DNA of 63,714 nucleotides, from the IMG/VR virus record IMGVR_UViG_3300038393_002131. The stretch is one strand, 5' to 3'. Positions within the stretch are counted from its first letter, which is position 1, and each line of letters begins with the position of its first letter. Under the pieces are notes generated by a model. That model made no database searches. It saw only the letters and a program-made list of their open reading frames with translations, and was not told the origin of the DNA. A program made the position numbers and the translations under genes. Of the stretch, positions 1-63,714 are shown piece after piece. The DNA is from a virus (Duplodnaviria > Heunggongvirae > Uroviricota > Caudoviricetes).

Positions 1-153
1 ACGCTGCACTTCCTCCGACAGGAGGTCCGAGCCGGCCGCCGAGTGATGGTCGTCGACGGCACTGGCGACACGGCGACATACCGAGAGGTCTTTCTGCTCG
101 GAATGCTCGACGTCGCCCCGAGCAGGCCCCTCGGAGGTGACGACCGTGGCTGA
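1..153 (+). CDS. 3' end of a hypothetical protein (partial)
   Basis: Frame 1 is open with GC3-rich codons (TLHFLRQEVRAGRR...) to TGA at 151-153, overlapping the next start. Confidence 0.4.
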   Translation, partial: TLHFLRQEVRAGRRVMVVDGTGDTATYREVFLLGMLDVAPSRPLGGDDRG

Positions 154-1261
154 CAAGACCGGCATCGAGTGGACCGAGTCGACGTGGAACGTCGTCATCG
201 GCTGCGACAAGGTCAGCCCGGGGTGTGACCACTGCTACGCGATCCGCACCGCGACCCGGATGCAGGCCAACCCGAACCCGAAGGTCTACCTGCCCTACCT
301 CGGCACCGCGGCCGATGGCGAGTGGACGGGCCGGGTCAACATGGTCGAGGACCGCCTGGACCAGCCGATGCGGTGGCGCGACGGCCGGAAGATCTTCGTC
401 AACGCGCAGTCCGACTTGTTCCACAAGGAGGTCACCGACGAGTTCATCGCGAAGGTGTGGGCCGTCATGGCGCTCACGCCGCGGCACACCTTCCAGATCC
501 TCACCAAGCGTCCCGGTCGGATGCGGTCCCTGCTGTCGTCCGGGCGGTTTGCCGACCTCGTGGTCGAGGCCTTCTCTGCGGTCGTCGACCAGATGTCAGG
601 GCGACTCCCCGCGCAGGACTTCGACACCGCCTACGCGCACGTCACCGACCGCGTCCACGTCGACGAGCCGATGCCTCCGCTGCACAACGTGTGGCTCGGC
701 GTGTCCGTCGAGGATCAGCAGCGAGCCAACCTCCGCATCCCCTCCCTGTTCCAGACTCCGGCCGCGGTCCGGTTCCTCTCGTGCGAGCCACTGCTCGGCC
801 CCGTCGACCTGTCGGGTTACGGCTTCCTCGACGGGACCGAGATCTGCGCCACCTGCGAAGGCACTGGCAGCGTTCTGGTGCCGGGCGGTGGCGCGGCGTG
901 CCCGACGTGCGACTACGTCGGATGCCGCACTCAGGGGCCACCCGCGCTCGGCTGGGTGATCGTCGGCGGGGAGTCCGGCCGCGGTGCACGCCCCATGCAC
1001 CCCGACTGGGCCCGCTCCCTGCGCGACCAGTGCGCCGCCGCAGACGTCCCGTTCCTGTTCAAGCAGTGGGGCGACTGGGCACCCACGGGCGCCGTCGGAA
1101 TGGGCATCGGTGGCCCGCGGCAGGCATACGTACCGGACGACACGGTCACCTGCCACCACGGTTGCGGTGCTGAGCTCGTTCGCGTCGGCAAGAAGGCCGC
1201 CGGGCGCGTCCTCGACCGCGTCACCCACGACGGCTACCCCGAGGAGGCCACCCATGGATGA
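146..1261 (+). CDS. DUF5131 / phage gp37-gp68 family protein (radical-SAM-like three-Cys motif)
   Basis: N-term ADKTGIEWTESTWN..GCDKVSPGCDHCYA; IFVNAQSDLFH, FQILTKRP, WLGVSVE, RFLSCEPLLG, WVIVGGESG, FLFKQWG. GGAGG SD 8 nt before GTG146. Confidence 0.9.
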   Translation: MADKTGIEWTESTWNVVIGCDKVSPGCDHCYAIRTATRMQANPNPKVYLPYLGTAADGEWTGRVNMVEDRLDQPMRWRDGRKIFVNAQSDLFHKEVTDEFIAKVWAVMALTPRHTFQILTKRPGRMRSLLSSGRFADLVVEAFSAVVDQMSGRLPAQDFDTAYAHVTDRVHVDEPMPPLHNVWLGVSVEDQQRANLRIPSLFQTPAAVRFLSCEPLLGPVDLSGYGFLDGTEICATCEGTGSVLVPGGGAACPTCDYVGCRTQGPPALGWVIVGGESGRGARPMHPDWARSLRDQCAAADVPFLFKQWGDWAPTGAVGMGIGGPRQAYVPDDTVTCHHGCGAELVRVGKKAAGRVLDRVTHDGYPEEATHG

Positions 1262-1601
1262 GCAGGAGTGCCCGCACTGCGGCAGTGCCGACTATGGCAA
1301 GGCCACCGACTTCATCAAGGTCTGCCTGCGCTGCGGCTACGACACCGAGACCGGGACCAGTGGCGTGTGTCCAGGCGGCTTCCACCCGAAGGACGGCCGC
1401 GGCGACATCTGCTGCGACGCGTGCTGGGATCGGCTGCCCGCCAAGCTCCTCGACGTCGACGGCACCCCGCGCGCATGGCGACGTCGACGTAGCCAGATCA
1501 AGCGCCACTCGTGGGTCTCGCTCGGCGAGGACCGCTGGTGGACGCACAACAACAAGACGATCCGCGACTGGCTCGCGGCCAACCAGAAGGACACCCCTTG
1601 A
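1254..1601 (+). CDS. Cys-rich (Zn-finger) hypothetical phage protein
   Basis: MDEQECPHCG...CLRCG...CCDACW; overlaps the upstream stop. Confidence 0.7.
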   Translation: MDEQECPHCGSADYGKATDFIKVCLRCGYDTETGTSGVCPGGFHPKDGRGDICCDACWDRLPAKLLDVDGTPRAWRRRRSQIKRHSWVSLGEDRWWTHNNKTIRDWLAANQKDTP

Positions 1602-2170
1602 GCCGCGTTTTCACCCTGTCCGACGCCCACTGCTGGCACGAGCTCGTGGCCGACCTGCGCGGGTTCTCGAGCGCCGCAGAGCACCACGCCGCCCTCGACG
1701 AAGCCGTCCGCTCGAGGGTCACCAAGCGCGACCACATGTGGTGGCTCGGGGACATGACCGCTGGCGGGAAGATCCCGCAGATGCTCAAGTGGGTCGCGTC
1801 GCTGCCGGGCACGCATCACCTCGTCGCGGGCAACCACTGCCCGGTGCACCCGATGCACGGCGGGCACTCCCGGCAGCGGGAGTACCTGCGCGCGTTCGCG
1901 TCGGTGCAGACGATCGCGCAGCGGAAGATCGGCGGTCGCAAGGTGCTCCTGTCGCACTTCCCGATCGTCGGCGACCACACGGAGCGGCCACACCTCGACC
2001 AGTGGCGGCCGCGGCCCTTCAACGGTGTCCTGCTCCACGGGCACACCCACTCGGACCGGAAGCTCTCGATCACGCCGGAGGGCACGGTGCAGGTGCACGT
2101 CGGCATCGACGCCTGGGGCATGACGCCCGTCTCCGACGAGCAGATCCTCGCGCTCATCGAGTCCGCCTGA
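1598..2170 (+). CDS. Calcineurin-like metallophosphoesterase
   Basis: SDAH, LGD, GNH(C), SHFP and LHGHTH motifs; TTG start overlaps upstream TGA. Confidence 0.85.
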   Translation: MSRVFTLSDAHCWHELVADLRGFSSAAEHHAALDEAVRSRVTKRDHMWWLGDMTAGGKIPQMLKWVASLPGTHHLVAGNHCPVHPMHGGHSRQREYLRAFASVQTIAQRKIGGRKVLLSHFPIVGDHTERPHLDQWRPRPFNGVLLHGHTHSDRKLSITPEGTVQVHVGIDAWGMTPVSDEQILALIESA

Positions 2171-2175
2171 CGGAC

Positions 2176-2195
2176 CCTCGCGCGGGCGCGCGAGG
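2176..2195 (+). terminator. Small GC hairpin after the phosphoesterase
   Basis: CCTCGCGC-gggc-GCGCGAGG, 8-bp stem, no U-tract. Confidence 0.35.
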
Positions 2196-2204
2196 CCCCA
2201 AGCA

Positions 2205-2303
2205 TGACGGTTCGTCAAGAGTCAGTAAAGACACGCGGATCGTGTTGCACTTCTGACCCTGACGTGGAACCGTCAGACACGTCACGCGCGGCCGCGCGCG
2301 ACG
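2205..2303 (+). promoter_or_regulatory. Putative promoter/operator of the conjugation operon
   Basis: TTGCAC(2245-2250)-17 bp-AACCGT(2268-2273). Inverted repeats TGACGGTTC(2205-2213)/GAACCGTCA(2267-2275). Near-perfect 24-bp palindrome at 2280-2303. Confidence 0.5.
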
Positions 2304-2328
2304 CCCTCACCAAGAAGGAACCACCCAC

Positions 2329-2631
2329 ATGCACACCGCACTCGTCAACGCCGCCCTCGCGGCCGCGCCGTACGCCAACCCCCTGCCCGACGCGCAGGCC
2401 CCCAGCTGGCTCAAGGTCGCCGCGATCGCCGGCCTCATCGTGTCCATCGCGAGCATCGTCCTGATGGTGTTCGGGCTCGGGCTCACGATGCGCGCCAAGA
2501 AGGGCGACCTCAAGGGCGCCGCCCGCTCCTCCGGCGTGGCCGGCATCGGCCTGTTCTGGATCGTCCTCGGCGTCACCGGCGTCGCCCTCGGCGTCGTCTC
2601 CGGCTCCGTCAGCTTCTTCGTCAACGGCTGA
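2329..2631 (+). CDS. Small two-TM protein, VirB2/TrbC pilin-like
   Basis: Two hydrophobic helices, 100 aa, AAGGA SD, first gene of the VirB4 operon. Confidence 0.6.
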   Translation: MHTALVNAALAAAPYANPLPDAQAPSWLKVAAIAGLIVSIASIVLMVFGLGLTMRAKKGDLKGAARSSGVAGIGLFWIVLGVTGVALGVVSGSVSFFVNG

Positions 2632-2639
2632 GGGCCAGC

Positions 2640-3155
2640 ATGGGACGCGTCAGCACCGACGACGCCGCGCGGCGGCAGGAGTTCCGGTGGCTCGGCACAC
2701 CTGAGGTGCCCACCCCGTTCGAGGCGCGCGGCAGCGCGTGGGGGCTCGGCATCGTGCTCACCGGCCTGTTCTCCGTCGTCGCCTACCTCGCCACCCCGTT
2801 CATGGCGCTGCTCCCGGCCCCGCACGTCATCACCTTCGCGGTCCACGCGGCCGTGGCCGTCGTCCTCGGACTGGCGGCCGCGATCCCCGTGGTGCGGTGG
2901 GTCGGCAAGCGCGTCGACCCGACCCGCCGCCTCCGCTACCACCGCCGTGTCCTCCTCGACGAGATCGCCGGCCACCGCGACATCGACGCCACCACCAGCA
3001 CCATCGTCGCGGCCACCGCGACCCCGCTCGGCAAGCGTCCCGAGCACGTCCGCACGACGTTCGTCCCGGTCATGTCCGGCACCCGCGACGCGCACATCAC
3101 CCAGGACGAGATCGACACCGACGAGCGAGCCATGCTCGCCATGACCAAGGACTGA
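2640..3155 (+). CDS. Membrane protein, VirB3/PrgI/TcpE-like
   Basis: Two TM segments; directly upstream of VirB4. Confidence 0.55.
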   Translation: MGRVSTDDAARRQEFRWLGTPEVPTPFEARGSAWGLGIVLTGLFSVVAYLATPFMALLPAPHVITFAVHAAVAVVLGLAAAIPVVRWVGKRVDPTRRLRYHRRVLLDEIAGHRDIDATTSTIVAATATPLGKRPEHVRTTFVPVMSGTRDAHITQDEIDTDERAMLAMTKD

Positions 3156-3160
3156 CACCC

Positions 3161-5836
3161 ATGGGACTGTTCCGCTCCCGCGGCCGCCACACCGCACCCT
3201 CCACCGACGAGCCGACCACCGCCGAGCAGGCGCTCGTCGACGAGGCCATCGACGGCCTCGACACCAACCTCGACCCGAGCCTGCCCTGGCACCGCAACGT
3301 CCTCGTCAAGGAGGACGGGACGTGGGCCTACTTCGTGCTCGGCCAGAACGACTACCTGTTCCGCACCCCGGATGACCGGGCCCGCGTCATGGGCTCGATC
3401 GCGCGGCGCCTCGCCGAACTCGAAGGCCTGCGCGTCTGGCTCCGCGGCACCACGGCCCCCACCGACCCGTCGGCGTGGGCCAAGCGCATCGCCTCCGAGC
3501 ACCCCGCCCCCGGCGAGCCGGTGCAGCTGCGGCAGAAGGTCGTCACGACCCGGCGCCCCGACCCGGAGGAGGGTCGCACGTTCGCCGACATGCTCACCGC
3601 GGCGCAGATCCGCCAGCACGAGCTCGACGCCCGCTCCGCGGCCACCGTCCTCGGTGTCCGGGTGTCCACGACCCGCCTCACCAGCGAGCAGATCCGGATG
3701 CTGTTCACCACCGACGAGCTGCCCGCCGGCATGTCCGGTGTCGACGAGGTGCGCCGCACCTTCGTGCGCGTCACCAAGGCTGTTGCGGGCAAGGGACTGG
3801 CCGGCGCCCCGATCAGCGAGTCCGCGCTCGGCTGGCTCATCCACGCCTCGACCGGCATGGGTGCGCCCGTCCCGCCTGCGCTGCTCACCCCGTTCGGCGC
3901 CGACGCGCACGGCGACCACGGGCAGGCGTTCACCGCGCCCGTCGTGCTCACCTCGAGCCCGTACGCCCTGACGACGCGGGTCCGCACCATCCGCCAGTCC
4001 CGCCTCTACGACAAGCACGTCGCCGTCGTGCACGCCACCACCCTCGCCGACCGCGACACCGACGACGCCTACCGGCTGCCGTGGCTGTCGTGGCCCAACG
4101 GCCTGCCGTACCCCGTCGAGTGGGTCGCGCAGTTCGACGTCATCGCCGCGCGTGACCTGCGCGCCGAGGCCACCTACAACCGCCGCAAGGCCACCAACAT
4201 CGCCGAGCACCACGCCGAGCACGGCGACCGGCCGTCCGCGACGATCATGCGCGGCATCGAGCGCGCCGGGGAGATCGAGGACGAGCTACAGATCCCCGAC
4301 AAGGCCATCGCCGACCGGGTGCACGGCGTCGTCATGTTCGCCCTCGTCGGCGGCACCGAGGACGAGGCGCTCGAGATCGCGCGCCGGTTCGAGTCCGACG
4401 CCGCCGAGCAGCAGGGCATCACCATCAGCCACGGCTACGCCCAGCAGCGGTCCCTCTCCGGGTTCTCCCCGATCGGGCGCCCGATCCCCGTCGACGGCCT
4501 GGACACGCAGATGAACCTCGTCACCCTCGCCACGTCGGTGCCGAACGCGTCGACCAGCTGCGGCGACGCCACCGGGTTCCTCGTCGGCCCGGTCGCCGGC
4601 GGCCGCGACGTCATGAAGTTCGACCCGCACGGCGGCTCGAAGCGGTCCAAGTCGAACTTCGTCGCCGTCGTCGGTGACCCCGGCTCGGGCAAGTCGAGCT
4701 TCCTCGGCGCGCTCCTCGATTGGGAGGCCACCCTCGGCATCCGTTCCATCGGGTTCGACCCGTCCGCGCAGTGGCAGCGTTTGTGCGACCTGCCCTGGCA
4801 GCGCGGGGACGCCCGCCACCTCGACCTGTTCTCGGCGCACGCCGGCCTGCTCGTGCCGTCGACGCTCATCGTCGAGCCGAACCGCCACGACTACGAGTCC
4901 GACGAGACGTTCCGCTCGGCGGTCGCCGAGGCCGCGGCCGAGCGCAAGGACCTCATGGTCGATGTGCTCCGCGACCTGCTGCCCCCGGCCATGATCGCCA
5001 ACGACACCGGCGGCCGGATCGCCGCCGGGCTGGACCGAGCGGTCAACCTCGTCGGCGGCGACTACGGCGCCGACCCGTGGGAGGTCGTGGCCCGGCTCAA
5101 GGAGTCCAACGACGAGAACGTCCGCTACGCCGCCGAGGCACTCGAGGACGCCGCGCAGATGAAGCACGGCAGCCTCATGTTCCCGCCGCGCAACCGCGAC
5201 GTCGACGACGCCGCTGTCGAGCGCACCCTCAACTCGGCGACGCTGACGATCATCACCATGAAGGGCCTGACGCTCCCGCCGAAGGACAACCCGAACCGGG
5301 CCGAGTGGGACCGCAACCAGCGGGCCGCGCTGCCGCTGCTCAAGCTCGGCGCCCGGCTCGCCAACCGCGTCATGTACGCCGACAAGGCGCCGAAGATGAT
5401 CGCGCACGACGAGGCCGGCATCTCCACCGCGGGCGGCAACAGCATGGGCTCGCACATCACCCGGGCCGGGTTCGACTCCCGCAAGTGGAACGCGCTCGTG
5501 GCCGTCGCCAGCCAGAACCCGTCCACGCTGGCCGACCTGAACCGCGAGTTCGAGAACCTCGTCGGGGCCGCGTTCATCGGCCGCATGGACCGCAAGGCCG
5601 CCGTCGGCGCGCTGCCGCTGCTCCGGCTCGAAGGCGACCAGGGCCACGAGTGGACGATCTCCGACCTCGAGCAGGGCGAGTTCCTCGTGCGTGACTGGCT
5701 CGGCCGCGTCCGCAAGGTCGCCGTCGACCGCGGCTGGTGGGACCACGACCTGCTCGCAGCCCTCGACACCAACCCGCACGGCGAGAACACCGCCGAGGAC
5801 CGCGGCGCGGACCTGTTCGAGCAGAGGAGCGCGTGA
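3161..5836 (+). CDS. virB4: VirB4-like conjugative ATPase
   Basis: Walker A GDPGSGKS, Walker B-like MIAHDEAG, RKWNALVAVASQNP, GEFLVRDWLGRVRKVAVD; 891 aa from ATG3161. Confidence 0.85.
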   Translation: MGLFRSRGRHTAPSTDEPTTAEQALVDEAIDGLDTNLDPSLPWHRNVLVKEDGTWAYFVLGQNDYLFRTPDDRARVMGSIARRLAELEGLRVWLRGTTAPTDPSAWAKRIASEHPAPGEPVQLRQKVVTTRRPDPEEGRTFADMLTAAQIRQHELDARSAATVLGVRVSTTRLTSEQIRMLFTTDELPAGMSGVDEVRRTFVRVTKAVAGKGLAGAPISESALGWLIHASTGMGAPVPPALLTPFGADAHGDHGQAFTAPVVLTSSPYALTTRVRTIRQSRLYDKHVAVVHATTLADRDTDDAYRLPWLSWPNGLPYPVEWVAQFDVIAARDLRAEATYNRRKATNIAEHHAEHGDRPSATIMRGIERAGEIEDELQIPDKAIADRVHGVVMFALVGGTEDEALEIARRFESDAAEQQGITISHGYAQQRSLSGFSPIGRPIPVDGLDTQMNLVTLATSVPNASTSCGDATGFLVGPVAGGRDVMKFDPHGGSKRSKSNFVAVVGDPGSGKSSFLGALLDWEATLGIRSIGFDPSAQWQRLCDLPWQRGDARHLDLFSAHAGLLVPSTLIVEPNRHDYESDETFRSAVAEAAAERKDLMVDVLRDLLPPAMIANDTGGRIAAGLDRAVNLVGGDYGADPWEVVARLKESNDENVRYAAEALEDAAQMKHGSLMFPPRNRDVDDAAVERTLNSATLTIITMKGLTLPPKDNPNRAEWDRNQRAALPLLKLGARLANRVMYADKAPKMIAHDEAGISTAGGNSMGSHITRAGFDSRKWNALVAVASQNPSTLADLNREFENLVGAAFIGRMDRKAAVGALPLLRLEGDQGHEWTISDLEQGEFLVRDWLGRVRKVAVDRGWWDHDLLAALDTNPHGENTAEDRGADLFEQRSA

Positions 5837-7833
5837 CCGTGAAGCGCATCATCCGGGGCCGCGGCCTCGCCCAGCTGGTCGCGGCGCTGCTCGTCGCCAT
5901 GGTCGCGATCTGCGTGTCGAGCGTCGGCGCGACCGCGCAGCCCGCGGTGGCGACGATCGACGTGCCGACCGGGCAGGACTGCCTCAACCGGCCGGTCGTC
6001 GGCTCACCGACCGGCGGCATCGCGGGGTCGCTCGACGCGGGCCCGGCCAAGCCGCTCACCGGTGACCCGTTCAAGAAGGCGCCCGCCGGGCAGCCGCAGC
6101 CCACCATCTACGACGTCTACGGCTACGCCGGGCTCGCGCTGCTCGCCTACGACCCCGGGTGTGCGTCGGCGTCCGTCGGGCACATGTTCGGCAACCTCGG
6201 CATGTCCGTCGCCACGACGCACGTCGCGGTGACGGCGTGGCTGTACCGCACCGTCATGAGCCCGGGGTTCGGCGCGATCCTGAACCCGGTGCAGTCCCTC
6301 ATGCAGAAGGCGTGGGGGGAGCGGCTGTTCATCCCGCTCATCGGCATCGCGGTCGGGCTCACCGGCCTGTACTTCGTGCTGCGGGCCCGACGCGGCAACC
6401 TCGCCGAGGCGGGCACACAGTCGGCCAAGACCGGCCTCATCGTGCTCGTGGCCGCCGCCGCGGTGATCTACCCGCTGCTCATCGGCCCCGCGATCGACAA
6501 GGCCCTCACCGGCGGCATCGGCACCGTCAACGAGCTCGCCTCCGGCGTCGAGTCGCGCGACACCCCGGACCTGATCGCTGCGAACCTGCACGAGGCCGCC
6601 CTCTACAACCAGTGGCTCTCCTCGACGTTCGGCACCAGCGACGGCGCCCTCAACCAGAAGGTCGCCGCGGAGTACGGCCCGCGGCTGTTCAATGACTCCG
6701 CCCTGACCCGCGCCGAGGCCCGCCAGATCGAGCAGGACCCGTCGAAGGCCGAGGACATCGTCAACGGCAAGGTCGACGACTACGTCGATGCCGCCAACGA
6801 GATCAAGGACAAGTACCCGACCGTCTACGCGTACGTGGCCGGCAACCACGGCGACACGGCGTTCGGCGCCGGGATCACCGCATGGTTCGCTGCCGCCGTC
6901 GGCACGGCGTTCCTGATCTACGCCCTGACGAAGCTGGCCCTCGCCATGGTCATCATCCGGCTCGCGGTCGCGCTGTTCCCCGGGCTCGCGCTCCTCGCAC
7001 AGCACCCGAAGGGCCACAAGTACGGGATGAAGGTCCTGAACTACTCGTGGACCGCGATCGTGACCGCGTTCTTCTACGGCGCGGCCGCCGTGACCTTCGT
7101 CGTCATCGCGATCCGCAACGTCCTCGACCCCATGTCGACGCTGAACATGTGGGCCCGGCTCGCCGTGCTGGCGCTGCTGACCCTCGGCATGTTCGTCGTC
7201 GCACACAAGATCGGCCTGGCGGACGAGATGCGCAAGGCCCGCGCCCTGTGGGACGGGAAGAAGCGGCGCGTCGTCGCCACGGAGATCGCCCCCGAGGTCC
7301 AGCCGCAGACCGCCGACGACATGCTGCGGCCGCAGCCGGCCGTCGCCAGTGCGCCGACGAGCCCGCCCGCCGAGTCGTTCATGAGCACCGCCCGCCCGCA
7401 GCCGGAGGGCCCGGCCGGGGGAGGGGCCGCCGGTCTGACGCGGACCGTGTTCACGCCCAAGACGGCGCCCATCGACATCGGAGACGTGACGGCCACCCCG
7501 ACAACCCCGGCCGCGAAGGGCGCGATCATGCAGGGCGCGGCTCAGGGTGCCGCCGCCAATGCGGCCGGTGTCGTTGCAGTGACCGCCATCACCGGCGGCA
7601 CAGCGACCGGCCCGATGATCGCCGCGGCCGCTGCCAAGGGTGCGGCCGCCGGCGGGGCCACCACCGCCATCTCGAGGACCCGCGGCCCGGCCAAGGCGGT
7701 CGACCCGTCGGAGGTGTGGAGCCCGGAGAAGGGCAGCCCAGCCCCCGGCCCGTCCACCGCCCGCTCGACCATCAGCGACGGCCAGCGCGTCTACAACATC
7801 TACACGCCCACCACCTCGGGAGCCGCGAAGTGA
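5833..7833 (+). CDS. VirB6/TcpH-like polytopic conjugation membrane protein
   Basis: Signal-like N-term, several TM helices, Ala/Pro/Thr-rich tail; GTGA overlap with virB4. Confidence 0.7.
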   Translation: MTVKRIIRGRGLAQLVAALLVAMVAICVSSVGATAQPAVATIDVPTGQDCLNRPVVGSPTGGIAGSLDAGPAKPLTGDPFKKAPAGQPQPTIYDVYGYAGLALLAYDPGCASASVGHMFGNLGMSVATTHVAVTAWLYRTVMSPGFGAILNPVQSLMQKAWGERLFIPLIGIAVGLTGLYFVLRARRGNLAEAGTQSAKTGLIVLVAAAAVIYPLLIGPAIDKALTGGIGTVNELASGVESRDTPDLIAANLHEAALYNQWLSSTFGTSDGALNQKVAAEYGPRLFNDSALTRAEARQIEQDPSKAEDIVNGKVDDYVDAANEIKDKYPTVYAYVAGNHGDTAFGAGITAWFAAAVGTAFLIYALTKLALAMVIIRLAVALFPGLALLAQHPKGHKYGMKVLNYSWTAIVTAFFYGAAAVTFVVIAIRNVLDPMSTLNMWARLAVLALLTLGMFVVAHKIGLADEMRKARALWDGKKRRVVATEIAPEVQPQTADDMLRPQPAVASAPTSPPAESFMSTARPQPEGPAGGGAAGLTRTVFTPKTAPIDIGDVTATPTTPAAKGAIMQGAAQGAAANAAGVVAVTAITGGTATGPMIAAAAAKGAAAGGATTAISRTRGPAKAVDPSEVWSPEKGSPAPGPSTARSTISDGQRVYNIYTPTTSGAAK

Positions 7834-8552
7834 AGGTCCTGTCCAAGCTCGCCCGCATCGCTCAGGGCCAGCAGCAGCAGAAGTCGTCGATCCGCACCAA
7901 GCGCGCCAACCGGATCATCCAGTGGGTGCTCTGGTCGCCGCGCAACGCCCTCATCGCCGGCGTGAGCGTCGGCGCCGTCCTCGCCGTCGGCGTCACCGTG
8001 TGGCTGACACAGACGATCTACGACTACCAGCTGCGCGAGTACGAGGCGGCGCAGCAGGCCGCGACCGCGTCCGCCACGCCCGGCGTCGGTGACTACTCGA
8101 GGTTCGGGCTGTCCCGGGCCGACGCCACCACGGCCCCCACGTCGACGACGACGCCCCCGGCCCCGACGACGAGCACCGGCACCCCGACCCCGGCCGCCAC
8201 CGTCACCACGGCCCCGAAGCCCGTCGGCGCCGAGGCCCAGGCGCAGCAGAAGGCCGAGGCGTTCATCGGGGCGTGGCTCGCCGGGCCGAAGGCCGCCAGC
8301 CAGCAGGCGTGGCTCGACGGGCTCGCCCCGCACGTCGCCCCCGAACTGCTCGACCTGTTCAAGCTCACCGACCGGTCCAAGATCCCCACCGGCACCCGCA
8401 TCACCGGCATGACGTCAGTGACCGTGCCCGGCACCGGCACCGCCCACGTGTCGGCGACCATGGCCGGCCGCGGCGTCCTCGGCGTCGTGCTCGAGGCCGA
8501 CCAGACCGGCGCGTGGAAGGTCGTCGACATCGCCCCGGAGGACCACGAGTGA
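7830..8552 (+). CDS. Bitopic conjugation protein (VirB8-like position)
   Basis: Single TM, Thr/Pro linker, C-terminal AEAFIGAW...WKVVDI domain; GTGA overlap. Confidence 0.55.
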   Translation: MKVLSKLARIAQGQQQQKSSIRTKRANRIIQWVLWSPRNALIAGVSVGAVLAVGVTVWLTQTIYDYQLREYEAAQQAATASATPGVGDYSRFGLSRADATTAPTSTTTPPAPTTSTGTPTPAATVTTAPKPVGAEAQAQQKAEAFIGAWLAGPKAASQQAWLDGLAPHVAPELLDLFKLTDRSKIPTGTRITGMTSVTVPGTGTAHVSATMAGRGVLGVVLEADQTGAWKVVDIAPEDHE

Positions 8553-9634
8553 AGAAGCTCCTCGTCGCGGGGGTCGCCGCCGTCCTGACGGCGGTGGCCC
8601 TCGTGAGCGGCGTGATCGTGCTGCTCACCGGGCAGCAGGCCAACGTCGCCGCGCAGCGCGCCGACGGCGGCGTGTGCATCGTGCCGGCGTCCGGGTCGCA
8701 GCCGCTCCCGCCGTCGCAGGCCCGCGACCGGAACGCGTCGACGTGGATCGCGGTCGGCCGCGCCAAGGGCGTCCCACCCCGCGGCATCGTCATCGGCCTC
8801 GCCGTCATCCTCGTCGAGTCCAACGGGCTCAACCTCGCCTCGGAGAAGGTCCCCGAGTCGAAGCGGTACCCGAACGACGGGGTCGCGCCCGGGGACCACC
8901 TGTCCATCGGCACCGCCCAGCAGCAGGTCGGCATGGGCTGGTTCGACACCGTCGAGCAGGGGATGAGGGTCGACGTCCAGGCGGCCGCGTTCTACTCCGC
9001 CCTCGCCAACGTCAACGGCTGGCAGGTCATGTCGGTCTCCGGCGCCGCGCAGGCCGTGCAGCGGTCAGCGTTCCCGTCCCGGTACGGGCAGCGCGAAGCC
9101 GACGCGACGAGCCTGTACCACCGCCTCGCCTCGAGCGCGGGCAACGCCGACGTCGTCCCGGCCGTCGACACGAGCACCGGCATCTGCCAAGAGGCCGACA
9201 CCGTCCCGATCTCCGTGTCCGGCCGGTGGGCCAACCCGCTCGCCCCCGCGCACTACGTCCTCACGTCGCCGTTCGGGCCGCGGATCGACCCGGTGCTCGG
9301 CATTCCGAAGCCGCACAAGGGCCAGGACCTCGGCACCGACGCCGGCACGCCGATCAAGGCCGTCTGTGACGGCGTCGTGAAGCTCGCCGGCTGGGACTCG
9401 TGGGGCGGCGGCAACATGACGACCCTCGACTGCGGCGGCGACATCGTCATCAAGCTCATGCACCAGTCGAAGATCCTCACCACGACCGGCGCCCGCGTCG
9501 AGGCCGGTCAGGTCATCGGCCTCGTCGGCACGACCGGCAATAGCACCGGCAACCACCTGCACGAGCAGGTCGAGTTCAAGGGCAAGCCCATCGACCCGGT
9601 CCCGTTCATGCGGGACCGCGGCGTGCCGCTGTAG
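8549..9634 (+). CDS. Conjugative cell-wall hydrolase: lysozyme-like domain + M23 peptidase
   Basis: TM anchor; VILVESNG...SIGTAQQ...AAQAVQRSAFP lysozyme-like region; M23 motifs HKGQD and GNSTGNHLHEQV. Confidence 0.85.
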   Translation: MKKLLVAGVAAVLTAVALVSGVIVLLTGQQANVAAQRADGGVCIVPASGSQPLPPSQARDRNASTWIAVGRAKGVPPRGIVIGLAVILVESNGLNLASEKVPESKRYPNDGVAPGDHLSIGTAQQQVGMGWFDTVEQGMRVDVQAAAFYSALANVNGWQVMSVSGAAQAVQRSAFPSRYGQREADATSLYHRLASSAGNADVVPAVDTSTGICQEADTVPISVSGRWANPLAPAHYVLTSPFGPRIDPVLGIPKPHKGQDLGTDAGTPIKAVCDGVVKLAGWDSWGGGNMTTLDCGGDIVIKLMHQSKILTTTGARVEAGQVIGLVGTTGNSTGNHLHEQVEFKGKPIDPVPFMRDRGVPL

Positions 9635-9673
9635 AACAGGCAGAAGTGCCACCCGTAACGGCATACTTCACCC

Positions 9674-10087
9674 ATGACCCCTGACGGAGCGACGCTGACG
9701 GCCTCGGACGAGCGAATGCACACCGCTTGCCTCGCGGTGGCGCACGCGCTGCGTCCGGGGCCGTTCCGTGCGATCGCCCGCCAGGCGACGTGGCCCACGC
9801 CCGACAAGCACGCCGACGTCGCCCACATCATCGAGACGCGGATGCGGGAGAAGTCCGACCTCGCCCGCACCGGCCCGTGGTGGGCCGCCTCCGGTCCGAC
9901 GATGACGGCCGCACTGATGTCCGTGCGCGAGCTCGAGGAGGACCTCGCGTCCTACCTCATCGGGGCCGCGCTCCAAGCCACCATCACCGCAGGAGCAGAC
10001 CTCGTGTCCGACAGCATTCTCCGGCTCGCTGAGTCGGCCGCCTCGTGGATCGACGGCCGCAACCACGCCGGGGGTGCGCACGCGTGA
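9674..10087 (+). CDS. Hypothetical protein
   Basis: GC3-biased ORF; CATACT 6 nt before ATG suggests a leaderless start. Confidence 0.6.
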   Translation: MTPDGATLTASDERMHTACLAVAHALRPGPFRAIARQATWPTPDKHADVAHIIETRMREKSDLARTGPWWAASGPTMTAALMSVRELEEDLASYLIGAALQATITAGADLVSDSILRLAESAASWIDGRNHAGGAHA

Positions 10088-10566
10088 GCAACGTCGAGGA
10101 CGCCATCGCCGACGTCCGAGCCGCCTGCCAGCGGGTCGTGACCGCCGAGGACGCGCAGATCAAGACCCGCGACGCCCGCGACGCCGCGTTCGCGGCCGAC
10201 TGGCCCCAGCTGCACCCGCTCGGGTTCAAGCTCATCGCCGCGCAGGTCGGCGACTCGATCAGCGCGTCGACGCTGCGCTCGATGGCTCGTGAGCTCAAGC
10301 CGCGGCCGCCGCGCGGGCCCCGGTTCTCCCCGTCGATCAGCGCCGAGCAGCAGGCCGCGCTCCGGCGTCTGCGGGAGGCGTGCGTGGCGTGGGCGGCCGC
10401 CGAACAGGAGTACAACGACGCCCTCAACGCCCGCTACTACGCCATCCGCGCGGCGTGGCCCGTCCTGGCCGCGCTGGGGCCGGCGAAGATCGCCCGTTCC
10501 GTCGGTGACCGACTTGTGGGAGAATCGACCATCAGGCAGGCCACAGGGGACCTGCGACGCGCTTAG
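10084..10566 (+). CDS. Hypothetical protein with two tandem helix + HTH-like repeats
   Basis: ARDAAFAADWP..LGFKLIAAQVG..ISASTLR vs ARYYAIRAAWP..LGPAKIARSVG..VGESTIR; GTGA overlap. Confidence 0.6.
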   Translation: MSNVEDAIADVRAACQRVVTAEDAQIKTRDARDAAFAADWPQLHPLGFKLIAAQVGDSISASTLRSMARELKPRPPRGPRFSPSISAEQQAALRRLREACVAWAAAEQEYNDALNARYYAIRAAWPVLAALGPAKIARSVGDRLVGESTIRQATGDLRRA

Positions 10567-10572
10567 GCAGGG

Positions 10573-10812
10573 GTGAGCACGATGTTCCGCAGGCGGTTCG
10601 AGCAGGGCGACGTCGTCAAGGTCACGGTCGACCTGCGCCCCGGCCGGTTCTCGGCCCCCGTCGTGCTCGCCGAGACGCGCGGCATCGTGCAGCAGCCGTC
10701 CGGGTTCATGAAGGACCCGATCGTCGAGTTCAGCAACGGCCGCGTCATGGTCGTCCCGGTTCGGCACCTCGAGCACGAGCGTGTGGGGATCCTCGAGCGC
10801 GTGTTCGGCTGA
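10573..10812 (+). CDS. Small SH3-like beta-barrel protein
   Basis: FEQGDVVKVTVD...RGIVQQ...IVEFSNGRVMVVPVRHLE. Confidence 0.55.
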   Translation: MSTMFRRRFEQGDVVKVTVDLRPGRFSAPVVLAETRGIVQQPSGFMKDPIVEFSNGRVMVVPVRHLEHERVGILERVFG

Positions 10813-10832
10813 CCCCGCCCGACTTCTTCGAC

Positions 10833-10863
10833 GAGGCCCCGGTCCATCACGGATCGGGGCCTC
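10833..10863 (+). terminator. Hairpin after the 10573-10812 gene
   Basis: GAGGCCCCG ... CGGGGCCTC, 9-bp outer stem. Confidence 0.45.
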
Positions 10864-10951
10864 GCTGTGTCTCAGGGTGCGCAGTAGTGAAAACCGGATA
10901 CGATGCCACTATTCGTGTAGCGACCGAACGACGACACAGGTAGGGGACACC

Positions 10952-11185
10952 ATGACTGCGGGGGACAAGCGCACCCGCCAGCAGGCCCGCATCGAGCGGC
11001 GCCGTGCCCGGGTGCTGGAAGCGACCACACCAGCCGAGCAACTCGTCCGCGCGTTCGACCTGCTCCGCGCCGCCCTGTCGCGCCGCGCCAAGACCGACCC
11101 CGCCGGCGCCGACAAGGTCCGCCGGTTCATGCTCGACCAGCTGCTCACCGCCGCCGAGAAGGTCGAGAAGGGGTGGACCCCGTGA
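10952..11185 (+). CDS. Small basic helical hypothetical protein
   Basis: MTAGDKRTRQQ...; AGGGG SD; first gene of the FtsK operon. Confidence 0.6.
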   Translation: MTAGDKRTRQQARIERRRARVLEATTPAEQLVRAFDLLRAALSRRAKTDPAGADKVRRFMLDQLLTAAEKVEKGWTP

Positions 11186-11610
11186 CCGTCGCGGCCTACG
11201 CCCTCCTCGCTGCCGGCGCCGCGCTGCTGCTGTTCACCCGCTGGCGCATCACCAAGACGACCGGCGTCGTCCTCTGCTACGTCGCCGGCGTCACCCTCGC
11301 CGCGCACATGCCCGGCGGCACCGCCCACAACGTCGTCACCGTGACGCAGCGGTTCCTCCTCGGCTGGGAAGCCGTCCCCACCATCCTGACCGTGATCGTC
11401 CTCGTCGTCGTGGCATGGCACGTCCTGTCCGGCAGCATGAACCTCCTGACCGGGGTGCTCGCCCTGGCGCTGCCCGCGCTGCTGCCCTACCTCGCCACCG
11501 GGCCCCTGCACGAGCTGTGGGCGTGGGCGACCGGCACCGTCGCCGACACATGGCACGACGTCAGCAAGAACGTCCGGCCCGTGCTCGAGAACGCCAAGCC
11601 CCTCCGATGA
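11182..11610 (+). CDS. Multi-TM membrane protein (Spd-like position upstream of TraB)
   Basis: About four hydrophobic helices; GTGA/ATGA overlaps on both sides. Confidence 0.65.
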   Translation: MTVAAYALLAAGAALLLFTRWRITKTTGVVLCYVAGVTLAAHMPGGTAHNVVTVTQRFLLGWEAVPTILTVIVLVVVAWHVLSGSMNLLTGVLALALPALLPYLATGPLHELWAWATGTVADTWHDVSKNVRPVLENAKPLR

Positions 11611-13901
11611 CCGAGAAAGGCACCCCCGACCCGATGCCCGCCGCCGGCCGCCCCAAGGCCCCGACGAAGAAGAAGCCCGCCCCCAAGAGCCCGGTCGAGA
11701 AGTTCTCCTACCGCTACCGCTTCCAGCTGGCGCCGCTGTACGTGATCTTCGGGGTGCTCGTCGCCGGCGCGGTCGCGCACGAGTCCCCGGACGGACGCTG
11801 GTACATCGTCGGCGGCATCGTCGTCGGCGCCGGGATCATCATGTTCACCCGGAAGTGGGTCGACCGGCGCATCGAGCGGATCTACACCGCCGTCGCCCTC
11901 GGCGTCATCGCCCTGTGGCTGCTCGCCGCGGCGACGTGGGGCGTCAGGCAGGTCATGGCCCTCGTGTGGCTCGTGCTCGGCGTCGGGCTGGCCGTGCCGT
12001 GGTGGTACCACTTCCGGGTCCGCCGCCCGAAGAAGGGCCCCCGCATCAAGGGCGCGAACCGGGTGCAGCTCGCCGACTTCGCCGACCGGTGGGAGGAGCG
12101 CGTCGCCGGCGGCAACGGCGAGCAGCCGATCCTCCGCAAGTCGCGCCTGACCGACGTGCGCAAGACCAAGCACGGCATCGAGGCCCGGATCATCCTGCCC
12201 CCGGGCGTCCTGACCACCGAGGACGCCATCAAGGCCACGGAGCGCATCGCCTCCGCGTACGAGGTGCCGCTGTCCGCGGTGTCGATCGAGGCCTACCGCG
12301 GCGGCGTCGCCAACCAGGCGAAGCTCATCATCATCGACGACGACCCGCTCGTGACGGCCATCTCCTTCCCGGGCCCGTCGCTGCGCGAGGACGGCTCGTT
12401 CGACCTCGGCACGTACGTCGACGGCGAGACGGCCACGATGCGGCTGTGGCGGCCGAAGTACGGCGCCGTGCACATGCTCCTCGCCGGGTGCACCGGCGCG
12501 GGCAAGTCCGGCGTCTACAACGTCGTGCTCGCCAACGCGACCTCGAGCCCGCTCGTCACGACGTGGGTGCTTGACCCGCAGGGCGGGCAGTCGATGCCCG
12601 AGTGGATGGACCACGTCGATTGGGCCGCCCGCTCCACCGAGGAGGGCCTCATCATGCTGCAGGCCGCCTACGACGTGATGATGGCCCGCTCCCGGCACCT
12701 CGCCACGATGGAGTTCGTCGACGAGCAGGGCAACACCCGCCGCGGCCGCGGCTACTTCGAGCCGTCCGAGGAGATGCCGCTGCTGACCATCGTCATCGAC
12801 GAGGCGCACCAGCTGCTCACCGACCCGGACGCCACCAAGCTCGTCGCCGACATCGTCAAGATGGCCCGCAAGTGCGGCGTCCAGCTGCTCCTCGCGACGC
12901 AGGTCCCGTCGGTGGAGGAGCTCGGCGGCAACTCCACGATCCGCGACCAGCTCGCCTCCGGCACCGCGATCGTGCTGCGGGCGCAGTCGTCGCAGTCGGG
13001 CCGCATGGTGTTCTCCGGCGCGATGCCGGTCGCCCCGCACAAGATCCCGTCGGAGATGAGCGACGGGTCAACGTCGGCCGGGCTCGGCTTCACGATGGGC
13101 TCGAACACGCGCACCGCGATCATGCGCACCTACTACGTGTCGGACCGGCAGGCGTACGCCCTCGGCTCGGAGGCCTCCCCGCGACCCCTGGACACGCTGT
13201 CCGCCAACGCGGCCGGTCTGGCGTACGCGAACCGGCCCCGACCGGAGCGGCCGAACCGTACCGAAATCGGTACGGTTCCGACGGTCGTCGAGCACGCGCC
13301 CGTGGTCGAGCCGGCCACGGTCGACATCGACACGACCTGGGCGGACGAGCTCACCGCGGCGTTCGACGACGACGAGCAGGAGCAGCCGGAGGAGTCAGCG
13401 TCCGACGTCGACGAGGCGCTGCTGCAGGAGGCGGCCGACCTCGTCATCACGACACAGTTCGGGTCGCGGCGGATGCTGCAGCGCAAGCTCCGCGTCGGCT
13501 ACGCCGTGTCGGTGCGGCTCATGGACCTGCTCGAGGAGCGCGGCATCGTCGGCCCGGACACCGGGGAGCCCGCCCGCGCGGTGCTCGTCCCGCCGCAGAA
13601 CGCGTCTCTCCCGGCCGTAGAGCCGGTCCCGGTCCCCGAGGAGGCGCCAGAGCCTCAGAGCCCGTCTCCGGCCCCGGTGACCGCGCAGGAGCACGTCCTC
13701 GCCGTCCTCGCCGACGGCCACGAGGCCACGAAGGCACAGATCGTCGCCGCGATCCCCGTCGCCTTCTCCGACAGCGCCATGGCTCAGGCGCTCCGCAAGC
13801 TGCGCGACGCCGGGCGGATCGTCCGCGTCGGGCAGGGCAAGTACCGCATCACCGACCCCGCCAGCGACCGGGGCACGACACAGGAGGACACGACCTCATG
13901 A
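11607..13901 (+). CDS. TraB/FtsK-SpoIIIE DNA translocase with FtsK-gamma and extra C-terminal winged helix
   Basis: N-terminal TMs; Walker A [32 protein letters not shown]; gamma domain [25 protein letters not shown]; C-term wHTH [22 protein letters not shown]. Confidence 0.9.
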   Translation: [764 protein letters not shown]

Positions 13902-14407
13902 TGGGACCTCAGCACCGGTTGTTCGGTGGGCTCTGCGGAGCCGCCGTCGCCACCTACCAAGGCGCCTCGTTCACCATGATCGCGATGACGGCCATGGTCG
14001 CCACCGCGTCGGCGCACGGATGGTCCTCGCCCGACGTCGACCAGACCGGCCCGTGGCGCCGCGTCGCCCGTGTGCTGCCGGGGCCGCTCGGTCGGGCGAT
14101 GAAGCACCGCGGGATCTCGCACTGGCCCGGATGGGTCGCCCTCGCATGGTTCGGGATCAGCCAGGCGCCGGCCGAGGCGCAGTGGCCGCTCACCGCCCTG
14201 CTCATCGGGTGGGCCTCGCACATCGTCGGTGACGTCCTGTTCGGGACGGTGCCGCTGATGCCGTGGGGCTCGATGTACGTCGGGGTCGGCCTCGACACCG
14301 GCGGGTTCCTCGAGACGAGGGTCGCGCGCGCGCTCACGATCCTCACGCTCACCTACCTGCTGTACCTGCCGTTTGCGCGCGTGCACGACCTGCCGTACGC
14401 GACCTGA
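13898..14407 (+). CDS. YdjM-like membrane metal-dependent hydrolase
   Basis: GPQH, SPDVD, KHRGISH and SHIVGD motifs; hydrophobic; ATGA overlap. Confidence 0.8.
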   Translation: MMGPQHRLFGGLCGAAVATYQGASFTMIAMTAMVATASAHGWSSPDVDQTGPWRRVARVLPGPLGRAMKHRGISHWPGWVALAWFGISQAPAEAQWPLTALLIGWASHIVGDVLFGTVPLMPWGSMYVGVGLDTGGFLETRVARALTILTLTYLLYLPFARVHDLPYAT

Positions 14408-14442
14408 TGCGCGCGCACCATGCGCGCGGGATGCGCGCGCAC
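14406..14442 (+). repeat. Three direct repeats ATGCGCGCG
   Basis: At 14407, 14420 and 14431; first and third extend to GATGCGCGCGCAC. Confidence 0.7.
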
Positions 14443-14478
14443 GAAGGCCCGCCGGGGGAGTAGTCCCGGCGGGCCTTC
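14443..14478. terminator. Bidirectional hairpin between convergent conjugation and head modules
   Basis: GAAGGCCCGCCGGG / CCCGGCGGGCCTTC, perfect 14-bp stem, 8-nt loop. Confidence 0.75.
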
Positions 14479-14496
14479 CGCGTGTGGTCGTGCTCG

Positions 14497-16647
14497 TCAG
14501 GCGCGCAGGGCGTCCATCTGCGCGCGGTGCTCGTCGGGGTCGAGGTGCACGACCTCGTCCTCGTCGTCGTCGGCGTCCGGGTCGGCTGTGCGCGCGTCCT
14601 CGGGCGTGGGCTCCGGCTCGACCGGCGCCACCGGGGCGTCGGCGGTCGGGACGACCTCGTCGTCGGCATCACCGTCGGGCTCGGGCTCGACCGGCTCGTC
14701 CTCGGTCGGCTCGTCCTCGGGGTCCGGGTAGTCGCCGTACTCCTCGTCGTCAGACTCGGGCTCGTCCTCCTCGTCGGGGGCGACCTCACCCATGACGGCT
14801 CCGGCGACGTCGTAGCCCTTCACGGCCAGTTGGTCGAGGAGGCGCAGCAGCGGGTCGGTGAGCTCGCCAAGGCTCTTGCCCTCCGGCAGCGCGCCGACGA
14901 ACCGGACGGCGTCCTCGAGCGCGCCGGCGGCCGGGTCGAGGAACCGGATGCGGACGTCCGCGCCCTCGGTCAGCTCATCGGGCTCGTCGAGCGCGATGAG
15001 CGACAGCTGCACCGGCTCCGGCTGGTCGAGGCTGACCGCGTCGCCGTCGAGGCGGTAGCCGAGGCGGAACGTCTCGTCGTCGCGGGCGCCGGTGCGGGTG
15101 ACGATGACGTAGTCGTCGAACATCGCGTCGACGCACACCCACCCTCGGGGCGCGTCGGGGTCCTCGAGCGGGGGCATGAGCAGGTCGTTGACGGCCTTCT
15201 GGACGAGGTCGCGTCGCTCCTCGTACGAACCAGGCATGTAGGGCATGGACTTCTTCTCCGTGGTCGGGGTCGGGATGGACTTGCCTTCGATCGGGCGGGT
15301 GTCGACGACCCAGTCGCCGAGGTCCTTCTTGATGTCGCCCTCGTGGTCGTCGCACGCCGGGGCGTAGGCGCGGCCCTCGGTGTGGACGATCCGCTTGGTG
15401 GCCGGTGACGAGCACTGCGCGCACTTTTGCGTCTTGGGCAGGCTCTTGGCCTCCATGACGGCGGCCAGCCCGTCGCGTCGCATCAGGCGGGCGAGCTCGA
15501 GCACGACGGCCTTGCCCTCCATCGGCGAGGCCGCCGGCGCGGCCGGGGCGAGCGGGATCGGGTAGCGGTTCGTGCCGACGACGAGGTACGCGTCGGAGAA
15601 CGACAGGGGCGTCGGCGGGACGACGTCGACGTCGTCGAGGCCGTACCCGAGGGTCATGTGCGGGGTGAAGCCGTGCTCGGACTGCTGCGGCCGGCCAGCG
15701 TCGGCCAGGGCGCCGGTGACGGCCACCCGCAGCCGGTCGAGGCCCGGCACGTCGACCGGCACCCACACCGGCTCGCCGTCGGGGCCGGCGGGGAACCGGC
15801 CGATGCCGCCGACGGAGCCCTCAAGCGGGCCGACGTCGGCCACCGCGGCGCCGATCGCGCTGGCGAGGGCGGTCGGGTCGTCGACCGGGTCCGTGCCGAG
15901 GTAGGCGATGGTGACGTGCAGGTCGTCCGGCTCGAGCCCGCCCGGGACAGCGATACGGGCCGCGGACTCCGGGTCCGGGTACAGCGCCACCATGACGCCG
16001 TCGGTGTGGTCCGGCTGCACCGGCGCCTCGTCGACGAGGCCGATGCCGTCGGTGTCCTTGTGCTCGAGGTCGGGGATCGGCGAGGAGTCCGACGCGTCGG
16101 CGCCCTTCACCTCGAGGGCGAGAGCCATGTCGTGAGCTCCGTGGAGCACGAGGGAGCATTCGTACAGCTCGAGGCCGTAGATGATGCGGACGTCGCCACG
16201 CTTGGACGACTGCCCGTCGAGGACCTTGTAGCCGATGGAGAACGCGGCCTCACCGGTCGCGGCCCACAGCTTGCAGTGCTCGTAGAAGTCCCGCCCGTCC
16301 TGCGTCTTGAGGTTGAACTTCATCGTCGCGATGAGCGCGCCGGCGGCCGCGGGCCAGGGACGCCCGTCGGGGGTGCGCTTCGGCAGGCGCTTGTCGCCGG
16401 GCTTGAGCTCGACGATCGACAGGACGGACCCCAGCGGCCGCTTCCAGTCGTGCATCCAGCAGAACTTGGGGCGTCGGCGACGCAGGGTGGCGGCGAACGC
16501 ACCGGGGTGCACGATGTCGCGGACCGAGTCCTCGGTGCCGGTGACAGAGACGATCGCGGTGACGATGCCCTCGTCGGCCGCCGGGGGGCGCGCGGCTGCC
16601 GCGGCTACGGCCCGTGGGCCTCCGCGCGTGAGCAGAGTGGTCGGCAC
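14497..16647 (-). CDS. HK97-type prohead protease fused to a 2H (Acb1/LigT-like) phosphoesterase, a Zn-finger and an acidic tail
   Basis: Protease about 16105-16575 (GIVTAIVSV..DIVHPGAF..WMHDWKRPLG..AFSIGY..LYECSLV). 2H about 15550-16000 (GVMVALYP..LHVTIAYLG..FTPHMTLGY). CxxC..CxxH about 15340-15425. Confidence 0.85.
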   Translation of the reverse strand: MPTTLLTRGGPRAVAAAAARPPAADEGIVTAIVSVTGTEDSVRDIVHPGAFAATLRRRRPKFCWMHDWKRPLGSVLSIVELKPGDKRLPKRTPDGRPWPAAAGALIATMKFNLKTQDGRDFYEHCKLWAATGEAAFSIGYKVLDGQSSKRGDVRIIYGLELYECSLVLHGAHDMALALEVKGADASDSSPIPDLEHKDTDGIGLVDEAPVQPDHTDGVMVALYPDPESAARIAVPGGLEPDDLHVTIAYLGTDPVDDPTALASAIGAAVADVGPLEGSVGGIGRFPAGPDGEPVWVPVDVPGLDRLRVAVTGALADAGRPQQSEHGFTPHMTLGYGLDDVDVVPPTPLSFSDAYLVVGTNRYPIPLAPAAPAASPMEGKAVVLELARLMRRDGLAAVMEAKSLPKTQKCAQCSSPATKRIVHTEGRAYAPACDDHEGDIKKDLGDWVVDTRPIEGKSIPTPTTEKKSMPYMPGSYEERRDLVQKAVNDLLMPPLEDPDAPRGWVCVDAMFDDYVIVTRTGARDDETFRLGYRLDGDAVSLDQPEPVQLSLIALDEPDELTEGADVRIRFLDPAAGALEDAVRFVGALPEGKSLGELTDPLLRLLDQLAVKGYDVAGAVMGEVAPDEEDEPESDDEEYGDYPDPEDEPTEDEPVEPEPDGDADDEVVPTADAPVAPVEPEPTPEDARTADPDADDDEDEVVHLDPDEHRAQMDALRA

Positions 16648-16673
16648 TCCCGTTCCTCCCCATCGTTGATGTC

Positions 16674-16711
16674 GGGGAGGAACGTGCCTGTGTCAGGGGG
16701 CTTGTGTCGCG
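16674..16711 (-). promoter_or_regulatory. Putative late promoter (protease)
   Basis: CGCGACACAAG-N14-CACGTT-N7, then a short leader with GGAGG SD. Confidence 0.65.
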
Positions 16712-16902
16712 TCCTTCTTCGCCAGCGCCATCCGCGCCTGCGACAGGCCACGGTTCCAGAAGCGGAACTTGACCCGGTCACCGACGCCACCGTTGGGGTT
16801 GTACGGGTTGTCGGCGCCGGTCTTGCCGGCCACGGCGGCGTCGCGGCCCTCGAACAGGGCACGCCACGCACTGACGCGGTTGATGCGCTGCACCTCAGCC
16901 AC
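16693..16902 (-). CDS. Rmf/CrpP-like small protein
   Basis: RALFEGRDAAVAGKTGADNPY...FWNRG resembles the ribosome modulation factor pattern (G..AG..G....CPY.....W..G); GTG start overlaps upstream gene. Confidence 0.55.
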   Translation of the reverse strand: MAEVQRINRVSAWRALFEGRDAAVAGKTGADNPYNPNGGVGDRVKFRFWNRGLSQARMALAKKDATQAP

Positions 16903-17554
16903 GGGCCGGTCCCTTCGTCTCGTAGCGGAGCTCGTAGGCCTTGCCCTCGAACTTGAACCGCTTGTGTCGATTGTCCATGTGGTCGGACTCCTCGTCGACT
17001 TCGTCGTCGGCTGACAGGTCCGTGTCGCCCTCGGCGCCGTCGTCGGTGACCTCGGCCGACTCGCCGTCCTCACGCATGGCGCTGTCGTCGTCGGCGACCT
17101 GGGCGTCGGCCTCCTGCTCGGGCTCGTCGCCCTGCTCGTCGACAGGTTCCCCGCCGTCGGTGTCGGCCTCGTCGCCCTCGGGGATCTCCTCGCCGTCGGC
17201 CGGGGCGCTCTCGCCTCCGTCGCGACGCAGACCGGCGTCGTCGACGTCGATGGCCCACGACTGCGGGTCGGTGTACCGGTAGACGGTGCCGTCGGGGGTG
17301 CGGACCCAGCCGGTGACGGTGCCGTCGTCGTCGTGGTCGAGCCAGCCCTCGGTGCCGTCCTCGCCCTTGAGGTGGGCGTAGGCGTTGGCCGGGTCCGTCT
17401 CGTCACCCTCGTCGTAGACGTCGCCGGAGAACGGCTGGGGCTTGTTCGGGTCGGCCTGCTCCTGACCGGGCGGGCCCGCGACCTCGCGAGCAGCTGCCGG
17501 GGCGTCGTTCGGGACGGCTGGCAGCACCTTGTACTGGATCTCGATGCGGGACAT
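16895..17554 (-). CDS. Acidic hypothetical head-module protein
   Basis: Small Trp/Asp-rich domain (GWLDHDDDGTVTGWVR) plus long D/E tract; own promoter motif. Confidence 0.75.
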   Translation of the reverse strand: MSRIEIQYKVLPAVPNDAPAAAREVAGPPGQEQADPNKPQPFSGDVYDEGDETDPANAYAHLKGEDGTEGWLDHDDDGTVTGWVRTPDGTVYRYTDPQSWAIDVDDAGLRRDGGESAPADGEEIPEGDEADTDGGEPVDEQGDEPEQEADAQVADDDSAMREDGESAEVTDDGAEGDTDLSADDEVDEESDHMDNRHKRFKFEGKAYELRYETKGPARG

Positions 17555-17591
17555 GCGAGGGAGAGTGCCTGCCGTGTGGCCTTGCGTCGCG
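17555..17591 (-). promoter_or_regulatory. Putative late promoter, leaderless
   Basis: CGCGACGCAAG-N13-CACTCT-N7-ATG17554. Confidence 0.65.
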
Positions 17592-17860
17592 TCGTGGCGG
17601 GCTCGGGGGCGCCGCCGTCCGACGGAACCCCCGAGCCCACTTCCGCCCGATCAGCTCGGGCGGCTCTCCATTGGCTGCACGGCTGCCGTGGCTACACCGC
17701 GCGCCCGCCCGCCGCACCTGTGCGGACGACGAGCGTTGGTACCAGTCAATGCCGCCGAGAAAGCCCGGGTGGCGGCCCCCGTCAGGCTCCTACCGGTGTG
17801 CACCAGCCGGGGTGTGCCTGACCGCGCATTTGAGCATCGTCGAGAGGCTTGGCGGGGGTA

Positions 17861-17895
17861 GGTAGGGCCCACGCTGGGGGAGCGTGGGCCCTACC
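17861..17895 (-). terminator. Hairpin downstream of the giant gene
   Basis: GGTAGGGCCCACGCT-ggggg-AGCGTGGGCCCTACC, perfect 15-bp stem, 10 nt after the stop. Confidence 0.75.
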
Positions 17896-17904
17896 GTCAA
17901 CTCG

Positions 17905-20900
17905 TCAGGCGGCGAGGTCCTCGTCGAGGTCCATCAGGTCGCGCAGCTTCCGCATCGGCACTCCCGCGTCCGCGGCCGCCCGGACCCGGTTCCGCAGCTC
18001 GCTACGGCGGTCGGCCGAAGCCTCGCCGCGCCACCCGTCGAGGAAGCCCTGACGGACGCCGAACACGAACGAGAGCACCGACCGGACCACGGCCATCGCG
18101 ATCTGACCCAGCAGCGTCACGATCTGCGCGATGAGCCCCGGGCGGTAGGACCGCTCGGCCGCCAGGCGACGGGCCGTCTCAGCGCGGCGGCGAGCCGACC
18201 GGGCGAGGATCGCCTCGGCCATCTTCCGCAGCTCCTTCTCGGCCTGCGCGGCGTCGAGGTTCTTCGCCTGGACCTTCGCCACCAGCGCGTCGACCTCCTT
18301 GAGCAGGTCCTCCGTGAGGGAGTCGACCTCCGCGCGGACCTCCCGGTTCGTCGCGTCCTGCTGCTTCGACGGGTTCGGGCGGGTCACGCCGCGGCCGGCG
18401 CGCTTCTCCCGTCGGCCGTCACGCGACCACCCGTCGGGGCGGGCGGCGCCGTCGTCGACGACGCGGAGCACACGGCCCGAGTGGGTCGTCGCCCGGTCGT
18501 TGTCGTCCCACACGACCGTGACGTCACGGCCACGGGTGAGCACGACGCGTCCGCGGCGGCCGCTGTTGTCCTCGACGAGCGAGCCGGGGAACAGACCGAA
18601 CTCGCCGTCACGGTCGGCCGGGATCCGGTTCGGCATGCGGTTGTTCCGCACGTCGAGCCGGTTCTTGTCCAGCTGCCAGCCAGCGTCGGGCACCTCGTGC
18701 ATGTCGGGGCGCGGCGCGAGGGCCACCATGGCGTCCAGCGGCACGTAGACCGTGTGCTGGGCGCCGAGCCCGTCCATCTCGTCGGAGACGGTGACGGCCA
18801 TCATGTCCTCGCCCGGGCCGTCCTCGCCCGGCTTGCGGACGAGCACCGGCATCGGGTCGTTGGTGAGGAACCCCGCCGCGGAGGCCGGGTTGCCGTCGCC
18901 GTCGATGCCGTCGACGTGGGCGTAGTCGCCGATCTGCAGCGAGCCGGGGGTGGCGTACGCCGCCTGCATCCCGGCGGCCTCCGTCTCCTCGAGGGGGACG
19001 TCGACCTTGTCGCCGTCGACGGTCTTGGTGACCTTCTTCTTCGACCCGTCGGCGTTGGTGTGCTTCGCCTTGGCGGCCTCGCGGGCGAGGTCCCCTGCGG
19101 AGCGGTCACCGCCGACCCGTGCGCCGGCAGGCTTGGCCGACGGGGTGACGTCGAGGCTGCCGGAGCCGTTGAGGCGCGGCTCGCCGTCGACCTCGGGCGC
19201 CTCGGGGGCGTCCGCCGCGTCCGGGGTGGCCGGCGCCTGGGCGGGCGTCGGGACCTCGTCGGCGGGCTGCACGAGCTCGTTGCGCGGCATCGGCGTGCCC
19301 GAGGGCAGACCGTCGTCGACGACGTCCGGCGTGGAGAGCCCGTCGGGGATGGGCGTCTCCGCGTTCGGCTCCGTCGGCATGACGGGGTCCGGGGTGGGCG
19401 TCATGTCGACGGGCTCGGCCATGCCGATCGGGTCGACCGAGCGCACGTCGGCCGCGTCGAACTCGTCGACGAGGTCGGGGGTGAGCTCGAGGCCGCGGAA
19501 CGTCCCGTCCGGGTTCGCGACCGGGGTGCCGATGTAGAGCTGACCGTCCGCGGTCTGGATCGCGACCTCGTCGACGTTGCCGTCCGGGCCGGGCGTGAGC
19601 AGCGCACGCACCTGCTCCGGGGAGAGCCCGTTGGGGAGGTCCTGACCCATGAACGAGTCGGCCGTGATCGCCTGCGGTCGGGCCGCGGGAGCGACCTCCG
19701 GGGTGGTGGTCGTCCCCGGCGTCGACGGTGCCGAATCCGCCGACGCCGGGGTGTTCGGGGCGCTCGGGGCCGACGGGGTCGGCTCCGAGACGTTGGGCGT
19801 GACGTCGGGGGTGACGTCCGCCTGCGGGGCGTCGACAGCCTCGGGGGCGTCGACGCGCGTCAGGATCGTGTCGCGCGGCATGTCCTCGCCGGTCACGGGG
19901 AACCCGCGGTCGGCGCCGGCGTACTGGAACCGGATGAAGTTGGGGTTGGTCGTCACCGACACCACGCGGACGGGCTCGCCCGTCTCGGGGTGCAGGACGA
20001 TGTCGCCCTTCTTGACCTCCTCGGCGGCCACGGGGACGCGGGTCGCGCCCTCGGGGACGTCGACGACCTGCAGCGGCCGGTTCGTCATGACGTCGTTGAT
20101 CGGCGTGCTGGCCGGGGCCGGGGCGTCCACCGTCGGGGCCGACGGCGCGTCAGCGACGCCACCGGTCGGCGCGGGGCCGTCCGAGACGTTGCCGGGCGCC
20201 GGGACACCCGCGGGGGCGTCCGGGGTGGCCGTGGCGGGCGCGCCGCCAGCTGCCGGGGCCTCCGCGACACCGCCCTGCTCGTCACGGGCCGCGTCGAGGG
20301 CGCGCTTGCGCTCCCACGACTCGCCGTAGCCGCGCATCTTCTGCGGGATCTCACGGACGGGCACCTTGCGGGCCGTGCCGGTCGGGCCGTACTCCACCGC
20401 CGACACGCGCGGCTTGCCCTCGCGGGCGCCGGGCACGACGTTGACGTACAGGCCGCCAGCGGAGAACGGGTCGCGGACGCTGATGCCGACCTTGCCGTCC
20501 TCGGCCGGGGTGACCTCGACGGGCGCACCGGCGGCGCGGCCCTTCGCGGCGTAGCCCTGGGCGCGGTCCCACACCGCCAGGGCGATGTGCTCCGGGCGGG
20601 CGTCGTCGACGTTGACCGACTCGGCCACGGCGCCGGGGATCGGGTCGCCGAACGCCTTGTCGATGGCGGCGTTCTCGGCGTCGATCTCCTCCGGCGTCAT
20701 GTCGGCGCCGTCCTTGCCCGAGGCCGGGGTCAGGTGCTCGGCGTCGACGGGGCGGGCCTCGTCGGCCTGCTCGAGCGCCTTCTCGACGTCGGCCTTGTCG
20801 GCGATGGTCGGCTCCGGCTTCCGGGTGTCGACGCCACCGGCGGGCAGGTGCCCGTTCGGGACGTCGGCGTTCGGGGCGTCCGGGGCGCCGGCGGGGCGTC

Positions 20901-23900
20901 CCTTGCGGCCGTCGTCGCTCGAGCCCTGGCCCTGGCCGGGCATGTCGGGCATGTGCAGGTGCGGCAGGCCGAGGTGCGGCCGGTTGTGCCCGCCACGGTT
21001 GCGGCGGCGCCTGTTCCGGCGGTTCCGGCGGCGGCGGCGACGCTCCTCGCGGTCGTCGTCCTCCTTCTTGCGCTCGTCCTCGGACAGCTGGTCGCGGCGG
21101 TGCTTCTCGCCGCGGGCCTTGTCGCCCTCCTCGTCGTCGCGCTCGGCGGCGTCGTCGAGCTCACGGTCGGTCATGTCCTCGACACGGTCCCGGTCGTCGC
21201 GCTCGTCGCGGTCGTTGCGGTTCTCGTCGTCGGCGCGGTCCTTCTCCGACTCGCCGTCTTGCTCGCCCGTGGCGGACTCGTCCCGACGCTTGCGACGGTC
21301 GGCGTCCTCACGCTTGCGGTCCTCGTCGGACAGGTGCGCACGGCGACCCATCTCGGCGTTGAGGGCCTCGAGCCACGCCTCGTCGTTGGTGTGACGGCCG
21401 ACCAGACCCTCAAGCTCGGTGAGCTCGTCGTCGTGCAGGTCGTCCGTCGAGTGGTGACGGAGGCCCTTCGGGTCGTGCTCGGCCGCGAGGGGCGTCGACT
21501 CGGCGAGCTTGTCGCCGCGCTTGATCGCGCCGGGGATCGAGTAGTGCTTCATCCCGTGCTTGCGCATCTCGTCCGGGGTCATCCCCCAAATGGCGAGGGT
21601 GGCCTCCTCCGGCACGTACTTCGCGATGGTGTTCGCCGGGACGCCGTTGCCCTCCATGAGGCGCTTCTGCATCTTCGGCGGCAGGCCGGAGATCGCGTCG
21701 ACGCCGGACATCTTCCCGCTGGTGTTCTTCGGGTCGAAGAACCGGTTCAGGATGGCCTCGTTGTCGCGGCGCAGCTGGTCGAGCACGTCGGCGTCGGCCT
21801 GCGGGAGCGGGTCCCGCGTCGGGCGGCCCGTGCCCCACCCGTCACTGGTGGTGTCGGGCTCGGCCGCGGCGTCGAGGATGTCGCCGACCTCGGCCTCCTG
21901 CTGCTCGTCGAACAGGCCAGCAGCCTCGCGGCGGTCCATCTCGGCCTCGAGCGCCCGGTAGACGTCGGGGTCCTCCATGTTGGCCGGGTCCATCGCGGCC
22001 GCCATGATCTCGTCGTTCGACATGGCGGTGAAGTCCGGGCCGGCCGGCGCCGCGGGGGCGACGTCGTCGACGGTGACCTCGGGCACGTCCTCCGGCTCCG
22101 GGGCGACCGCGGCGGCCTGCTCCGGCGTCGTGACGGGCTCCTGGGTCGGGATCTCCTCGCCGGTCTGGCGCGGGCCGTAGGTGCCGCCGTAGTCGCGACG
22201 CTCACGCTCAGCCTCGGCGTCGCGCAGGCCGATCCAGTTGCCGCGGCCGCCGTGCTGCTCGTTGTCGCGCTTCGTCTCGGCGGCGATGCGCTGCGCGAGC
22301 TCCTCGTCGGAGATCTCCGTCAGGTGCGACCCGTCGCGCTCGGACAGCTCGCCGCGGACGGTGCGCAGACGCTCCTCGACCCGCTGGGCGAGGGTCGTGT
22401 CGGGCGCGTCGGCGAGGATCCGCGAGGCGTCCTCAAGGGTCGCCAGCTCGGCCTCGAGCTCGCTCGAGTGCTTGCGGTCGTCGGCCAGTCCGCCCCGGTA
22501 GTTCAGGCGGGACAGCTTGTCGCCGTACTTGTTCCACGCCTCGGCCTCGGCCCGCATCTGCGGGCCCATCTTCTCGACGTAGCGCGCCGCCTCGATGCCG
22601 GAGCGGTGCGACTGCGGCCACGCGCCGCCCGGCTCCCAGCCGCGCAGGCTGTAGGTGTTGATGTCGGTCGGCTCCATGCCCGGCTCGGCGAGCCGGTTGA
22701 GGATCGTGCCGTTCCACCAGTCGCCGGACGACTCACTCTTGAACGAGTCCTCCTTGGCGGTCGTTCCGATGAGACGGTGCGGCCACATGACGAGCGTCGC
22801 GTCACCGTCGCGGTAGGCGCGGGCGCCGGCGCGCTCGATCCACTGGTGCTCGGGCAGGTCCTCACCGAGGGGGAACCGCTCGAGCGCGTCACGCTTGGCG
22901 CGGGCGTTGAGCCAGTCCGACATGAGGCTCGCCCGGTCCACGCCGGAGGCGCCGCGGGAGTCCCACGTCCCGTCGGGCTGCAGCGTGTAGTACCGCTGCA
23001 TGCCGTGCTGGCCCTTGCCGATCGCGAACCCGATGGTGCCGTCGGACAGGACGGTGCCCATCTCCGGGTCGCGGGTGAACTTCGGCACGCCCTGCGTGGT
23101 CGTCAGGTCCGGGGTGCCCTTCGGCATCGACTGCTTGACGACCTCGCCCTGGTGGGCGGGGGCGTCGGCGACGGCGCGACGGTTCAGCTCGGAGTCGCGG
23201 TGCTCGGCCAGCGCGTCCTTGAGGGTGTAGCCGCCGCGGTGACCGACGCCGAACCAGTAGCGGCGCACCGAGTCGTCCTTGCTCCACTCGTTCGCGTCGT
23301 AGGCCTGGATCGGCTCGCCGACCTCGTTGCCGTCGGGGTCGATCAGCGTGGCCGACATGCCGTCGTCGGCGATGCGGGCCTTCCAGCCCTCACCGGCGTC
23401 GACGATCTGGCCGGCGTCGGTGATGCCCTTGGCGACCTGCGGGGCCTCCGGGGTGACGTCGGCGGCGGGCGCCTCGGGAGCGGCCGGGGCCTCCGGCGCG
23501 CTCGGGGCGCTCGGCTCGTCGACGATCTCAGCCGTCTTGGGGTCGACCTTGACCGTCTCCGGCGCCTTCGGGGCCTCGGGGGCAGCGGCCTTCGGCTTGG
23601 AGCCGGCCGTACCGCCGTTCTCATCGGTGTGCTCGAACACCCACGCGAGGGAGCCCGGGTCGAGCTCCTTCGCGGCGCGCGTCACCGCGACGTAGTCGAG
23701 GCGCAGCTCCTCCGGGTCGGGGAACGTCACCGAGCCGTCGTCCTCGTCGATCTTCGGCTGCGGGAAGTCGCCGCCGATGCGGACGCGGTCCCACTCGAGG
23801 CCCTTGGCCTTGTGCGCCGTCGAGATCGTGACGTCGGGCTTCTCCGCGGTGCCGCCGAGGAGTTCACGCAGACGGGCCAGTGGCCGCTCCTGCGCGTCAC

Positions 23901-26900
23901 GGTCGCCCGCGACCTCCCACGTGCCGCCCTTGCCGGACTCGTTCTTGCGGAAGCGGAACCCGAGCGAGGACAGACCCTCGCCGCCGGTGGCCTTCTTCAC
24001 GGCCTCGTTGAGCGCCCACGTGTTGCCACCGATCGACATGCGGTGGTCGTCGCGCTCGATCTGCACGCCAGCCAGGGCGTCGTCGGCCGGCTCGGTGACC
24101 TGCGAGACGAGGTCCTCCATGCCGTCGATGCCGTACCGGTCGACGAGGCGGGCAATCATGGAGATCTTCGGGTCGTCGCCCTTGGCCGCCTCCTGCATGA
24201 CCTCGGCCCACGAGTTGTAGGGCTCGAGGTCGGGGTGCATGCCCTTCCACGGCTTGCTGCGCTCACCGCGCAGGTAGCCTGCGGACTCGATCAACGACTC
24301 GAGCTCGGTCTTGGTGCCCTTCGGCACGCCGACCGTACGGCCGCGGCCGAGCTCCTCCTCGATCGCGGCGAGCAGTCCGCCGTTGGTGCGCACCAGCACA
24401 CCGTCGGCGTCCTTCATGCCCTCGACGATCTTGCCCTCCTTGCCGCCACCGACCGCGCGCTCCTTGGAGCCGAGCAGCTGCAGGAAGCGGTTGCCCGCGT
24501 CGGCGATGGCCGGGCCGTAGCGCCACGACTTGTCGAGCGGCAGACGGACGTCACCCTCGGCCTTGGACAGGTAGTCGGTCGCGCCGGCGAACCCGTAGAT
24601 GGCCTGATCGGAGTCGCCGACGATGACCTTCTGCATCTTCTGGTCGGCGAACACCTTGGCGAGCACCGGCGGGGTGTCCTGCGCCTCGTCGACGAACAGG
24701 ATCGACGCCGCGCGACGGTTGCCCGAGCCGGCCTTGGACAGGTCGGGGCGGGCCAGGGCCCACATCTTGCGGAAGTCGTCCTGCGAGACGCGGAGGCGGC
24801 CCTTGGGGTCCTTGATGTCCTCCCACGCACGGCGAGCCTGTGCGACGAGCCGCGCCTCCTGGGCGCCGTTCAGCTGCGACCGGACGCTCTGCGGGAAGTG
24901 CTTGCCCATGATGTTGTCATCGGCGGAGAGGACGTACTGGCCGATGGCCTTCTGGATGGCCTTGGCCTGCTGCTCCGGGGTGAGCTCGCCGAGGTCGTCG
25001 GTGATGCCGAGGTGGCGGGCGACGTCCTTGGCGTTGGACAGCTGCCCCGACTTGCCGAACTTGTCGGTGATCTTGCGGCCGACGAAGTTCCACGCGAGGG
25101 AGTGCCCGGTGCGCGTCTCCACGTTCGAGGGCATGCGGCCCTCGGCCTCGAGCTGGACGCTCTTGTTGAAGGCGGCGTAGAGGATCTTCGCGTCGGGGTG
25201 CAGCTCGGCGATGCGCCGGGCCAGGCCCTCGAGCGTCGACGTCTTGCCCGCGCCGGCCTTGGCCTCCACGATGACGTTCTTGCCGTCGACGGCGGCCGCC
25301 TCGTAGATGTCGCCCTGCTGCTCGGTCGGGGCGTGCTTCTCCCCGGCGATGGCGCCGCGGACGCGCTGCGCCTCGGGGCTCTTGGCCTTCGCGGCAGCCT
25401 CGGCGGCCGGGGCGGCGGCCGGGGTGGGCACCTCGACCGGGTCGGGCACGCGCTCGTCGGTCGGGTCGGGAAGGTCGTCCGACGTGGGCGCTTCGGGGGT
25501 CGAAGCCTGCTCACGGCGCGTGATCTCGTCATTGATCCGCTTGTAGGCGCGACCCGTCCAGAACCCGTTGTCAGCGAACCGGTGGTCACGCAGCTCGGCG
25601 AGTTCCTCGTCGGACAGCGTCGACATGTCGAAGTCGGCCGCGATGTCGTGGATCGGCGTGTTGTACGGCCGCTCCTCGGTGGTCACCATGCCAGCGGGGC
25701 CGGGCAGTTCCGGCTCGTCGGGGGTGGCCGGCGCGTCCGGCGTGCGGTCGCCACCGTCACGGCCACCGTCACCGGCGGCCACGGGGGCGATCTTGTCCTT
25801 CCACACCCGGACGGTGGTGTTCGGGTTGAAGGTCTGCGTGCGGGTGCCGCCCTTGCCGTCGTCGAACGTCAGCTGGACGCGGCCGTTGGTGGTCATGCCC
25901 TTGTCGGTGACCTTGCCGTTGCCGGGCAGGACGTCGCCGAGCTGCACGCGGTTGGCTGCGGTCGGGACGGACTCCATGTGCTCTGGGCGGGCGTCCGGGT
26001 GGTACGGGCCGCGGGCGTCCGGCGCCTTGGGGGCCTCCGGGGCGTTGCCGGCCTTCGGCTTCCACACGTCGACCGTGGCGTCCGGGTTGAACGAGCGGGG
26101 CCCGATGGTCCCCTCGCCGTTGTCGAGCACGAGGAAGACCTGGCCGCGGGACGTGGTGCCCTTGCCGACGACCTTGCCCTTGCCGGGGAGGATGTCGCCC
26201 TCCTGCACCTCGGTGACGGGCGTCAGGACCGTCTCCATGTCGGCGGGCTGGTTGTCCGGGTGGTACGGCCGGGCCGGGGTCGGGCGCGACGGGGCGTCCG
26301 GCGTGCTGGCGGCGGGAGCGTCCGGCACGGCGACGTCGAGGTGCTCGTCCGGGCTGTAGGAGTCCGTCGAGGACTTGCCGTCGGCGTCGACCGACGTGAT
26401 GAGCACGTCGCTGCGGCGCGGGTCGACCTCGGTGACGGTGTGCAGCTGGCCGTCGCCGCCCTTGACCTTGTCGCCGGGCTTGATGCTCATGGCCGGGCGG
26501 GTCGTGGTCGGCGTCTTGTCGACGAGCGGTGCGTCACCGGTGGTGTCGAACAGGTCGTCAGCCTCACGGACCGGAGCGGCCGGGGCCGTCGGCGCCTTCG
26601 GGGTGGGGGCCTCCTGCGTCAGCATGAAGTCCTCGCCGCCAGGGACGAGGTCGTCACCGCCGAGCATGGTCTGCCCGGCCATGGCGTCGCTGTCGTAGGC
26701 GCCGGCGTCCACGAGCGGACGCTCCTCGGCGGCCGGAGCCTCCGGGGCGGCGGGCGCCGCGGGCTTCTCGTCGACGACCTCGGCGGTGGCCGGGTCGACA
26801 ACGAGGGTGGGCTCGTCGGCCTTCGGCTCGGCGGGACGCGCAGACGGCGCCTCAGCGGCCGCAGACGGCGCCTCCGGGGCCGAGGGAGCCTCCGGGCGCG

Positions 26901-29900
26901 CCGGGGCCGCCTCGGGGGCGTCCTCGACGATCTCGGCCGTCTCCGGGTCCACCTTGACGGTGTCGGTCGGCTTCGGGGCCTGCTCGCCCCGCTCACGCGG
27001 CGTCGAGGACGAACCCGACGACGAGGTGCGGCCGCGGGCCTTCTTCACCCGGGCGGCGACCCGCTCGCGGATCTCCTTCCGGTCAGCGTCCGGCTCGAGC
27101 GTGGCGATCGTGTCGGTGACCGAGTCGATGAGCCGCTCGTCGGAGGAGTCGGGCAGGTCGGCCAGGGCGTTGTCGATCTGCTCGTCGGCGCGGGCGTGCC
27201 ACGCCCGGCCCTTCGTCTTGCGCTGGTAGAACTCCGCGGCCTTCGCGATCTGCTCGATGGGCGGCAGCATGTCGGCCGGCAGCGGCATCTCCGGGTCGAC
27301 GATGTCGAGCGCGGAAGCCGCGTCGTCCTTCGCCGCACCGACGATGTCGTGGTACTCCTGCTCGAGCGCCTTGAGCTCGTCCTCGTCGAGGCCCTGCGAC
27401 TGGCCCGCGATGACACGGTCGACGACCTCGGCGAGCTCCTTGGCCTTGCGCAGGTCGTCCGTCTTGCCGAACTCCTTGCCGGCGGCCTCGCGGGCCTGCT
27501 CGGCGCCGCGCTCGGCCTTCTCGACGTCGGTCTTGGCGCGCTGGTACGAGTCCTCGAACCCGCGGCCCTGACGCTCAAGCGACGCCACCGGCATCGCCAG
27601 CTGGGCGTCCTTGGACTTGGGGTCCAGGTCGCGCAGCTCGATCGGGGTGGCGCGGCCCTCAAGGCCCTCGAACGCGACCTCGAACCAGTTGCGGCTCGAG
27701 CCCTCCATAACGTCGGAGTGCACGTAGCGGGAGCGCAGCTTCATGCCGCCGAGCTCGCCGAAGTCGGCCCACTCGGTGCTCTGGTTGCGGTTCGGCAGGT
27801 TGGCGTACTGCTCGGCGAGGACGCGCTTGATCTCGGCGTCGGCCGCCTGGCGGGCCTTCTCGGTGTTCTTGTCGAACACCTTGCCGCGGACGGTCATCTT
27901 GAACTTGTCGCCCGTGGTGTCCTGCCACTGCTCGGCGGCCTTCTGCAGCTTGGGCAGGTACGGCTTGAGCACGTCGGCCTTGTGCTGCAGACGCGCCACC
28001 GCGGCCGAGGCCTCGGCGCGGTTCGTGTTGTGCGTCTTGAGGTCGGCGGTCAGGTCGAGCAGGCGCGCGTCCGCGGTCGCCTTGCGCATCAGCCACGGGT
28101 TGCCCGCAGCCAGCGCGACGATCTCGGAGGCCTGCAGCTCGTCGGAGGACACGTCCTCCATCTGGCGGACGTTGCGGTCGCCCTTCATGGCCGCGTTGAT
28201 GAACTTCTGCTTGCGGGCGACGCCCTGCCACATGTACGAGTCGAAGGTGCCCTCGGTGACGTACTGGAAGATGTCGACCGCGGCGTTCTGGTTGCCCTGA
28301 CGCAGAGCGCGACCGTCGCGCTGCTGCAGGTCGGCCGGCCGCCACGGCACGTCGAGGTGGTGCAGGGCCACGACGCGGTCCTGCACGTTGGTGCCCATGC
28401 CCATCTTCGACGTGGAGCCGACGAGCACGGCGATGCGGCCCTCGCGGGCGTCTTGGAACAACTGGGCCTTCTGGACGTCGTCCTTGGCCTCGTGGATGAA
28501 CCGGATCTGGTCGGCCGGCACACCCTTGGCGATCAGGTCGTCCTTGAGCTGCTGGTAGGGCGACCACTTCGGCGTCGCGTCGAACGGCACGACCTCGAGA
28601 CGGCGCCCGCCGCCCTCCTCGGGGAACAGCGCGTCGAGGACGTCGGCGACCATCTCGGCCTTGGCGGTGTCCTCGTCCCACTCCGAGGTGTCGACCTCGA
28701 GGTTGTCGGCGATCTGCTCGATGTCCGAGGCCTTCATGTTGCCCATGAGGCGGTTGGCCTCGGCGCGGGCCGCGGTGCGGTCCATCGTCCCGGCCTCGAC
28801 GGCGTCGTGGATCGGGGCCAGACGCTCGGCGAGCTTGTTGACCTTCGGCGACGTCGGGTCCTTCGGCGTGCCGAGGTCCATGAACACGAGCTGCAGCGCA
28901 CCGGCCTGCTCGTGCAGGTCGTCGGAGTCGGCCCGCTTGTAGAGGTTGCCGCGGTTGCGCTGGTAGGTGGAGGTGATCTGGTTGGCGGCCGCCTGCAGCT
29001 TCGGCGACACCTCACCCTCGGGCCCACCGACGAGACGCATGTCCAGGGCGGCCTTCCGGCCGTCGCCGGAGATCTTGAGGAGGTTGTCGTCCTTCGGGTC
29101 GACACCGCCGCCCTCGACGGCCTTGGCGCGCTCGGCGAGGTCGGCGATGTAGTCGGCCTGCGCGTCGGACCGCTTGACCATGATCGTCTTGGGCTTGCCG
29201 CCGCGCAGCTCGGGGATCGGGAGGTCGGCGTCCATCTTGACGTCGGCGAACTCGCGGAACATGCCGAGCATCTCGGGCAGGTTGGAGAACTTCGCGAACC
29301 GGGCCTTGGCCTTGAAGTTGGCGCCGGTGATGTCGACCTCGGGGGTGGCGACGACCTCACCGAAGGTCGCGGCCCACCGGTCGAACGAGTTCGTGCCGGT
29401 CTTTTCGAGCAGGTCGGGGCGCATGAACCGGGTCATCGTGTAGGCCTCGGTCATGCTGTTCGACAGCGGCGTCGCCGTCGCGAACGTGCCGACCGGGCGG
29501 GTGACGCCCTTCTTCTCGCGCAGGAAGTCCAGCTTCATGTGGATGTCCTGCGCGCGGTTCGCGCCGGTGATGTTGGCGCCCGGGATGCGCGAGGGCGTCA
29601 TGAGGTTCTTGAACAGGTGGGCCTCGTCGACGAACAGGTAGTCGATGCCGGTCTGCTCGAACGTGACGCCGCCCTTCTCGCGGGCCGTCTCGATCTTGTC
29701 GCGGTACTTCTGCTCCATGTTGAGCAGGGAGGACTCGAGGCGCTTCACGCCGCGGCCGTCCTCACCGTGGAGGGCCTTGCGCGCCTCGAGCTCGGCCCGC
29801 TTCTCGGCGAGCTCCTTCTCGAGGTACCGCTCCATCTGGTCCGGGCCGACGGGCATCAGCTCGAACGCGGAGTGGGTGAACACGACCGCGTCCCAATCGC

Positions 29901-32900
29901 CGGAGGCGGCCTTGGCGGCGAACGCCTCACGCTTGCGGCGGGTGTCGGCCGCGCCCGAGCCGGCCAGGTCGCTCTTGCGGGCGACGAGGACCTTGGCGTT
30001 CGGGAACGCCTTGATGAACTCGCGGGTGTACTGCTCGAGCATGTGGTTGGGCACGACGTGCGCCGGCTTGTTGGCGATGCCGAGCTGGCGCAGCTTCATC
30101 GACGAGGCCTGCATGACGAGCGTCTTGCCGAAGCCCACGTCGTGCGCGAGCAGCGTCGTCGGCTGGGTGATCGCGCGGGAGACGCCGGCGTGCTGGTGCG
30201 GCCGCAGCGAGAACGCGTCGGACAGGCCGTGCACGGTGACCCGGCGGGCGCTGTAGTCGGCGTCCGCGAGGAAGTTGAACATCTCGTTGTAGCGGCCGAC
30301 GAGCCGGTCGCGGCGGTCCTCGTCGGACCACACCCACTGCCGGAACTCCTCGAGCATCTGCTTGGCCTTGGTGAGGGCCTCGCGGGTCTTGGCGTGGTCG
30401 GTGTAGGTCTTGCCGTCGACGGTGTACGTGACCTTGATCGGCGACTGCTGGATCACCGACTGGAAGATCTTGCCGGCGCCCCACAGGACCTTCGGGCGGC
30501 CTTCCTTCGTCGTGTCGGTGTCGGACAGCACCGACCACTTCTCGGCCGCGAACGAGGTCACGGGGACCTCGACGTCCCAGCCGGACCCGCCGCCGGGGTT
30601 GAGCACGAGCGCGCCGGGCGCCTCGAACTTCTCCCGGGCGAACGCCGTCAGGTCCTCCTCGCTCATCCATGCGGCACCGGGGCGCACGTCGATCTCGTGG
30701 GACTGAATGTCGGCCGGGACGCGCGCCTCGAGGAAGGTGACGTTCTTCTCGAACGACGGGTCGTGCTCAGCCAGGGCGCGCGCGACCTTGAGCTTGCCGC
30801 GGACGTCGCCGGCGCCGTACGCCGTGACGTCGACGTACGTGTCGAGCTCCGGGTCCTTGAACACGTGCCCGTCGACGGCCTTGAGCGCGGCGTCCTCGTC
30901 GGGCAGGCCCATGAGGGCGGCGATCTTGGAGAGGTTGACCTCGCCGGACTGGTCCTGCGACAGCATGACGGCGTCGACCGGGTCGTCGGTGCGGGTGATG
31001 ACCTTGGCCGGGGAGACGGTGCGGCCCTCGAAGATCGCGGCCTTCTTCGCGATGCCCGTCTCGGGGTTGTAGTCCTCGAGCGCGCCGGTGGTGATGAAGC
31101 CCATGCGGTCGGACTTCCACACGGCCGGGATGCCCGCGATGGCGCGGCGCTTGGCGTTCGGGTCGTCGGCCTTCGGCTCGGAGAACCGGACGCGGTTGAT
31201 CGGGCCGAACGTGCCGACGTAGTGGTCGTACTCGTCGTTGAGCTGCTTGCGGAGCTCGGCCATGAGCGGGGTGTCCTCGTCGTGGGACACCTCCTCCTCC
31301 ATGAGCGCGGTGCGCAGGTCGCGCAGGCGCATCAGGCCGAGGACCTCCTCGGTGCGGGACTTCGGCACCGTCAGCTCGACCGGCTTGCCGTTCTCGAGGA
31401 TGGTGAAGCCCTCGCCGTTGGGCGACAGGTCGATGTAGCCCTCGTCCTTGCCGTCGATGCTCTTGCGGCGGCGGATCGCGTCGTCGACGGTCGTTGGCAG
31501 GCCCTCGCGGGGCGTCATGCCGAGGCGCTGCTTGTGGGCGTCGGCGGCGATGTTGCGCAGGGCGTTCCGCAGCTGGCCGGGCAGCGCGTCGAGGTCCTTG
31601 TTGACGACGGTCAGCGCGTCGTCGGCGCCGTACATCGACTTGCCGACCTCGATGTCACCGAGGACGTTCTCGGGGTGGCGGGCGAAGTACTCGTTGACCG
31701 TCCAGTCCTTGCCGGACTTGGTCTTGATCTTCTTGCGGCCGACGAACTTCTCGCCGCGGGGACGCTCACCGTCGAGGCGGCGACGGAACATCAGAATGTC
31801 CGTGACGACGTCGGTGCCGGCCGAGGCCTTGTGGGCGCCGCCGGGCAGGCGGACCGCGCCGAGGAAGTCACCGAGCGACGCCATCTCGTCGCGGCCCTTC
31901 TTCGACGTCTTGTCCATCGAGCCGGACGAGGTCATCACCATGACGAGGCCGCCCGGGCGGACCGCGCGCATCGCCTTCGTGATGAAGTGGTCGTGCATGT
32001 TGAGCCCGGCCTTGTTGCCGCCGGTCGGGTCGTGCAGGACGGCCTCGTGGAACGGCACGTTGCCGATGACGGCGTCCAGGCTGTTCGGCTTGAGGTCGAC
32101 GTTCTGGAACCCGGCCGCCTCGATGTGGGCGTTCGGGTGGAGGAACTGCGACATGGCGGCGGTCGTCGGGTCGAGCTCGACACCGACCATCCGGGCACCC
32201 TTGGGCGCCATGCCGATGAAGTTGCCGATGCCGGAGCCCGGCTCGAGCACCGTGCCGTCCTCGAACCCGAGGTCCTGCATCGCCTCCCACATCGACTGCG
32301 TCATGTGGGCGGCCGTGTAGTGGGCGTTCAGCGTCGTGCGCGACGCGGCCGCGGCCTCCTTCTGGTCAGGCAGCAGCTCGGCGAGCTCGGCGCGCTCCTT
32401 GGCGAACTCCGGCTTGTCCTCGTCGAACATCTCCGGCAGCGCACCCCACGAACCCCACTTCGCGAGGACCTTGCGCTCGTCCTCGGTCGCGGGCCGGTTC
32501 TCGGCCTGCAGGGTGCGCAGCACGCGCAGCGCGTCGAGGTTGGCGCGGGCACGGGCCTTCTTCCCGCTGGGGGAGAGGTCCTCCTGGCTCGTGGCCTGCC
32601 ACGGGCCAGGGACGTCCGCGCCGGCGTCCTTGAACGACGGCGCGGCACCGTTGGGAGCCTCGGGGGTGGGCTCCGCAGCGGCCGCTACGGCGTCGGCGTC
32701 TCCGCGGGCGGCGTCGTCGGCTCGTCCACCGGCAGCTCGTTCTCCCGGGCGTCCGGCTCCGCTGGCAGGAACACCTCCTGCTCGAGCACCTCGGCCTCCG
32801 CCGTCCTGAACGCCCACAGCATCAGGTCGCGGCGCTCCTGCTCGGTCGTCGGCTGCGGCTTCTCCGCGGCCGCCAGCTGCTCCGCGCGGCGCTGCACCAG

Positions 32901-35646
32901 CGTCTCCACCCTCGCTCCGAGCTCCTTGAAGAACGTCTCCGGGTCGGCCAGCTGGGCGGTCGCCTCGGGACGGAACGTCGTCCAGTGCTTCCGGGCGGTC
33001 TGCGCGTACGTCTGCGCTGTCACGGGTCTCTCCTGCGGTGTCGGGGGTGCTCGGGGCGCTGGCCGGGCTCTCCTTGAGCGTACCGGCGGCGGGGGTCTTG
33101 TCGCTCTCGCCGCGCGGCGCCGGGGCGCTGGGGGCGTCGGCCTTCGGCTTCTCGATGAGGTACTGCGGGTCGATGTCGAACTCGGCGCCGTTGTCGGTGT
33201 TGCGGACGGCGACCTTGCCGTTGCGGCGCGTGTCGACGACCTCCCACTCGCCCTCCGCGCCGCCACCGGGGCGGTTGGGGTCGACGGTGAAGGTCTTGCC
33301 CTTGCTGGCGGCCATGAAGGCGCGCTGCGGGGCCTGGTTGGGGTCGAGGCCGTCGGCTGCGGGCGTGGCCTCCATCGACTGCTTCTCGGTGAGTCGACGG
33401 TTCTCGCGGTTGACGAAGTCGACCGGGTCCTCACCCTTGCGGGCGGCCTGCAGCACGTCCCATTCGTCGACGTCCTTGGGCTCCCAGCCGGCGTCGTCGA
33501 GGGCCTTGTCGACCTTCGCGCGGTAGTCGCGGTACTCGGGGCTGTCGGTGGGCTCGGCCCAGCCGTTCTCCTCGCGCGGGTCGGCGAACGGGTCGCGGGC
33601 CGAGGAGGGGGTGTCGGCCTTCGGCGCGGCCGCGGTCGAGCGGTCGGGCGTGCCAGCGTTGACGTCGGCGGCCTTCGGGTCGGAGCCCTTGGGCTGCTCG
33701 TCGCCACCCTTGGCGGCGGCCTCGACCTCGCGGGCGGCCTTGCGCTTGGCGAGCCGGTTGCTGTCGGAGGCGGCGTCGTAGCGGGCAACCGCGTCACGGA
33801 CCTCGGGACGCTCGTCGCCGCGGTGCTTGTCGACGGTGGCGTTGTTGCGGGTGAGCTCGTCGGCGCTGCTCTGCTCGGCGGCGGCCGCGGACGCGTCCTT
33901 CTCCTTGCGGAACTCGATCGGGCGACTGTCGCGCTCGGGGGCGTCGCCCGGCTTCGCGGCCTCGGCGGGCTGCGCCGGGCGCTTCGTGTCGGCGGGCTTC
34001 GCCGCGGCCGCGGGACGGGCGGGCTCGGCCGGCTTCGCGGCGGGGGAGTCGGCCTTGCGGGCCTCGTCGAGCTTCTCCGTGAGGTCGTCGACCTTGGCGG
34101 TGAGCTCGTCGATCTTCTCCTCGACGGGCTTGGGGGCCTCCGGGGTGTCGACCTTCGCGGCGGCCTGCTGCGGCTCGTCGGCGACGGCGGCGATGTCCTT
34201 GCGGGCGTCGTCGCGGGCGGCCTTGGACTTGGCCTTGAGGTCGGCGGCGGACGCCGAGGAGGCGAGGCGCTCGAGGTGCGAGCCGATGACCTCGTTGTGC
34301 GCGACGCGGGCCTTGTCGGGGTTGCGCTTGTCGGCAGCGCGGACCTTCGCCACGCGGTTCTTGATGATCTCGGCGGCCTTGGCGCGGTCGCCGCCGACGG
34401 CGTCAAGGGTCTGCTTCCACAGCGCCTCAGCGGTGGCCTCGGCGTGGCGGGTCGAGCCGCCCGCGTTGGACTTGCCGGCGCGGGCCGCCTTGCGGTCGGC
34501 GTCGATCTTCTTCGCCTGGGCGACGAACTCCTCACGGGAGCGGGCCCGGATCTCCTTGCCGTGGGCCTGGCCGATCCAGCCCTTGCCGCCGGCGGTGTCC
34601 AGCGACGACGTCGTCGAGGCGACGAGGCGCCCGTCGGCGTCGTAGAGCTCCTGCTGCGGCAGGGCGTCCTTGTCGGCCTCGTCCTTCACCGTGGCGGTCG
34701 TCCAGCCGTCGCCGGCGTCAGCGTGGCCCTTGGGGAGCTTGCCCTTCTTGGCACCCTTGACGGGGCTCGGGTCGTAGGCGGCGTCGAGCTCCTTGGCCTT
34801 GGCGATCGCGGTCGGCTTGTCGACGAGGGTCTTGGAGCCGTTGTGGCCGGCGACGGGCATGCCGTCGTCGGCGCGGAACACCTGCCACTTGCCGTCGACG
34901 CGGGCGACGATGTGCTCGCCCTCGGGGGACAGCTGCGCGGACTCGAGCTTGTCGGCGAGGGCGGCCCGGTCCGGGTTCACCGGGGCGTCGGGGTCCTCGG
35001 GCTTGCGGTCCTCGGCCTTCCAGTGGGCCTTGACCTCGTCGATGGACTCGAACTGGTCGCGGACGATGGTGGGCTGCTTGCGGCCGCGCTGGTCGGGCGC
35101 GTCGGCCTCGACGTCGTCCTTGCCGTCGTCCGCGAAGTCGGGCTCGGGCCCGTCCTTGAACCCGTTGGGGGTGGTGTCGAAGTCGGGCTCGTCGTGGTCG
35201 TCGTCGGCGTTCAGGCCGTCGCCGCGGCCCGGGTGCTCGTCGCGCAGCCGGTCCTCGGCCATGACCAGCGCGCGCGCCTTGCGGGTGCCGTCGTCCTTGA
35301 TGGGGCGGCCACCGTTGGGGCGCTTGACCATCGTGAGCCGTGCGGCGGGCTGCACGTTGCGCGTGCCGTCGGCCATGCGCAGCTCGACCCGACCGTTGCC
35401 GAGGGAGCGGACGACGCGGCCGCGGCCGCCGCCCCACACCTGGGCGATGCCGCCCGTCTCGATGAACCGTCCGCGCGAGTCACGCGGGTGCAGCGCGGAG
35501 TTCCACCGGCGCCCTCGCGTGTCGATGATGATGCCGTGGCCGCCGACGTGGGCGGAACGTCGAGCGGAGCGCATGAGGGACTTGCCCTCGAACGCCTCCT
35601 TGAACGCGGCATGCAGTGCGGACAGGGTCGAGTAAGGCTTCGGCAT
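17905..35646 (-). CDS. Giant (5913 aa) DarB-like protein: N6-MTase + SNF2 helicase + UvrD-like SF1 helicase + SH3-like repeats
   Basis: Single open frame with GC3 bias. MTase EPGSGIGNF and GNVPF; SNF2 AHDVGFGKT, VDEAH, GMGTNVQ, QRDGRALRQGN; SF1 AKAGAGKT, VDEAQD, SWRYG, STAHKAKGLEW. N-term WNSALHPRDSRGRF. Confidence 0.85.
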   Translation of the reverse strand: MPKPYSTLSALHAAFKEAFEGKSLMRSARRSAHVGGHGIIIDTRGRRWNSALHPRDSRGRFIETGGIAQVWGGGRGRVVRSLGNGRVELRMADGTRNVQPAARLTMVKRPNGGRPIKDDGTRKARALVMAEDRLRDEHPGRGDGLNADDDHDEPDFDTTPNGFKDGPEPDFADDGKDDVEADAPDQRGRKQPTIVRDQFESIDEVKAHWKAEDRKPEDPDAPVNPDRAALADKLESAQLSPEGEHIVARVDGKWQVFRADDGMPVAGHNGSKTLVDKPTAIAKAKELDAAYDPSPVKGAKKGKLPKGHADAGDGWTTATVKDEADKDALPQQELYDADGRLVASTTSSLDTAGGKGWIGQAHGKEIRARSREEFVAQAKKIDADRKAARAGKSNAGGSTRHAEATAEALWKQTLDAVGGDRAKAAEIIKNRVAKVRAADKRNPDKARVAHNEVIGSHLERLASSASAADLKAKSKAARDDARKDIAAVADEPQQAAAKVDTPEAPKPVEEKIDELTAKVDDLTEKLDEARKADSPAAKPAEPARPAAAAKPADTKRPAQPAEAAKPGDAPERDSRPIEFRKEKDASAAAAEQSSADELTRNNATVDKHRGDERPEVRDAVARYDAASDSNRLAKRKAAREVEAAAKGGDEQPKGSDPKAADVNAGTPDRSTAAAPKADTPSSARDPFADPREENGWAEPTDSPEYRDYRAKVDKALDDAGWEPKDVDEWDVLQAARKGEDPVDFVNRENRRLTEKQSMEATPAADGLDPNQAPQRAFMAASKGKTFTVDPNRPGGGAEGEWEVVDTRRNGKVAVRNTDNGAEFDIDPQYLIEKPKADAPSAPAPRGESDKTPAAGTLKESPASAPSTPDTAGETRDSADVRADRPEALDDVPSRGDRPAGRPGDVLQGARSEGGDAGAAPRGAAGGRGEAAADDRAGAPRPDAVGVQDGGGRGARAGGVPASGAGRPGERAAGGRADDAARGDADAVAAAAEPTPEAPNGAAPSFKDAGADVPGPWQATSQEDLSPSGKKARARANLDALRVLRTLQAENRPATEDERKVLAKWGSWGALPEMFDEDKPEFAKERAELAELLPDQKEAAAASRTTLNAHYTAAHMTQSMWEAMQDLGFEDGTVLEPGSGIGNFIGMAPKGARMVGVELDPTTAAMSQFLHPNAHIEAAGFQNVDLKPNSLDAVIGNVPFHEAVLHDPTGGNKAGLNMHDHFITKAMRAVRPGGLVMVMTSSGSMDKTSKKGRDEMASLGDFLGAVRLPGGAHKASAGTDVVTDILMFRRRLDGERPRGEKFVGRKKIKTKSGKDWTVNEYFARHPENVLGDIEVGKSMYGADDALTVVNKDLDALPGQLRNALRNIAADAHKQRLGMTPREGLPTTVDDAIRRRKSIDGKDEGYIDLSPNGEGFTILENGKPVELTVPKSRTEEVLGLMRLRDLRTALMEEEVSHDEDTPLMAELRKQLNDEYDHYVGTFGPINRVRFSEPKADDPNAKRRAIAGIPAVWKSDRMGFITTGALEDYNPETGIAKKAAIFEGRTVSPAKVITRTDDPVDAVMLSQDQSGEVNLSKIAALMGLPDEDAALKAVDGHVFKDPELDTYVDVTAYGAGDVRGKLKVARALAEHDPSFEKNVTFLEARVPADIQSHEIDVRPGAAWMSEEDLTAFAREKFEAPGALVLNPGGGSGWDVEVPVTSFAAEKWSVLSDTDTTKEGRPKVLWGAGKIFQSVIQQSPIKVTYTVDGKTYTDHAKTREALTKAKQMLEEFRQWVWSDEDRRDRLVGRYNEMFNFLADADYSARRVTVHGLSDAFSLRPHQHAGVSRAITQPTTLLAHDVGFGKTLVMQASSMKLRQLGIANKPAHVVPNHMLEQYTREFIKAFPNAKVLVARKSDLAGSGAADTRRKREAFAAKAASGDWDAVVFTHSAFELMPVGPDQMERYLEKELAEKRAELEARKALHGEDGRGVKRLESSLLNMEQKYRDKIETAREKGGVTFEQTGIDYLFVDEAHLFKNLMTPSRIPGANITGANRAQDIHMKLDFLREKKGVTRPVGTFATATPLSNSMTEAYTMTRFMRPDLLEKTGTNSFDRWAATFGEVVATPEVDITGANFKAKARFAKFSNLPEMLGMFREFADVKMDADLPIPELRGGKPKTIMVKRSDAQADYIADLAERAKAVEGGGVDPKDDNLLKISGDGRKAALDMRLVGGPEGEVSPKLQAAANQITSTYQRNRGNLYKRADSDDLHEQAGALQLVFMDLGTPKDPTSPKVNKLAERLAPIHDAVEAGTMDRTAARAEANRLMGNMKASDIEQIADNLEVDTSEWDEDTAKAEMVADVLDALFPEEGGGRRLEVVPFDATPKWSPYQQLKDDLIAKGVPADQIRFIHEAKDDVQKAQLFQDAREGRIAVLVGSTSKMGMGTNVQDRVVALHHLDVPWRPADLQQRDGRALRQGNQNAAVDIFQYVTEGTFDSYMWQGVARKQKFINAAMKGDRNVRQMEDVSSDELQASEIVALAAGNPWLMRKATADARLLDLTADLKTHNTNRAEASAAVARLQHKADVLKPYLPKLQKAAEQWQDTTGDKFKMTVRGKVFDKNTEKARQAADAEIKRVLAEQYANLPNRNQSTEWADFGELGGMKLRSRYVHSDVMEGSSRNWFEVAFEGLEGRATPIELRDLDPKSKDAQLAMPVASLERQGRGFEDSYQRAKTDVEKAERGAEQAREAAGKEFGKTDDLRKAKELAEVVDRVIAGQSQGLDEDELKALEQEYHDIVGAAKDDAASALDIVDPEMPLPADMLPPIEQIAKAAEFYQRKTKGRAWHARADEQIDNALADLPDSSDERLIDSVTDTIATLEPDADRKEIRERVAARVKKARGRTSSSGSSSTPRERGEQAPKPTDTVKVDPETAEIVEDAPEAAPARPEAPSAPEAPSAAAEAPSARPAEPKADEPTLVVDPATAEVVDEKPAAPAAPEAPAAEERPLVDAGAYDSDAMAGQTMLGGDDLVPGGEDFMLTQEAPTPKAPTAPAAPVREADDLFDTTGDAPLVDKTPTTTRPAMSIKPGDKVKGGDGQLHTVTEVDPRRSDVLITSVDADGKSSTDSYSPDEHLDVAVPDAPAASTPDAPSRPTPARPYHPDNQPADMETVLTPVTEVQEGDILPGKGKVVGKGTTSRGQVFLVLDNGEGTIGPRSFNPDATVDVWKPKAGNAPEAPKAPDARGPYHPDARPEHMESVPTAANRVQLGDVLPGNGKVTDKGMTTNGRVQLTFDDGKGGTRTQTFNPNTTVRVWKDKIAPVAAGDGGRDGGDRTPDAPATPDEPELPGPAGMVTTEERPYNTPIHDIAADFDMSTLSDEELAELRDHRFADNGFWTGRAYKRINDEITRREQASTPEAPTSDDLPDPTDERVPDPVEVPTPAAAPAAEAAAKAKSPEAQRVRGAIAGEKHAPTEQQGDIYEAAAVDGKNVIVEAKAGAGKTSTLEGLARRIAELHPDAKILYAAFNKSVQLEAEGRMPSNVETRTGHSLAWNFVGRKITDKFGKSGQLSNAKDVARHLGITDDLGELTPEQQAKAIQKAIGQYVLSADDNIMGKHFPQSVRSQLNGAQEARLVAQARRAWEDIKDPKGRLRVSQDDFRKMWALARPDLSKAGSGNRRAASILFVDEAQDTPPVLAKVFADQKMQKVIVGDSDQAIYGFAGATDYLSKAEGDVRLPLDKSWRYGPAIADAGNRFLQLLGSKERAVGGGKEGKIVEGMKDADGVLVRTNGGLLAAIEEELGRGRTVGVPKGTKTELESLIESAGYLRGERSKPWKGMHPDLEPYNSWAEVMQEAAKGDDPKISMIARLVDRYGIDGMEDLVSQVTEPADDALAGVQIERDDHRMSIGGNTWALNEAVKKATGGEGLSSLGFRFRKNESGKGGTWEVAGDRDAQERPLARLRELLGGTAEKPDVTISTAHKAKGLEWDRVRIGGDFPQPKIDEDDGSVTFPDPEELRLDYVAVTRAAKELDPGSLAWVFEHTDENGGTAGSKPKAAAPEAPKAPETVKVDPKTAEIVDEPSAPSAPEAPAAPEAPAADVTPEAPQVAKGITDAGQIVDAGEGWKARIADDGMSATLIDPDGNEVGEPIQAYDANEWSKDDSVRRYWFGVGHRGGYTLKDALAEHRDSELNRRAVADAPAHQGEVVKQSMPKGTPDLTTTQGVPKFTRDPEMGTVLSDGTIGFAIGKGQHGMQRYYTLQPDGTWDSRGASGVDRASLMSDWLNARAKRDALERFPLGEDLPEHQWIERAGARAYRDGDATLVMWPHRLIGTTAKEDSFKSESSGDWWNGTILNRLAEPGMEPTDINTYSLRGWEPGGAWPQSHRSGIEAARYVEKMGPQMRAEAEAWNKYGDKLSRLNYRGGLADDRKHSSELEAELATLEDASRILADAPDTTLAQRVEERLRTVRGELSERDGSHLTEISDEELAQRIAAETKRDNEQHGGRGNWIGLRDAEAERERRDYGGTYGPRQTGEEIPTQEPVTTPEQAAAVAPEPEDVPEVTVDDVAPAAPAGPDFTAMSNDEIMAAAMDPANMEDPDVYRALEAEMDRREAAGLFDEQQEAEVGDILDAAAEPDTTSDGWGTGRPTRDPLPQADADVLDQLRRDNEAILNRFFDPKNTSGKMSGVDAISGLPPKMQKRLMEGNGVPANTIAKYVPEEATLAIWGMTPDEMRKHGMKHYSIPGAIKRGDKLAESTPLAAEHDPKGLRHHSTDDLHDDELTELEGLVGRHTNDEAWLEALNAEMGRRAHLSDEDRKREDADRRKRRDESATGEQDGESEKDRADDENRNDRDERDDRDRVEDMTDRELDDAAERDDEEGDKARGEKHRRDQLSEDERKKEDDDREERRRRRRNRRNRRRRNRGGHNRPHLGLPHLHMPDMPGQGQGSSDDGRKGRPAGAPDAPNADVPNGHLPAGGVDTRKPEPTIADKADVEKALEQADEARPVDAEHLTPASGKDGADMTPEEIDAENAAIDKAFGDPIPGAVAESVNVDDARPEHIALAVWDRAQGYAAKGRAAGAPVEVTPAEDGKVGISVRDPFSAGGLYVNVVPGAREGKPRVSAVEYGPTGTARKVPVREIPQKMRGYGESWERKRALDAARDEQGGVAEAPAAGGAPATATPDAPAGVPAPGNVSDGPAPTGGVADAPSAPTVDAPAPASTPINDVMTNRPLQVVDVPEGATRVPVAAEEVKKGDIVLHPETGEPVRVVSVTTNPNFIRFQYAGADRGFPVTGEDMPRDTILTRVDAPEAVDAPQADVTPDVTPNVSEPTPSAPSAPNTPASADSAPSTPGTTTTPEVAPAARPQAITADSFMGQDLPNGLSPEQVRALLTPGPDGNVDEVAIQTADGQLYIGTPVANPDGTFRGLELTPDLVDEFDAADVRSVDPIGMAEPVDMTPTPDPVMPTEPNAETPIPDGLSTPDVVDDGLPSGTPMPRNELVQPADEVPTPAQAPATPDAADAPEAPEVDGEPRLNGSGSLDVTPSAKPAGARVGGDRSAGDLAREAAKAKHTNADGSKKKVTKTVDGDKVDVPLEETEAAGMQAAYATPGSLQIGDYAHVDGIDGDGNPASAAGFLTNDPMPVLVRKPGEDGPGEDMMAVTVSDEMDGLGAQHTVYVPLDAMVALAPRPDMHEVPDAGWQLDKNRLDVRNNRMPNRIPADRDGEFGLFPGSLVEDNSGRRGRVVLTRGRDVTVVWDDNDRATTHSGRVLRVVDDGAARPDGWSRDGRREKRAGRGVTRPNPSKQQDATNREVRAEVDSLTEDLLKEVDALVAKVQAKNLDAAQAEKELRKMAEAILARSARRRAETARRLAAERSYRPGLIAQIVTLLGQIAMAVVRSVLSFVFGVRQGFLDGWRGEASADRRSELRNRVRAAADAGVPMRKLRDLMDLDEDLAA
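23660..25340 (-). other. Domain within giant ORF: UvrD/Rep-like SF1 helicase
   Basis: PTEQQ Q-motif, EAKAGAGKT, FVDEAQD, VIVGDSDQAIYGF, SWRYG, STAHKAKGLEWDRV, LDYVAVTRA. Boundaries approximate. Confidence 0.85.
28180..30230 (-). other. Domain within giant ORF: DarB/SNF2-type SF2 helicase
   Basis: LRPHQ, LAHDVGFGKT, YLFVDEAHLFKN, ATATPLSNS, GSTSKMGMGTNVQ, DVPWRPADLQQRDGR. Boundaries approximate. Confidence 0.9.
31660..32580 (-). other. Domain within giant ORF: N6-adenine DNA methyltransferase (DarB-type)
   Basis: ANLDALRVL, WGSWGA, TLNAHYT, VLEPGSGIGNF, VGVELDP, IGNVPF, HDHF, RLPGGAH. Boundaries approximate. Confidence 0.9.
32685..33023 (-). CDS. TnpV-like small protein nested out of frame inside the giant ORF (112 aa)
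   Basis: CAGGAGAGACCC SD before GTG33023, TAG at 32685-32687. Almost all codons are GC3 in this frame. Sequence TYAQTARKHWTTFRPEATAQLADPETFF..LG..AEAEVLEQEVFLP. Confidence 0.7.
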   Translation of the reverse strand: MTAQTYAQTARKHWTTFRPEATAQLADPETFFKELGARVETLVQRRAEQLAAAEKPQPTTEQERRDLMLWAFRTAEAEVLEQEVFLPAEPDARENELPVDEPTTPPAETPTP

Positions 35647-35683
35647 GGGCGGGACTTTCTATGGCTCGACGGCTTGTGTCGCG
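35647..35683 (-). promoter_or_regulatory. Putative late promoter, leaderless (giant gene)
   Basis: CGCGACACAAG-N13-GAAAGT-N7-ATG35646. Confidence 0.65.
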
Positions 35684-35745
35684 CCCTCGGTCGCTATCGA
35701 GGGCAGGGGGTGCAGCAGTGCGTGAGACGCGGGCCTACAACCTGC

Positions 35746-37965
35746 TCAACGCGCGACCTCGAGATCTGTCACAGCGCCCCGGGCGATGCCCGCGGCGACG
35801 GTCCCGGCGCGGAACGCGTACAGCGACTTGACCTCTGCGACAACGTCGCTCATGGACGTCGTCGCGGAGGCGGCGGTGTCGATCGTGGTGGCGACGTCGA
35901 CGAGGAACTCGCGCATCTGCTCGGCGGCGCCAGCGGCCGCGATGAACGCCGCGGAGTCGCTGCCCGCGTCGGCGAGGAGCGGCTGCACGGTGTTGACCGT
36001 CTCGAGCTCCCACCGGTCGACGTCGACGACCTTGCTGACGTCGATGGCGTCGTCACCGCCGCGGGTGTCCGACGGGCCGTCCGGGGTCCAGAACGGGGTG
36101 CCCTTGCGTGTCCGGGGCGACTCGAGGCGGGCGGTGATGATGCCGACCTGCCGCGACAGGGCGGCCGCCATCGCAGCGGCGACGCTCATCTCGGCGACCT
36201 CGGCCGACTTGCCCTCGGTGCGGGCCCGGCGCAGCGCGTCGGCGCCGTCGCCCTCGGTGTAGCCGCCCATGTCGGCGTCGGCCTCGGCGACGGCTGCGGC
36301 GCCGTCACCGGGGGTGCTGCCCTCACCGGAGCGGACCTCCGCGACAGCGGCCGCGCCGTCACCGGTGTCGCCCTCGACGTCGTCGACTGCGTCGATCTCC
36401 TCCTGCGTGGGCGGACCCCACGCCTCAGCGTCCGCAGCGTCACCCTCCGGGGCGTCGTCGAGCGCAGCCGGGACCTCACCGGCGGCGATCGCGGCCTCGA
36501 GTCGGGCGACCGCGTCAGCGCCGTCACCCTCGGCGCCAGGCTCGGCCGGTGCGCCACCGTCGGGGCCGCCGTCCGGGCCGGCCGGGGGCTCGCCGTCGGG
36601 GCCCGGGGGCATGCCGCCACCGTCGGGGCCAGCCTCGCCGCCCATGCCGAGCCCGAGGGCCTGCTCGTCGCCGGGCTGGCCGGGGATCGGCGCCTTGGAC
36701 GGGTTCGTCCACAGCGCGCGCGTCTGCGGGACGTTGAGCATGGGCAGGTTGGCGAGGTTGCGGTACTCGTCGATCGAGCGGAGGCCCTGGTTGACCTCGG
36801 TGCGGGCCTCCTCGCGGTCGCGGCGCTTCGGCAGCTGCAGGACCTCGATGTGGGAGGTGTCGAGGTAGGGCTCCCAGCCGCCGTACGGCAGGTCCTCCTC
36901 GAACGCCTCGGCGACGAGCTCCATGTAGGTGGGGAGCACCTGCGTCCAGTAGTTGTAGAGCTCGGCGTCGGCATTCTCGAACGAGCGGCCGGACGCGTTG
37001 CCGAGCATCGACTCGCCGATGCCGAACGCGGCGAGGATCTCGACCTTGGCGTTGGTGGAGGCCTCGCCGTAGCTCATGTCGCGGGGCTTGGTGGCCGTGT
37101 CGACGTAGTTGAGCCCGCCGGGGCCGGTGCCGATGACGGTCATGGCGCCGGCGTGATGCGCACCCGGGAGGAACTTCCGCTCGATGCGCTCCATCTCCTG
37201 ATCGGACAGGGAGTCGGTGTCGACGCCGAGGACGCCGGAGGGGCGCGCGTCGCGCTTGATGAACGACGAGTTGTAGATGCGGGTCAGGAAGTCGAGCTCG
37301 ATCGACAGGCCCGCGGCCTCGAGCGGCGTCGTGCCGGAGTAGGCGTCGGTCGGGTGCGGCTGGCGGATCCATCTGATGTGCTGCGGCTGGATCTCGCGGA
37401 CGGTGCCGTCGCGGCGGGTGAACTCGAACCACTTGATGTAGTCGTAGCCGTTGTCGGCCGGGATCGGGCGGGTGCGCTGCGGGTCGAGCAGGTCCAGGCG
37501 CACGATGTTGCCGGCGCGGGACTTGGTCACCTCGACGAACACGCCACGCTTGGAGAGGAGCAGCTGGGCGACGAGCCGCTTCTTGAACAGCTTGGCCTTC
37601 TCGAGCTGGTTGGCCTTGACGTTCAGCACCCGGTACAGCGGGTGGTCCTCGAGCGTCTCCTCCCGCTCGGTGCCGCGGTCACGGCCAGCCTTGAACTTGA
37701 GGCGGGACAGGTCGCCGGAGATGAGCTCGACGCACCGGTAGACCCAGATCGCGCGCTCGTACCCCTCGCTGATGACGGTGTCCATGTCCCACGCGTCGGC
37801 GCGGCCCTCTGTGCCATAGAGGCCGTTGCCGATGCGGGTCGTCGACAGGTACGCCGCGCCAGACACCGGTCCGCCGATGCTCAGCGACTTCTCCTCGACG
37901 CCGTCCGTGACGTCGAGCGCGCCCGTGCTGTAGCCGCCGCGCAGGGCAGGCAGGAACTTCCTCAC
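35746..37965 (-). CDS. HK97-family portal protein with long acidic C-terminal extension
   Basis: WVYRCVELISGDLSRL, HPLYRVLN..N, QLLLSKRGVF, IRQPHPTDAYSGTTPLEAA, ILAAFGIGESMLG, RSIDEYRNLANLP. GTG37965 overlaps upstream stop. Confidence 0.9.
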   Translation of the reverse strand: MRKFLPALRGGYSTGALDVTDGVEEKSLSIGGPVSGAAYLSTTRIGNGLYGTEGRADAWDMDTVISEGYERAIWVYRCVELISGDLSRLKFKAGRDRGTEREETLEDHPLYRVLNVKANQLEKAKLFKKRLVAQLLLSKRGVFVEVTKSRAGNIVRLDLLDPQRTRPIPADNGYDYIKWFEFTRRDGTVREIQPQHIRWIRQPHPTDAYSGTTPLEAAGLSIELDFLTRIYNSSFIKRDARPSGVLGVDTDSLSDQEMERIERKFLPGAHHAGAMTVIGTGPGGLNYVDTATKPRDMSYGEASTNAKVEILAAFGIGESMLGNASGRSFENADAELYNYWTQVLPTYMELVAEAFEEDLPYGGWEPYLDTSHIEVLQLPKRRDREEARTEVNQGLRSIDEYRNLANLPMLNVPQTRALWTNPSKAPIPGQPGDEQALGLGMGGEAGPDGGGMPPGPDGEPPAGPDGGPDGGAPAEPGAEGDGADAVARLEAAIAAGEVPAALDDAPEGDAADAEAWGPPTQEEIDAVDDVEGDTGDGAAAVAEVRSGEGSTPGDGAAAVAEADADMGGYTEGDGADALRRARTEGKSAEVAEMSVAAAMAAALSRQVGIITARLESPRTRKGTPFWTPDGPSDTRGGDDAIDVSKVVDVDRWELETVNTVQPLLADAGSDSAAFIAAAGAAEQMREFLVDVATTIDTAASATTSMSDVVAEVKSLYAFRAGTVAAGIARGAVTDLEVAR

Positions 37966-38174
37966 GACTGCTCCTCCTCGACGGTCAGCAGGTAGCCGCC
38001 GCAGATGAGGCCCGCGCCGAGCAGCGCGCACCCGAGGCGCCAGTCGGTCGCGAACGCAGGCACGATCAGGGCGGCGGCTCCAAGGAGGAGCGCGAGGAGG
38101 CCGAGCAGCTCGCGCAGTTGCGCGGCGCGGGTCGGGGCCTGTTCGGGCTGGGGCTCAGGCGGCATGGTGGTCAC
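37962..38174 (-). CDS. Small two-TM membrane protein upstream of portal
   Basis: LLGLLALLLGAAALIV..LGCALLGAGLICGGYLL. Confidence 0.75.
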   Translation of the reverse strand: MTTMPPEPQPEQAPTRAAQLRELLGLLALLLGAAALIVPAFATDWRLGCALLGAGLICGGYLLTVEEEQS

Positions 38175-38213
38175 GCGGCGGGACCGTAGAGAGGGCGCGG
38201 TGCTTAGGTCGCG
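38175..38213 (-). promoter_or_regulatory. Putative late promoter (portal operon)
   Basis: CGCGACCTAAG-N14-TACGGT-N8-GTG38174. Confidence 0.65.
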
Positions 38214-38216
38214 CCC

Positions 38217-38495
38217 TCACGCACCCACGGGCTGTGGTTCGCGGCCGTATCCGTTGCGGCGGGCGAACTCGGCCGACTGCTCCGGCGTGAACGCGACCAG
38301 TCGCTCGTGGCAGGCCGCGCAGGAGTGCACGGCCGTCGGCTCGACGACGTCGCCGTCGCCGGTGTCGGCCGGCACGTCAAGGTCGCACAGGGTGCGCACC
38401 GGGCGGTTCTCGGCCTTCTTCGCCGCGATGTACTCGTCGACGGGCATCGGCCAGGACGTGATCGGCACGACGATGGAGTGCAGGGTGAGGGTCAT
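38217..38495 (-). CDS. DUF3039-like Zn-binding protein
   Basis: H..V...IAAKKAENRPVRTLC......SCAACHE resembles the DUF3039 pattern. Confidence 0.5.
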   Translation of the reverse strand: MTLTLHSIVVPITSWPMPVDEYIAAKKAENRPVRTLCDLDVPADTGDGDVVEPTAVHSCAACHERLVAFTPEQSAEFARRNGYGREPQPVGA

Positions 38496-38496
38496 C

Positions 38497-38868
38497 TCAG
38501 GCCTCCCCGCGGATGACGGCGTCGATGCCGCGGCGGTTGATCCGCGGCGCGGGCACGGGGATCGTGACGACGCCAGGGGGCAGGTTGTGCACCTTGCGCT
38601 TGGCGCGGACGGACTGGTCGCCGCCGATGAGGTGCTCGTTGTTGATCTTCGCGGCGCACGGCAGGTCGGCGACCTCGTCGAACGCGCGCTTGCAGTGCTC
38701 GCAGTACGTCTCGAGCGCCTCCACACGCTCGGACTCCTTCACGCGGTACATGCCGCGGAAGTCGGCCGCCTTGGCGGTGGCGTGGTCGACGCGGATCATC
38801 GCGGCGATGACCCACTGGTGGGTCAGGTCCTTCGGTGCCTGATTCGGCTCCGACGTTTCGAGGTGCAC
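38497..38868 (-). CDS. Hypothetical phage protein (CxxC)
   Basis: GGGAG SD before GTG38868; YCEHCKR..PCAAKINNEHLIGG. Confidence 0.7.
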   Translation of the reverse strand: MHLETSEPNQAPKDLTHQWVIAAMIRVDHATAKAADFRGMYRVKESERVEALETYCEHCKRAFDEVADLPCAAKINNEHLIGGDQSVRAKRKVHNLPPGVVTIPVPAPRINRRGIDAVIRGEA

Positions 38869-38980
38869 GGGCTCTCCCGGGGGTTGGTGTCTTGTGCCGG
38901 GGACGCTTGCCCGGCTGGGGGAGTGGGACGCCCGTCTGCTACCCCTCGCAACGTGTAACGAATGGGACGCGTGTTGTGTG

Positions 38981-40786
38981 TCACGCACCGGCGATGATCC
39001 CTCTGCGGGGCTTGGTGCGGACCGGCTCCGGCTCGTAGAACGCGAGCAGCAGCGCCTCGGCCCGGTCGGGGGAGGGCCGGCCGCGTTTCTTCATGCTGGC
39101 CTTGGACTCGACGACGATGAGCCCGCCGCTGTTGTTGCCGAAGTTCGGCACGGACAGCTGCGTGGCGGCGTTGCCGCGGTTCTTGTCGGCGGCCGCGTTG
39201 TCGACGATGCGGATGCGGATGCGGCCCTCGCCGGTCTTGGGGTCGGGCTGCAGCAGGAACCGGCCGCCGAGCCACATCTCGTCACGCTTGCGGTTGGGGC
39301 GCATCTCGGCGGACTCGTCGTCCTCCTCGGGCCGCTCGGCCACGTTGACGGCCACGATGACGGCGCCGTGCTTCCCGGCCTTGCCCCACTCCTTGAGCAT
39401 GCCGACGACACCCCAGCCGACACCGATGGTGTCGACCTTGACGCGGACCTGCGACTTGGACCCGATCGCGCGGGCCAGCTTCTCGGCGGCGATGATGTGC
39501 TCGAGCGCCACCGTGGCGACGGCGACGCTGTTGCTGTTGGCGGACCCGGAGGAGACGTGACGCTGCGACACGACGTCGCCGACGGCCCGGTAGATCGCGA
39601 ACTCGTCGCCACCGTCGGCCGCGACGTCGATGCCGAGGCGCACCCACGCGCCCTTCTTGACGGTGAACGTCTCGTCCTCGCCCTCGAGGTCAAGGTCGCA
39701 CGGGCGGACGTAGTCGGGGCCCTCCGGGTCCTCCACCGCGCGGGCCAGGTCGACCCACGTCGAGGGGATGATGCGGGCGCCGGCGTCCTTGGGGAACCGG
39801 GCGTGCACCTTGGCGACGACGTACGGGTGGTCCTCGCCGTAGCCGGCGATGGTGCGGTTGACCCAGTCCTCATCGGGCAGGTGCTTGGACAGCGGGTGCG
39901 GGTCGGCGGCCGCCGGGCACTCCTTGCAGACGCCGGTGACCTCACCGGTGAGCTGCGGCGAGCTCGTCGACGGCATGTGGATGGTGACGGTGCCGGCCGT
40001 CTCCCCGGCGTAGCCCTCCTCGGACAGGCCCTCGAACCACGACCCGGGGTCGTCGGTGGCGGGGTTGCCGATGGCGAGCATGCGGGCGTCACCGGTGAGG
40101 AGGTTGTTGGTGCCCTCACCGACCATCTTGGACATACCACCGGCCTCGTCGACCACGAGGAGCAGCGAGATCGCGTGGATACCCTGCATCGCGGACTCGT
40201 CGTTCTCCGGCGCGGAGAAGCCGTAGGCCACGAGGACGTCGTTGCCGTACTCGTCCGGGGCCTTCCACTGCACGGTGTCGCACGTGCCGGGCAGGTTGCC
40301 CTTCGCGACTGCCTTGCGGATGTGCGGCCACAGCTGGTTGCGGACCTGCCGGTAGCGGGGCGCGGTCGTGACGACGAGCCCGATGCCGATGGGCCGGGTC
40401 GCGATGAACCACGCGGTGAGCCGACCTGCCAGGTGAGTCTTGCCCAGCCCGAACCCGGCCGGGACGGCGACCCGCTTGTTGACGGCGACGGCGTCGAGCA
40501 CCTCACGCTGCTTGGACCAGACCGTCTCGCCGAGGACGTCCTCGACGAACCCGGACGGGGCGTCGTGCCACAGGCCGTAGAGCGCGCCGGTCTCCCGCTT
40601 CGTCTCCTGCAACACGTACTGCATCTCGCGCTGGTCGAGGGTCGCCAGGACCCGCCGACGCGCGGGCACGGGCGCGTCGAGCAGGTTCCTCACGAGCGAC
40701 TTGGCCTCGCCGGACACCACGCCGGGCGCGCTGGTGCGCACTCCGTCATGGGCCGCCGAGACGGTCGCGGCCAGCTGGGGACTCAC
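38981..40786 (-). CDS. terL: Terminase large subunit
   Basis: Walker A AGFGLGKT, Walker B LVVDEAGG, LAIGNP, nuclease LGIDVAADGGD, VDTIGVGWGV, SPDRAEAL. Start uncertain (frame open to 40855). Confidence 0.9.
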   Translation of the reverse strand: MSPQLAATVSAAHDGVRTSAPGVVSGEAKSLVRNLLDAPVPARRRVLATLDQREMQYVLQETKRETGALYGLWHDAPSGFVEDVLGETVWSKQREVLDAVAVNKRVAVPAGFGLGKTHLAGRLTAWFIATRPIGIGLVVTTAPRYRQVRNQLWPHIRKAVAKGNLPGTCDTVQWKAPDEYGNDVLVAYGFSAPENDESAMQGIHAISLLLVVDEAGGMSKMVGEGTNNLLTGDARMLAIGNPATDDPGSWFEGLSEEGYAGETAGTVTIHMPSTSSPQLTGEVTGVCKECPAAADPHPLSKHLPDEDWVNRTIAGYGEDHPYVVAKVHARFPKDAGARIIPSTWVDLARAVEDPEGPDYVRPCDLDLEGEDETFTVKKGAWVRLGIDVAADGGDEFAIYRAVGDVVSQRHVSSGSANSNSVAVATVALEHIIAAEKLARAIGSKSQVRVKVDTIGVGWGVVGMLKEWGKAGKHGAVIVAVNVAERPEEDDESAEMRPNRKRDEMWLGGRFLLQPDPKTGEGRIRIRIVDNAAADKNRGNAATQLSVPNFGNNSGGLIVVESKASMKKRGRPSPDRAEALLLAFYEPEPVRTKPRRGIIAGA

Positions 40787-40793
40787 GGCAGCG

Positions 40794-41144
40794 TCACGCC
40801 CCGTAGCACTTCGGGCACGGCGGGACGCCGACGTCGGTGACGACGGTGAGCTCACCGGTGCGGCCGCACGCGGTCATCTCCTCGCCGGCGCGACGGTGGG
40901 CGAGCAGCGCGCCGTTGACCTGCCACTGCAGCGCCGGGTGTGTGGGGGCCTGCTCGGCGGCGCGCAGGATCGTGTCGACGCGGCCGCGGAGGGAGTCGCC
41001 GATGCGGGCCTCGCGGGCGAGGTCGATGTGCTCGTCGAGGATCCGGTCGAGCGCGGCGTCGAGCCGGGCGTCCCGGGCGGCGACCTGCTCGGGGGTGTCG
41101 GGGGAGGCCAGCATCGTGCGGACCTCGGCGGGGGAGAGGCTCAC
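40794..41144 (-). CDS. Hypothetical protein with C-terminal Cys/His cluster
   Basis: H...TACG...CPKC; GTGA overlap. Confidence 0.65.
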   Translation of the reverse strand: MSLSPAEVRTMLASPDTPEQVAARDARLDAALDRILDEHIDLAREARIGDSLRGRVDTILRAAEQAPTHPALQWQVNGALLAHRRAGEEMTACGRTGELTVVTDVGVPPCPKCYGA

Positions 41145-41458
41145 CGGGCCACCTCCGCGTCGTCGGCGGGGGTGAGGCCCAGCTGCTCGGCCATCTCCTC
41201 GTGGAAGTGACCGGCGAGGACGTCCTCGGCGCGGTCGCGCATCATCTGGTCGTCGATCTCGACGTGCTCGGCGAGGATCGTGATGGTGACGGCGGAAACG
41301 CGGTCGGTGCTCATCGCGACCTGCACGCCGTCGTCGCCGGCGAGGTGCCAAGGGAACTGCTGGCCGTCGACCTGCAGGTCGAACGAGGTGTGGCCGGGCT
41401 TGCGGGTGACCTTGACGGACTTCGCCAGGGTCGGGGTGGGGGTGGGGGTTTCGCTCAT
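41141..41458 (-). CDS. Hypothetical phage protein
   Basis: AGAAGGA SD; MSETPTPTP..LQVDGQQFPWHL..VTITILAEHVE. Confidence 0.7.
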   Translation of the reverse strand: MSETPTPTPTLAKSVKVTRKPGHTSFDLQVDGQQFPWHLAGDDGVQVAMSTDRVSAVTITILAEHVEIDDQMMRDRAEDVLAGHFHEEMAEQLGLTPADDAEVAR

Positions 41459-41575
41459 GGCCGTCCTTCTAGACGACCAACGCACCTACCGTCCTGTCCT
41501 CAGATACGACGGAGCCCCCGGCGGCTGTTGGACCGGGGGCTGTGTCCGCGTCATGGTGGAGGGGAAGCGGGAGGG

Positions 41576-41950
41576 TCAGGCGTTGACGGTGGCCTTCTTG
41601 CGGCCGCGTCGCTTGATGGGTGCGCCGCCATGCTCGTGGTAGGCGGCCTCGGTGGCCTGCGGGATGCGGCCGCGTTCGGGCGCCGGCAAGCCGTTCTCCT
41701 TGGCCCACTCGCGGATCTTCGCCAGCTGCTCGGGGTCGCGGCGGGCCGGCTTGGCGAGGGTGGGTCGGGAGGTCTTGCGCGCCCGGGCGATGTAGAACCC
41801 GAACGTCCGCTCGAGCGCGGCGACGTTGTCGCTGCCGAGGTCGATCTCGTAGTCGACGCCGTCGAGGCCGAACTTCACCGTCCGGCCCGCGTCGTCGAGC
41901 ACCTGTCCGTTCACGTCGTCGACGTATTCGACGATCTTCTTGGTAGCCAT
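41576..41950 (-). CDS. lsr2: Lsr2 nucleoid-associated / xenogeneic silencer protein
   Basis: MATKKIVEYVDD..TVKFGLDGVDYEIDL..N...IREWAKENG...RGRIP; CATGAT-N7-ATG leaderless start. Confidence 0.92.
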   Translation of the reverse strand: MATKKIVEYVDDVNGQVLDDAGRTVKFGLDGVDYEIDLGSDNVAALERTFGFYIARARKTSRPTLAKPARRDPEQLAKIREWAKENGLPAPERGRIPQATEAAYHEHGGAPIKRRGRKKATVNA

Positions 41951-42285
41951 GGCGACCATCATGCCGACGTTGCGCGTCTGTGCGGTTCGGAGGGTGCCGC
42001 GTGTCGCCGATCCGGGGGCCGGAACGCGTCAGGATCGCTCCCACGGCATTCGGGATGCCGCAGGGGAAAGGCACCCGCCTGGGAAGTTGCGTGAGAGCGA
42101 TCCTGCGCGTCCGGGCGGTCCCGCGGAAGGGGACGGGACGGGCCGCCCTGACCGGTTGCTGTCACCGGTCACCCTCCGGTGTCGCGGAGGGTCATGCACG
42201 GGTTCCGGCGACGTGGTCGAGGCTACCTCGGGCGGACGATTCCGGCACATCTACCCACGCCGACCACCCGAGGCCGAATCGCCCC

Positions 42286-42404
42286 ATTGCGGATAACAGA
42301 GTTTTACTCGCAGGACTTGACACTAGCTATTGCGTGTCGCGCGGGGTTTGTCCCCTCGAATCGCTACTTTTGAATTGCGGATAATAAGTTCGCACCGGTT
42401 TATC
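42286..42404. promoter_or_regulatory. Candidate tyrosine-recombinase (dif/res-like) site
   Basis: TGCGGATAA-7 bp-TTACTCGCA imperfect inverted repeat (42288-42312); ATTGCGGATAA repeated at 42286 and 42374; locally AT-rich. Confidence 0.5.
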
Positions 42405-42419
42405 AAACGAGGGGGAGAC

Positions 42420-43310
42420 GTGGGTGCACGACCGGAGCCGGCCGAGCAGGCCGAGTTCTACGCCCGGTGGCTGTGGCGCGGCGGCGTCCTGGCCGACGCA
42501 TCGAAGCGGGCCTACGAGTCGCGGGTGCGCGAGTTCGTCGCATGGGTGACCGGCGAGGGCGAGCAGTACGCCGACGCCTTCACCGACGAGTACGTCCGCG
42601 ACTACGCGGTGCGCGACTACCGCCGGAAGCTGCTCACCGTCGACAAGAAGGCCCCGGCGACGGTGTCGCAGACGATGAGCGCGCTCGGCTCGTTCTACGA
42701 GTGGCTCGAGCTGGGCAAGCCGCAGGGCGTCCGGGTCGACGTGCCGGAGCCCGAGCGGACCGGCCTCACCGAGGAGGACCTGCGCAAGCTGCTCCGGGCG
42801 TGCCAGCGCCGCGGGCTGCGGGACTACGCGATCGCGTCGACGCTGTACTACGCCGGGCCGCGGGTCGGCGAGCTCGTGCCGCTCGACGTCGACGACGTCG
42901 TGATGACGGAGCGCACCGGCCAGCTGCACATCAGGTACGGCAAGGGCGGCCAGTCCCGCAAGGTGCCCATCTCCAAGGACCTGCGCCCGGTCCTGCGGGC
43001 GTGGCTCGCGGAGCGGCGCACGCTGCCCGGCGCGGACGGCCCGGCGCTCTTCCTGGCGCGCACCGGCGACCGGCTCTCGGCCCGGTCCGTCGAGCATGTG
43101 CTGCAGCAGGCCGGGGCCAGCGTCGGGGTGAAGGTGAGCCCGCACGTGCTGCGGCACACCTTCGGTCGGCAGAACGCCGACAACGGCACGGACCTTGAGA
43201 GTCTCCGTCGGCTCTTGGGGCACCGGCGCATCGACACCACGGCTGGCTACACCAAGCCGCGCTGGGAGAACCTTGAGGACGCCGTCGACCGGATCGGGGT
43301 GGAGATCTGA
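42420..43310 (+). CDS. XerC/D-like tyrosine recombinase (296 aa, no arm-binding domain)
   Basis: R (GPRVGEL), K (GKGGQSR), HVLRH, LGH and Y (TAGYT) all present. Confidence 0.92.
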   Translation: MGARPEPAEQAEFYARWLWRGGVLADASKRAYESRVREFVAWVTGEGEQYADAFTDEYVRDYAVRDYRRKLLTVDKKAPATVSQTMSALGSFYEWLELGKPQGVRVDVPEPERTGLTEEDLRKLLRACQRRGLRDYAIASTLYYAGPRVGELVPLDVDDVVMTERTGQLHIRYGKGGQSRKVPISKDLRPVLRAWLAERRTLPGADGPALFLARTGDRLSARSVEHVLQQAGASVGVKVSPHVLRHTFGRQNADNGTDLESLRRLLGHRRIDTTAGYTKPRWENLEDAVDRIGVEI

Positions 43311-43549
43311 TGGGCAAGAGGAGCAGTCGCTACGACGCGGTGCCGGCGGTGTCGCAGATGGGGCAGGCCCGGGCCGCGGCCTCGTCCCGGCGCAAGCCGA
43401 CAGCGGCCGAGCGTGACGCCGCCTACCGGAAGGCCCTCGGGCTCGACCTCGGCCAGGAGCTGCCCGGCCAGATCGGCACGCAGTCGAGCGCGGGCGGCTC
43501 CCGCGGCGGCCGCGGCCGCGCGCAGAAGGGCAAGGGGAGGAACTCCTGA
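43310..43549 (+). CDS. Small basic hypothetical protein
   Basis: TGATG overlap with the recombinase; Arg/Gly-rich tail. Confidence 0.55.
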   Translation: MGKRSSRYDAVPAVSQMGQARAAASSRRKPTAAERDAAYRKALGLDLGQELPGQIGTQSSAGGSRGGRGRAQKGKGRNS

Positions 43550-43755
43550 TGAGGCTCACGACGACGTTCCTGACCGTGTTCGGTGGGGCCTGCTTCGGCA
43601 TCTTCGTCGTGCTGTGGGCCAAGGCCACCTGGCGCGCCCTGATGGGCCCGGCCGCGCCGGCGCCCGTCCCGCCGTCCGGCCCTGACCCGCTCGTCGACGA
43701 GCACGTCGCGTTCCCCGACGAGCCGAGACGACCCCAGCTGCACATCGTGCGCTGA
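43549..43755 (+). CDS. Small single-TM protein
   Basis: Hydrophobic N-terminus; TGATG overlap; GGGAGG SD. Confidence 0.6.
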   Translation: MRLTTTFLTVFGGACFGIFVVLWAKATWRALMGPAAPAPVPPSGPDPLVDEHVAFPDEPRRPQLHIVR

Positions 43756-43774
43756 ACGGCCATAGGCAAGGTTG

Positions 43775-43806
43775 CGGCCCCATCCCTTACTACAGGGATG
43801 GGGCCG
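43775..43806. terminator. Bidirectional hairpin between convergent genes
   Basis: CGGCCCCATCCCT-tactac-AGGGATGGGGCCG, perfect 13-bp stem. Confidence 0.75.
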
Positions 43807-43826
43807 TCGCCGTTTGCGCTGGACCG

Positions 43827-46800
43827 TCAGTAGGTGACGATGATCTGGACGCCGCCATTTCCTCCGGCGCCGCCAGCGCCCGAGGCTGTCCCGTTCACCG
43901 AGGCCCCGCCGCCGCCACCACCGCCGCCCGGCTGAGACCCGTTGCCGCCATTGCCCGCTGCGCCACCGCTGGACGCACCGCCGCCGCCACCGCCGTAGCC
44001 CTGCGTCGGGAGTGTGACCGCTGCACCGTTCGAGCCATTGGCGCCCGCCGCGCCCGCTCCGGTGTATGCGGGGTAGCCGGAGGCGGGGAATCCCCCGCCA
44101 CCGCCTGCGGCCGCGACGTTCGCAGCCGTCAGACCGCCACCGCCACCGCCCGCTCCACCAGTCGTGCCGATGGACCATGAGGCGAGGCCACCAGCGACGG
44201 ACCCGTTGGACCCGGCACCGCCCGTCGACCCGACGGTGGTGCCCGCCACGCCAGCTCCGGCCGTGCCTGCGGCTGCGGTGCCGCCCGCGCCGCCTGAGCC
44301 GCCGTTGGCGTTGACGATGGCGTTGGCCTGCAGGGAACCCGTGCCGACCCCGGACCAGCCGCCAGCAGTGCCAGCGTTGCCAGACGTGGCGTCAGCCGTG
44401 ACGGCGGCACCGCCGGCACCGCCGGCGCCGACAGTGACGGTGAGCGAGGTGCCGGCGTAGGTCGGGCCATCGAGGATGATCTCGCTCCTAGATCCAGCGG
44501 CGCCGCCGCCGCCGCCATAGCGAGTGGTTCCATCCGCGTCCCGACGACCCGAGCCGCCACCGCCGCCAGCGCCGATGCATGTGACACGAACGGTCTTGGC
44601 GGCCGGAGGGCACGTCCATGTCGAGGTGCCGACCGTGGTGAAGGTGAAGACGTTCTGACTGTTCAGGGGCGCATTGAGGTGCTTCCCGAGGGTGCCGTTG
44701 AAGTCGTTGTTGATCCAGACGCGAACCGAGCTGCCGGCCGGCCCTCGATAGCCGTAGTCGGTCGCGTTGTCGACGTAGCTGTTGCGGATCAGGTAGGTCG
44801 AGCTGTCGGCGGCGGCAACGAAAAGGCCGTACTGCATCAGCGTGTTCGTGCTCGTCACGACGAGGCCGTCGATCTCGACGTTGGTTCCCTGCAGGAGGTA
44901 GAAGCCATAGATGTTGTTCGCCAGGCCGGCCCCCGCCGGGTCCTTGATCCGCACGCCGCGGAAGCTGATCCGGTCCTGCGCCGAGCCGGTCGTGGAGGTC
45001 AGCCGCACGCCGAGCCGGCCACAGGTGTCCGCGAGCCAGTTGCTCGCGAGGATGTTCTTGCAGTCCAGCATGGTGAAGGCGTCCGTGGTGCTGTTGTACG
45101 CCGTGAGGTTCGCGAAGACGCCGCCCTGGACGCTGGCGAAGTAGAACCCGCGCAGGCAATTGCTCGCGGTGTTGCCCGAGACCGTGACGCCGCGGAACTT
45201 CTTCGCCGCGGAGAGGTCGGTCGCGGTGTTGATCAGCACGATGCCGGTGTCGCCGGCGCTCTCGCAGACGTTGCCGGTGATCGTCATGCCGACGCTGTCG
45301 GCCGTCGAGGAGACCGAGAGCTGGACCTTGATCGCGTTGTAGAAGCAGGTCCGCACCACGTTGCTGTTGATGACGACGTTGGTGCCGTTCTGGATGTAGA
45401 TCCCGTGCTGACCGGGCACGTCGTGAATCAGGTTGTCGACGATGGACATCCGCCCGACAGTCAGGCCGGAGGTGACGCCGAGGCAGACCGCGGAGATGTC
45501 GTTGTCGCGGATGACCGTCTCGACGGCCCCGTTATCGATGAGGATGCCCGAGCACGAGCCGCCATCGCCGTTGGTGATCGTCGGGGTGCCGACGCCGACG
45601 ATGGTGCAGCCGGCGATGACGAGGCCCTGGGTGTTCCGACCACGAACCGCAGCGCCCGAGAAGTTCTGCAGGGTGACGTTGCGGATCTGGACGCCGGTCG
45701 TGAACCCGCCGGTCGTGATCCCGACGTCGATGCCGATGGCGACCGGGGAGCCGCCGGCGACATAGTCGGTGCCCTTCCCGATGAAGGTGCCGCCCTGCAG
45801 CGTGCAGCCGGCATTGAGCTTGAGCGTCGTCTTGCTCGTCCCGGTCTGGGTGATCGTCGCGGAGGAGGCGTCCACGTAGGTGTTCGCGGGGGCCGTGAGC
45901 AGGTCCGACACGGTGATCGGGCCGACGAGCTTCTTGACGCCGAGCGGGGACGACTGCGCCAGGTAGTTGTTGACCGCCGTGGTCTGGTCGGTCGTCCCAG
46001 TGCCGTAATAGATCTCCTGCTTGAACTTCGCACCCGAGGCGTACGTGCCGATGGCACGCTGCGCGGCGGTCCAGCCGGTCACGTCCGCGTCGACCTGCCA
46101 CTCAACCACGCCGTTCGCCTGGACCGCTGCGGCGCCGGACACCCTGCGCCAGTCGCCGCCGAGCCGGACGTTCGTCGAGTCGACGCCGGTCGCCTGCTTC
46201 ACGACGAGCACGCCGGACGTCGGGCTCTTCAGCTTCATGTCGATGTCGGAGTCGGTCAGGTTCCAGATGTTGAGGCAGTGCGACCCGGACTGTCCGACCC
46301 GGCCGCGCAGGCGCAGGTTCGTGACGAGCGCCGTCGCGCCGATGTTCGGCGGCGTGGCACCCCTCGAGGTCGGGGCGTCGATGTAGAGGTCGACGCTGTC
46401 GCAGTCGTCGATGGAGAACGCCTGGGCCGTCGAGGTGGCGGCCTGCGTGATGGAGATCTTGTCCACCGTGAGGTCGACGACGCCGCTGATCGGGACGTCG
46501 CAGCCGCCGTTGGACCCGGTCTTGACGACGTTGACCTGGCCGACCTTCACGCGGTTGATCTGGCGGACCCCGCCGACGGTGTAGGCGCCGAGGACCGTGA
46601 AGCCGCCGGTGCTGGCGCTGGTGGTCTGCACCTTGCCGACCTGCACGTCCGAGACGGTCTGGCCGGAGTTGGGCTCGATGTCGAACCCGCCCGGCATGGT
46701 CGAGTGACCAGTGCCGTAGTTGACGACTGACTCGATCTTGATGTTGGCGCCGGAGACGATGGAGCAGGTGTTGCGGCCGGTGGCGGCATCCGAGCGGGAC

Positions 46801-47828
46801 TTGACCGTGCCGATGGTCAGGCGAGCCGTGGCCCCGGTGACGTAGAGCGCATCGCCGGCCGGGTTGATCGAGTCGACTTGGCCGATCTCGACGTCGGTGG
46901 AGCCGTCCACCCGCAGGCAGTGCTTCGCCTCGTCGACCGGCAGGCCCGAGTAGTTGTTGTTCGCCACGTTGCCGTCGGAGTTGAAGCGGCTGATCTTCAC
47001 GTCCGAGCTGTTGTAGACGATGAGGGTGGAGGCCCGCGCCGAGGCGGCCTTGCGCTTGAGGCGGCCGACCATGTCGAGCCGGAACCCGGTGCGCCCGTTG
47101 ATGGCCAGGACGCCCGCCTCGACGAGGAAGGTGCCCTTCGGGATGATGACGTGGTCGTTCGCCGCGATGCAGTCCTGGATGGCGGTCGTGTCGTCCGTGA
47201 CGCCGTCGCCGACCGCGCCGTAGTCCTTCACGTTCGCGGCGAGGTCGGCCCGGTTGACCTTGTCGGCGAGGGCTGGGACGGTCGGAGCGGTGGCCGTCCC
47301 CCCGAGGTCACCGGTCAGCTGGATGACGCCCTTGATGGTGCTCGAGGCATCAAGTGCCCCAGCGCCGTGGAGGCTGGTGATCCACTCGCTCTCCGTGCCG
47401 ACGAACCCCTCGGAGACTGCGAGCTCGTACGCGGACTGACCGCGCGTGATCGCCAGACCGGCAGCCGAGCTCACCGGGACGATCGAGGACAGGTCACGGG
47501 TGCTGTTCTGCGGCGCGTCGATGCTGTAGGTGCGACCGCCCGGGAAGTCCTCGACGACGGTGTACGTCCACCCGGTCGGGTTGGTGTCCGGGTCGTCGGT
47601 GGCCGGCACGATGAAGTCCAGCTCGCCGTTCTCATCGAGCGGGATCGTGATGGTGGAGCCGATGATGATCTTCTTCGACGCACCCGCGATGATCGCGACC
47701 GCGGTCGGGGTCAGACTGATCTGGCCGACCACAGGATTCCCGAGCACGTCAAGGTAGCCACCTGTGATGCGGGCCCCCTGGTATTCGGTGGGCCACTCGG
47801 GTGCTGTCGGGTTCGGCTGGATCGTCAC
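43827..47828 (-). CDS. Tail fibre / tailspike with two pectin-lyase-like beta-helix regions and Gly-rich C-terminus (putative depolymerase)
   Basis: N-term IVPATDDPDTNPTGWTYTVVE; GQSAYELAVSEGFVGTESEWITSL; ANVKDYGAVGDGVTDDTTAIQ; repeated I.DN.I/V..N motifs; C-term TVRVTCIGAGGGGG. Confidence 0.8.
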   Translation of the reverse strand: MTIQPNPTAPEWPTEYQGARITGGYLDVLGNPVVGQISLTPTAVAIIAGASKKIIIGSTITIPLDENGELDFIVPATDDPDTNPTGWTYTVVEDFPGGRTYSIDAPQNSTRDLSSIVPVSSAAGLAITRGQSAYELAVSEGFVGTESEWITSLHGAGALDASSTIKGVIQLTGDLGGTATAPTVPALADKVNRADLAANVKDYGAVGDGVTDDTTAIQDCIAANDHVIIPKGTFLVEAGVLAINGRTGFRLDMVGRLKRKAASARASTLIVYNSSDVKISRFNSDGNVANNNYSGLPVDEAKHCLRVDGSTDVEIGQVDSINPAGDALYVTGATARLTIGTVKSRSDAATGRNTCSIVSGANIKIESVVNYGTGHSTMPGGFDIEPNSGQTVSDVQVGKVQTTSASTGGFTVLGAYTVGGVRQINRVKVGQVNVVKTGSNGGCDVPISGVVDLTVDKISITQAATSTAQAFSIDDCDSVDLYIDAPTSRGATPPNIGATALVTNLRLRGRVGQSGSHCLNIWNLTDSDIDMKLKSPTSGVLVVKQATGVDSTNVRLGGDWRRVSGAAAVQANGVVEWQVDADVTGWTAAQRAIGTYASGAKFKQEIYYGTGTTDQTTAVNNYLAQSSPLGVKKLVGPITVSDLLTAPANTYVDASSATITQTGTSKTTLKLNAGCTLQGGTFIGKGTDYVAGGSPVAIGIDVGITTGGFTTGVQIRNVTLQNFSGAAVRGRNTQGLVIAGCTIVGVGTPTITNGDGGSCSGILIDNGAVETVIRDNDISAVCLGVTSGLTVGRMSIVDNLIHDVPGQHGIYIQNGTNVVINSNVVRTCFYNAIKVQLSVSSTADSVGMTITGNVCESAGDTGIVLINTATDLSAAKKFRGVTVSGNTASNCLRGFYFASVQGGVFANLTAYNSTTDAFTMLDCKNILASNWLADTCGRLGVRLTSTTGSAQDRISFRGVRIKDPAGAGLANNIYGFYLLQGTNVEIDGLVVTSTNTLMQYGLFVAAADSSTYLIRNSYVDNATDYGYRGPAGSSVRVWINNDFNGTLGKHLNAPLNSQNVFTFTTVGTSTWTCPPAAKTVRVTCIGAGGGGGSGRRDADGTTRYGGGGGAAGSRSEIILDGPTYAGTSLTVTVGAGGAGGAAVTADATSGNAGTAGGWSGVGTGSLQANAIVNANGGSGGAGGTAAAGTAGAGVAGTTVGSTGGAGSNGSVAGGLASWSIGTTGGAGGGGGGLTAANVAAAGGGGGFPASGYPAYTGAGAAGANGSNGAAVTLPTQGYGGGGGGASSGGAAGNGGNGSQPGGGGGGGGASVNGTASGAGGAGGNGGVQIIVTY

Positions 47829-47865
47829 GGCGCGGATGATGCGTTACCCGGGCCCTAGTGTCGCC
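47829..47865 (-). promoter_or_regulatory. Putative late promoter, leaderless (tail fibre)
   Basis: GGCGACACTAG-N13-CATCAT-N7-GTG47828. Confidence 0.65.
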
Positions 47866-47966
47866 TCCTGCTGGCAGTATCAGGCCATGGACGATGAGAC
47901 GACGGTGTTCTCCCTGATCCTCGACGCGATCCGCGAACAGCCCCGCGACGAGGAGGAACGCCAGCC

Positions 47967-48431
47967 ATGACCGACCAGGCCCCGAGCAACCCGTATCAGG
48001 CGGCCGTATGGCTGCGCCAGCGGCACCCGTGGCTCGACGAGCTCGTGACGCGCGTCTGCGGGCCCGACGCTGAGACCGGGCGAGGCTCAGAGTGGGTGGA
48101 GGCGATCACGGCCGGCTTCAACGACATCGACGACACGAACGACCGGTGGGCCGACTACGAGCGGCGCAACCCGGCTCCGCGCGACGACGACGCGTTCTAC
48201 CGCTGGCAGGACAACGGGCCGCAGTACGCCACCGACGCAGCGAAGGCCATGGCGCCCATGTCCTCCGGTGAGCGGCGGGTGCTGCGGCTCATCACGACGC
48301 TGAACCACTCCGGGCAGCGGTGCAAGCAAGGCTGGCTCGTCGACGACGTCGACTTCGACGACCGCGGCGCGGCGATCGTCGAGGACTGGATCTCCGTCGT
48401 CCGCGCCCAGCTGACCGCTCTGCAACACTGA
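47967..48431 (+). CDS. Hypothetical protein
   Basis: GAGGA SD; 154 aa; followed by two hairpins. Confidence 0.7.
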   Translation: MTDQAPSNPYQAAVWLRQRHPWLDELVTRVCGPDAETGRGSEWVEAITAGFNDIDDTNDRWADYERRNPAPRDDDAFYRWQDNGPQYATDAAKAMAPMSSGERRVLRLITTLNHSGQRCKQGWLVDDVDFDDRGAAIVEDWISVVRAQLTALQH

Positions 48432-48455
48432 TCCCCGGGAGGCCCCACCTCCCTC

Positions 48456-48546
48456 GAGAGCCCCCGCCAACGACCGGCGGGGGCTCTCCTGCGTCCCGGG
48501 CAGCCGAAAGCCCCGGCCGAAGGAGCCATCCAAGACCGGGGCTTTC
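48456..48546. terminator. Two tandem hairpins between convergent genes
   Basis: GAGAGCCCCCGCC/GGCGGGGGCTCTC (48456-48488) and GAAAGCCCCGG/CCGGGGCTTTC (48506-48546). Confidence 0.7.
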
Positions 48547-48666
48547 GTGCACGGTCACTCGCCCCTCCACGAGCTTGCGACCGGCGGAACATCACGCAGG
48601 GAACTGCGTGTCACCACCCGGTACAACGAACGACCGGCCCAGGTGTGTCACTCCCCCGCGACTTTC

Positions 48667-48990
48667 TCAGCCGAAGATCTCGTCGGCGAGGTCCTCGATG
48701 AAGTCACCGACGCCCTCAGCGACGGAGCGGCGGCCACGGCGCCGGTTCTTACGCCGGTCCTGCCGGGCCTCGAACGAGTCGCTCTTGTGGCGGCCGTGGT
48801 GACTCCACACGCGCGGATCGGAGTAGTCCGGCCACCATGTGCAGCGGGTCCGGTCAGCGTGCCGCGGCTGCGCCTTGTCGGGCAGGTCGCACGGCTTGCC
48901 GTCCCGATGGCACTGGTGGAACGGCTCCTGGCTGATCTCGCCGGCGCGGGCCCGCGCCCACCACGGCTTCGTCTTGACGGTGCCACTCAT
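48667..48990 (-). CDS. Hypothetical basic protein with Cys/His cluster
   Basis: MSGTVKTKPWW..HQCH..PCDLP..RCTW..RKNRRRGR; ATGA overlap. Confidence 0.65.
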   Translation of the reverse strand: MSGTVKTKPWWARARAGEISQEPFHQCHRDGKPCDLPDKAQPRHADRTRCTWWPDYSDPRVWSHHGRHKSDSFEARQDRRKNRRRGRRSVAEGVGDFIEDLADEIFG

Positions 48991-49337
48991 CCCTTGCGAC
49001 CTCCGAAGTAGGGGACCGCGAGCTTGTTCTCGAGCAGTGACTCCGCGACCGACTTGGTGCCGTCGTCGACGAGCAGCTCGGCGAGCCAGCGGCCGTACTT
49101 GTCCGGCGCCTTGAGGGTGCGGGCCAGCACGCGGCAGCCGGGCGGGGCGACAGACTCTGCGCACTCCCACGCTTCGTCGTGGTTGGGCTGCCCGCGCTCC
49201 GGGGTGTCCACGCCGTAGAGCCGGAACCGGCCCTGCATCTGCATGTGGAACCCGACGTCGACGCGCAGGTCGACGGTGTCGCCGTCGACCCAGCGGACCA
49301 CCTCGGCGGCGTAGACGTAGGGCGGCTCGGCGGTCAC
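48987..49337 (-). CDS. Thermonuclease (SNase-like)
   Basis: VVRWVDGDTV, RFRLYGVDTPE, DKYGRWLA motifs. Confidence 0.9.
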   Translation of the reverse strand: MTAEPPYVYAAEVVRWVDGDTVDLRVDVGFHMQMQGRFRLYGVDTPERGQPNHDEAWECAESVAPPGCRVLARTLKAPDKYGRWLAELLVDDGTKSVAESLLENKLAVPYFGGRKG

Positions 49338-49696
49338 CACTTCACCGCCGTGAACAGCCACAGCAGCAGCCCGAGCCAGAGGCCGACGCCGACACAGATG
49401 CCGAGCTCCTTGACCTCCCACCGCTCGAACATGAAGTGCGCGGCCGCCCACACACCGAGCCCGTTCATGCCCATCGAGGCGAGCCACCAACGCAGCGACC
49501 ACCGGTCGCCGTAGGCCCACCACACGAGGTGCGACAGGGGCCCGCCGTGCTTGGACGTGGCGACGGTCCAGATCTCCCAGCCCAGCAGCGGGATCAGGAG
49601 CAGCCAGGGCGTCGACCACTTCGACGGGCGGTAGTTCTCTGGCACGGGCACGGTCGGCACCCGGTACGGCGACGTCGGCCGCTGCGGCTCGGTCAT
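49334..49696 (-). CDS. Three-TM membrane protein (possible holin)
   Basis: Three hydrophobic, Trp-rich segments; lies under a putative late promoter. Confidence 0.6.
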   Translation of the reverse strand: MTEPQRPTSPYRVPTVPVPENYRPSKWSTPWLLLIPLLGWEIWTVATSKHGGPLSHLVWWAYGDRWSLRWWLASMGMNGLGVWAAAHFMFERWEVKELGICVGVGLWLGLLLWLFTAVKW

Positions 49697-50064
49697 CGGG
49701 TGGAGGCCTTGAGCAGCTCATCGGCGGCCTCGGCCTTGGCCTGCCGTGCCGCGGTGAGGTTCTTCTGCGCGTCCGCGAGGATTCTCTGCGCCTCGCGGAG
49801 CCCGGCGCGGGCGGCCTCCTCGGCGCTGGCGGCCTTGCGGTGCGCCTTCGCGGCCTGCTTGAGGGTGAGCGGCGCCCTGACTGCATTGGCCTTGATCGTC
49901 ATGTCTAGAGGCAGGAGGTGGTGGCCGGCGCCGGTGATGACGAGACGGCCCGTGTTGACCGCGCGGCCGGCCGCGGCGAGCGTGGCGGTCTTGATGTCCT
50001 CGGGGTCCCAGACGAGGTCGGCGATCGCGGAATGGGCAGGGACGGGGGTGGCGGGGGTGGTCAT
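49693..50064 (-). CDS. Hypothetical protein with C-terminal coiled coil
   Basis: Ala/Lys-rich helical C-term; preceded by the late motif. Confidence 0.7.
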   Translation of the reverse strand: MTTPATPVPAHSAIADLVWDPEDIKTATLAAAGRAVNTGRLVITGAGHHLLPLDMTIKANAVRAPLTLKQAAKAHRKAASAEEAARAGLREAQRILADAQKNLTAARQAKAEAADELLKASTR

Positions 50065-50102
50065 GGCGCGGATGGTGGGGGCCGAGGCGACGTAGCGTCG
50101 CG
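50065..50102 (-). promoter_or_regulatory. Putative late promoter, leaderless
   Basis: CGCGACGCTAC-N14-CACCAT-N7-ATG50064. Confidence 0.6.
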
Positions 50103-50108
50103 TCCTCA

Positions 50109-50297
50109 GTGCCGCGGCGCCGGGAGGTGGTCGGTGCGGTAGAACCCGGACCCCTTGAACGCGATGCCGGCCGGCTGGATGACGCGGCGCGCGGGGCCGC
50201 CGCAGTCGGGGCAGGCCCTCTCGGGGTCGGCGTGGATCGAGTGACGCACGTCACGGCGGGAGTCGCAGGAGTCGCAGGCGTAGGTGTAGATCGGCAT
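50109..50297 (-). CDS. FmdB-family zinc-ribbon protein
   Basis: MPIYTYACDSC...CPDCGG..RRVI..GIAFKGSGFYRTD. Confidence 0.9.
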
Positions 50298-50737
50298 GCG
50301 GGGCAAGGTGCCCACTCGAGGGGCGTTGCGTCTCGCCCTGGTGGCGCTGGACCGGCCGCGGGCCGCCCTTCCCCAAGGGCGGTGCGTCCCCGCGTTCCAG
50401 CCGGTCCAGCGCACTGACGACCCGCGCTGGGATGGGGTGTCGACCTCGCGCGTGCCGGGCCGGCCGATTCATGGCCGGGTGCTTTCCGGGTGAAGATGCA
50501 CCTACGGCCCGCCTACCGTCCAGTGGTAGGCGGGCCGTGCAGGGGTGGTGCATGTGTCGTGCGAGGACGCTGTCTCGCGGTACTGCGATGGTGCGGTGTT
50601 ACGTGTCCCCCGAGGACGCTTTCCCGGGCCCGAGGGCCCCCGTCTCGAAGCTCTCACCCGGTAGAACGCGGGTCGATCGAATGTGTGTCACGTCCAGTTT
50701 CAGGAAACCGTCAGGGTTGGGTAAAGAGACGGTAAAA

Positions 50738-50965
50738 TCACGCGGGTTCCGGTTCGGGAGCAGCCGACGGGCGGCCGCAGTACGAGCACTCCGCGCCCTC
50801 CTCGGACGGGACGAACACGCACGGCTCGTCATGGTTCGACGGGTCCGGGCACGGCGGCACCGGGCAGGCCAGCGTGAGCTCGTCGACGACCGTGTTGTCG
50901 ACGAGGACGCCGCAGTCCACGCACTCGTGGTTGGCGTCGTCAGGGAGGGTGAAGTCGTGCCACAT
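50738..50965 (-). CDS. Small Cys-rich Zn-binding protein
   Basis: CVDC, CP..CP..H..C, CSYC. Confidence 0.6.
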   Translation of the reverse strand: MWHDFTLPDDANHECVDCGVLVDNTVVDELTLACPVPPCPDPSNHDEPCVFVPSEEGAECSYCGRPSAAPEPEPA

Positions 50966-51029
50966 GGGCGGGAGGATCAGCGCCCGGGGCGGCTACCGTC
51001 GCCCCGTGGACACTGACCCTCCCGAGGGT

Positions 51030-51194
51030 CTACGCGGGGCCTCTGCGGTCCCACGCGTCGACGATGACGCCGACGACGGTGAACAGGACGCCGGCCGCGA
51101 ACATCGTCCCCTTCCACGGGCTCGTGTCCGACACGAGGAACACCGTGAACAGCATCAGGGCGAACCCGCCGATGGCGAGCATCTCGCCGTCCAT
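51030..51194 (-). CDS. Small two-TM protein (54 aa; not in ORF track)
   Basis: TGATG overlap with upstream stop; MDGEMLAIGGFALMLFTVFLV..MFAAGVLFTVVGVIVDAW; TAG at 51030-51032. Confidence 0.65.
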   Translation of the reverse strand: MDGEMLAIGGFALMLFTVFLVSDTSPWKGTMFAAGVLFTVVGVIVDAWDRRGPA

Positions 51195-51676
51195 CAGCCG
51201 ACCTCGGCGAGGTGCGCGGGCCGGCTCGGATTCACCAGCGGCTCGGGGCCGGGCGCGTAGACGATAGGGCCGACCTCGCTCGAGTGCCGCGCGTACGCCA
51301 TGACGGCGGCCCGGTGGGCACGCTGCGCCTCCTTGGAGGCCTCCCCCAGGTCGGCGACGTGCTTCATCAGCAGCCCGAGCTCATCGTCGTCGAGCCGGTC
51401 CGAGCCGCCGATGCTGGCCTTGTGCTTGATCCGCTCGAGACGCTCCTCGAGCGTCTCCCCCTCGACGGCCTTGGTGACCTTGGCCGCCTTGGACGACAGC
51501 CACGCGTCGATGATGCCCAGCACGAGGCAGGCGACACCGGTCAGCGCGCCGTAGTAGGCGGCGGTCCACCAGCGGCCGTGCTCGGTGAGGGTGGCGGCCG
51601 CGCCGGGCAGCCACAACGCGAGGATGAGGGCGTACAGGACGCCGATGAACAGGGCTTGACGCAGCAGCTTCAACAC
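51194..51676 (-). CDS. Membrane protein (2 TM + helical tail)
   Basis: GGAGG SD; two N-terminal TMs. Confidence 0.7.
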   Translation of the reverse strand: MLKLLRQALFIGVLYALILALWLPGAAATLTEHGRWWTAAYYGALTGVACLVLGIIDAWLSSKAAKVTKAVEGETLEERLERIKHKASIGGSDRLDDDELGLLMKHVADLGEASKEAQRAHRAAVMAYARHSSEVGPIVYAPGPEPLVNPSRPAHLAEVG

Positions 51677-51737
51677 GGGTGGGGTCCTCCGGTTCAGGTG
51701 TCAGGGCCCGGACGCTTGTCGGGCCTACCCGTCGATG

Positions 51738-52028
51738 CTACGCGGTCGCCTGCGCGTCTGGCTCGCCCTCGCCGAACGGCAGGACCGGCGCCGCGGCGAT
51801 CGTGGCCGCCCGCTCCCGCTTGGCGTCCTCGTCGAACCAGTTGCGCAGCTGCCAGCGGCGCGACAGCGGCAGCCGGTCCCACCACCGGTCCGGCACGGCC
51901 TGCACGGACTCGATGTCGCCGAGGGCGCACCGGGCGAGGTAGGCCGACACGGACTGGCCGTGGGCCTTCGCTCGGCGCTCGATCTCGACCTTCTGCTCCG
52001 GGGTGACGTACGCCTGGACGCGGCTCAC
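51738..52028 (-). CDS. Ribbon-helix-helix (MobC/CopG-like) DNA-binding protein
   Basis: RVQAYVTPEQKVEIERRAKAHGQSVSAYLARCAL. Confidence 0.75.
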   Translation of the reverse strand: MSRVQAYVTPEQKVEIERRAKAHGQSVSAYLARCALGDIESVQAVPDRWWDRLPLSRRWQLRNWFDEDAKRERAATIAAAPVLPFGEGEPDAQATA

Positions 52029-52273
52029 GCGTGCACCCCCATCGGTCGGTCGATGTAGCGGACGATCGGCTCGGCGGACTGCGCGCTCATGACGTTGATG
52101 ACGAACTCCGGCGGGTGGTTCGCGGCGTTGTGCAGCGACGCCTCGACGTCGAGGTGGGCAAGCGACACCTGCGCGGGCAGGTCCCGCACGATGATGTCGC
52201 CGCAGTCGACGCACGCGAGCTCGAGCCCGCGCCCGCCCGAGGCGACCTGCACCCGGAACCGGTCCCCCATCAT
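52025..52273 (-). CDS. Small Zn-binding hypothetical protein
   Basis: CVDC..H...H; ATGA overlaps. Confidence 0.6.
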   Translation of the reverse strand: MMGDRFRVQVASGGRGLELACVDCGDIIVRDLPAQVSLAHLDVEASLHNAANHPPEFVINVMSAQSAEPIVRYIDRPMGVHA

Positions 52274-52755
52274 GCGGCCGCCTCGTCCGTGTCGGGCATG
52301 ACGATGATCGACGCGCCGGGCCCGTGTGGGCCGTCGAGCTCGGCCCACCGTTTGCGCACGGCGACGAGGGTGATGAGCTTGTCGTCGACGTACACCTTGG
52401 CCTCGGTGAGGGCGTCGAACGTGGCGCGCTCGAGCTTGTCGATGTCGCCGAGGCCGTGCGAGGTGGGCTTGGCCGGCGCGGACGCCTTGAGCACGTTCGC
52501 GTTGCGGCCGGTGCCGTAGTGGCTCTTGGGGCGGGCGAACCGGAAGGTCAGGACGACCTTCACCGGCTCGTCGAGGGTGACCCAGCGGGCGCGGTTCGCG
52601 GCGAGCATCGCGGCCGCCTGCACCTTCTTCCGCCACGGCTTCACGGCCTTGGACGCCTCGACGACGATGACGCGGCCGCCGCGGCGGAAGGTGTCCTTGG
52701 AGCCCTGCGGGGCGGGCAGGCCCTCGACGTGGAAGGCGAGCACGGGGGTGGTCAT
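52270..52755 (-). CDS. rusA: RusA-family Holliday junction resolvase
   Basis: GLPAPQGSK, WRKKV, FRFARPKSH, GDIDKLERATFDAL, YVDDKLI. Confidence 0.88.
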   Translation of the reverse strand: MTTPVLAFHVEGLPAPQGSKDTFRRGGRVIVVEASKAVKPWRKKVQAAAMLAANRARWVTLDEPVKVVLTFRFARPKSHYGTGRNANVLKASAPAKPTSHGLGDIDKLERATFDALTEAKVYVDDKLITLVAVRKRWAELDGPHGPGASIIVMPDTDEAAA

Positions 52756-53657
52756 GCGGTCACCGCCACCAGCTGCGACGGGTCGAACGATGGGTCCGGC
52801 TGCGGCTTCGCGTAGAGGCCACGCATGCCCGCGCACGTCTCCTCGTCGGCCTTGGCCGCGTGCTTCCATACGAGGCCCCAGCGCGCCGAGACGGTCTTGG
52901 CGACGACGGGCAGGCTGCAGTGCTCGCACGGGATCTCGACGGTGGCCGCGGAGATCCCGGCCAGGCGCCTCCACTCGTCGCGCTGCTCCGTCATGGAGAC
53001 GACCTTGTTCTGCAGGTTGGACTCCGAGCGGCGCAGCCGGGTCACCTCGAGGCGCAGCGCCTCGACGTCGTCGTCGCCCATCCCGGCGACCCAGCCCTTC
53101 GACCGACCCTCGGCCCACGACGCCCGGTAGGCGGCCGTCAGCGCCAGCCAGTCGGGCACCTCGGGGTTGGTGTCGGTGTACGGGGCCCGCTTCTCCCACT
53201 TCACGACGGTCGACTGCTTGCCGCCCCAGCCCTCGAACGTGGAGACGTACAGCAGCCCGGACGCGGCTGGCACCTCGGACGGCTTCACCATCCCGGCCGG
53301 GACGGCGTACGCGTGCCGGTGGGTGAGCTCGCGCCACGGCGCCTGCTTGTGCGGGTTGGCGACGTCGGACAGGAAGTCACCGCGGGACACCTTGACCTCG
53401 ATCGCGAGCCGCTCGAGGCTGCCGAGGCCCTGCTTGCGGGGGGAGCGCATCATCAGCAGGTCGATGCGCCGGTCGCGGTTCTCCTCCCGCTGCCACGGCG
53501 GGATGTCACCCGGCTTCCAGTCGGCCATGGAGTACTGCGGACCGCGGACGGTGACCTCGGCGAGGCCCGCCCACGACTGGCTGGTGAAGTGCTGCCAGAT
53601 CGCGGACGTGACCTCGGGGCCGGTGAGCTTCTTGTCGACGACCTTGGGGCCGCTCAT
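52752..53657 (-). CDS. MmcB-like PD-(D/E)XK nuclease with coiled coil and C-terminal Cys/His cluster
   Basis: EVT..RRIDLL..AIEVKVSRGDFLSD...K..W...YAVPAGMVKPSEVP..GLLYV. Confidence 0.75.
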   Translation of the reverse strand: MSGPKVVDKKLTGPEVTSAIWQHFTSQSWAGLAEVTVRGPQYSMADWKPGDIPPWQREENRDRRIDLLMMRSPRKQGLGSLERLAIEVKVSRGDFLSDVANPHKQAPWRELTHRHAYAVPAGMVKPSEVPAASGLLYVSTFEGWGGKQSTVVKWEKRAPYTDTNPEVPDWLALTAAYRASWAEGRSKGWVAGMGDDDVEALRLEVTRLRRSESNLQNKVVSMTEQRDEWRRLAGISAATVEIPCEHCSLPVVAKTVSARWGLVWKHAAKADEETCAGMRGLYAKPQPDPSFDPSQLVAVTA

Positions 53658-54037
53658 CCGCGGGCCTCCTGCCGCTCGTCGTCGATGGCGTCGGCGGCCG
53701 CGAGGATCCGGGCGACCTCGACCCGTCGATGCTCCCGCTCGTGGGGCAGCATCTCGGGGTCGGTGAACACACGGTCGATGACCTCCTCGACGCGGCGGGT
53801 CCGCTCGTCGGTGCCGAGCAGGAGCACGGACGTCTTGACGGTCCCGGCGCGCGGCGCCGGCGGCTCGACCAGCACGGAGTTCCCGACGACGCCGCCGTCG
53901 ACGCTGACGTACTCGATCGTCAACCACATGCCGTCGGCCTGCTTGACGACGCCCTCGATGGTGTACGTCGCCCGGACGTGGTCGCCGACGCGGGCCGCTC
54001 TGGCTGGGATCTGCTTGGGTTCGATGGGCTGGGTCAT
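53654..54037 (-). CDS. Hypothetical protein (N-terminal SH3-like barrel)
   Basis: GAAGGGG SD 9 nt before ATG54037; RVGDHVRATYTIEGVV. Confidence 0.7.
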   Translation of the reverse strand: MTQPIEPKQIPARAARVGDHVRATYTIEGVVKQADGMWLTIEYVSVDGGVVGNSVLVEPPAPRAGTVKTSVLLLGTDERTRRVEEVIDRVFTDPEMLPHEREHRRVEVARILAAADAIDDERQEARG

Positions 54038-54125
54038 TCGGGTCACCCCTTCGGTGTGTCAGGTGCCGGGACGCTTCTCCGGCGGTGAGGTTGTGCTGAG
54101 GGTGCGCCAGACGGCGCGGTTGCGG

Positions 54126-54779
54126 CTACTGCTGCTCGGCGTCCTCGTCGCGGCGCTTGAGCTGGGAGATCCGCGAGGCGTTGCGGCCGATGATGTCGGC
54201 GGCCTCGTGCGCGGCCAGGACCTTCTTGTCCTCGACGAGGTCGAGCACGAGCTCGTCACGGGCGGCGCGGGCGACGTCACGGCGGACCTTGGCGGCGAAC
54301 ACCTGCGCGGCCACCTCGGGCAGCTCGTCCTTGGCGTTCTGCTTCCACCAGATGCGGCGGGCCTTGGCGCGCTCGGACACCTCAGGCGTCCAGTTCTTCG
54401 GGCGCTCGGGCCAGTCGCCGAGGACCTTGACCGTCATCTGGTAGAACCCGCCGCGGGTCATGCCGATCGCGGCCGAGATGTTCCGGGCGCCCTCGTGCAG
54501 CGCGAGGGACAGGGCGAGCTTCTTCATGTGGGACTCGAGCCCGTCGACGAGTTCCTTCCCGCCGCCGGCGACGACGATCTCCTTGTCGGCGAGGTCGGCC
54601 TCGGCCTTGGCGATGATCGCGACGGCGCGCTTGAGGCGCTTGACCGGGTCGTCGATGGAGTCCAGGGTGCGGGTGACCGCGGCCGTCTCGGTCGCGGTGA
54701 TGCCCTCGACGTCGAGGGCGGGCAGCTTCGGGTGACCGCTTCGGGTCACGGCACTGTCGGTGCGAGTCATGACGCTCAT
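54126..54779 (-). CDS. Tandem HTH DNA-binding protein (candidate regulator)
   Basis: GARNISAAIGMTRGGFYQM and AAHEAADIIGRNASRISQL, each after a long helix; GAAGGA SD before ATG54779. Confidence 0.7.
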   Translation of the reverse strand: MSVMTRTDSAVTRSGHPKLPALDVEGITATETAAVTRTLDSIDDPVKRLKRAVAIIAKAEADLADKEIVVAGGGKELVDGLESHMKKLALSLALHEGARNISAAIGMTRGGFYQMTVKVLGDWPERPKNWTPEVSERAKARRIWWKQNAKDELPEVAAQVFAAKVRRDVARAARDELVLDLVEDKKVLAAHEAADIIGRNASRISQLKRRDEDAEQQ

Positions 54780-54974
54780 TCGGGGTTGGTCCTTCGGGCC
54801 GTGGAGTGGAGGGGATGCCCCTTTCAGGTCGCTGGTCGGGGACACCCCAACACGTCAATAGCGTATACCCGTGCAACTTCTTGTGTCTTGGACACGCCGA
54901 CGCCCCCGGCGCGGTGCCGGGGGCGTCAAGGTCGTACGGGTGGGGAGCCGTCGAATTGTTCCGTACGACTTCGG

Positions 54975-56360
54975 TCAGTGCAGGCCGAGGACCTTGAGAA
55001 GGCCCGGGCCGGGGATGCCCTCGTTCGGGGTCCAGCCGCCGCGCGGCTGCTTCCGGGCGAGGTCGCGGTACACGGCCCGGGTCATCGCCTCCGTCTGCGA
55101 CCCGTAGAGGCCCGTGGCGCCCGCCGGGTTGTACCGGTTGGCCGCCGAGCCGAGATAGGCCCGGAGAGCGCGCTGGTAGGTCGTGACGTGCCGCGAGGAG
55201 ACACCCGGGCGCAGCTTCGACGCGTCAACCCTTGACACGGCGGCCGAAGTCACCTTCGGGGCCGGGTTGGACGTGGCCTTCGTGCCGCCGGCGAGGACGC
55301 GCAGCAGCGTCGGGCCGGGCTCGGTCGCGTTCGGGGTGACGCCCAGCTTGCGGTACGCGAGCCGCGTCGCGGCCGACGTCGCCGTGCCGTAGTAGCCGTC
55401 GGTGACGACCGAGCCGGTGAGGCCGACCGAGCGGGCCTTGGCGGTGCCGAGGTACGCGGCCAGGGCCTTCTCGTACGAGACGACGGTGCGGTTGCGGGCG
55501 CCGGCGTGCAGGTACTTCTCCGACCACTTCGTGAGCACGACGGGCGCGGCCGCGGCCGGCTTCGCCACCGGCTTGCTCGTCGGCGGCTTCGGGGCGGGCT
55601 TGGACGGGGCCGACGGGGCGGGCGCCTTCACGGTCGGCACGGCGGACGGGACCGGCTTCGGCACGACGATGACCTGCCCGGGCGTGATGACGTTCGGGTT
55701 GGAGATCGCGCCGTTGGCGCCGACGAGCACCGTCACCGACACGCCGACCGCGGCCGCGATCTTGCCGAGGGTGTCGCCCTTCTTGACGACGTACGTGTAG
55801 ACCGGCGAGGCGGGCTTGGTGGTGCCGCCGTTGCGGGCCTTGTACTCGTCCCACGTCTGCCAGACGAACCCGCGAGGGCCGTTGTCGAGGTCCGGGGTGA
55901 CGGTCAGGCCGTCAGCGGCGTACTTCTGCCACTGCGTGACCTGCGACTTGGCGAGGGAGGTCCGGTGCGGGCAGTCCTTCATCACCATGTGGAGGTGGGC
56001 CTGCCAGTCGAAGTGGTACCACCGCTGCTTCTCCTCCGACCAGATGTCGGGCGTGCGGATCATCGCGAGGAACCCGACCTCGCGGTAGATGGCCTGCGCG
56101 AGCTCACGCTGCGCCTTGGAGTAGCCGACGAGGTTGAGGTCGATGTGGCCGCCGCCGGCGCCGATGGAGCCTGACGCGGTCGACCCGTCCTGCCAGGACC
56201 CGAAGTACGGGATGCCCTGCAGGTACTTGTCACCGATGCCGAGCTTCTTGGCCCGGATGGTGAACAGCCGAGCGCCCTCGTTGAGCGCGTCGGGCATGCA
56301 TGTGCAGACGACGACCCGAGGGTCGCGCCATGTGGTCCGTGGTGATATTGAGCCTCCCAT
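54975..56360 (-). CDS. Endolysin: M15-like peptidase + LysM + two PG-binding-like repeats
   Basis: GSW...SGSIGAGGGHID...IRT...WQAHLH; LysM YVVKKGDTLGKIA..NPNVITPGQVI; two repeats V..Y(E/Q)(K/R)AL.AY...G.YG..T..........PGP.LL.VL. Confidence 0.85.
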   Translation of the reverse strand: MGGSISPRTTWRDPRVVVCTCMPDALNEGARLFTIRAKKLGIGDKYLQGIPYFGSWQDGSTASGSIGAGGGHIDLNLVGYSKAQRELAQAIYREVGFLAMIRTPDIWSEEKQRWYHFDWQAHLHMVMKDCPHRTSLAKSQVTQWQKYAADGLTVTPDLDNGPRGFVWQTWDEYKARNGGTTKPASPVYTYVVKKGDTLGKIAAAVGVSVTVLVGANGAISNPNVITPGQVIVVPKPVPSAVPTVKAPAPSAPSKPAPKPPTSKPVAKPAAAAPVVLTKWSEKYLHAGARNRTVVSYEKALAAYLGTAKARSVGLTGSVVTDGYYGTATSAATRLAYRKLGVTPNATEPGPTLLRVLAGGTKATSNPAPKVTSAAVSRVDASKLRPGVSSRHVTTYQRALRAYLGSAANRYNPAGATGLYGSQTEAMTRAVYRDLARKQPRGGWTPNEGIPGPGLLKVLGLH

Positions 56361-56398
56361 GCCGCGGAAGGTGCGGCACGGGAGGCCCTAACGTCGCC
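56361..56398 (-). promoter_or_regulatory. Putative late promoter, leaderless (endolysin)
   Basis: GGCGACGTTAG-N14-CACCTT-N7-ATG56360. Confidence 0.6.
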
Positions 56399-56401
56399 TC
56401 C

Positions 56402-56518
56402 TCAGTAGAGGTCCGTGGCCCGGCACGTCCGGCAGCGGGCGATGCCCCAACCGCCCGCGGTGCGGGGCCCGTACACCCACTCGTGCCGGTGTCGTCGGCG
56501 CCGCGGCCACCACCTCAT
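56402..56518 (-). CDS. Tiny H..H/CxxC protein (38 aa)
   Basis: MRWWPRRRRHRHEW...RCRTC; ATGA overlap. Confidence 0.5.
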   Translation of the reverse strand: MRWWPRRRRHRHEWVYGPRTAGGWGIARCRTCRATDLY

Positions 56519-56826
56519 GAGCCCGGCACTTTCGCCAGGTAGATCCACGCCTCGGGGATCACGAGGTCGCCCAGCGTGATGCCTGACCAGTGGCATGCCT
56601 TGTCGTCGCGGAACCCGAGCGGGGTCGGCGAGTGGTGCTCCCACACCGGTTGCGGGCCGACCTCCGGGTCGTCTCCGCACCACGAGCACGTCCACGCCGC
56701 GACGTCAAGGGTTCCGTCGATCCGCGCGACGTTGTCGCATCCTCCGCAGGAGACGTGGGTGGCCTCAAGGTGCGACGCCTCGCAGCTCGTCGGCGCACGG
56801 AACGGGTTGATCGTGGCCGTCACCAT
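56515..56826 (-). CDS. Cys/His-rich hypothetical protein
   Basis: CGGC, CSWC, H..CHW; coupled operon. Confidence 0.65.
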   Translation of the reverse strand: MVTATINPFRAPTSCEASHLEATHVSCGGCDNVARIDGTLDVAAWTCSWCGDDPEVGPQPVWEHHSPTPLGFRDDKACHWSGITLGDLVIPEAWIYLAKVPGS

Positions 56827-57113
56827 CCGCGCACCGCAGGCCCGAGCACCATGGTCTCCTCGACGGGGGACGTCTGCGTGCCCTCGCGCTCGTTCCAGAC
56901 GAACATGAGGCCGCGGCCCCACCAGCGCACGTCCATGGCGGGCTTCCAGTCCTCGGACGAGCGGGGCGTGAGCGGGTGCTTCCCGCTCACGCGGCGCACA
57001 GCCCACTCGCCGTCCTTGCGGCGCACGTCCCACCAACTGTTGAGGGTGCGGACGGACCACTGGCCGTCCTCGGACTGGAAGGCCGGTTCGGCGCCGGTCA
57101 GGATCGCGGTCAC
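56820..57113 (-). CDS. Trp-rich hypothetical phage protein
   Basis: WSVRTLNSWWDV...TQTSPVEE; GTGA overlap. Confidence 0.65.
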   Translation of the reverse strand: MTAILTGAEPAFQSEDGQWSVRTLNSWWDVRRKDGEWAVRRVSGKHPLTPRSSEDWKPAMDVRWWGRGLMFVWNEREGTQTSPVEETMVLGPAVRGW

Positions 57114-57622
57114 GGGGTCACCTCGTCGAGGTACTCGTCGTAGTTGCCGGTGAGCTCGGCGGGCAGGAGCGGGGCCCACTCCTCCTCGTCGTAGCCGGGG
57201 TGGTCACGGAACGGCCAGGCGAGGATCTGCAGCGTCCGGCACTCGTTCTCGTAGACGACCACGTGGCCGTACGCGTGCTGCTCGCTGCGCTCCGGGTCGA
57301 CGGTGCGCGTCCACGGGTCCGAGGCGGTCCGGTCGGGCGTGTGTATGGCGAGGATGGCGCGCTGCGCGGCGAGCAGGTCCAGCGCCATCAGCGTGTCCTC
57401 ACGGACCGACTCCTTGTCGCCGCCGCAGCACGTCGGGCACCCGTCGTCGCACCACACTCCCCCGCCCCCGCACGCGCCGCCATGCTCGAGGCAGATGCAC
57501 CGCAGGCCCGCCTCGAGCACGTCGTAGTGGCCGGTGAGGAAGTCCACGATCGACGGCGACTCAGGCTCAGGCTCGGGCGTCTCGATGACGGGCAGAACGC
57601 CCGCGACCATGGCGAGGCTCAC
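57110..57622 (-). CDS. DUF6221-like protein
   Basis: LAAQRAILAIH....CRTLQILAWPFRDHPGYDEEEWAP. Confidence 0.7.
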   Translation of the reverse strand: MSLAMVAGVLPVIETPEPEPESPSIVDFLTGHYDVLEAGLRCICLEHGGACGGGGVWCDDGCPTCCGGDKESVREDTLMALDLLAAQRAILAIHTPDRTASDPWTRTVDPERSEQHAYGHVVVYENECRTLQILAWPFRDHPGYDEEEWAPLLPAELTGNYDEYLDEVTP

Positions 57623-57924
57623 GACTGCGCCTCCTTCCGGTGCCACTCGCGCAGCGTCTCCGCGTGCTTGTCGCGCAGCGCCTTGGCGTCGAGGTAGGGC
57701 ATGTCGAGCGTCCCGCCGAGCTCGAGGATCTGCGCGCGGAGCAGGTCTGCGCCCTCCTCGTGGAAGTGCGGGTCGATCATCATGAGGTCGCCGATGAGCT
57801 CCCACGCGTCGAACTTCGGCCCGTAGTGGGAGCGGTCGCAGCCGCCCCACACCTCGGCGTCCTTGCACTCGCGGTGCTCGACGAAGTCGACGACGAGGTC
57901 GACCGCGCGGCCGCAGCGGCTCAC
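57619..57924 (-). CDS. Hypothetical protein
   Basis: GC3-biased; GTGA overlaps at both ends. Confidence 0.65.
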   Translation of the reverse strand: MSRCGRAVDLVVDFVEHRECKDAEVWGGCDRSHYGPKFDAWELIGDLMMIDPHFHEEGADLLRAQILELGGTLDMPYLDAKALRDKHAETLREWHRKEAQS

Positions 57925-58379
57925 GGGGTCGGCTCCTTGTAGTCGGTGGAGCCGTCCTCGGCCGGTTCCAGACCCAGCTCCGGCGCGGTGAGCCCGAGCT
58001 GCTCGATGATCTTCTCCGTCGTCGAACACGGCCAGCTGGGGGTCAGGCAGCACGAGTCGCAGCCGTGGCACTCGTACTCGGTGCGGCGGCCATGCCAGCC
58101 ACCAACGGCCTGGCGCTGGTGGAGGTCGAGGATGGACCGCACGATCGGGTCGGTGACAGCGTCGAGCGCGGCGAGCACGGCCGGCCACTCCTCCCGGGCG
58201 CGCGCCTTCTTCTCCTGCCACGCCCGGTACTGAGCCTCGCGCTTCTCCTGCTCGGTCGGGCCCGGCTTCACCATGCCGAGCTCGACCTGAGCCTCACGGG
58301 ACAGCGTCACGACGCCGCCGGCCTTCTGGATGGCCTTGAGCTCGTCGAACGTGGCGGCACTGACGGAGATCTCGGTCAC
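57921..58379 (-). CDS. Hypothetical protein with H/CxxC/WPC cluster
   Basis: LDLH...ECHGCD...WPCSTT. Confidence 0.7.
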   Translation of the reverse strand: MTEISVSAATFDELKAIQKAGGVVTLSREAQVELGMVKPGPTEQEKREAQYRAWQEKKARAREEWPAVLAALDAVTDPIVRSILDLHQRQAVGGWHGRRTEYECHGCDSCCLTPSWPCSTTEKIIEQLGLTAPELGLEPAEDGSTDYKEPTP

Positions 58380-58669
58380 CGGCGGTGCCTCGGGATCGCA
58401 GCGTCGATGGCGTCGGCGACCTCGTCGATGGGTCGCTTGTCCTCGACGGTCCGGCCGGACGTGAGGCGCACGACGGTGCGCTGGCCGAGGGCCCGCTCGA
58501 AGCTCTCGATCCAGTGGGTGTTGATGAGCTTGTCGCCGATGATGACGAAGCCGGGCGGCTCGACGACCTCGACGTCCTTGGAGGTGGGCTCGCCGTCGGG
58601 GAGGCGGTGCTCGAGGGTCATGGTGCCGGTGCTACCGGGCGCGGGGTTCTCGAGGGTGATGCTGGTCAA
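58376..58669 (-). CDS. Hypothetical protein
   Basis: TTG start with AAGGA SD; C-term LINTHWIESFE..TVVRLTSG..VED..DEVA. Confidence 0.65.
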   Translation of the reverse strand: MTSITLENPAPGSTGTMTLEHRLPDGEPTSKDVEVVEPPGFVIIGDKLINTHWIESFERALGQRTVVRLTSGRTVEDKRPIDEVADAIDAAIPRHRR

Positions 58670-58726
58670 GGGTCTGGTCCTTCCAGTGTCGAGGTGGCGG
58701 GGACGCTGTCCCGCTCGGTGTCAAGC

Positions 58727-59530
58727 CTAGGCGATGCCGGTGATGACCACCTGCGGCATGCGGATCATGGTCGGGTAGGTCGGCGACCCTTGACGGATCC
58801 ACGCGCGGCGCTTCCTGGCGTAGGCGCGGCGCGCGGCCCGGTAGCGGCGGCCGCCGAGCCCGTGGCTCTTGAGGGGCGGGTAGCCGATCGTCGGGACGCT
58901 CGAGGTCACGGTGAGGTCGTAGCGCGGCACGGTCATGGCGATGCGCTCGGCGGCGCGGTACGCGAACATGTCCCGGGTCCACCAGTCGTCATCAGCCGGC
59001 GGCAGGACGTCGACGACGCCCATGCGGCCCGGGAACGACCCGACCGGCGAGCCCACGATGACCACGCCGGGCGGCACGTAGGGGCTCGTGGTGACCGACG
59101 CACGGATCAAGTCGGCCAAGGGGTCCGGTTCGGGCGGCCACTGCTCGGCGACGATCTTGGCGGCGTCCTCCCCCAGCGCGACGGTGATCGTCTCGCGGGA
59201 GATGCGGGGGAACTCGTGCGTCCACGTTGCGTGGAACGTCTCGACGAGGTTGCCGGTGGATTTGAACAGCTCGGCCTCGTCCTCGATCCAGCCGACGTTC
59301 GTCCACCCGCCGACCTCGCGCGGGTCGGTGTCGGCCGGCGCCCACCACACGGTGCCGCCCGGCTCGGTCGCCTCCTCATCGCTGACCCGCTCGAGGCAGA
59401 ACATCGGCTCGTTGCGGGGAGGACTCGACGAAGGAGAGTCCGACTCGCCCCCGGAGGGGGCGGTGGTCACCTCTCGCGCGAAGCGCGACGAAATCTGTTC
59501 GGGAACGGTTTCTGTGGTGGTCACGGTCAC
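58727..59530 (-). CDS. Hypothetical protein with C-terminal Arg-rich motif
   Basis: GTGA overlap; RRYRAARRAYARKRRAWIRQGSP. Confidence 0.6.
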   Translation of the reverse strand: MTVTTTETVPEQISSRFAREVTTAPSGGESDSPSSSPPRNEPMFCLERVSDEEATEPGGTVWWAPADTDPREVGGWTNVGWIEDEAELFKSTGNLVETFHATWTHEFPRISRETITVALGEDAAKIVAEQWPPEPDPLADLIRASVTTSPYVPPGVVIVGSPVGSFPGRMGVVDVLPPADDDWWTRDMFAYRAAERIAMTVPRYDLTVTSSVPTIGYPPLKSHGLGGRRYRAARRAYARKRRAWIRQGSPTYPTMIRMPQVVITGIA

Positions 59531-60111
59531 CGCAGGGCCTCGTGCATGTCGACGACGATCCAGTCGCCGTGGCGCCCGGACGGGCCAGCCTTGAAGTCGA
59601 TCCACGTGCCGCGGCCGTACGGGTCGTAGCAGCGGTGCGGGATCTCCTCGTCGACGTGCCCGGCGGGCTTCCCGCACGGCGCGGAGTCGCACGCGTACAT
59701 CGCCCCGCACGTCGGTCGCCGCTCGGCCTTCATCGCGGCCTGACGCTGCGGGCCGGCCGGTTCGGCGTACGCGGCGGCGAGCTCGGCCTCGTGCGCCTTC
59801 CGCTCCCGCTCGGCCGCCTGCTCGAGCGCGGTGATGTGCTCGTCCTGCTTGCGGACCTGCGCGCGGAGCCGGGCGATCTCCCGGTCCCGCTCGTCGACGG
59901 GGCCGCATGCCGGACAGCCTGGGCCGCAGGTGGGAAGCAGCACGAGCGCGCCCGGCGTGGCGAGCCCTGCCGCGATGCGGGTGGCGAGGTCGGCTAGGAG
60001 CGTGTCGCGTTTGGTCCGCGGGGTGCCGCCGACGAGGGCGAACGTCTCCTCGGCGAGGGCCTGGTACGCGTCGGCGTGCTCGCCGAACACCTGCTCGATG
60101 GTGGGGGTCAC
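59527..60111 (-). CDS. Hypothetical protein (CxxC, coiled coil, C-terminal Cys/His finger)
   Basis: CGPGCPAC, REIARLRAQV, CG...C...H...H. Confidence 0.65.
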   Translation of the reverse strand: MTPTIEQVFGEHADAYQALAEETFALVGGTPRTKRDTLLADLATRIAAGLATPGALVLLPTCGPGCPACGPVDERDREIARLRAQVRKQDEHITALEQAAERERKAHEAELAAAYAEPAGPQRQAAMKAERRPTCGAMYACDSAPCGKPAGHVDEEIPHRCYDPYGRGTWIDFKAGPSGRHGDWIVVDMHEALR

Positions 60112-60617
60112 GGGTTGGGGTCCTTCCGGTTGGCGTCGGTGATGAGGGTGGCGAGCCACGCGGGCGGCTCGGTGGCGGGGAACGCGACGAAGCGGTCCCG
60201 GGCCGGGTCCGGCGCGGCGGCTTCCTCGCGGATGCGCTGACGGTCGGCGTCGATGTAGACGCGCAGCTCGCGGGCCCGCTGCATCCGGCGCTTGAACCGG
60301 TGGTGCTCGGCCTCGGGGATGACGAGGGTGTTGGACCACCGGTCACTGCGGCACTCGCGGAGCCAGCGGTCGGCCTCCTCGACGAGCTCGACGCGCAGCT
60401 GCTCGAGTTCGGCCGCGCACGCCTCGCACGTGCCGTACCGGGCCGGCTCGGACCGGACGGTGGCGTGGGCCGGGATCGGCGCGCGCCGCGGCGGGCGGGT
60501 GACGACCGTCGCGCCGCGGTGCACCGGCGCCGGGACGGGCTCGGGACGCTCGATGTCCCGGGCGACGAGGTCCTCGAGGACCGGCACGACGTGGTGGCAG
60601 TGAATCGGCGTGCTCAT
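60108..60617 (-). CDS. Hypothetical protein (CxxC + helical)
   Basis: MSTPIHCHH..TCEACAAELE; ATGA overlap. Confidence 0.6.
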   Translation of the reverse strand: MSTPIHCHHVVPVLEDLVARDIERPEPVPAPVHRGATVVTRPPRRAPIPAHATVRSEPARYGTCEACAAELEQLRVELVEEADRWLRECRSDRWSNTLVIPEAEHHRFKRRMQRARELRVYIDADRQRIREEAAAPDPARDRFVAFPATEPPAWLATLITDANRKDPNP

Positions 60618-60958
60618 GCGGCCGTGTGCCTGCGGTAGAGCCGCTCGAGGTCGGCGATGCGGCGCCAGTGGGCGTACGCGACGGCGACGCGCTGCCGGGC
60701 CCGGAACAGGAGCGCGTCGCGCACCCACTCCTCCTCCATCCGGTAGTAGCGCGGCTCCTCGCGGCGGTAGGCCCGCTGCTGGGCGGCGTGCTTGCGCCGG
60801 GCGGCACGCCACTGCCGGGCGGTCAGCTTGAGCGGGCCCTCATCGGTCCAGTCGACGGCGCACCAGCAGCCCTCGACGAGCCGGTAGCGGGCAGTGCAGT
60901 GCGGCTCGTGCCGCTTCGGGCCGGGCAGCCCGCACGTCGTGACCGGGCGGGGCGTCAT
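60614..60958 (-). CDS. Hypothetical protein with Arg-rich motif
   Basis: C..H..HC..CWC; TARQWRAARRKHAAQQRAYRREEP. Confidence 0.6.
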   Translation of the reverse strand: MTPRPVTTCGLPGPKRHEPHCTARYRLVEGCWCAVDWTDEGPLKLTARQWRAARRKHAAQQRAYRREEPRYYRMEEEWVRDALLFRARQRVAVAYAHWRRIADLERLYRRHTAA

Positions 60959-61566
60959 CGGGCACCCGCCGCGGCCGCGACATCGGCCAGCGTGGGCCGC
61001 TCCTTGCCGTCGTCGACGACGTACTGGACCATCTGCCGGCGCATGCGGTCGAGTACGGCCCGCAGGAGGGGCTCGTCGGCGATGACCTCCTCGGGAACGT
61101 GCTGCTGGTAGCCGACGCGGCGCCCGTCGAAGGTCCGGGCCTCCATCCGGAGCCACACGAGGCGGTGCCAGCGGGGCGGGGGGCTCCCGGCGCGCTTCCA
61201 CGCCCGCAGGTCACGCCCGTATGCGCGCCGTGAGGCCCGGTACTGCCGCGCGGTCTGCCCCCACAGCCGCCCAGGCGGGCACGGCTGGCCGCCGGAGCGC
61301 CACTCGGACACGACCTCGGCCGTGCACTTCACCGTCCCGGCCTTGAACAGGGCCGTCCAGTCGTCCTCGAGCTCCTGGCGGGGGTCGCGGCGGGTCCGGG
61401 CGGCCTCCGCGTAGGCTCCCAGCGCCGGGAGGGTCGCCTTGAAGGCCATCCCGAGGTCGTTGAAGCGGTTGCGGACCTCGATCATCTGCCGACTGAGGCC
61501 CTCGAGGTCGACTTGGGCGCCTCGGAAGTCGACCAGGCGCGGCCGGAGGGGCGTTTCGACGCTCAT
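60955..61566 (-). CDS. Hypothetical protein with Arg-rich motif
   Basis: TARQYRASRRAYGRDLRAWKRAGSP; ATGA overlap. Confidence 0.6.
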   Translation of the reverse strand: MSVETPLRPRLVDFRGAQVDLEGLSRQMIEVRNRFNDLGMAFKATLPALGAYAEAARTRRDPRQELEDDWTALFKAGTVKCTAEVVSEWRSGGQPCPPGRLWGQTARQYRASRRAYGRDLRAWKRAGSPPPRWHRLVWLRMEARTFDGRRVGYQQHVPEEVIADEPLLRAVLDRMRRQMVQYVVDDGKERPTLADVAAAAGAR

Positions 61567-62129
61567 GCGGGCACCGCCCCGAGGCCGCGGGCCTTCTGCA
61601 TAGCGGAGAGGCCGCCGTGCATGGGGTCGTCGAGCCAGTCGAGCCACATGTGCGACGGCGCGTCGATGTTCTGCACCACCTCGAGGGCGATCCGGACCCG
61701 GAACCAGCGCTGTCGGACGTTCTCGTCGGGGCCTGTGGACGCGAACGTCAGCGACACGTGCTCCTGCTGGCCGCGACGGGACCTCTCAAGGCTGTCGCGG
61801 AACACCTCGAGCACCTGCTGGCGGTAGAACGGGCCGACGGTGTGCACGATCTGGTCGGGGACGAGGCGCCGGAACGAGGGGATGGGGTGGTCGAGGCGGT
61901 CCGCGCGGGCGATGGTCCTCGACATGTGCATGATCGGCACGAAGTCGGAGCCGATGAACGCCGGCGAGAGCAGGCACCACGACTCGTCGAGCGGCTCGTC
62001 GAGGTCGGGGTGCACCTCAGTGGCGAACGGGGCGCCGATCTGCAGGTGCATCGGCTGCGGGGCGACCCCGTCGGCCGGGTAGAACAGCGAGCCGGGGGTT
62101 GCGATGGTGCGGTCGCCTTGGGGGATCAC
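61563..62129 (-). CDS. Hypothetical protein
   Basis: GTGA overlap; GC3-biased frame. Confidence 0.6.
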   Translation of the reverse strand: MIPQGDRTIATPGSLFYPADGVAPQPMHLQIGAPFATEVHPDLDEPLDESWCLLSPAFIGSDFVPIMHMSRTIARADRLDHPIPSFRRLVPDQIVHTVGPFYRQQVLEVFRDSLERSRRGQQEHVSLTFASTGPDENVRQRWFRVRIALEVVQNIDAPSHMWLDWLDDPMHGGLSAMQKARGLGAVPA

Positions 62130-62566
62130 GGGGTGAGCTCCTTGGGGGTGAAGGGGATCTGTGCGGTGCGGCCGGTGAGGTCCCAGCGCCGCACGCCGAC
62201 GCGGTGAAGGCGGTCGATGAGGAACGAGCCGTGCTCGTTCGGCACGAGGTACGGCTCGCCGACGTGCCCGGCGGGCGGCCAGCGGGGCTCCCACCCGCGC
62301 CGGAGCGCCCGGTACAGGTCAGGGGAGACGTGCAGCACGCCGGTGTAGCGTCCGCCGCGGCTCGGGATCGGCTCGGGGGCGATGTAGGCGTGGACGGCCT
62401 CGTCGACGTCGAGGCCGGGGGCCACGAGCGGGTCGCCGCAGAGGGTGACGCGCTTGGCGAGGCCGTGCCGGACGATGCGGCGGGCGTTCTCGGCGTCGTC
62501 GGGCACGTCGAGCGGCAGACTCTCGTCGACAGCGACGCGCATGCCCATGAGCTGCAGGGCGGTCAT
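62126..62566 (-). CDS. Hypothetical protein
   Basis: MTALQLMGMRVAVDESLP..AENARRIVRHG; ATGA overlap. Confidence 0.6.
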   Translation of the reverse strand: MTALQLMGMRVAVDESLPLDVPDDAENARRIVRHGLAKRVTLCGDPLVAPGLDVDEAVHAYIAPEPIPSRGGRYTGVLHVSPDLYRALRRGWEPRWPPAGHVGEPYLVPNEHGSFLIDRLHRVGVRRWDLTGRTAQIPFTPKELTP

Positions 62567-63462
62567 CGGCTGCTCCGTCCGGCCCGGGCCGCGGCGCGAG
62601 CCTTCGCGGCGCCCGCGTGGGCATCTCCGGGCTCGTCGTCGGTCACGACGGCCAGCTGCCGGGACACGGGCAAGGGCGAGTGGGACGGGCAGGCGCCGCA
62701 GTAGCAGCGGTTCGGCGCGCACGTGCGTGTCTTGGGTGTCCAGTCGAGGGCGTGACCCCACTCGCCGCGCAGCGGCGGGTGCTCGGCGCACCGGTAGAGC
62801 GTCATGCAGGCCGCGACGGCAGCGCCGGAGCAGCCGGTGATGCCGCAGGTGCGGCCGTGGCCCAGGGTGCGCCCGGACGCGACGAGCTCGACCCAGCCGC
62901 GGGGCGTGGCCGGCAGGTCGAGCAGGGCCTTGGAGCGGGTCGCGGGGTGCCGCGCGATGGCGTCGGCCAGGGCGAGGTCGTCCTCGCGTGCGTCGATCCG
63001 TCCCGCGAGGGTCGTCGGCGCCGCCGGGGCCGCCTCTGTACTCGCCGAAGGCGACGAAATTTGTGCCGCGGGAGCCGTTTCTGTGGTGTCCGCGACCCCC
63101 GTGTCGGGAATGGGGGCCTCGTTCACCTCCCGTTCACACTCAGTCACCGTCCCGCGAGGAGCAGGCAGCCACTCCGGGCGCCCCGCGGCATCCGGCGGCA
63201 CCTCCCCAGGCGCACTCCGCACCGCCCACTCGAGCTTCATCTCGAGCATCTGCTCCACCCGGGACCACGTCTCCGGGCTCCCCGGCGCGTTCACGCCCGT
63301 CACACGCGCCGCCTCACGACCCGCGCGACGCAACGTCAGCTCATCCCACGACCCGAGCTCCCCCGGCCGCACCCCCACCGACCACAACCACCGAGCGACC
63401 TCCCGCGCCTTCCTGACGCGCGCATCCTCAGCCGCCTCCGTGTGCGCGAAATCCGCACCCAT
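62563..63462 (-). CDS. Hypothetical protein with C-terminal Cys/His clusters
   Basis: KAREVARWLW...WSRVEQML; C-term CGITGC..C..H, C...CYCGACP.H. Confidence 0.65.
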   Translation of the reverse strand: MGADFAHTEAAEDARVRKAREVARWLWSVGVRPGELGSWDELTLRRAGREAARVTGVNAPGSPETWSRVEQMLEMKLEWAVRSAPGEVPPDAAGRPEWLPAPRGTVTECEREVNEAPIPDTGVADTTETAPAAQISSPSASTEAAPAAPTTLAGRIDAREDDLALADAIARHPATRSKALLDLPATPRGWVELVASGRTLGHGRTCGITGCSGAAVAACMTLYRCAEHPPLRGEWGHALDWTPKTRTCAPNRCYCGACPSHSPLPVSRQLAVVTDDEPGDAHAGAAKARAAARAGRSSR

Positions 63463-63597
63463 GAGTCACCAACCCCTCAGCGTGTCCCACCCGACGGACG
63501 CTTCTCGTCGGACCCCCCGAGCCTACCTCCCGCCACCCCGACCGACCCACAGAAACACCGACCCCCAGAGGGAAAAACCCACACGCGGAATCAACGG

Positions 63598-63714
63598 GCC
63601 CCCCGCCCGCGTGGGGGGTGGGGGTGGGCCGGATGTGGGAAGGGGGGGTGGTGGGGGTGGGTGGGTGGTGGGGTGCGTGTGCGTGTGGGGTGGTGACGTG
63701 TGTGTGGGGTGGGG
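63598..63714 (+). repeat. G-rich low-complexity tract (G-quadruplex-capable)
   Basis: More than ten GGG+ runs separated by 1-10 nt; preceded by a C-rich, G-poor stretch from about 63140. Confidence 0.6.

What the first reader, a model, noticed from the sequence alone, without database searches (positions are those of the whole stretch)
32685..33023. Complete small gene nested on the same strand, out of frame, inside the megaprotein
Seen: a 112-codon ORF with a strong AGGAG SD, GTG start and TAG stop, and near-total GC3 bias. Over the same bases the giant frame reads like shadow sequence (RGDRPAGRPGDVLQGARSEGGDAG...) yet stays open. It ends about 100 nt before the MTase domain begins. Known: it resembles the small TnpV-like genes found next to DarB-like helicases (recognised by eye). 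Inference: a dual-coding region, probably created when an upstream gene read through the TnpV-like gene into DarB. It may supply a stoichiometric partner or chaperone, or allow a frameshift-truncated product.
Basis: partly seen in the sequence, partly recalled or inferred. Interest (0 to 1): 0.8.

Follow-up and report, generated by a model that had tools for sequence, protein, structure and literature searches.

The report
Small gene embedded in giant gene
A complete, conserved 112-residue TnpV-like gene sits out of frame inside the 5,913-codon anti-restriction-type gene of a soil Streptomyces-like phage-plasmid, and comparison with 85 related loci shows that selection keeps both reading frames usable, so this is a real and widely mis-annotated gene-within-a-gene.

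Summary
On the minus strand, AGGAG (33034-33030), GTG (33023) and TAG (32687-32685) bound a 112-aa ORF in the +1 frame of a 5,913-codon ORF (35646-17905). GC3 switches to the small frame over exactly these bases, and the giant frame has no stop there.

The small protein is a distant TnpV relative. Its AF2 model has pLDDT 93, and 167 clusters of free-standing small homologues exist.

This is not a one-off. Of 85 distinct actinobacterial loci with the same MTase-helicase gene, 74 have the small gene embedded in the same +1 relation. The giant frame is open through it in 74 of 78 loci, against 26.8 expected from synonymous shuffles; control segments gave 77 observed against 71.9 expected. In 49 of the 74 there is no start codon between the small gene's stop and the conserved MTase N-terminus. 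A conserved leader with ATG and SD lies upstream of the small gene.

The giant protein is therefore most likely translated across the small gene as a Gly/Arg/Ala/Pro-rich spacer, while the small gene starts from its own conserved SD and start codon. In this window a roughly 875-aa N-terminal domain replaces the short leader, and the gene lies between the portal and prohead protease genes.

Translation of both frames is inferred, not shown. The small protein's function is unknown; I think a partner of the giant enzyme is most likely.

The parts
17905..35646 (-). Giant ORF, 5,913 codons: N-terminal extension, spacer, N6-adenine MTase, SNF2-type helicase, UvrD-type helicase
   Evidence: ORF list. 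GC1/2/3 0.72/0.48/0.95. Pfam ResIII/SNF2/Helicase_C and UvrD/UvrD_C hits. MTase motifs VLEPGSGxGxF and GNVPF in alignment A4.
33024..35646 (-). N-terminal extension of the giant ORF, about 875 aa, giant frame, with normal coding signal. Its first ~115 aa carry an HPRDSRGRFIETGG-type region shared with four other long-extension loci.
   Evidence: GC3 0.96 in the giant frame. Translation. blastp to L002, L073, L078 and L032 N-extensions. No Pfam or PHROG hit.
33030..33034 (-). Shine-Dalgarno AGGAG of the embedded gene, 6 nt before the GTG
   Evidence: Sequence. An SD-like motif is found before the homologous start in 53 of 60 relatives.
32685..33023 (-). Embedded TnpV-like gene: GTG start, 112 aa, TAG stop, in the +1 frame of the giant ORF
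   Evidence: GC3 0.965. 167 homologous clusters of free-standing small proteins. TnpV hits in 30 of 81 relatives. AF2 pLDDT 93, four helices. Start codon at a fixed alignment position in relatives. Variants fall mostly at the small gene's third codon positions.
32685..33023 (-). The same bases read in the giant frame: a spacer of about 112 aa that is 87% G/R/A/P/D/E and 8% hydrophobic, and probably disordered
   Evidence: Translation and composition. No stop in this frame.
31639..32601 (-). Conserved N-terminal region (FRPxSQxDLAPxG...ANL...RWSxWG type) plus N6-adenine MTase domain of the giant protein
   Evidence: HMM built from A4 matches WIN 5900-6862, which is window 32601-31639. There is no ATG/GTG/TTG in frame between the small stop and this region; the first is 164 nt downstream, inside the conserved block.
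28294..30213 (-). SNF2/ResIII plus Helicase_C (SF2 helicase) region of the giant protein
   Evidence: Pfam hits at residues 825-1464 of the translation of window 32685-17908.
23662..25323 (-). UvrD-type SF1 helicase region of the giant protein
   Evidence: Pfam UvrD-helicase, AAA_19 and UvrD_C hits at residues 2455-3008.
35749..38031 (-). Phage portal gene directly upstream of the giant ORF
   Evidence: Pfam Phage_portal 9e-43; PHROG portal 2.5e-49.
38984..40855 (-). Large terminase gene
   Evidence: PHROG 2, terminase large subunit, 1.6e-20.
14500..16647 (-). Prohead protease (S78) fused to a 2H phosphoesterase-like domain, downstream of the giant ORF
   Evidence: Pfam Peptidase_S78 and 2_5_RNA_ligase2; PHROG head maturation protease.

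Best explanation
The locus is a genuine same-strand gene-within-a-gene.

Ribosomes that start at the giant gene's own start (35646) read an N-terminal domain. They then read straight through the small gene in the -1 frame relative to it. This yields a Gly/Arg/Ala/Pro-rich, probably disordered spacer of about 112 residues. They then continue into the MTase-SNF2-UvrD body, giving one 5,913-aa DarB-like polyvalent protein.

Other ribosomes start at the internal AGGAG-GTG (33034/33023) and make the 112-aa helical TnpV-like protein, ending at TAG 32685.

Only the small frame carries structural information here. The giant frame needs only to stay free of stops. This architecture is the normal state of a phylum-wide actinobacterial family, which usually has a short conserved leader of about 45 codons instead of the long domain.

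In this window the gene lies between the portal and prohead-protease genes of a phage-plasmid head module. The added N-terminal domain is therefore most likely a capsid-targeting module, and the giant protein a virion-carried, injected anti-restriction enzyme (inferred). The TnpV-like protein is most likely an obligate partner or regulator of that enzyme (inferred from linkage only).
For: Shown in the window:
- SD, start and stop of the small ORF, and the GC3 switch to its frame.
- The giant frame has no stop, and no ATG/GTG/TTG between the small stop and the conserved MTase N-terminus.
- No indels in three independent metagenome contigs.

The small gene is a real protein:
- 167 clusters of homologues of 68-280 aa, with the match starting at their residues 1-5 in most rows.
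- TnpV hits in 30 of 81 relatives.
- AF2 pLDDT 93.
- Start codon at a fixed position in 54 of 62 anchored relatives, and an SD-like motif in 53 of 60.
- It is free-standing, with a stop/start overlap, in some loci.

The giant frame is translated across it:
- 74 of 85 distinct loci are embedded in the same +1 relation.
- The giant frame is open through the small gene in 74 of 78 loci against 26.8 expected from synonymous codon shuffles.
- Control segments from the giant's own coding region gave 77 of 303 against 71.9 expected.
- Using one representative per 50%-identity cluster, 22 of 22 are open against 9.1 expected, and 0 of 500,000 simulations reached this.
- Both halves of the small gene are affected: 74 of 78 against 44.8 and against 41.3 expected.
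- 49 of 74 embedded loci have no in-frame start after the small stop, and the median gap to the conserved motif is 23 nt.
- A conserved leader of the type MARRR...GQLxFDLWG, with ATG and SD, lies upstream of the small gene in 45-47 of 65 short-leader loci.
- At least three unrelated kinds of long N-terminal domain are fused upstream in different lineages.
- Divergence at the small gene's third codon positions is lower than at third positions of the non-overlapping giant region in 15 of 16 embedded pairs (ratios 0.24-1.03). It is higher (1.14-2.05) in the 3 un-nested pairs.

Context: terminase, portal, giant gene, then protease.
Against: - There is no direct evidence of translation of either frame. 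No RNA run holds this DNA, and no proteomics was available.
- For the window alone, an open shadow frame is expected by chance (P = 0.63).
- The 80 comparison loci are the best-scoring of at least 588 hits, so they are a biased sample of the family.
- Relatedness among loci inflates raw counts. This was partly controlled by the cluster-representative test.
- Leader motifs are absent or different in about 20 short-leader loci.
- The capsid-targeting role of the N-terminal domain rests on gene position only. That domain has no Pfam, PHROG or sequence match outside the giant proteins.
Confidence: 0.8

Rival explanations
1. There are three separate genes (N-terminal protein, TnpV-like protein, MTase-helicase). 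The giant ORF is an annotation artefact of a GC-rich genome, in which the shadow frame stays open by chance.
For: The giant frame's first codon position over the small gene is 94-98% G+C, so stops are rare. P(open) for the window is 0.63 under synonymous shuffling. A gene caller working on a short near-identical contig called the small gene and a downstream gene separately. PGAP annotates separate genes in some relatives.
Against: The upstream part has no stop codon in any of the nine long-extension loci. The downstream part has no in-frame start before its conserved N-terminus in the window or in 49 of 74 embedded loci. Openness is far above chance across the family while controls are calibrated. 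The PGAP starts in L008 and L010 cut off conserved N-terminal residues.
Confidence: 0.07
2. The small 'gene' is a domain of the giant protein, reached by two programmed frameshifts: +1 into the small frame, then -1 back out at its stop.
For: The coding signal leaves the giant frame and returns to it. Linker-like sequence flanks the small ORF in both frames.
Against: An ATG/GTG with an SD is conserved at the first residue, and a stop at the end, in nearly all loci. All 150 listed homologues, of 167 clusters found, are small free-standing proteins of 68-280 aa; none is a giant. If ribosomes left the giant frame there would be no reason for that frame to be kept open, yet it is. No common slippery sequence is visible at either junction, by eye only. 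The un-nested loci make the two proteins separately.
Confidence: 0.04
3. The small ORF is a relic. It was once a separate TnpV-like gene and now serves only as a spacer in the giant protein, and is no longer translated.
For: The internal start lies inside a translated ORF, where initiation could be inefficient. PGAP does not annotate it in five plasmids where the giant CDS covers it.
Against: GC3 (0.965) and amino-acid conservation follow the small frame, not the giant frame. The start, SD and stop are intact in the 74 embedded loci despite 30-40% protein identity among them. Of the four distinct variant positions seen in the small gene in near-identical DNA, three fall at its third codon positions: two are silent and one is Glu to Asp. 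The fourth is Val to Ala in the low-complexity tail.
Confidence: 0.07

Closest known systems
TnpV (Pfam PF14198; transposon-encoded protein of Tn4451-type elements)
   Same: It is a small (about 90-180 aa) helical protein of mobile elements. 30 of 81 relatives of the window protein hit PF14198 (best E 2e-7), and the nearest named ESM-Atlas clusters are TnpV. No function is known for either.
   Different: The window protein itself gets no Pfam hit even at E <= 1. This is an actinobacterial branch with its own motifs (MNxYG..HW..RP..DPExFF..LG, and a C-terminal LPxEPGxExxELP), and it is embedded inside its neighbour gene.
Phage P1 DarB and the MTase-SF2 helicase 'dyad' of polyvalent proteins (Iyer et al. 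2017, PMC5512222)
   Same: The giant protein has an N6-adenine MTase followed by an SNF2-type helicase, preceded by a conserved N-terminal region. It is encoded in a head module or on conjugative elements. The paper describes DarB as a virion-head component that protects injected DNA.
   Different: The window protein is much larger, has an extra UvrD-type helicase, and has an unrelated ~875-aa N-terminal domain. The paper does not contain the words TnpV, overlapping or frameshift.
ShiLan insertion in actinophage DNA methylase genes with a hidden out-of-frame HNH endonuclease (Arsenault, Gosselin and Gogarten 2025, PMC11855218)
   Same: A complete gene with a GTG start and its own stop lies out of frame on the same strand inside a phage methylase gene. 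The host frame reads through it without stops as a tolerated loop or spacer.
   Different: ShiLan is a sporadic, homing selfish insertion. Here the embedded gene is a fixed, family-wide partner gene at the 5' end, and the host frame is kept open by measurable selection.
Lambda Rz/Rz1 and Bacillus subtilis comS inside srfAB
   Same: Both are small genes wholly embedded out of frame on the same strand in a larger gene. For Rz/Rz1 the two products act together. comS lies inside a giant gene.
   Different: In those cases the embedded gene is the younger, overprinted one, and both frames encode functional sequence. Here the embedded gene carries the codon-usage and conservation signal, and the host frame is a low-complexity spacer.

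Membership tests
TnpV (PF14198) | Match to the Pfam TnpV model | tested here: not met
   The window protein gets no family at E <= 0.01 or E <= 1. 30 of 81 homologues do match (best E 2e-7), so the relationship is transitive and distant.
TnpV (PF14198) | Small free-standing protein of mobile elements | tested here: met
   Homologues are 68-280 aa. They lie on actinobacterial plasmids and other mobile-element contexts. In the window the gene has its own SD, start and stop.
DarB-like MTase-SF2 helicase polyvalent protein | N6-adenine MTase domain with SAM-binding and (D/N)PPF-type catalytic motifs | tested here: met
   VLEPGSGxGxF and GNVPF are invariant in alignment A4. No Pfam MTase model scored, so this rests on motifs and the alignment.
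DarB-like MTase-SF2 helicase polyvalent protein | SF2 (SNF2-type) helicase C-terminal to the MTase | tested here: met
   ResIII 1.6e-5, SNF2-rel_dom 3.5e-5 and Helicase_C 1.3e-5, at residues 825-1464 after the MTase.
DarB-like MTase-SF2 helicase polyvalent protein | Packaged in the virion and injected; protects DNA from restriction | not testable with these tools
   Only gene position (terminase, portal, giant, protease) supports it.
Embedded same-strand overlapping gene pair (Rz/Rz1 type) | Both frames intact, with one ORF wholly inside the other in a different frame | tested here: met
   The same holds in 74 of 85 related loci.
Embedded same-strand overlapping gene pair (Rz/Rz1 type) | Selection acting on both frames | tested here: met
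   Small frame: conservation and GC3. Giant frame: stop avoidance, 74 of 78 against 26.8 expected, with calibrated controls and cluster representatives, and reduced synonymous-site divergence.
Embedded same-strand overlapping gene pair (Rz/Rz1 type) | Both products made | not testable with these tools
   No RNA or proteome data exist for this DNA. Only DNA metagenome runs hold it.
Programmed ribosomal frameshift gene | Conserved slippery site at the frame junction, with no independent start for the downstream frame | tested here: not met
   The junction sequences of about 78 loci share no slippery heptamer, by eye. The small frame has a conserved ATG/GTG and SD.

The most novel reading that the evidence does not exclude
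The embedding may be a conserved expression device of a phylum-wide family of DarB-like polyvalent proteins. The spacer that overlaps the TnpV-like gene would act as a neutral 'socket' between a swappable N-terminal delivery module and the enzyme body. That module would be a short QLxLF-like leader on conjugative elements, a capsid-associated domain in phage-plasmids, or a primase-like domain elsewhere. The overlap would lock the TnpV-like partner to the enzyme genetically and set their ratio through competing initiation on one mRNA. If so, TnpV proteins would be dedicated adaptors or regulators of injected anti-restriction enzymes, and hundreds of database entries for these giant genes would have wrong starts or a missing gene.
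Probability: 0.3. Interest if true: 0.8.

Novelty: new variant of a known kind. Interest (0 to 1): 0.72.

Why it matters
Long same-strand overlaps that are truly dual-coding are rare and often disputed in bacteria. Here the case does not rest on one open frame. It rests on a calibrated selection test across dozens of diverged loci, on missing start codons, and on a conserved upstream leader.

It gives three practical things:
- A clean natural example in which an older, structured gene is read through as a disordered spacer of a giant protein.
- A correction to how these giant anti-restriction-type genes and their TnpV-like neighbours are annotated. In the RefSeq records I looked at, either the small gene is dropped or the giant gene's start is placed too far downstream.
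- A first functional lead for TnpV, a widespread mobile-element protein with no known role.

It also makes a testable prediction about how phage-plasmids and conjugative elements attach different delivery modules to the same enzyme.

Tried and rejected
- The plus-strand 6,703-aa ORF (17884-37995) is the antisense shadow of the real minus-strand gene, with GC1 0.95.
- Pfam and PHROGs on the window's small protein and on the N-terminal extension found nothing.
- A PDB sequence-profile search and a Foldseek PDB search with the small-protein model found nothing significant.
- The search for homologous proteins found only a 98% identical metagenome copy of the small protein and nothing for the N-terminal extension among proteins of 481-1532 aa.
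- No whole genome is held for the window.
- There was no DNA match in the plasmid (megablast) or phage (blastn) collections, and no tblastn match of the small protein in phages.
- No RNA holder is listed for this DNA.
- Complex prediction of the small protein with the first 520 residues of the MTase region gave no verdict.
- Literature searches for TnpV with helicase or methyltransferase, and for nested or overlapping genes in this context, found no description of this arrangement.
- Frameshifting at the small gene's stop was considered and dropped. The last codons before the stop differ between loci and do not allow re-pairing (by eye).
- My first GC3 helper read the wrong codon position. Those GC3 values are void and were recomputed.
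Full report
**What is in the window.**

The feature lies on the minus strand. The 18 bases before the GTG at 33023 contain AGGAG (33034-33030). The ORF runs 112 sense codons to the TAG at 32687-32685. Its GC content by codon position is 0.73/0.50/0.965, the normal pattern of a real gene in this 71% G+C DNA.

The surrounding giant ORF is also on the minus strand: 35646-17905, 5,913 codons, GC1/2/3 0.72/0.48/0.95. The even longer plus-strand ORF (17884-37995) is its antisense shadow, with GC1 0.95.

A sliding frame plot shows the GC3 signal in the giant frame down to about 33050. It then moves to the small ORF's frame across 33023-32685, and is back in the giant frame from about 32650. The small ORF is +1 relative to the giant frame.

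Over the small gene the giant frame reads a peptide that is 87% G/R/A/P/D/E and 8% hydrophobic, without a stop.

Three contigs from other soil and rhizosphere metagenomes span 32300-33400 with no indel. A 99.7% identical contig is also on record. The frames are therefore not an assembly error.

**The small gene is a real protein of the TnpV kind.**

- A full HMMER search of 1.84 billion representatives found 167 clusters at E <= 0.001. All listed hits are 68-280 aa, and the match starts at their first few residues in most rows.
- The window protein gets no Pfam hit. However, 30 of 81 of these relatives hit PF14198 TnpV, best E 2e-7. The nearest named ESM-Atlas clusters are 'TnpV protein family'.
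- With this alignment, AlphaFold2 gives a four-helix model at mean pLDDT 93.
- No solved structure matches by sequence or fold.
- Four distinct variant positions in the small gene are seen in near-identical DNA. Three are at the small gene's third codon positions: two silent and one Glu to Asp. The fourth changes Val to Ala in the low-complexity C-terminal tail.

**The giant gene cannot be split into ordinary separate genes.**

- The upstream 875-codon part has normal coding signal (GC3 0.96) and no stop.
- The downstream part starts with a conserved block (FRPxSQxDLAPxG...ANL...RWSxWG) followed by the MTase motifs VLEPGSGxGxF and GNVPF.
- In the window there is no ATG, GTG or TTG in the giant frame between the small gene's stop and this block. 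The first lies 164 nt downstream, inside the block.

**Relatives.**

tblastn found the small protein on 11 actinobacterial plasmids.

- In five of them it lies in the +1 frame inside a giant annotated CDS, and it is not itself annotated.
- In five it is annotated as a separate gene directly upstream of a giant UvrD/SNF2 gene.
- In the eleventh, Dermacoccus (L011), it is a separate gene with no intact giant gene directly downstream.

A scan of species-representative genomes with the MTase N-terminus gave 80 more loci, the best of at least 588. HMM searches placed the small gene directly upstream of the MTase in almost all of them. After removing duplicates there are 85 distinct loci.

- In 74, the small gene is +1 to the giant frame and that frame is open through the whole small gene.
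- The other 11 are un-nested:
  - four have a TGATG or TAATG stop/start overlap;
  - four have the small gene in the same frame as the giant gene, which follows the small gene's stop;
  - three have other or damaged arrangements.

**Is the open frame more than chance?**

For each small gene I permuted synonymous codons among positions of the same amino acid. I then asked how often the giant frame stays free of stops.

| Test | Observed open | Expected open |
|---|---|---|
| Small genes, whole length | 74 of 78 | 26.8 |
| Control segments of equal length from the giants' own coding regions | 77 of 303 | 71.9 |
| One representative per single-linkage 50%-identity cluster | 22 of 22 | 9.1 |
| First half of the small gene | 74 of 78 | 44.8 |
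| Second half of the small gene | 74 of 78 | 41.3 |

- The controls show that the null model is calibrated.
- For the cluster representatives, 0 of 500,000 simulations reached the observed value.
- The four loci that are not open have 4-9 stops and their own ATG at the junction.
- Because both halves are affected, translation in the giant frame must begin at or before the small gene's start.

Divergence at the small gene's third codon positions points the same way. In 15 of 16 embedded pairs it is lower than at third positions of the non-overlapping giant region (ratios 0.24-1.03). In the three un-nested pairs it is higher, at 1.14-2.05. The pairs are not independent, so this is supporting evidence only.

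**Where the giant gene starts in relatives.**

In 49 of 74 embedded loci there is no in-frame start between the small stop and the conserved block. The median gap is 23 nt and often only 5-14 nt.

The giant frame instead opens a median of 45 codons upstream of the small gene, usually at an ATG with an SD. The peptide encoded there is conserved across genera, of the type M-A-R-R-R...G-Q-L-x-[FL]-D-L-W-G, in 45-47 of 65 short-leader loci.

Nine loci, including the window, have long N-terminal extensions of 420-1,050 codons instead. These are of at least three unrelated kinds:

- An HPRDxxGRFxETGG-type domain in the window, L002, L073, L078 and L032.
- A second domain in L001, L005 and L006, which also occurs in the middle of the L002, L073 and L078 extensions.
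- An unrelated extension in L003 that looks primase-like by eye; this was not tested.

On a FastTree of the MTase region (midpoint-rooted, support not examined), short-leader embedded loci fill most of the tree. Long extensions arise at four places. Un-nested loci form two clades and one singleton, and one of those clades is the window's nearest neighbour.

Embedding with a short leader is therefore most simply the older state. Whether the window kept it or re-made it by read-through cannot be told.

**The small gene's own start.**

In 54 of 62 anchored relatives an ATG or GTG lies exactly three codons before the conserved Tyr/Phe of MNxYG. The relatives that my pattern failed to anchor show the same M/V/L-N-x-aromatic-G start by eye. 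An SD-like motif precedes the start in 53 of 60. This argues for independent initiation and against entry by frameshifting.

**Context and likely role.**

The window's gene order on the minus strand is as follows:

- Lsr2-like gene
- large terminase (40855-38984)
- portal (38031-35749)
- giant gene
- a 219-aa ORF
- prohead protease fused to a 2H phosphoesterase-like domain (16647-14500)

A tyrosine recombinase gene lies at 42330-43307 on the plus strand. A related plasmid (L002) also has a portal gene directly upstream.

The literature describes P1 DarB as a virion-head MTase-helicase that protects injected DNA. It describes an MTase-SF2 helicase dyad, with a conserved N-terminal domain, as a hallmark of polyvalent proteins of phages and conjugative elements (PMC5512222). 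That paper does not mention TnpV or overlapping genes.

I therefore infer that the window's giant protein is a virion-carried, injected enzyme. I also infer that its extra N-terminal domain is a head-targeting module. Neither inference is shown.

The TnpV-like protein's near-constant linkage suggests a dedicated partner or regulator. The single complex prediction returned no verdict and is not evidence either way.

**Comparison with what is known.**

Wholly embedded out-of-frame genes are a known kind. Lambda Rz/Rz1 and comS in srfAB are examples from my own knowledge. The closest published parallel I found is the out-of-frame HNH endonuclease hidden in the ShiLan insertion of actinophage methylase genes (PMC11855218).

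This case differs in three ways:

- The embedded gene is a fixed, family-wide gene that carries the codon and conservation signal.
- The host frame is only a spacer.
- The arrangement is conserved across a phylum-wide family with measurable selection on both frames.

I found no paper describing it.

**Limits.**

- There are no expression or protein data.
- The locus sample is biased to the best-scoring hits.
- Slippery sites were judged by eye.
- The tree has no support values.
- The function of the small protein is unknown.

Noticed in passing
window 17884-37995 (+): A 6,703-codon open frame on the plus strand is longer than the real gene. It is its antisense shadow (GC1 0.95, GC3 0.72), and an ORF-length-based caller could pick the wrong strand.
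   Followed up: yes
L015, L018, L024, L031, L059, L069, L082, L092 and others, about 70-190 nt upstream of the small gene: The conserved leader of the giant protein (MARRR...GQLxFDLWG, and in some loci QLSLF) resembles the bacterial beta-clamp-binding motif QL[SD]LF, as I remember it. This was not tested. It could equally be a transfer signal.
   Followed up: no
L008 (NZ_CP109145.1) and L010 (NC_008697.1, pNOCA01): RefSeq places the giant gene's start at an internal GTG, 74 and 176 nt after the small gene's stop. This cuts off conserved N-terminal residues. In L010 a GTG with an SD 154 nt upstream of the small gene opens a leader with the QLxLW motif.
   Followed up: partly
L001, L002, L003, L005, L006 (plasmid records): The embedded small gene is not annotated in any of the five records where the giant CDS covers it.
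   Followed up: yes
window 35646-35300 (-); L002, L073, L078, L032: The N-terminal extension begins with a shared region of about 70-250 aa that contains HPRDxxGRFxETGG and a Gly-rich stretch. It is found here only at the N-terminus of giant proteins. It has no Pfam or PHROG match, and no homologue among proteins of 481-1532 aa.
   Followed up: partly
small proteins of A3 (window residues about 85-100): A conserved C-terminal linear motif (F)LPxEPGxExxELP follows the helical core in many small proteins. It looks like a short docking motif.
   Followed up: no
L046; L075: In L046 the small gene is split between two frames, which suggests a frameshift or pseudogene. L075 is a close relative of L002, L073 and L078, but its small gene is in a different frame relation and the giant frame is interrupted. 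Both may be decayed copies.
   Followed up: no
L088, L093: Two MAG contigs labelled Deltaproteobacteria and Myxococcota carry the same actinobacterial-type embedded locus. This suggests mis-binning or transfer.
   Followed up: no
L004, L007, L009, L017 (Streptomyces plasmids and a Streptomyces genome contig): The un-nested relatives closest to the window on the MTase tree belong to giant genes. The three with annotation (L004, L007, L009) span 26-30 kb, about 8,800-10,000 codons. Their small gene is longer (162-165 aa), is rich in T-ending codons, and ends in a TGATG or TAATG overlap with the giant gene's ATG.
   Followed up: partly
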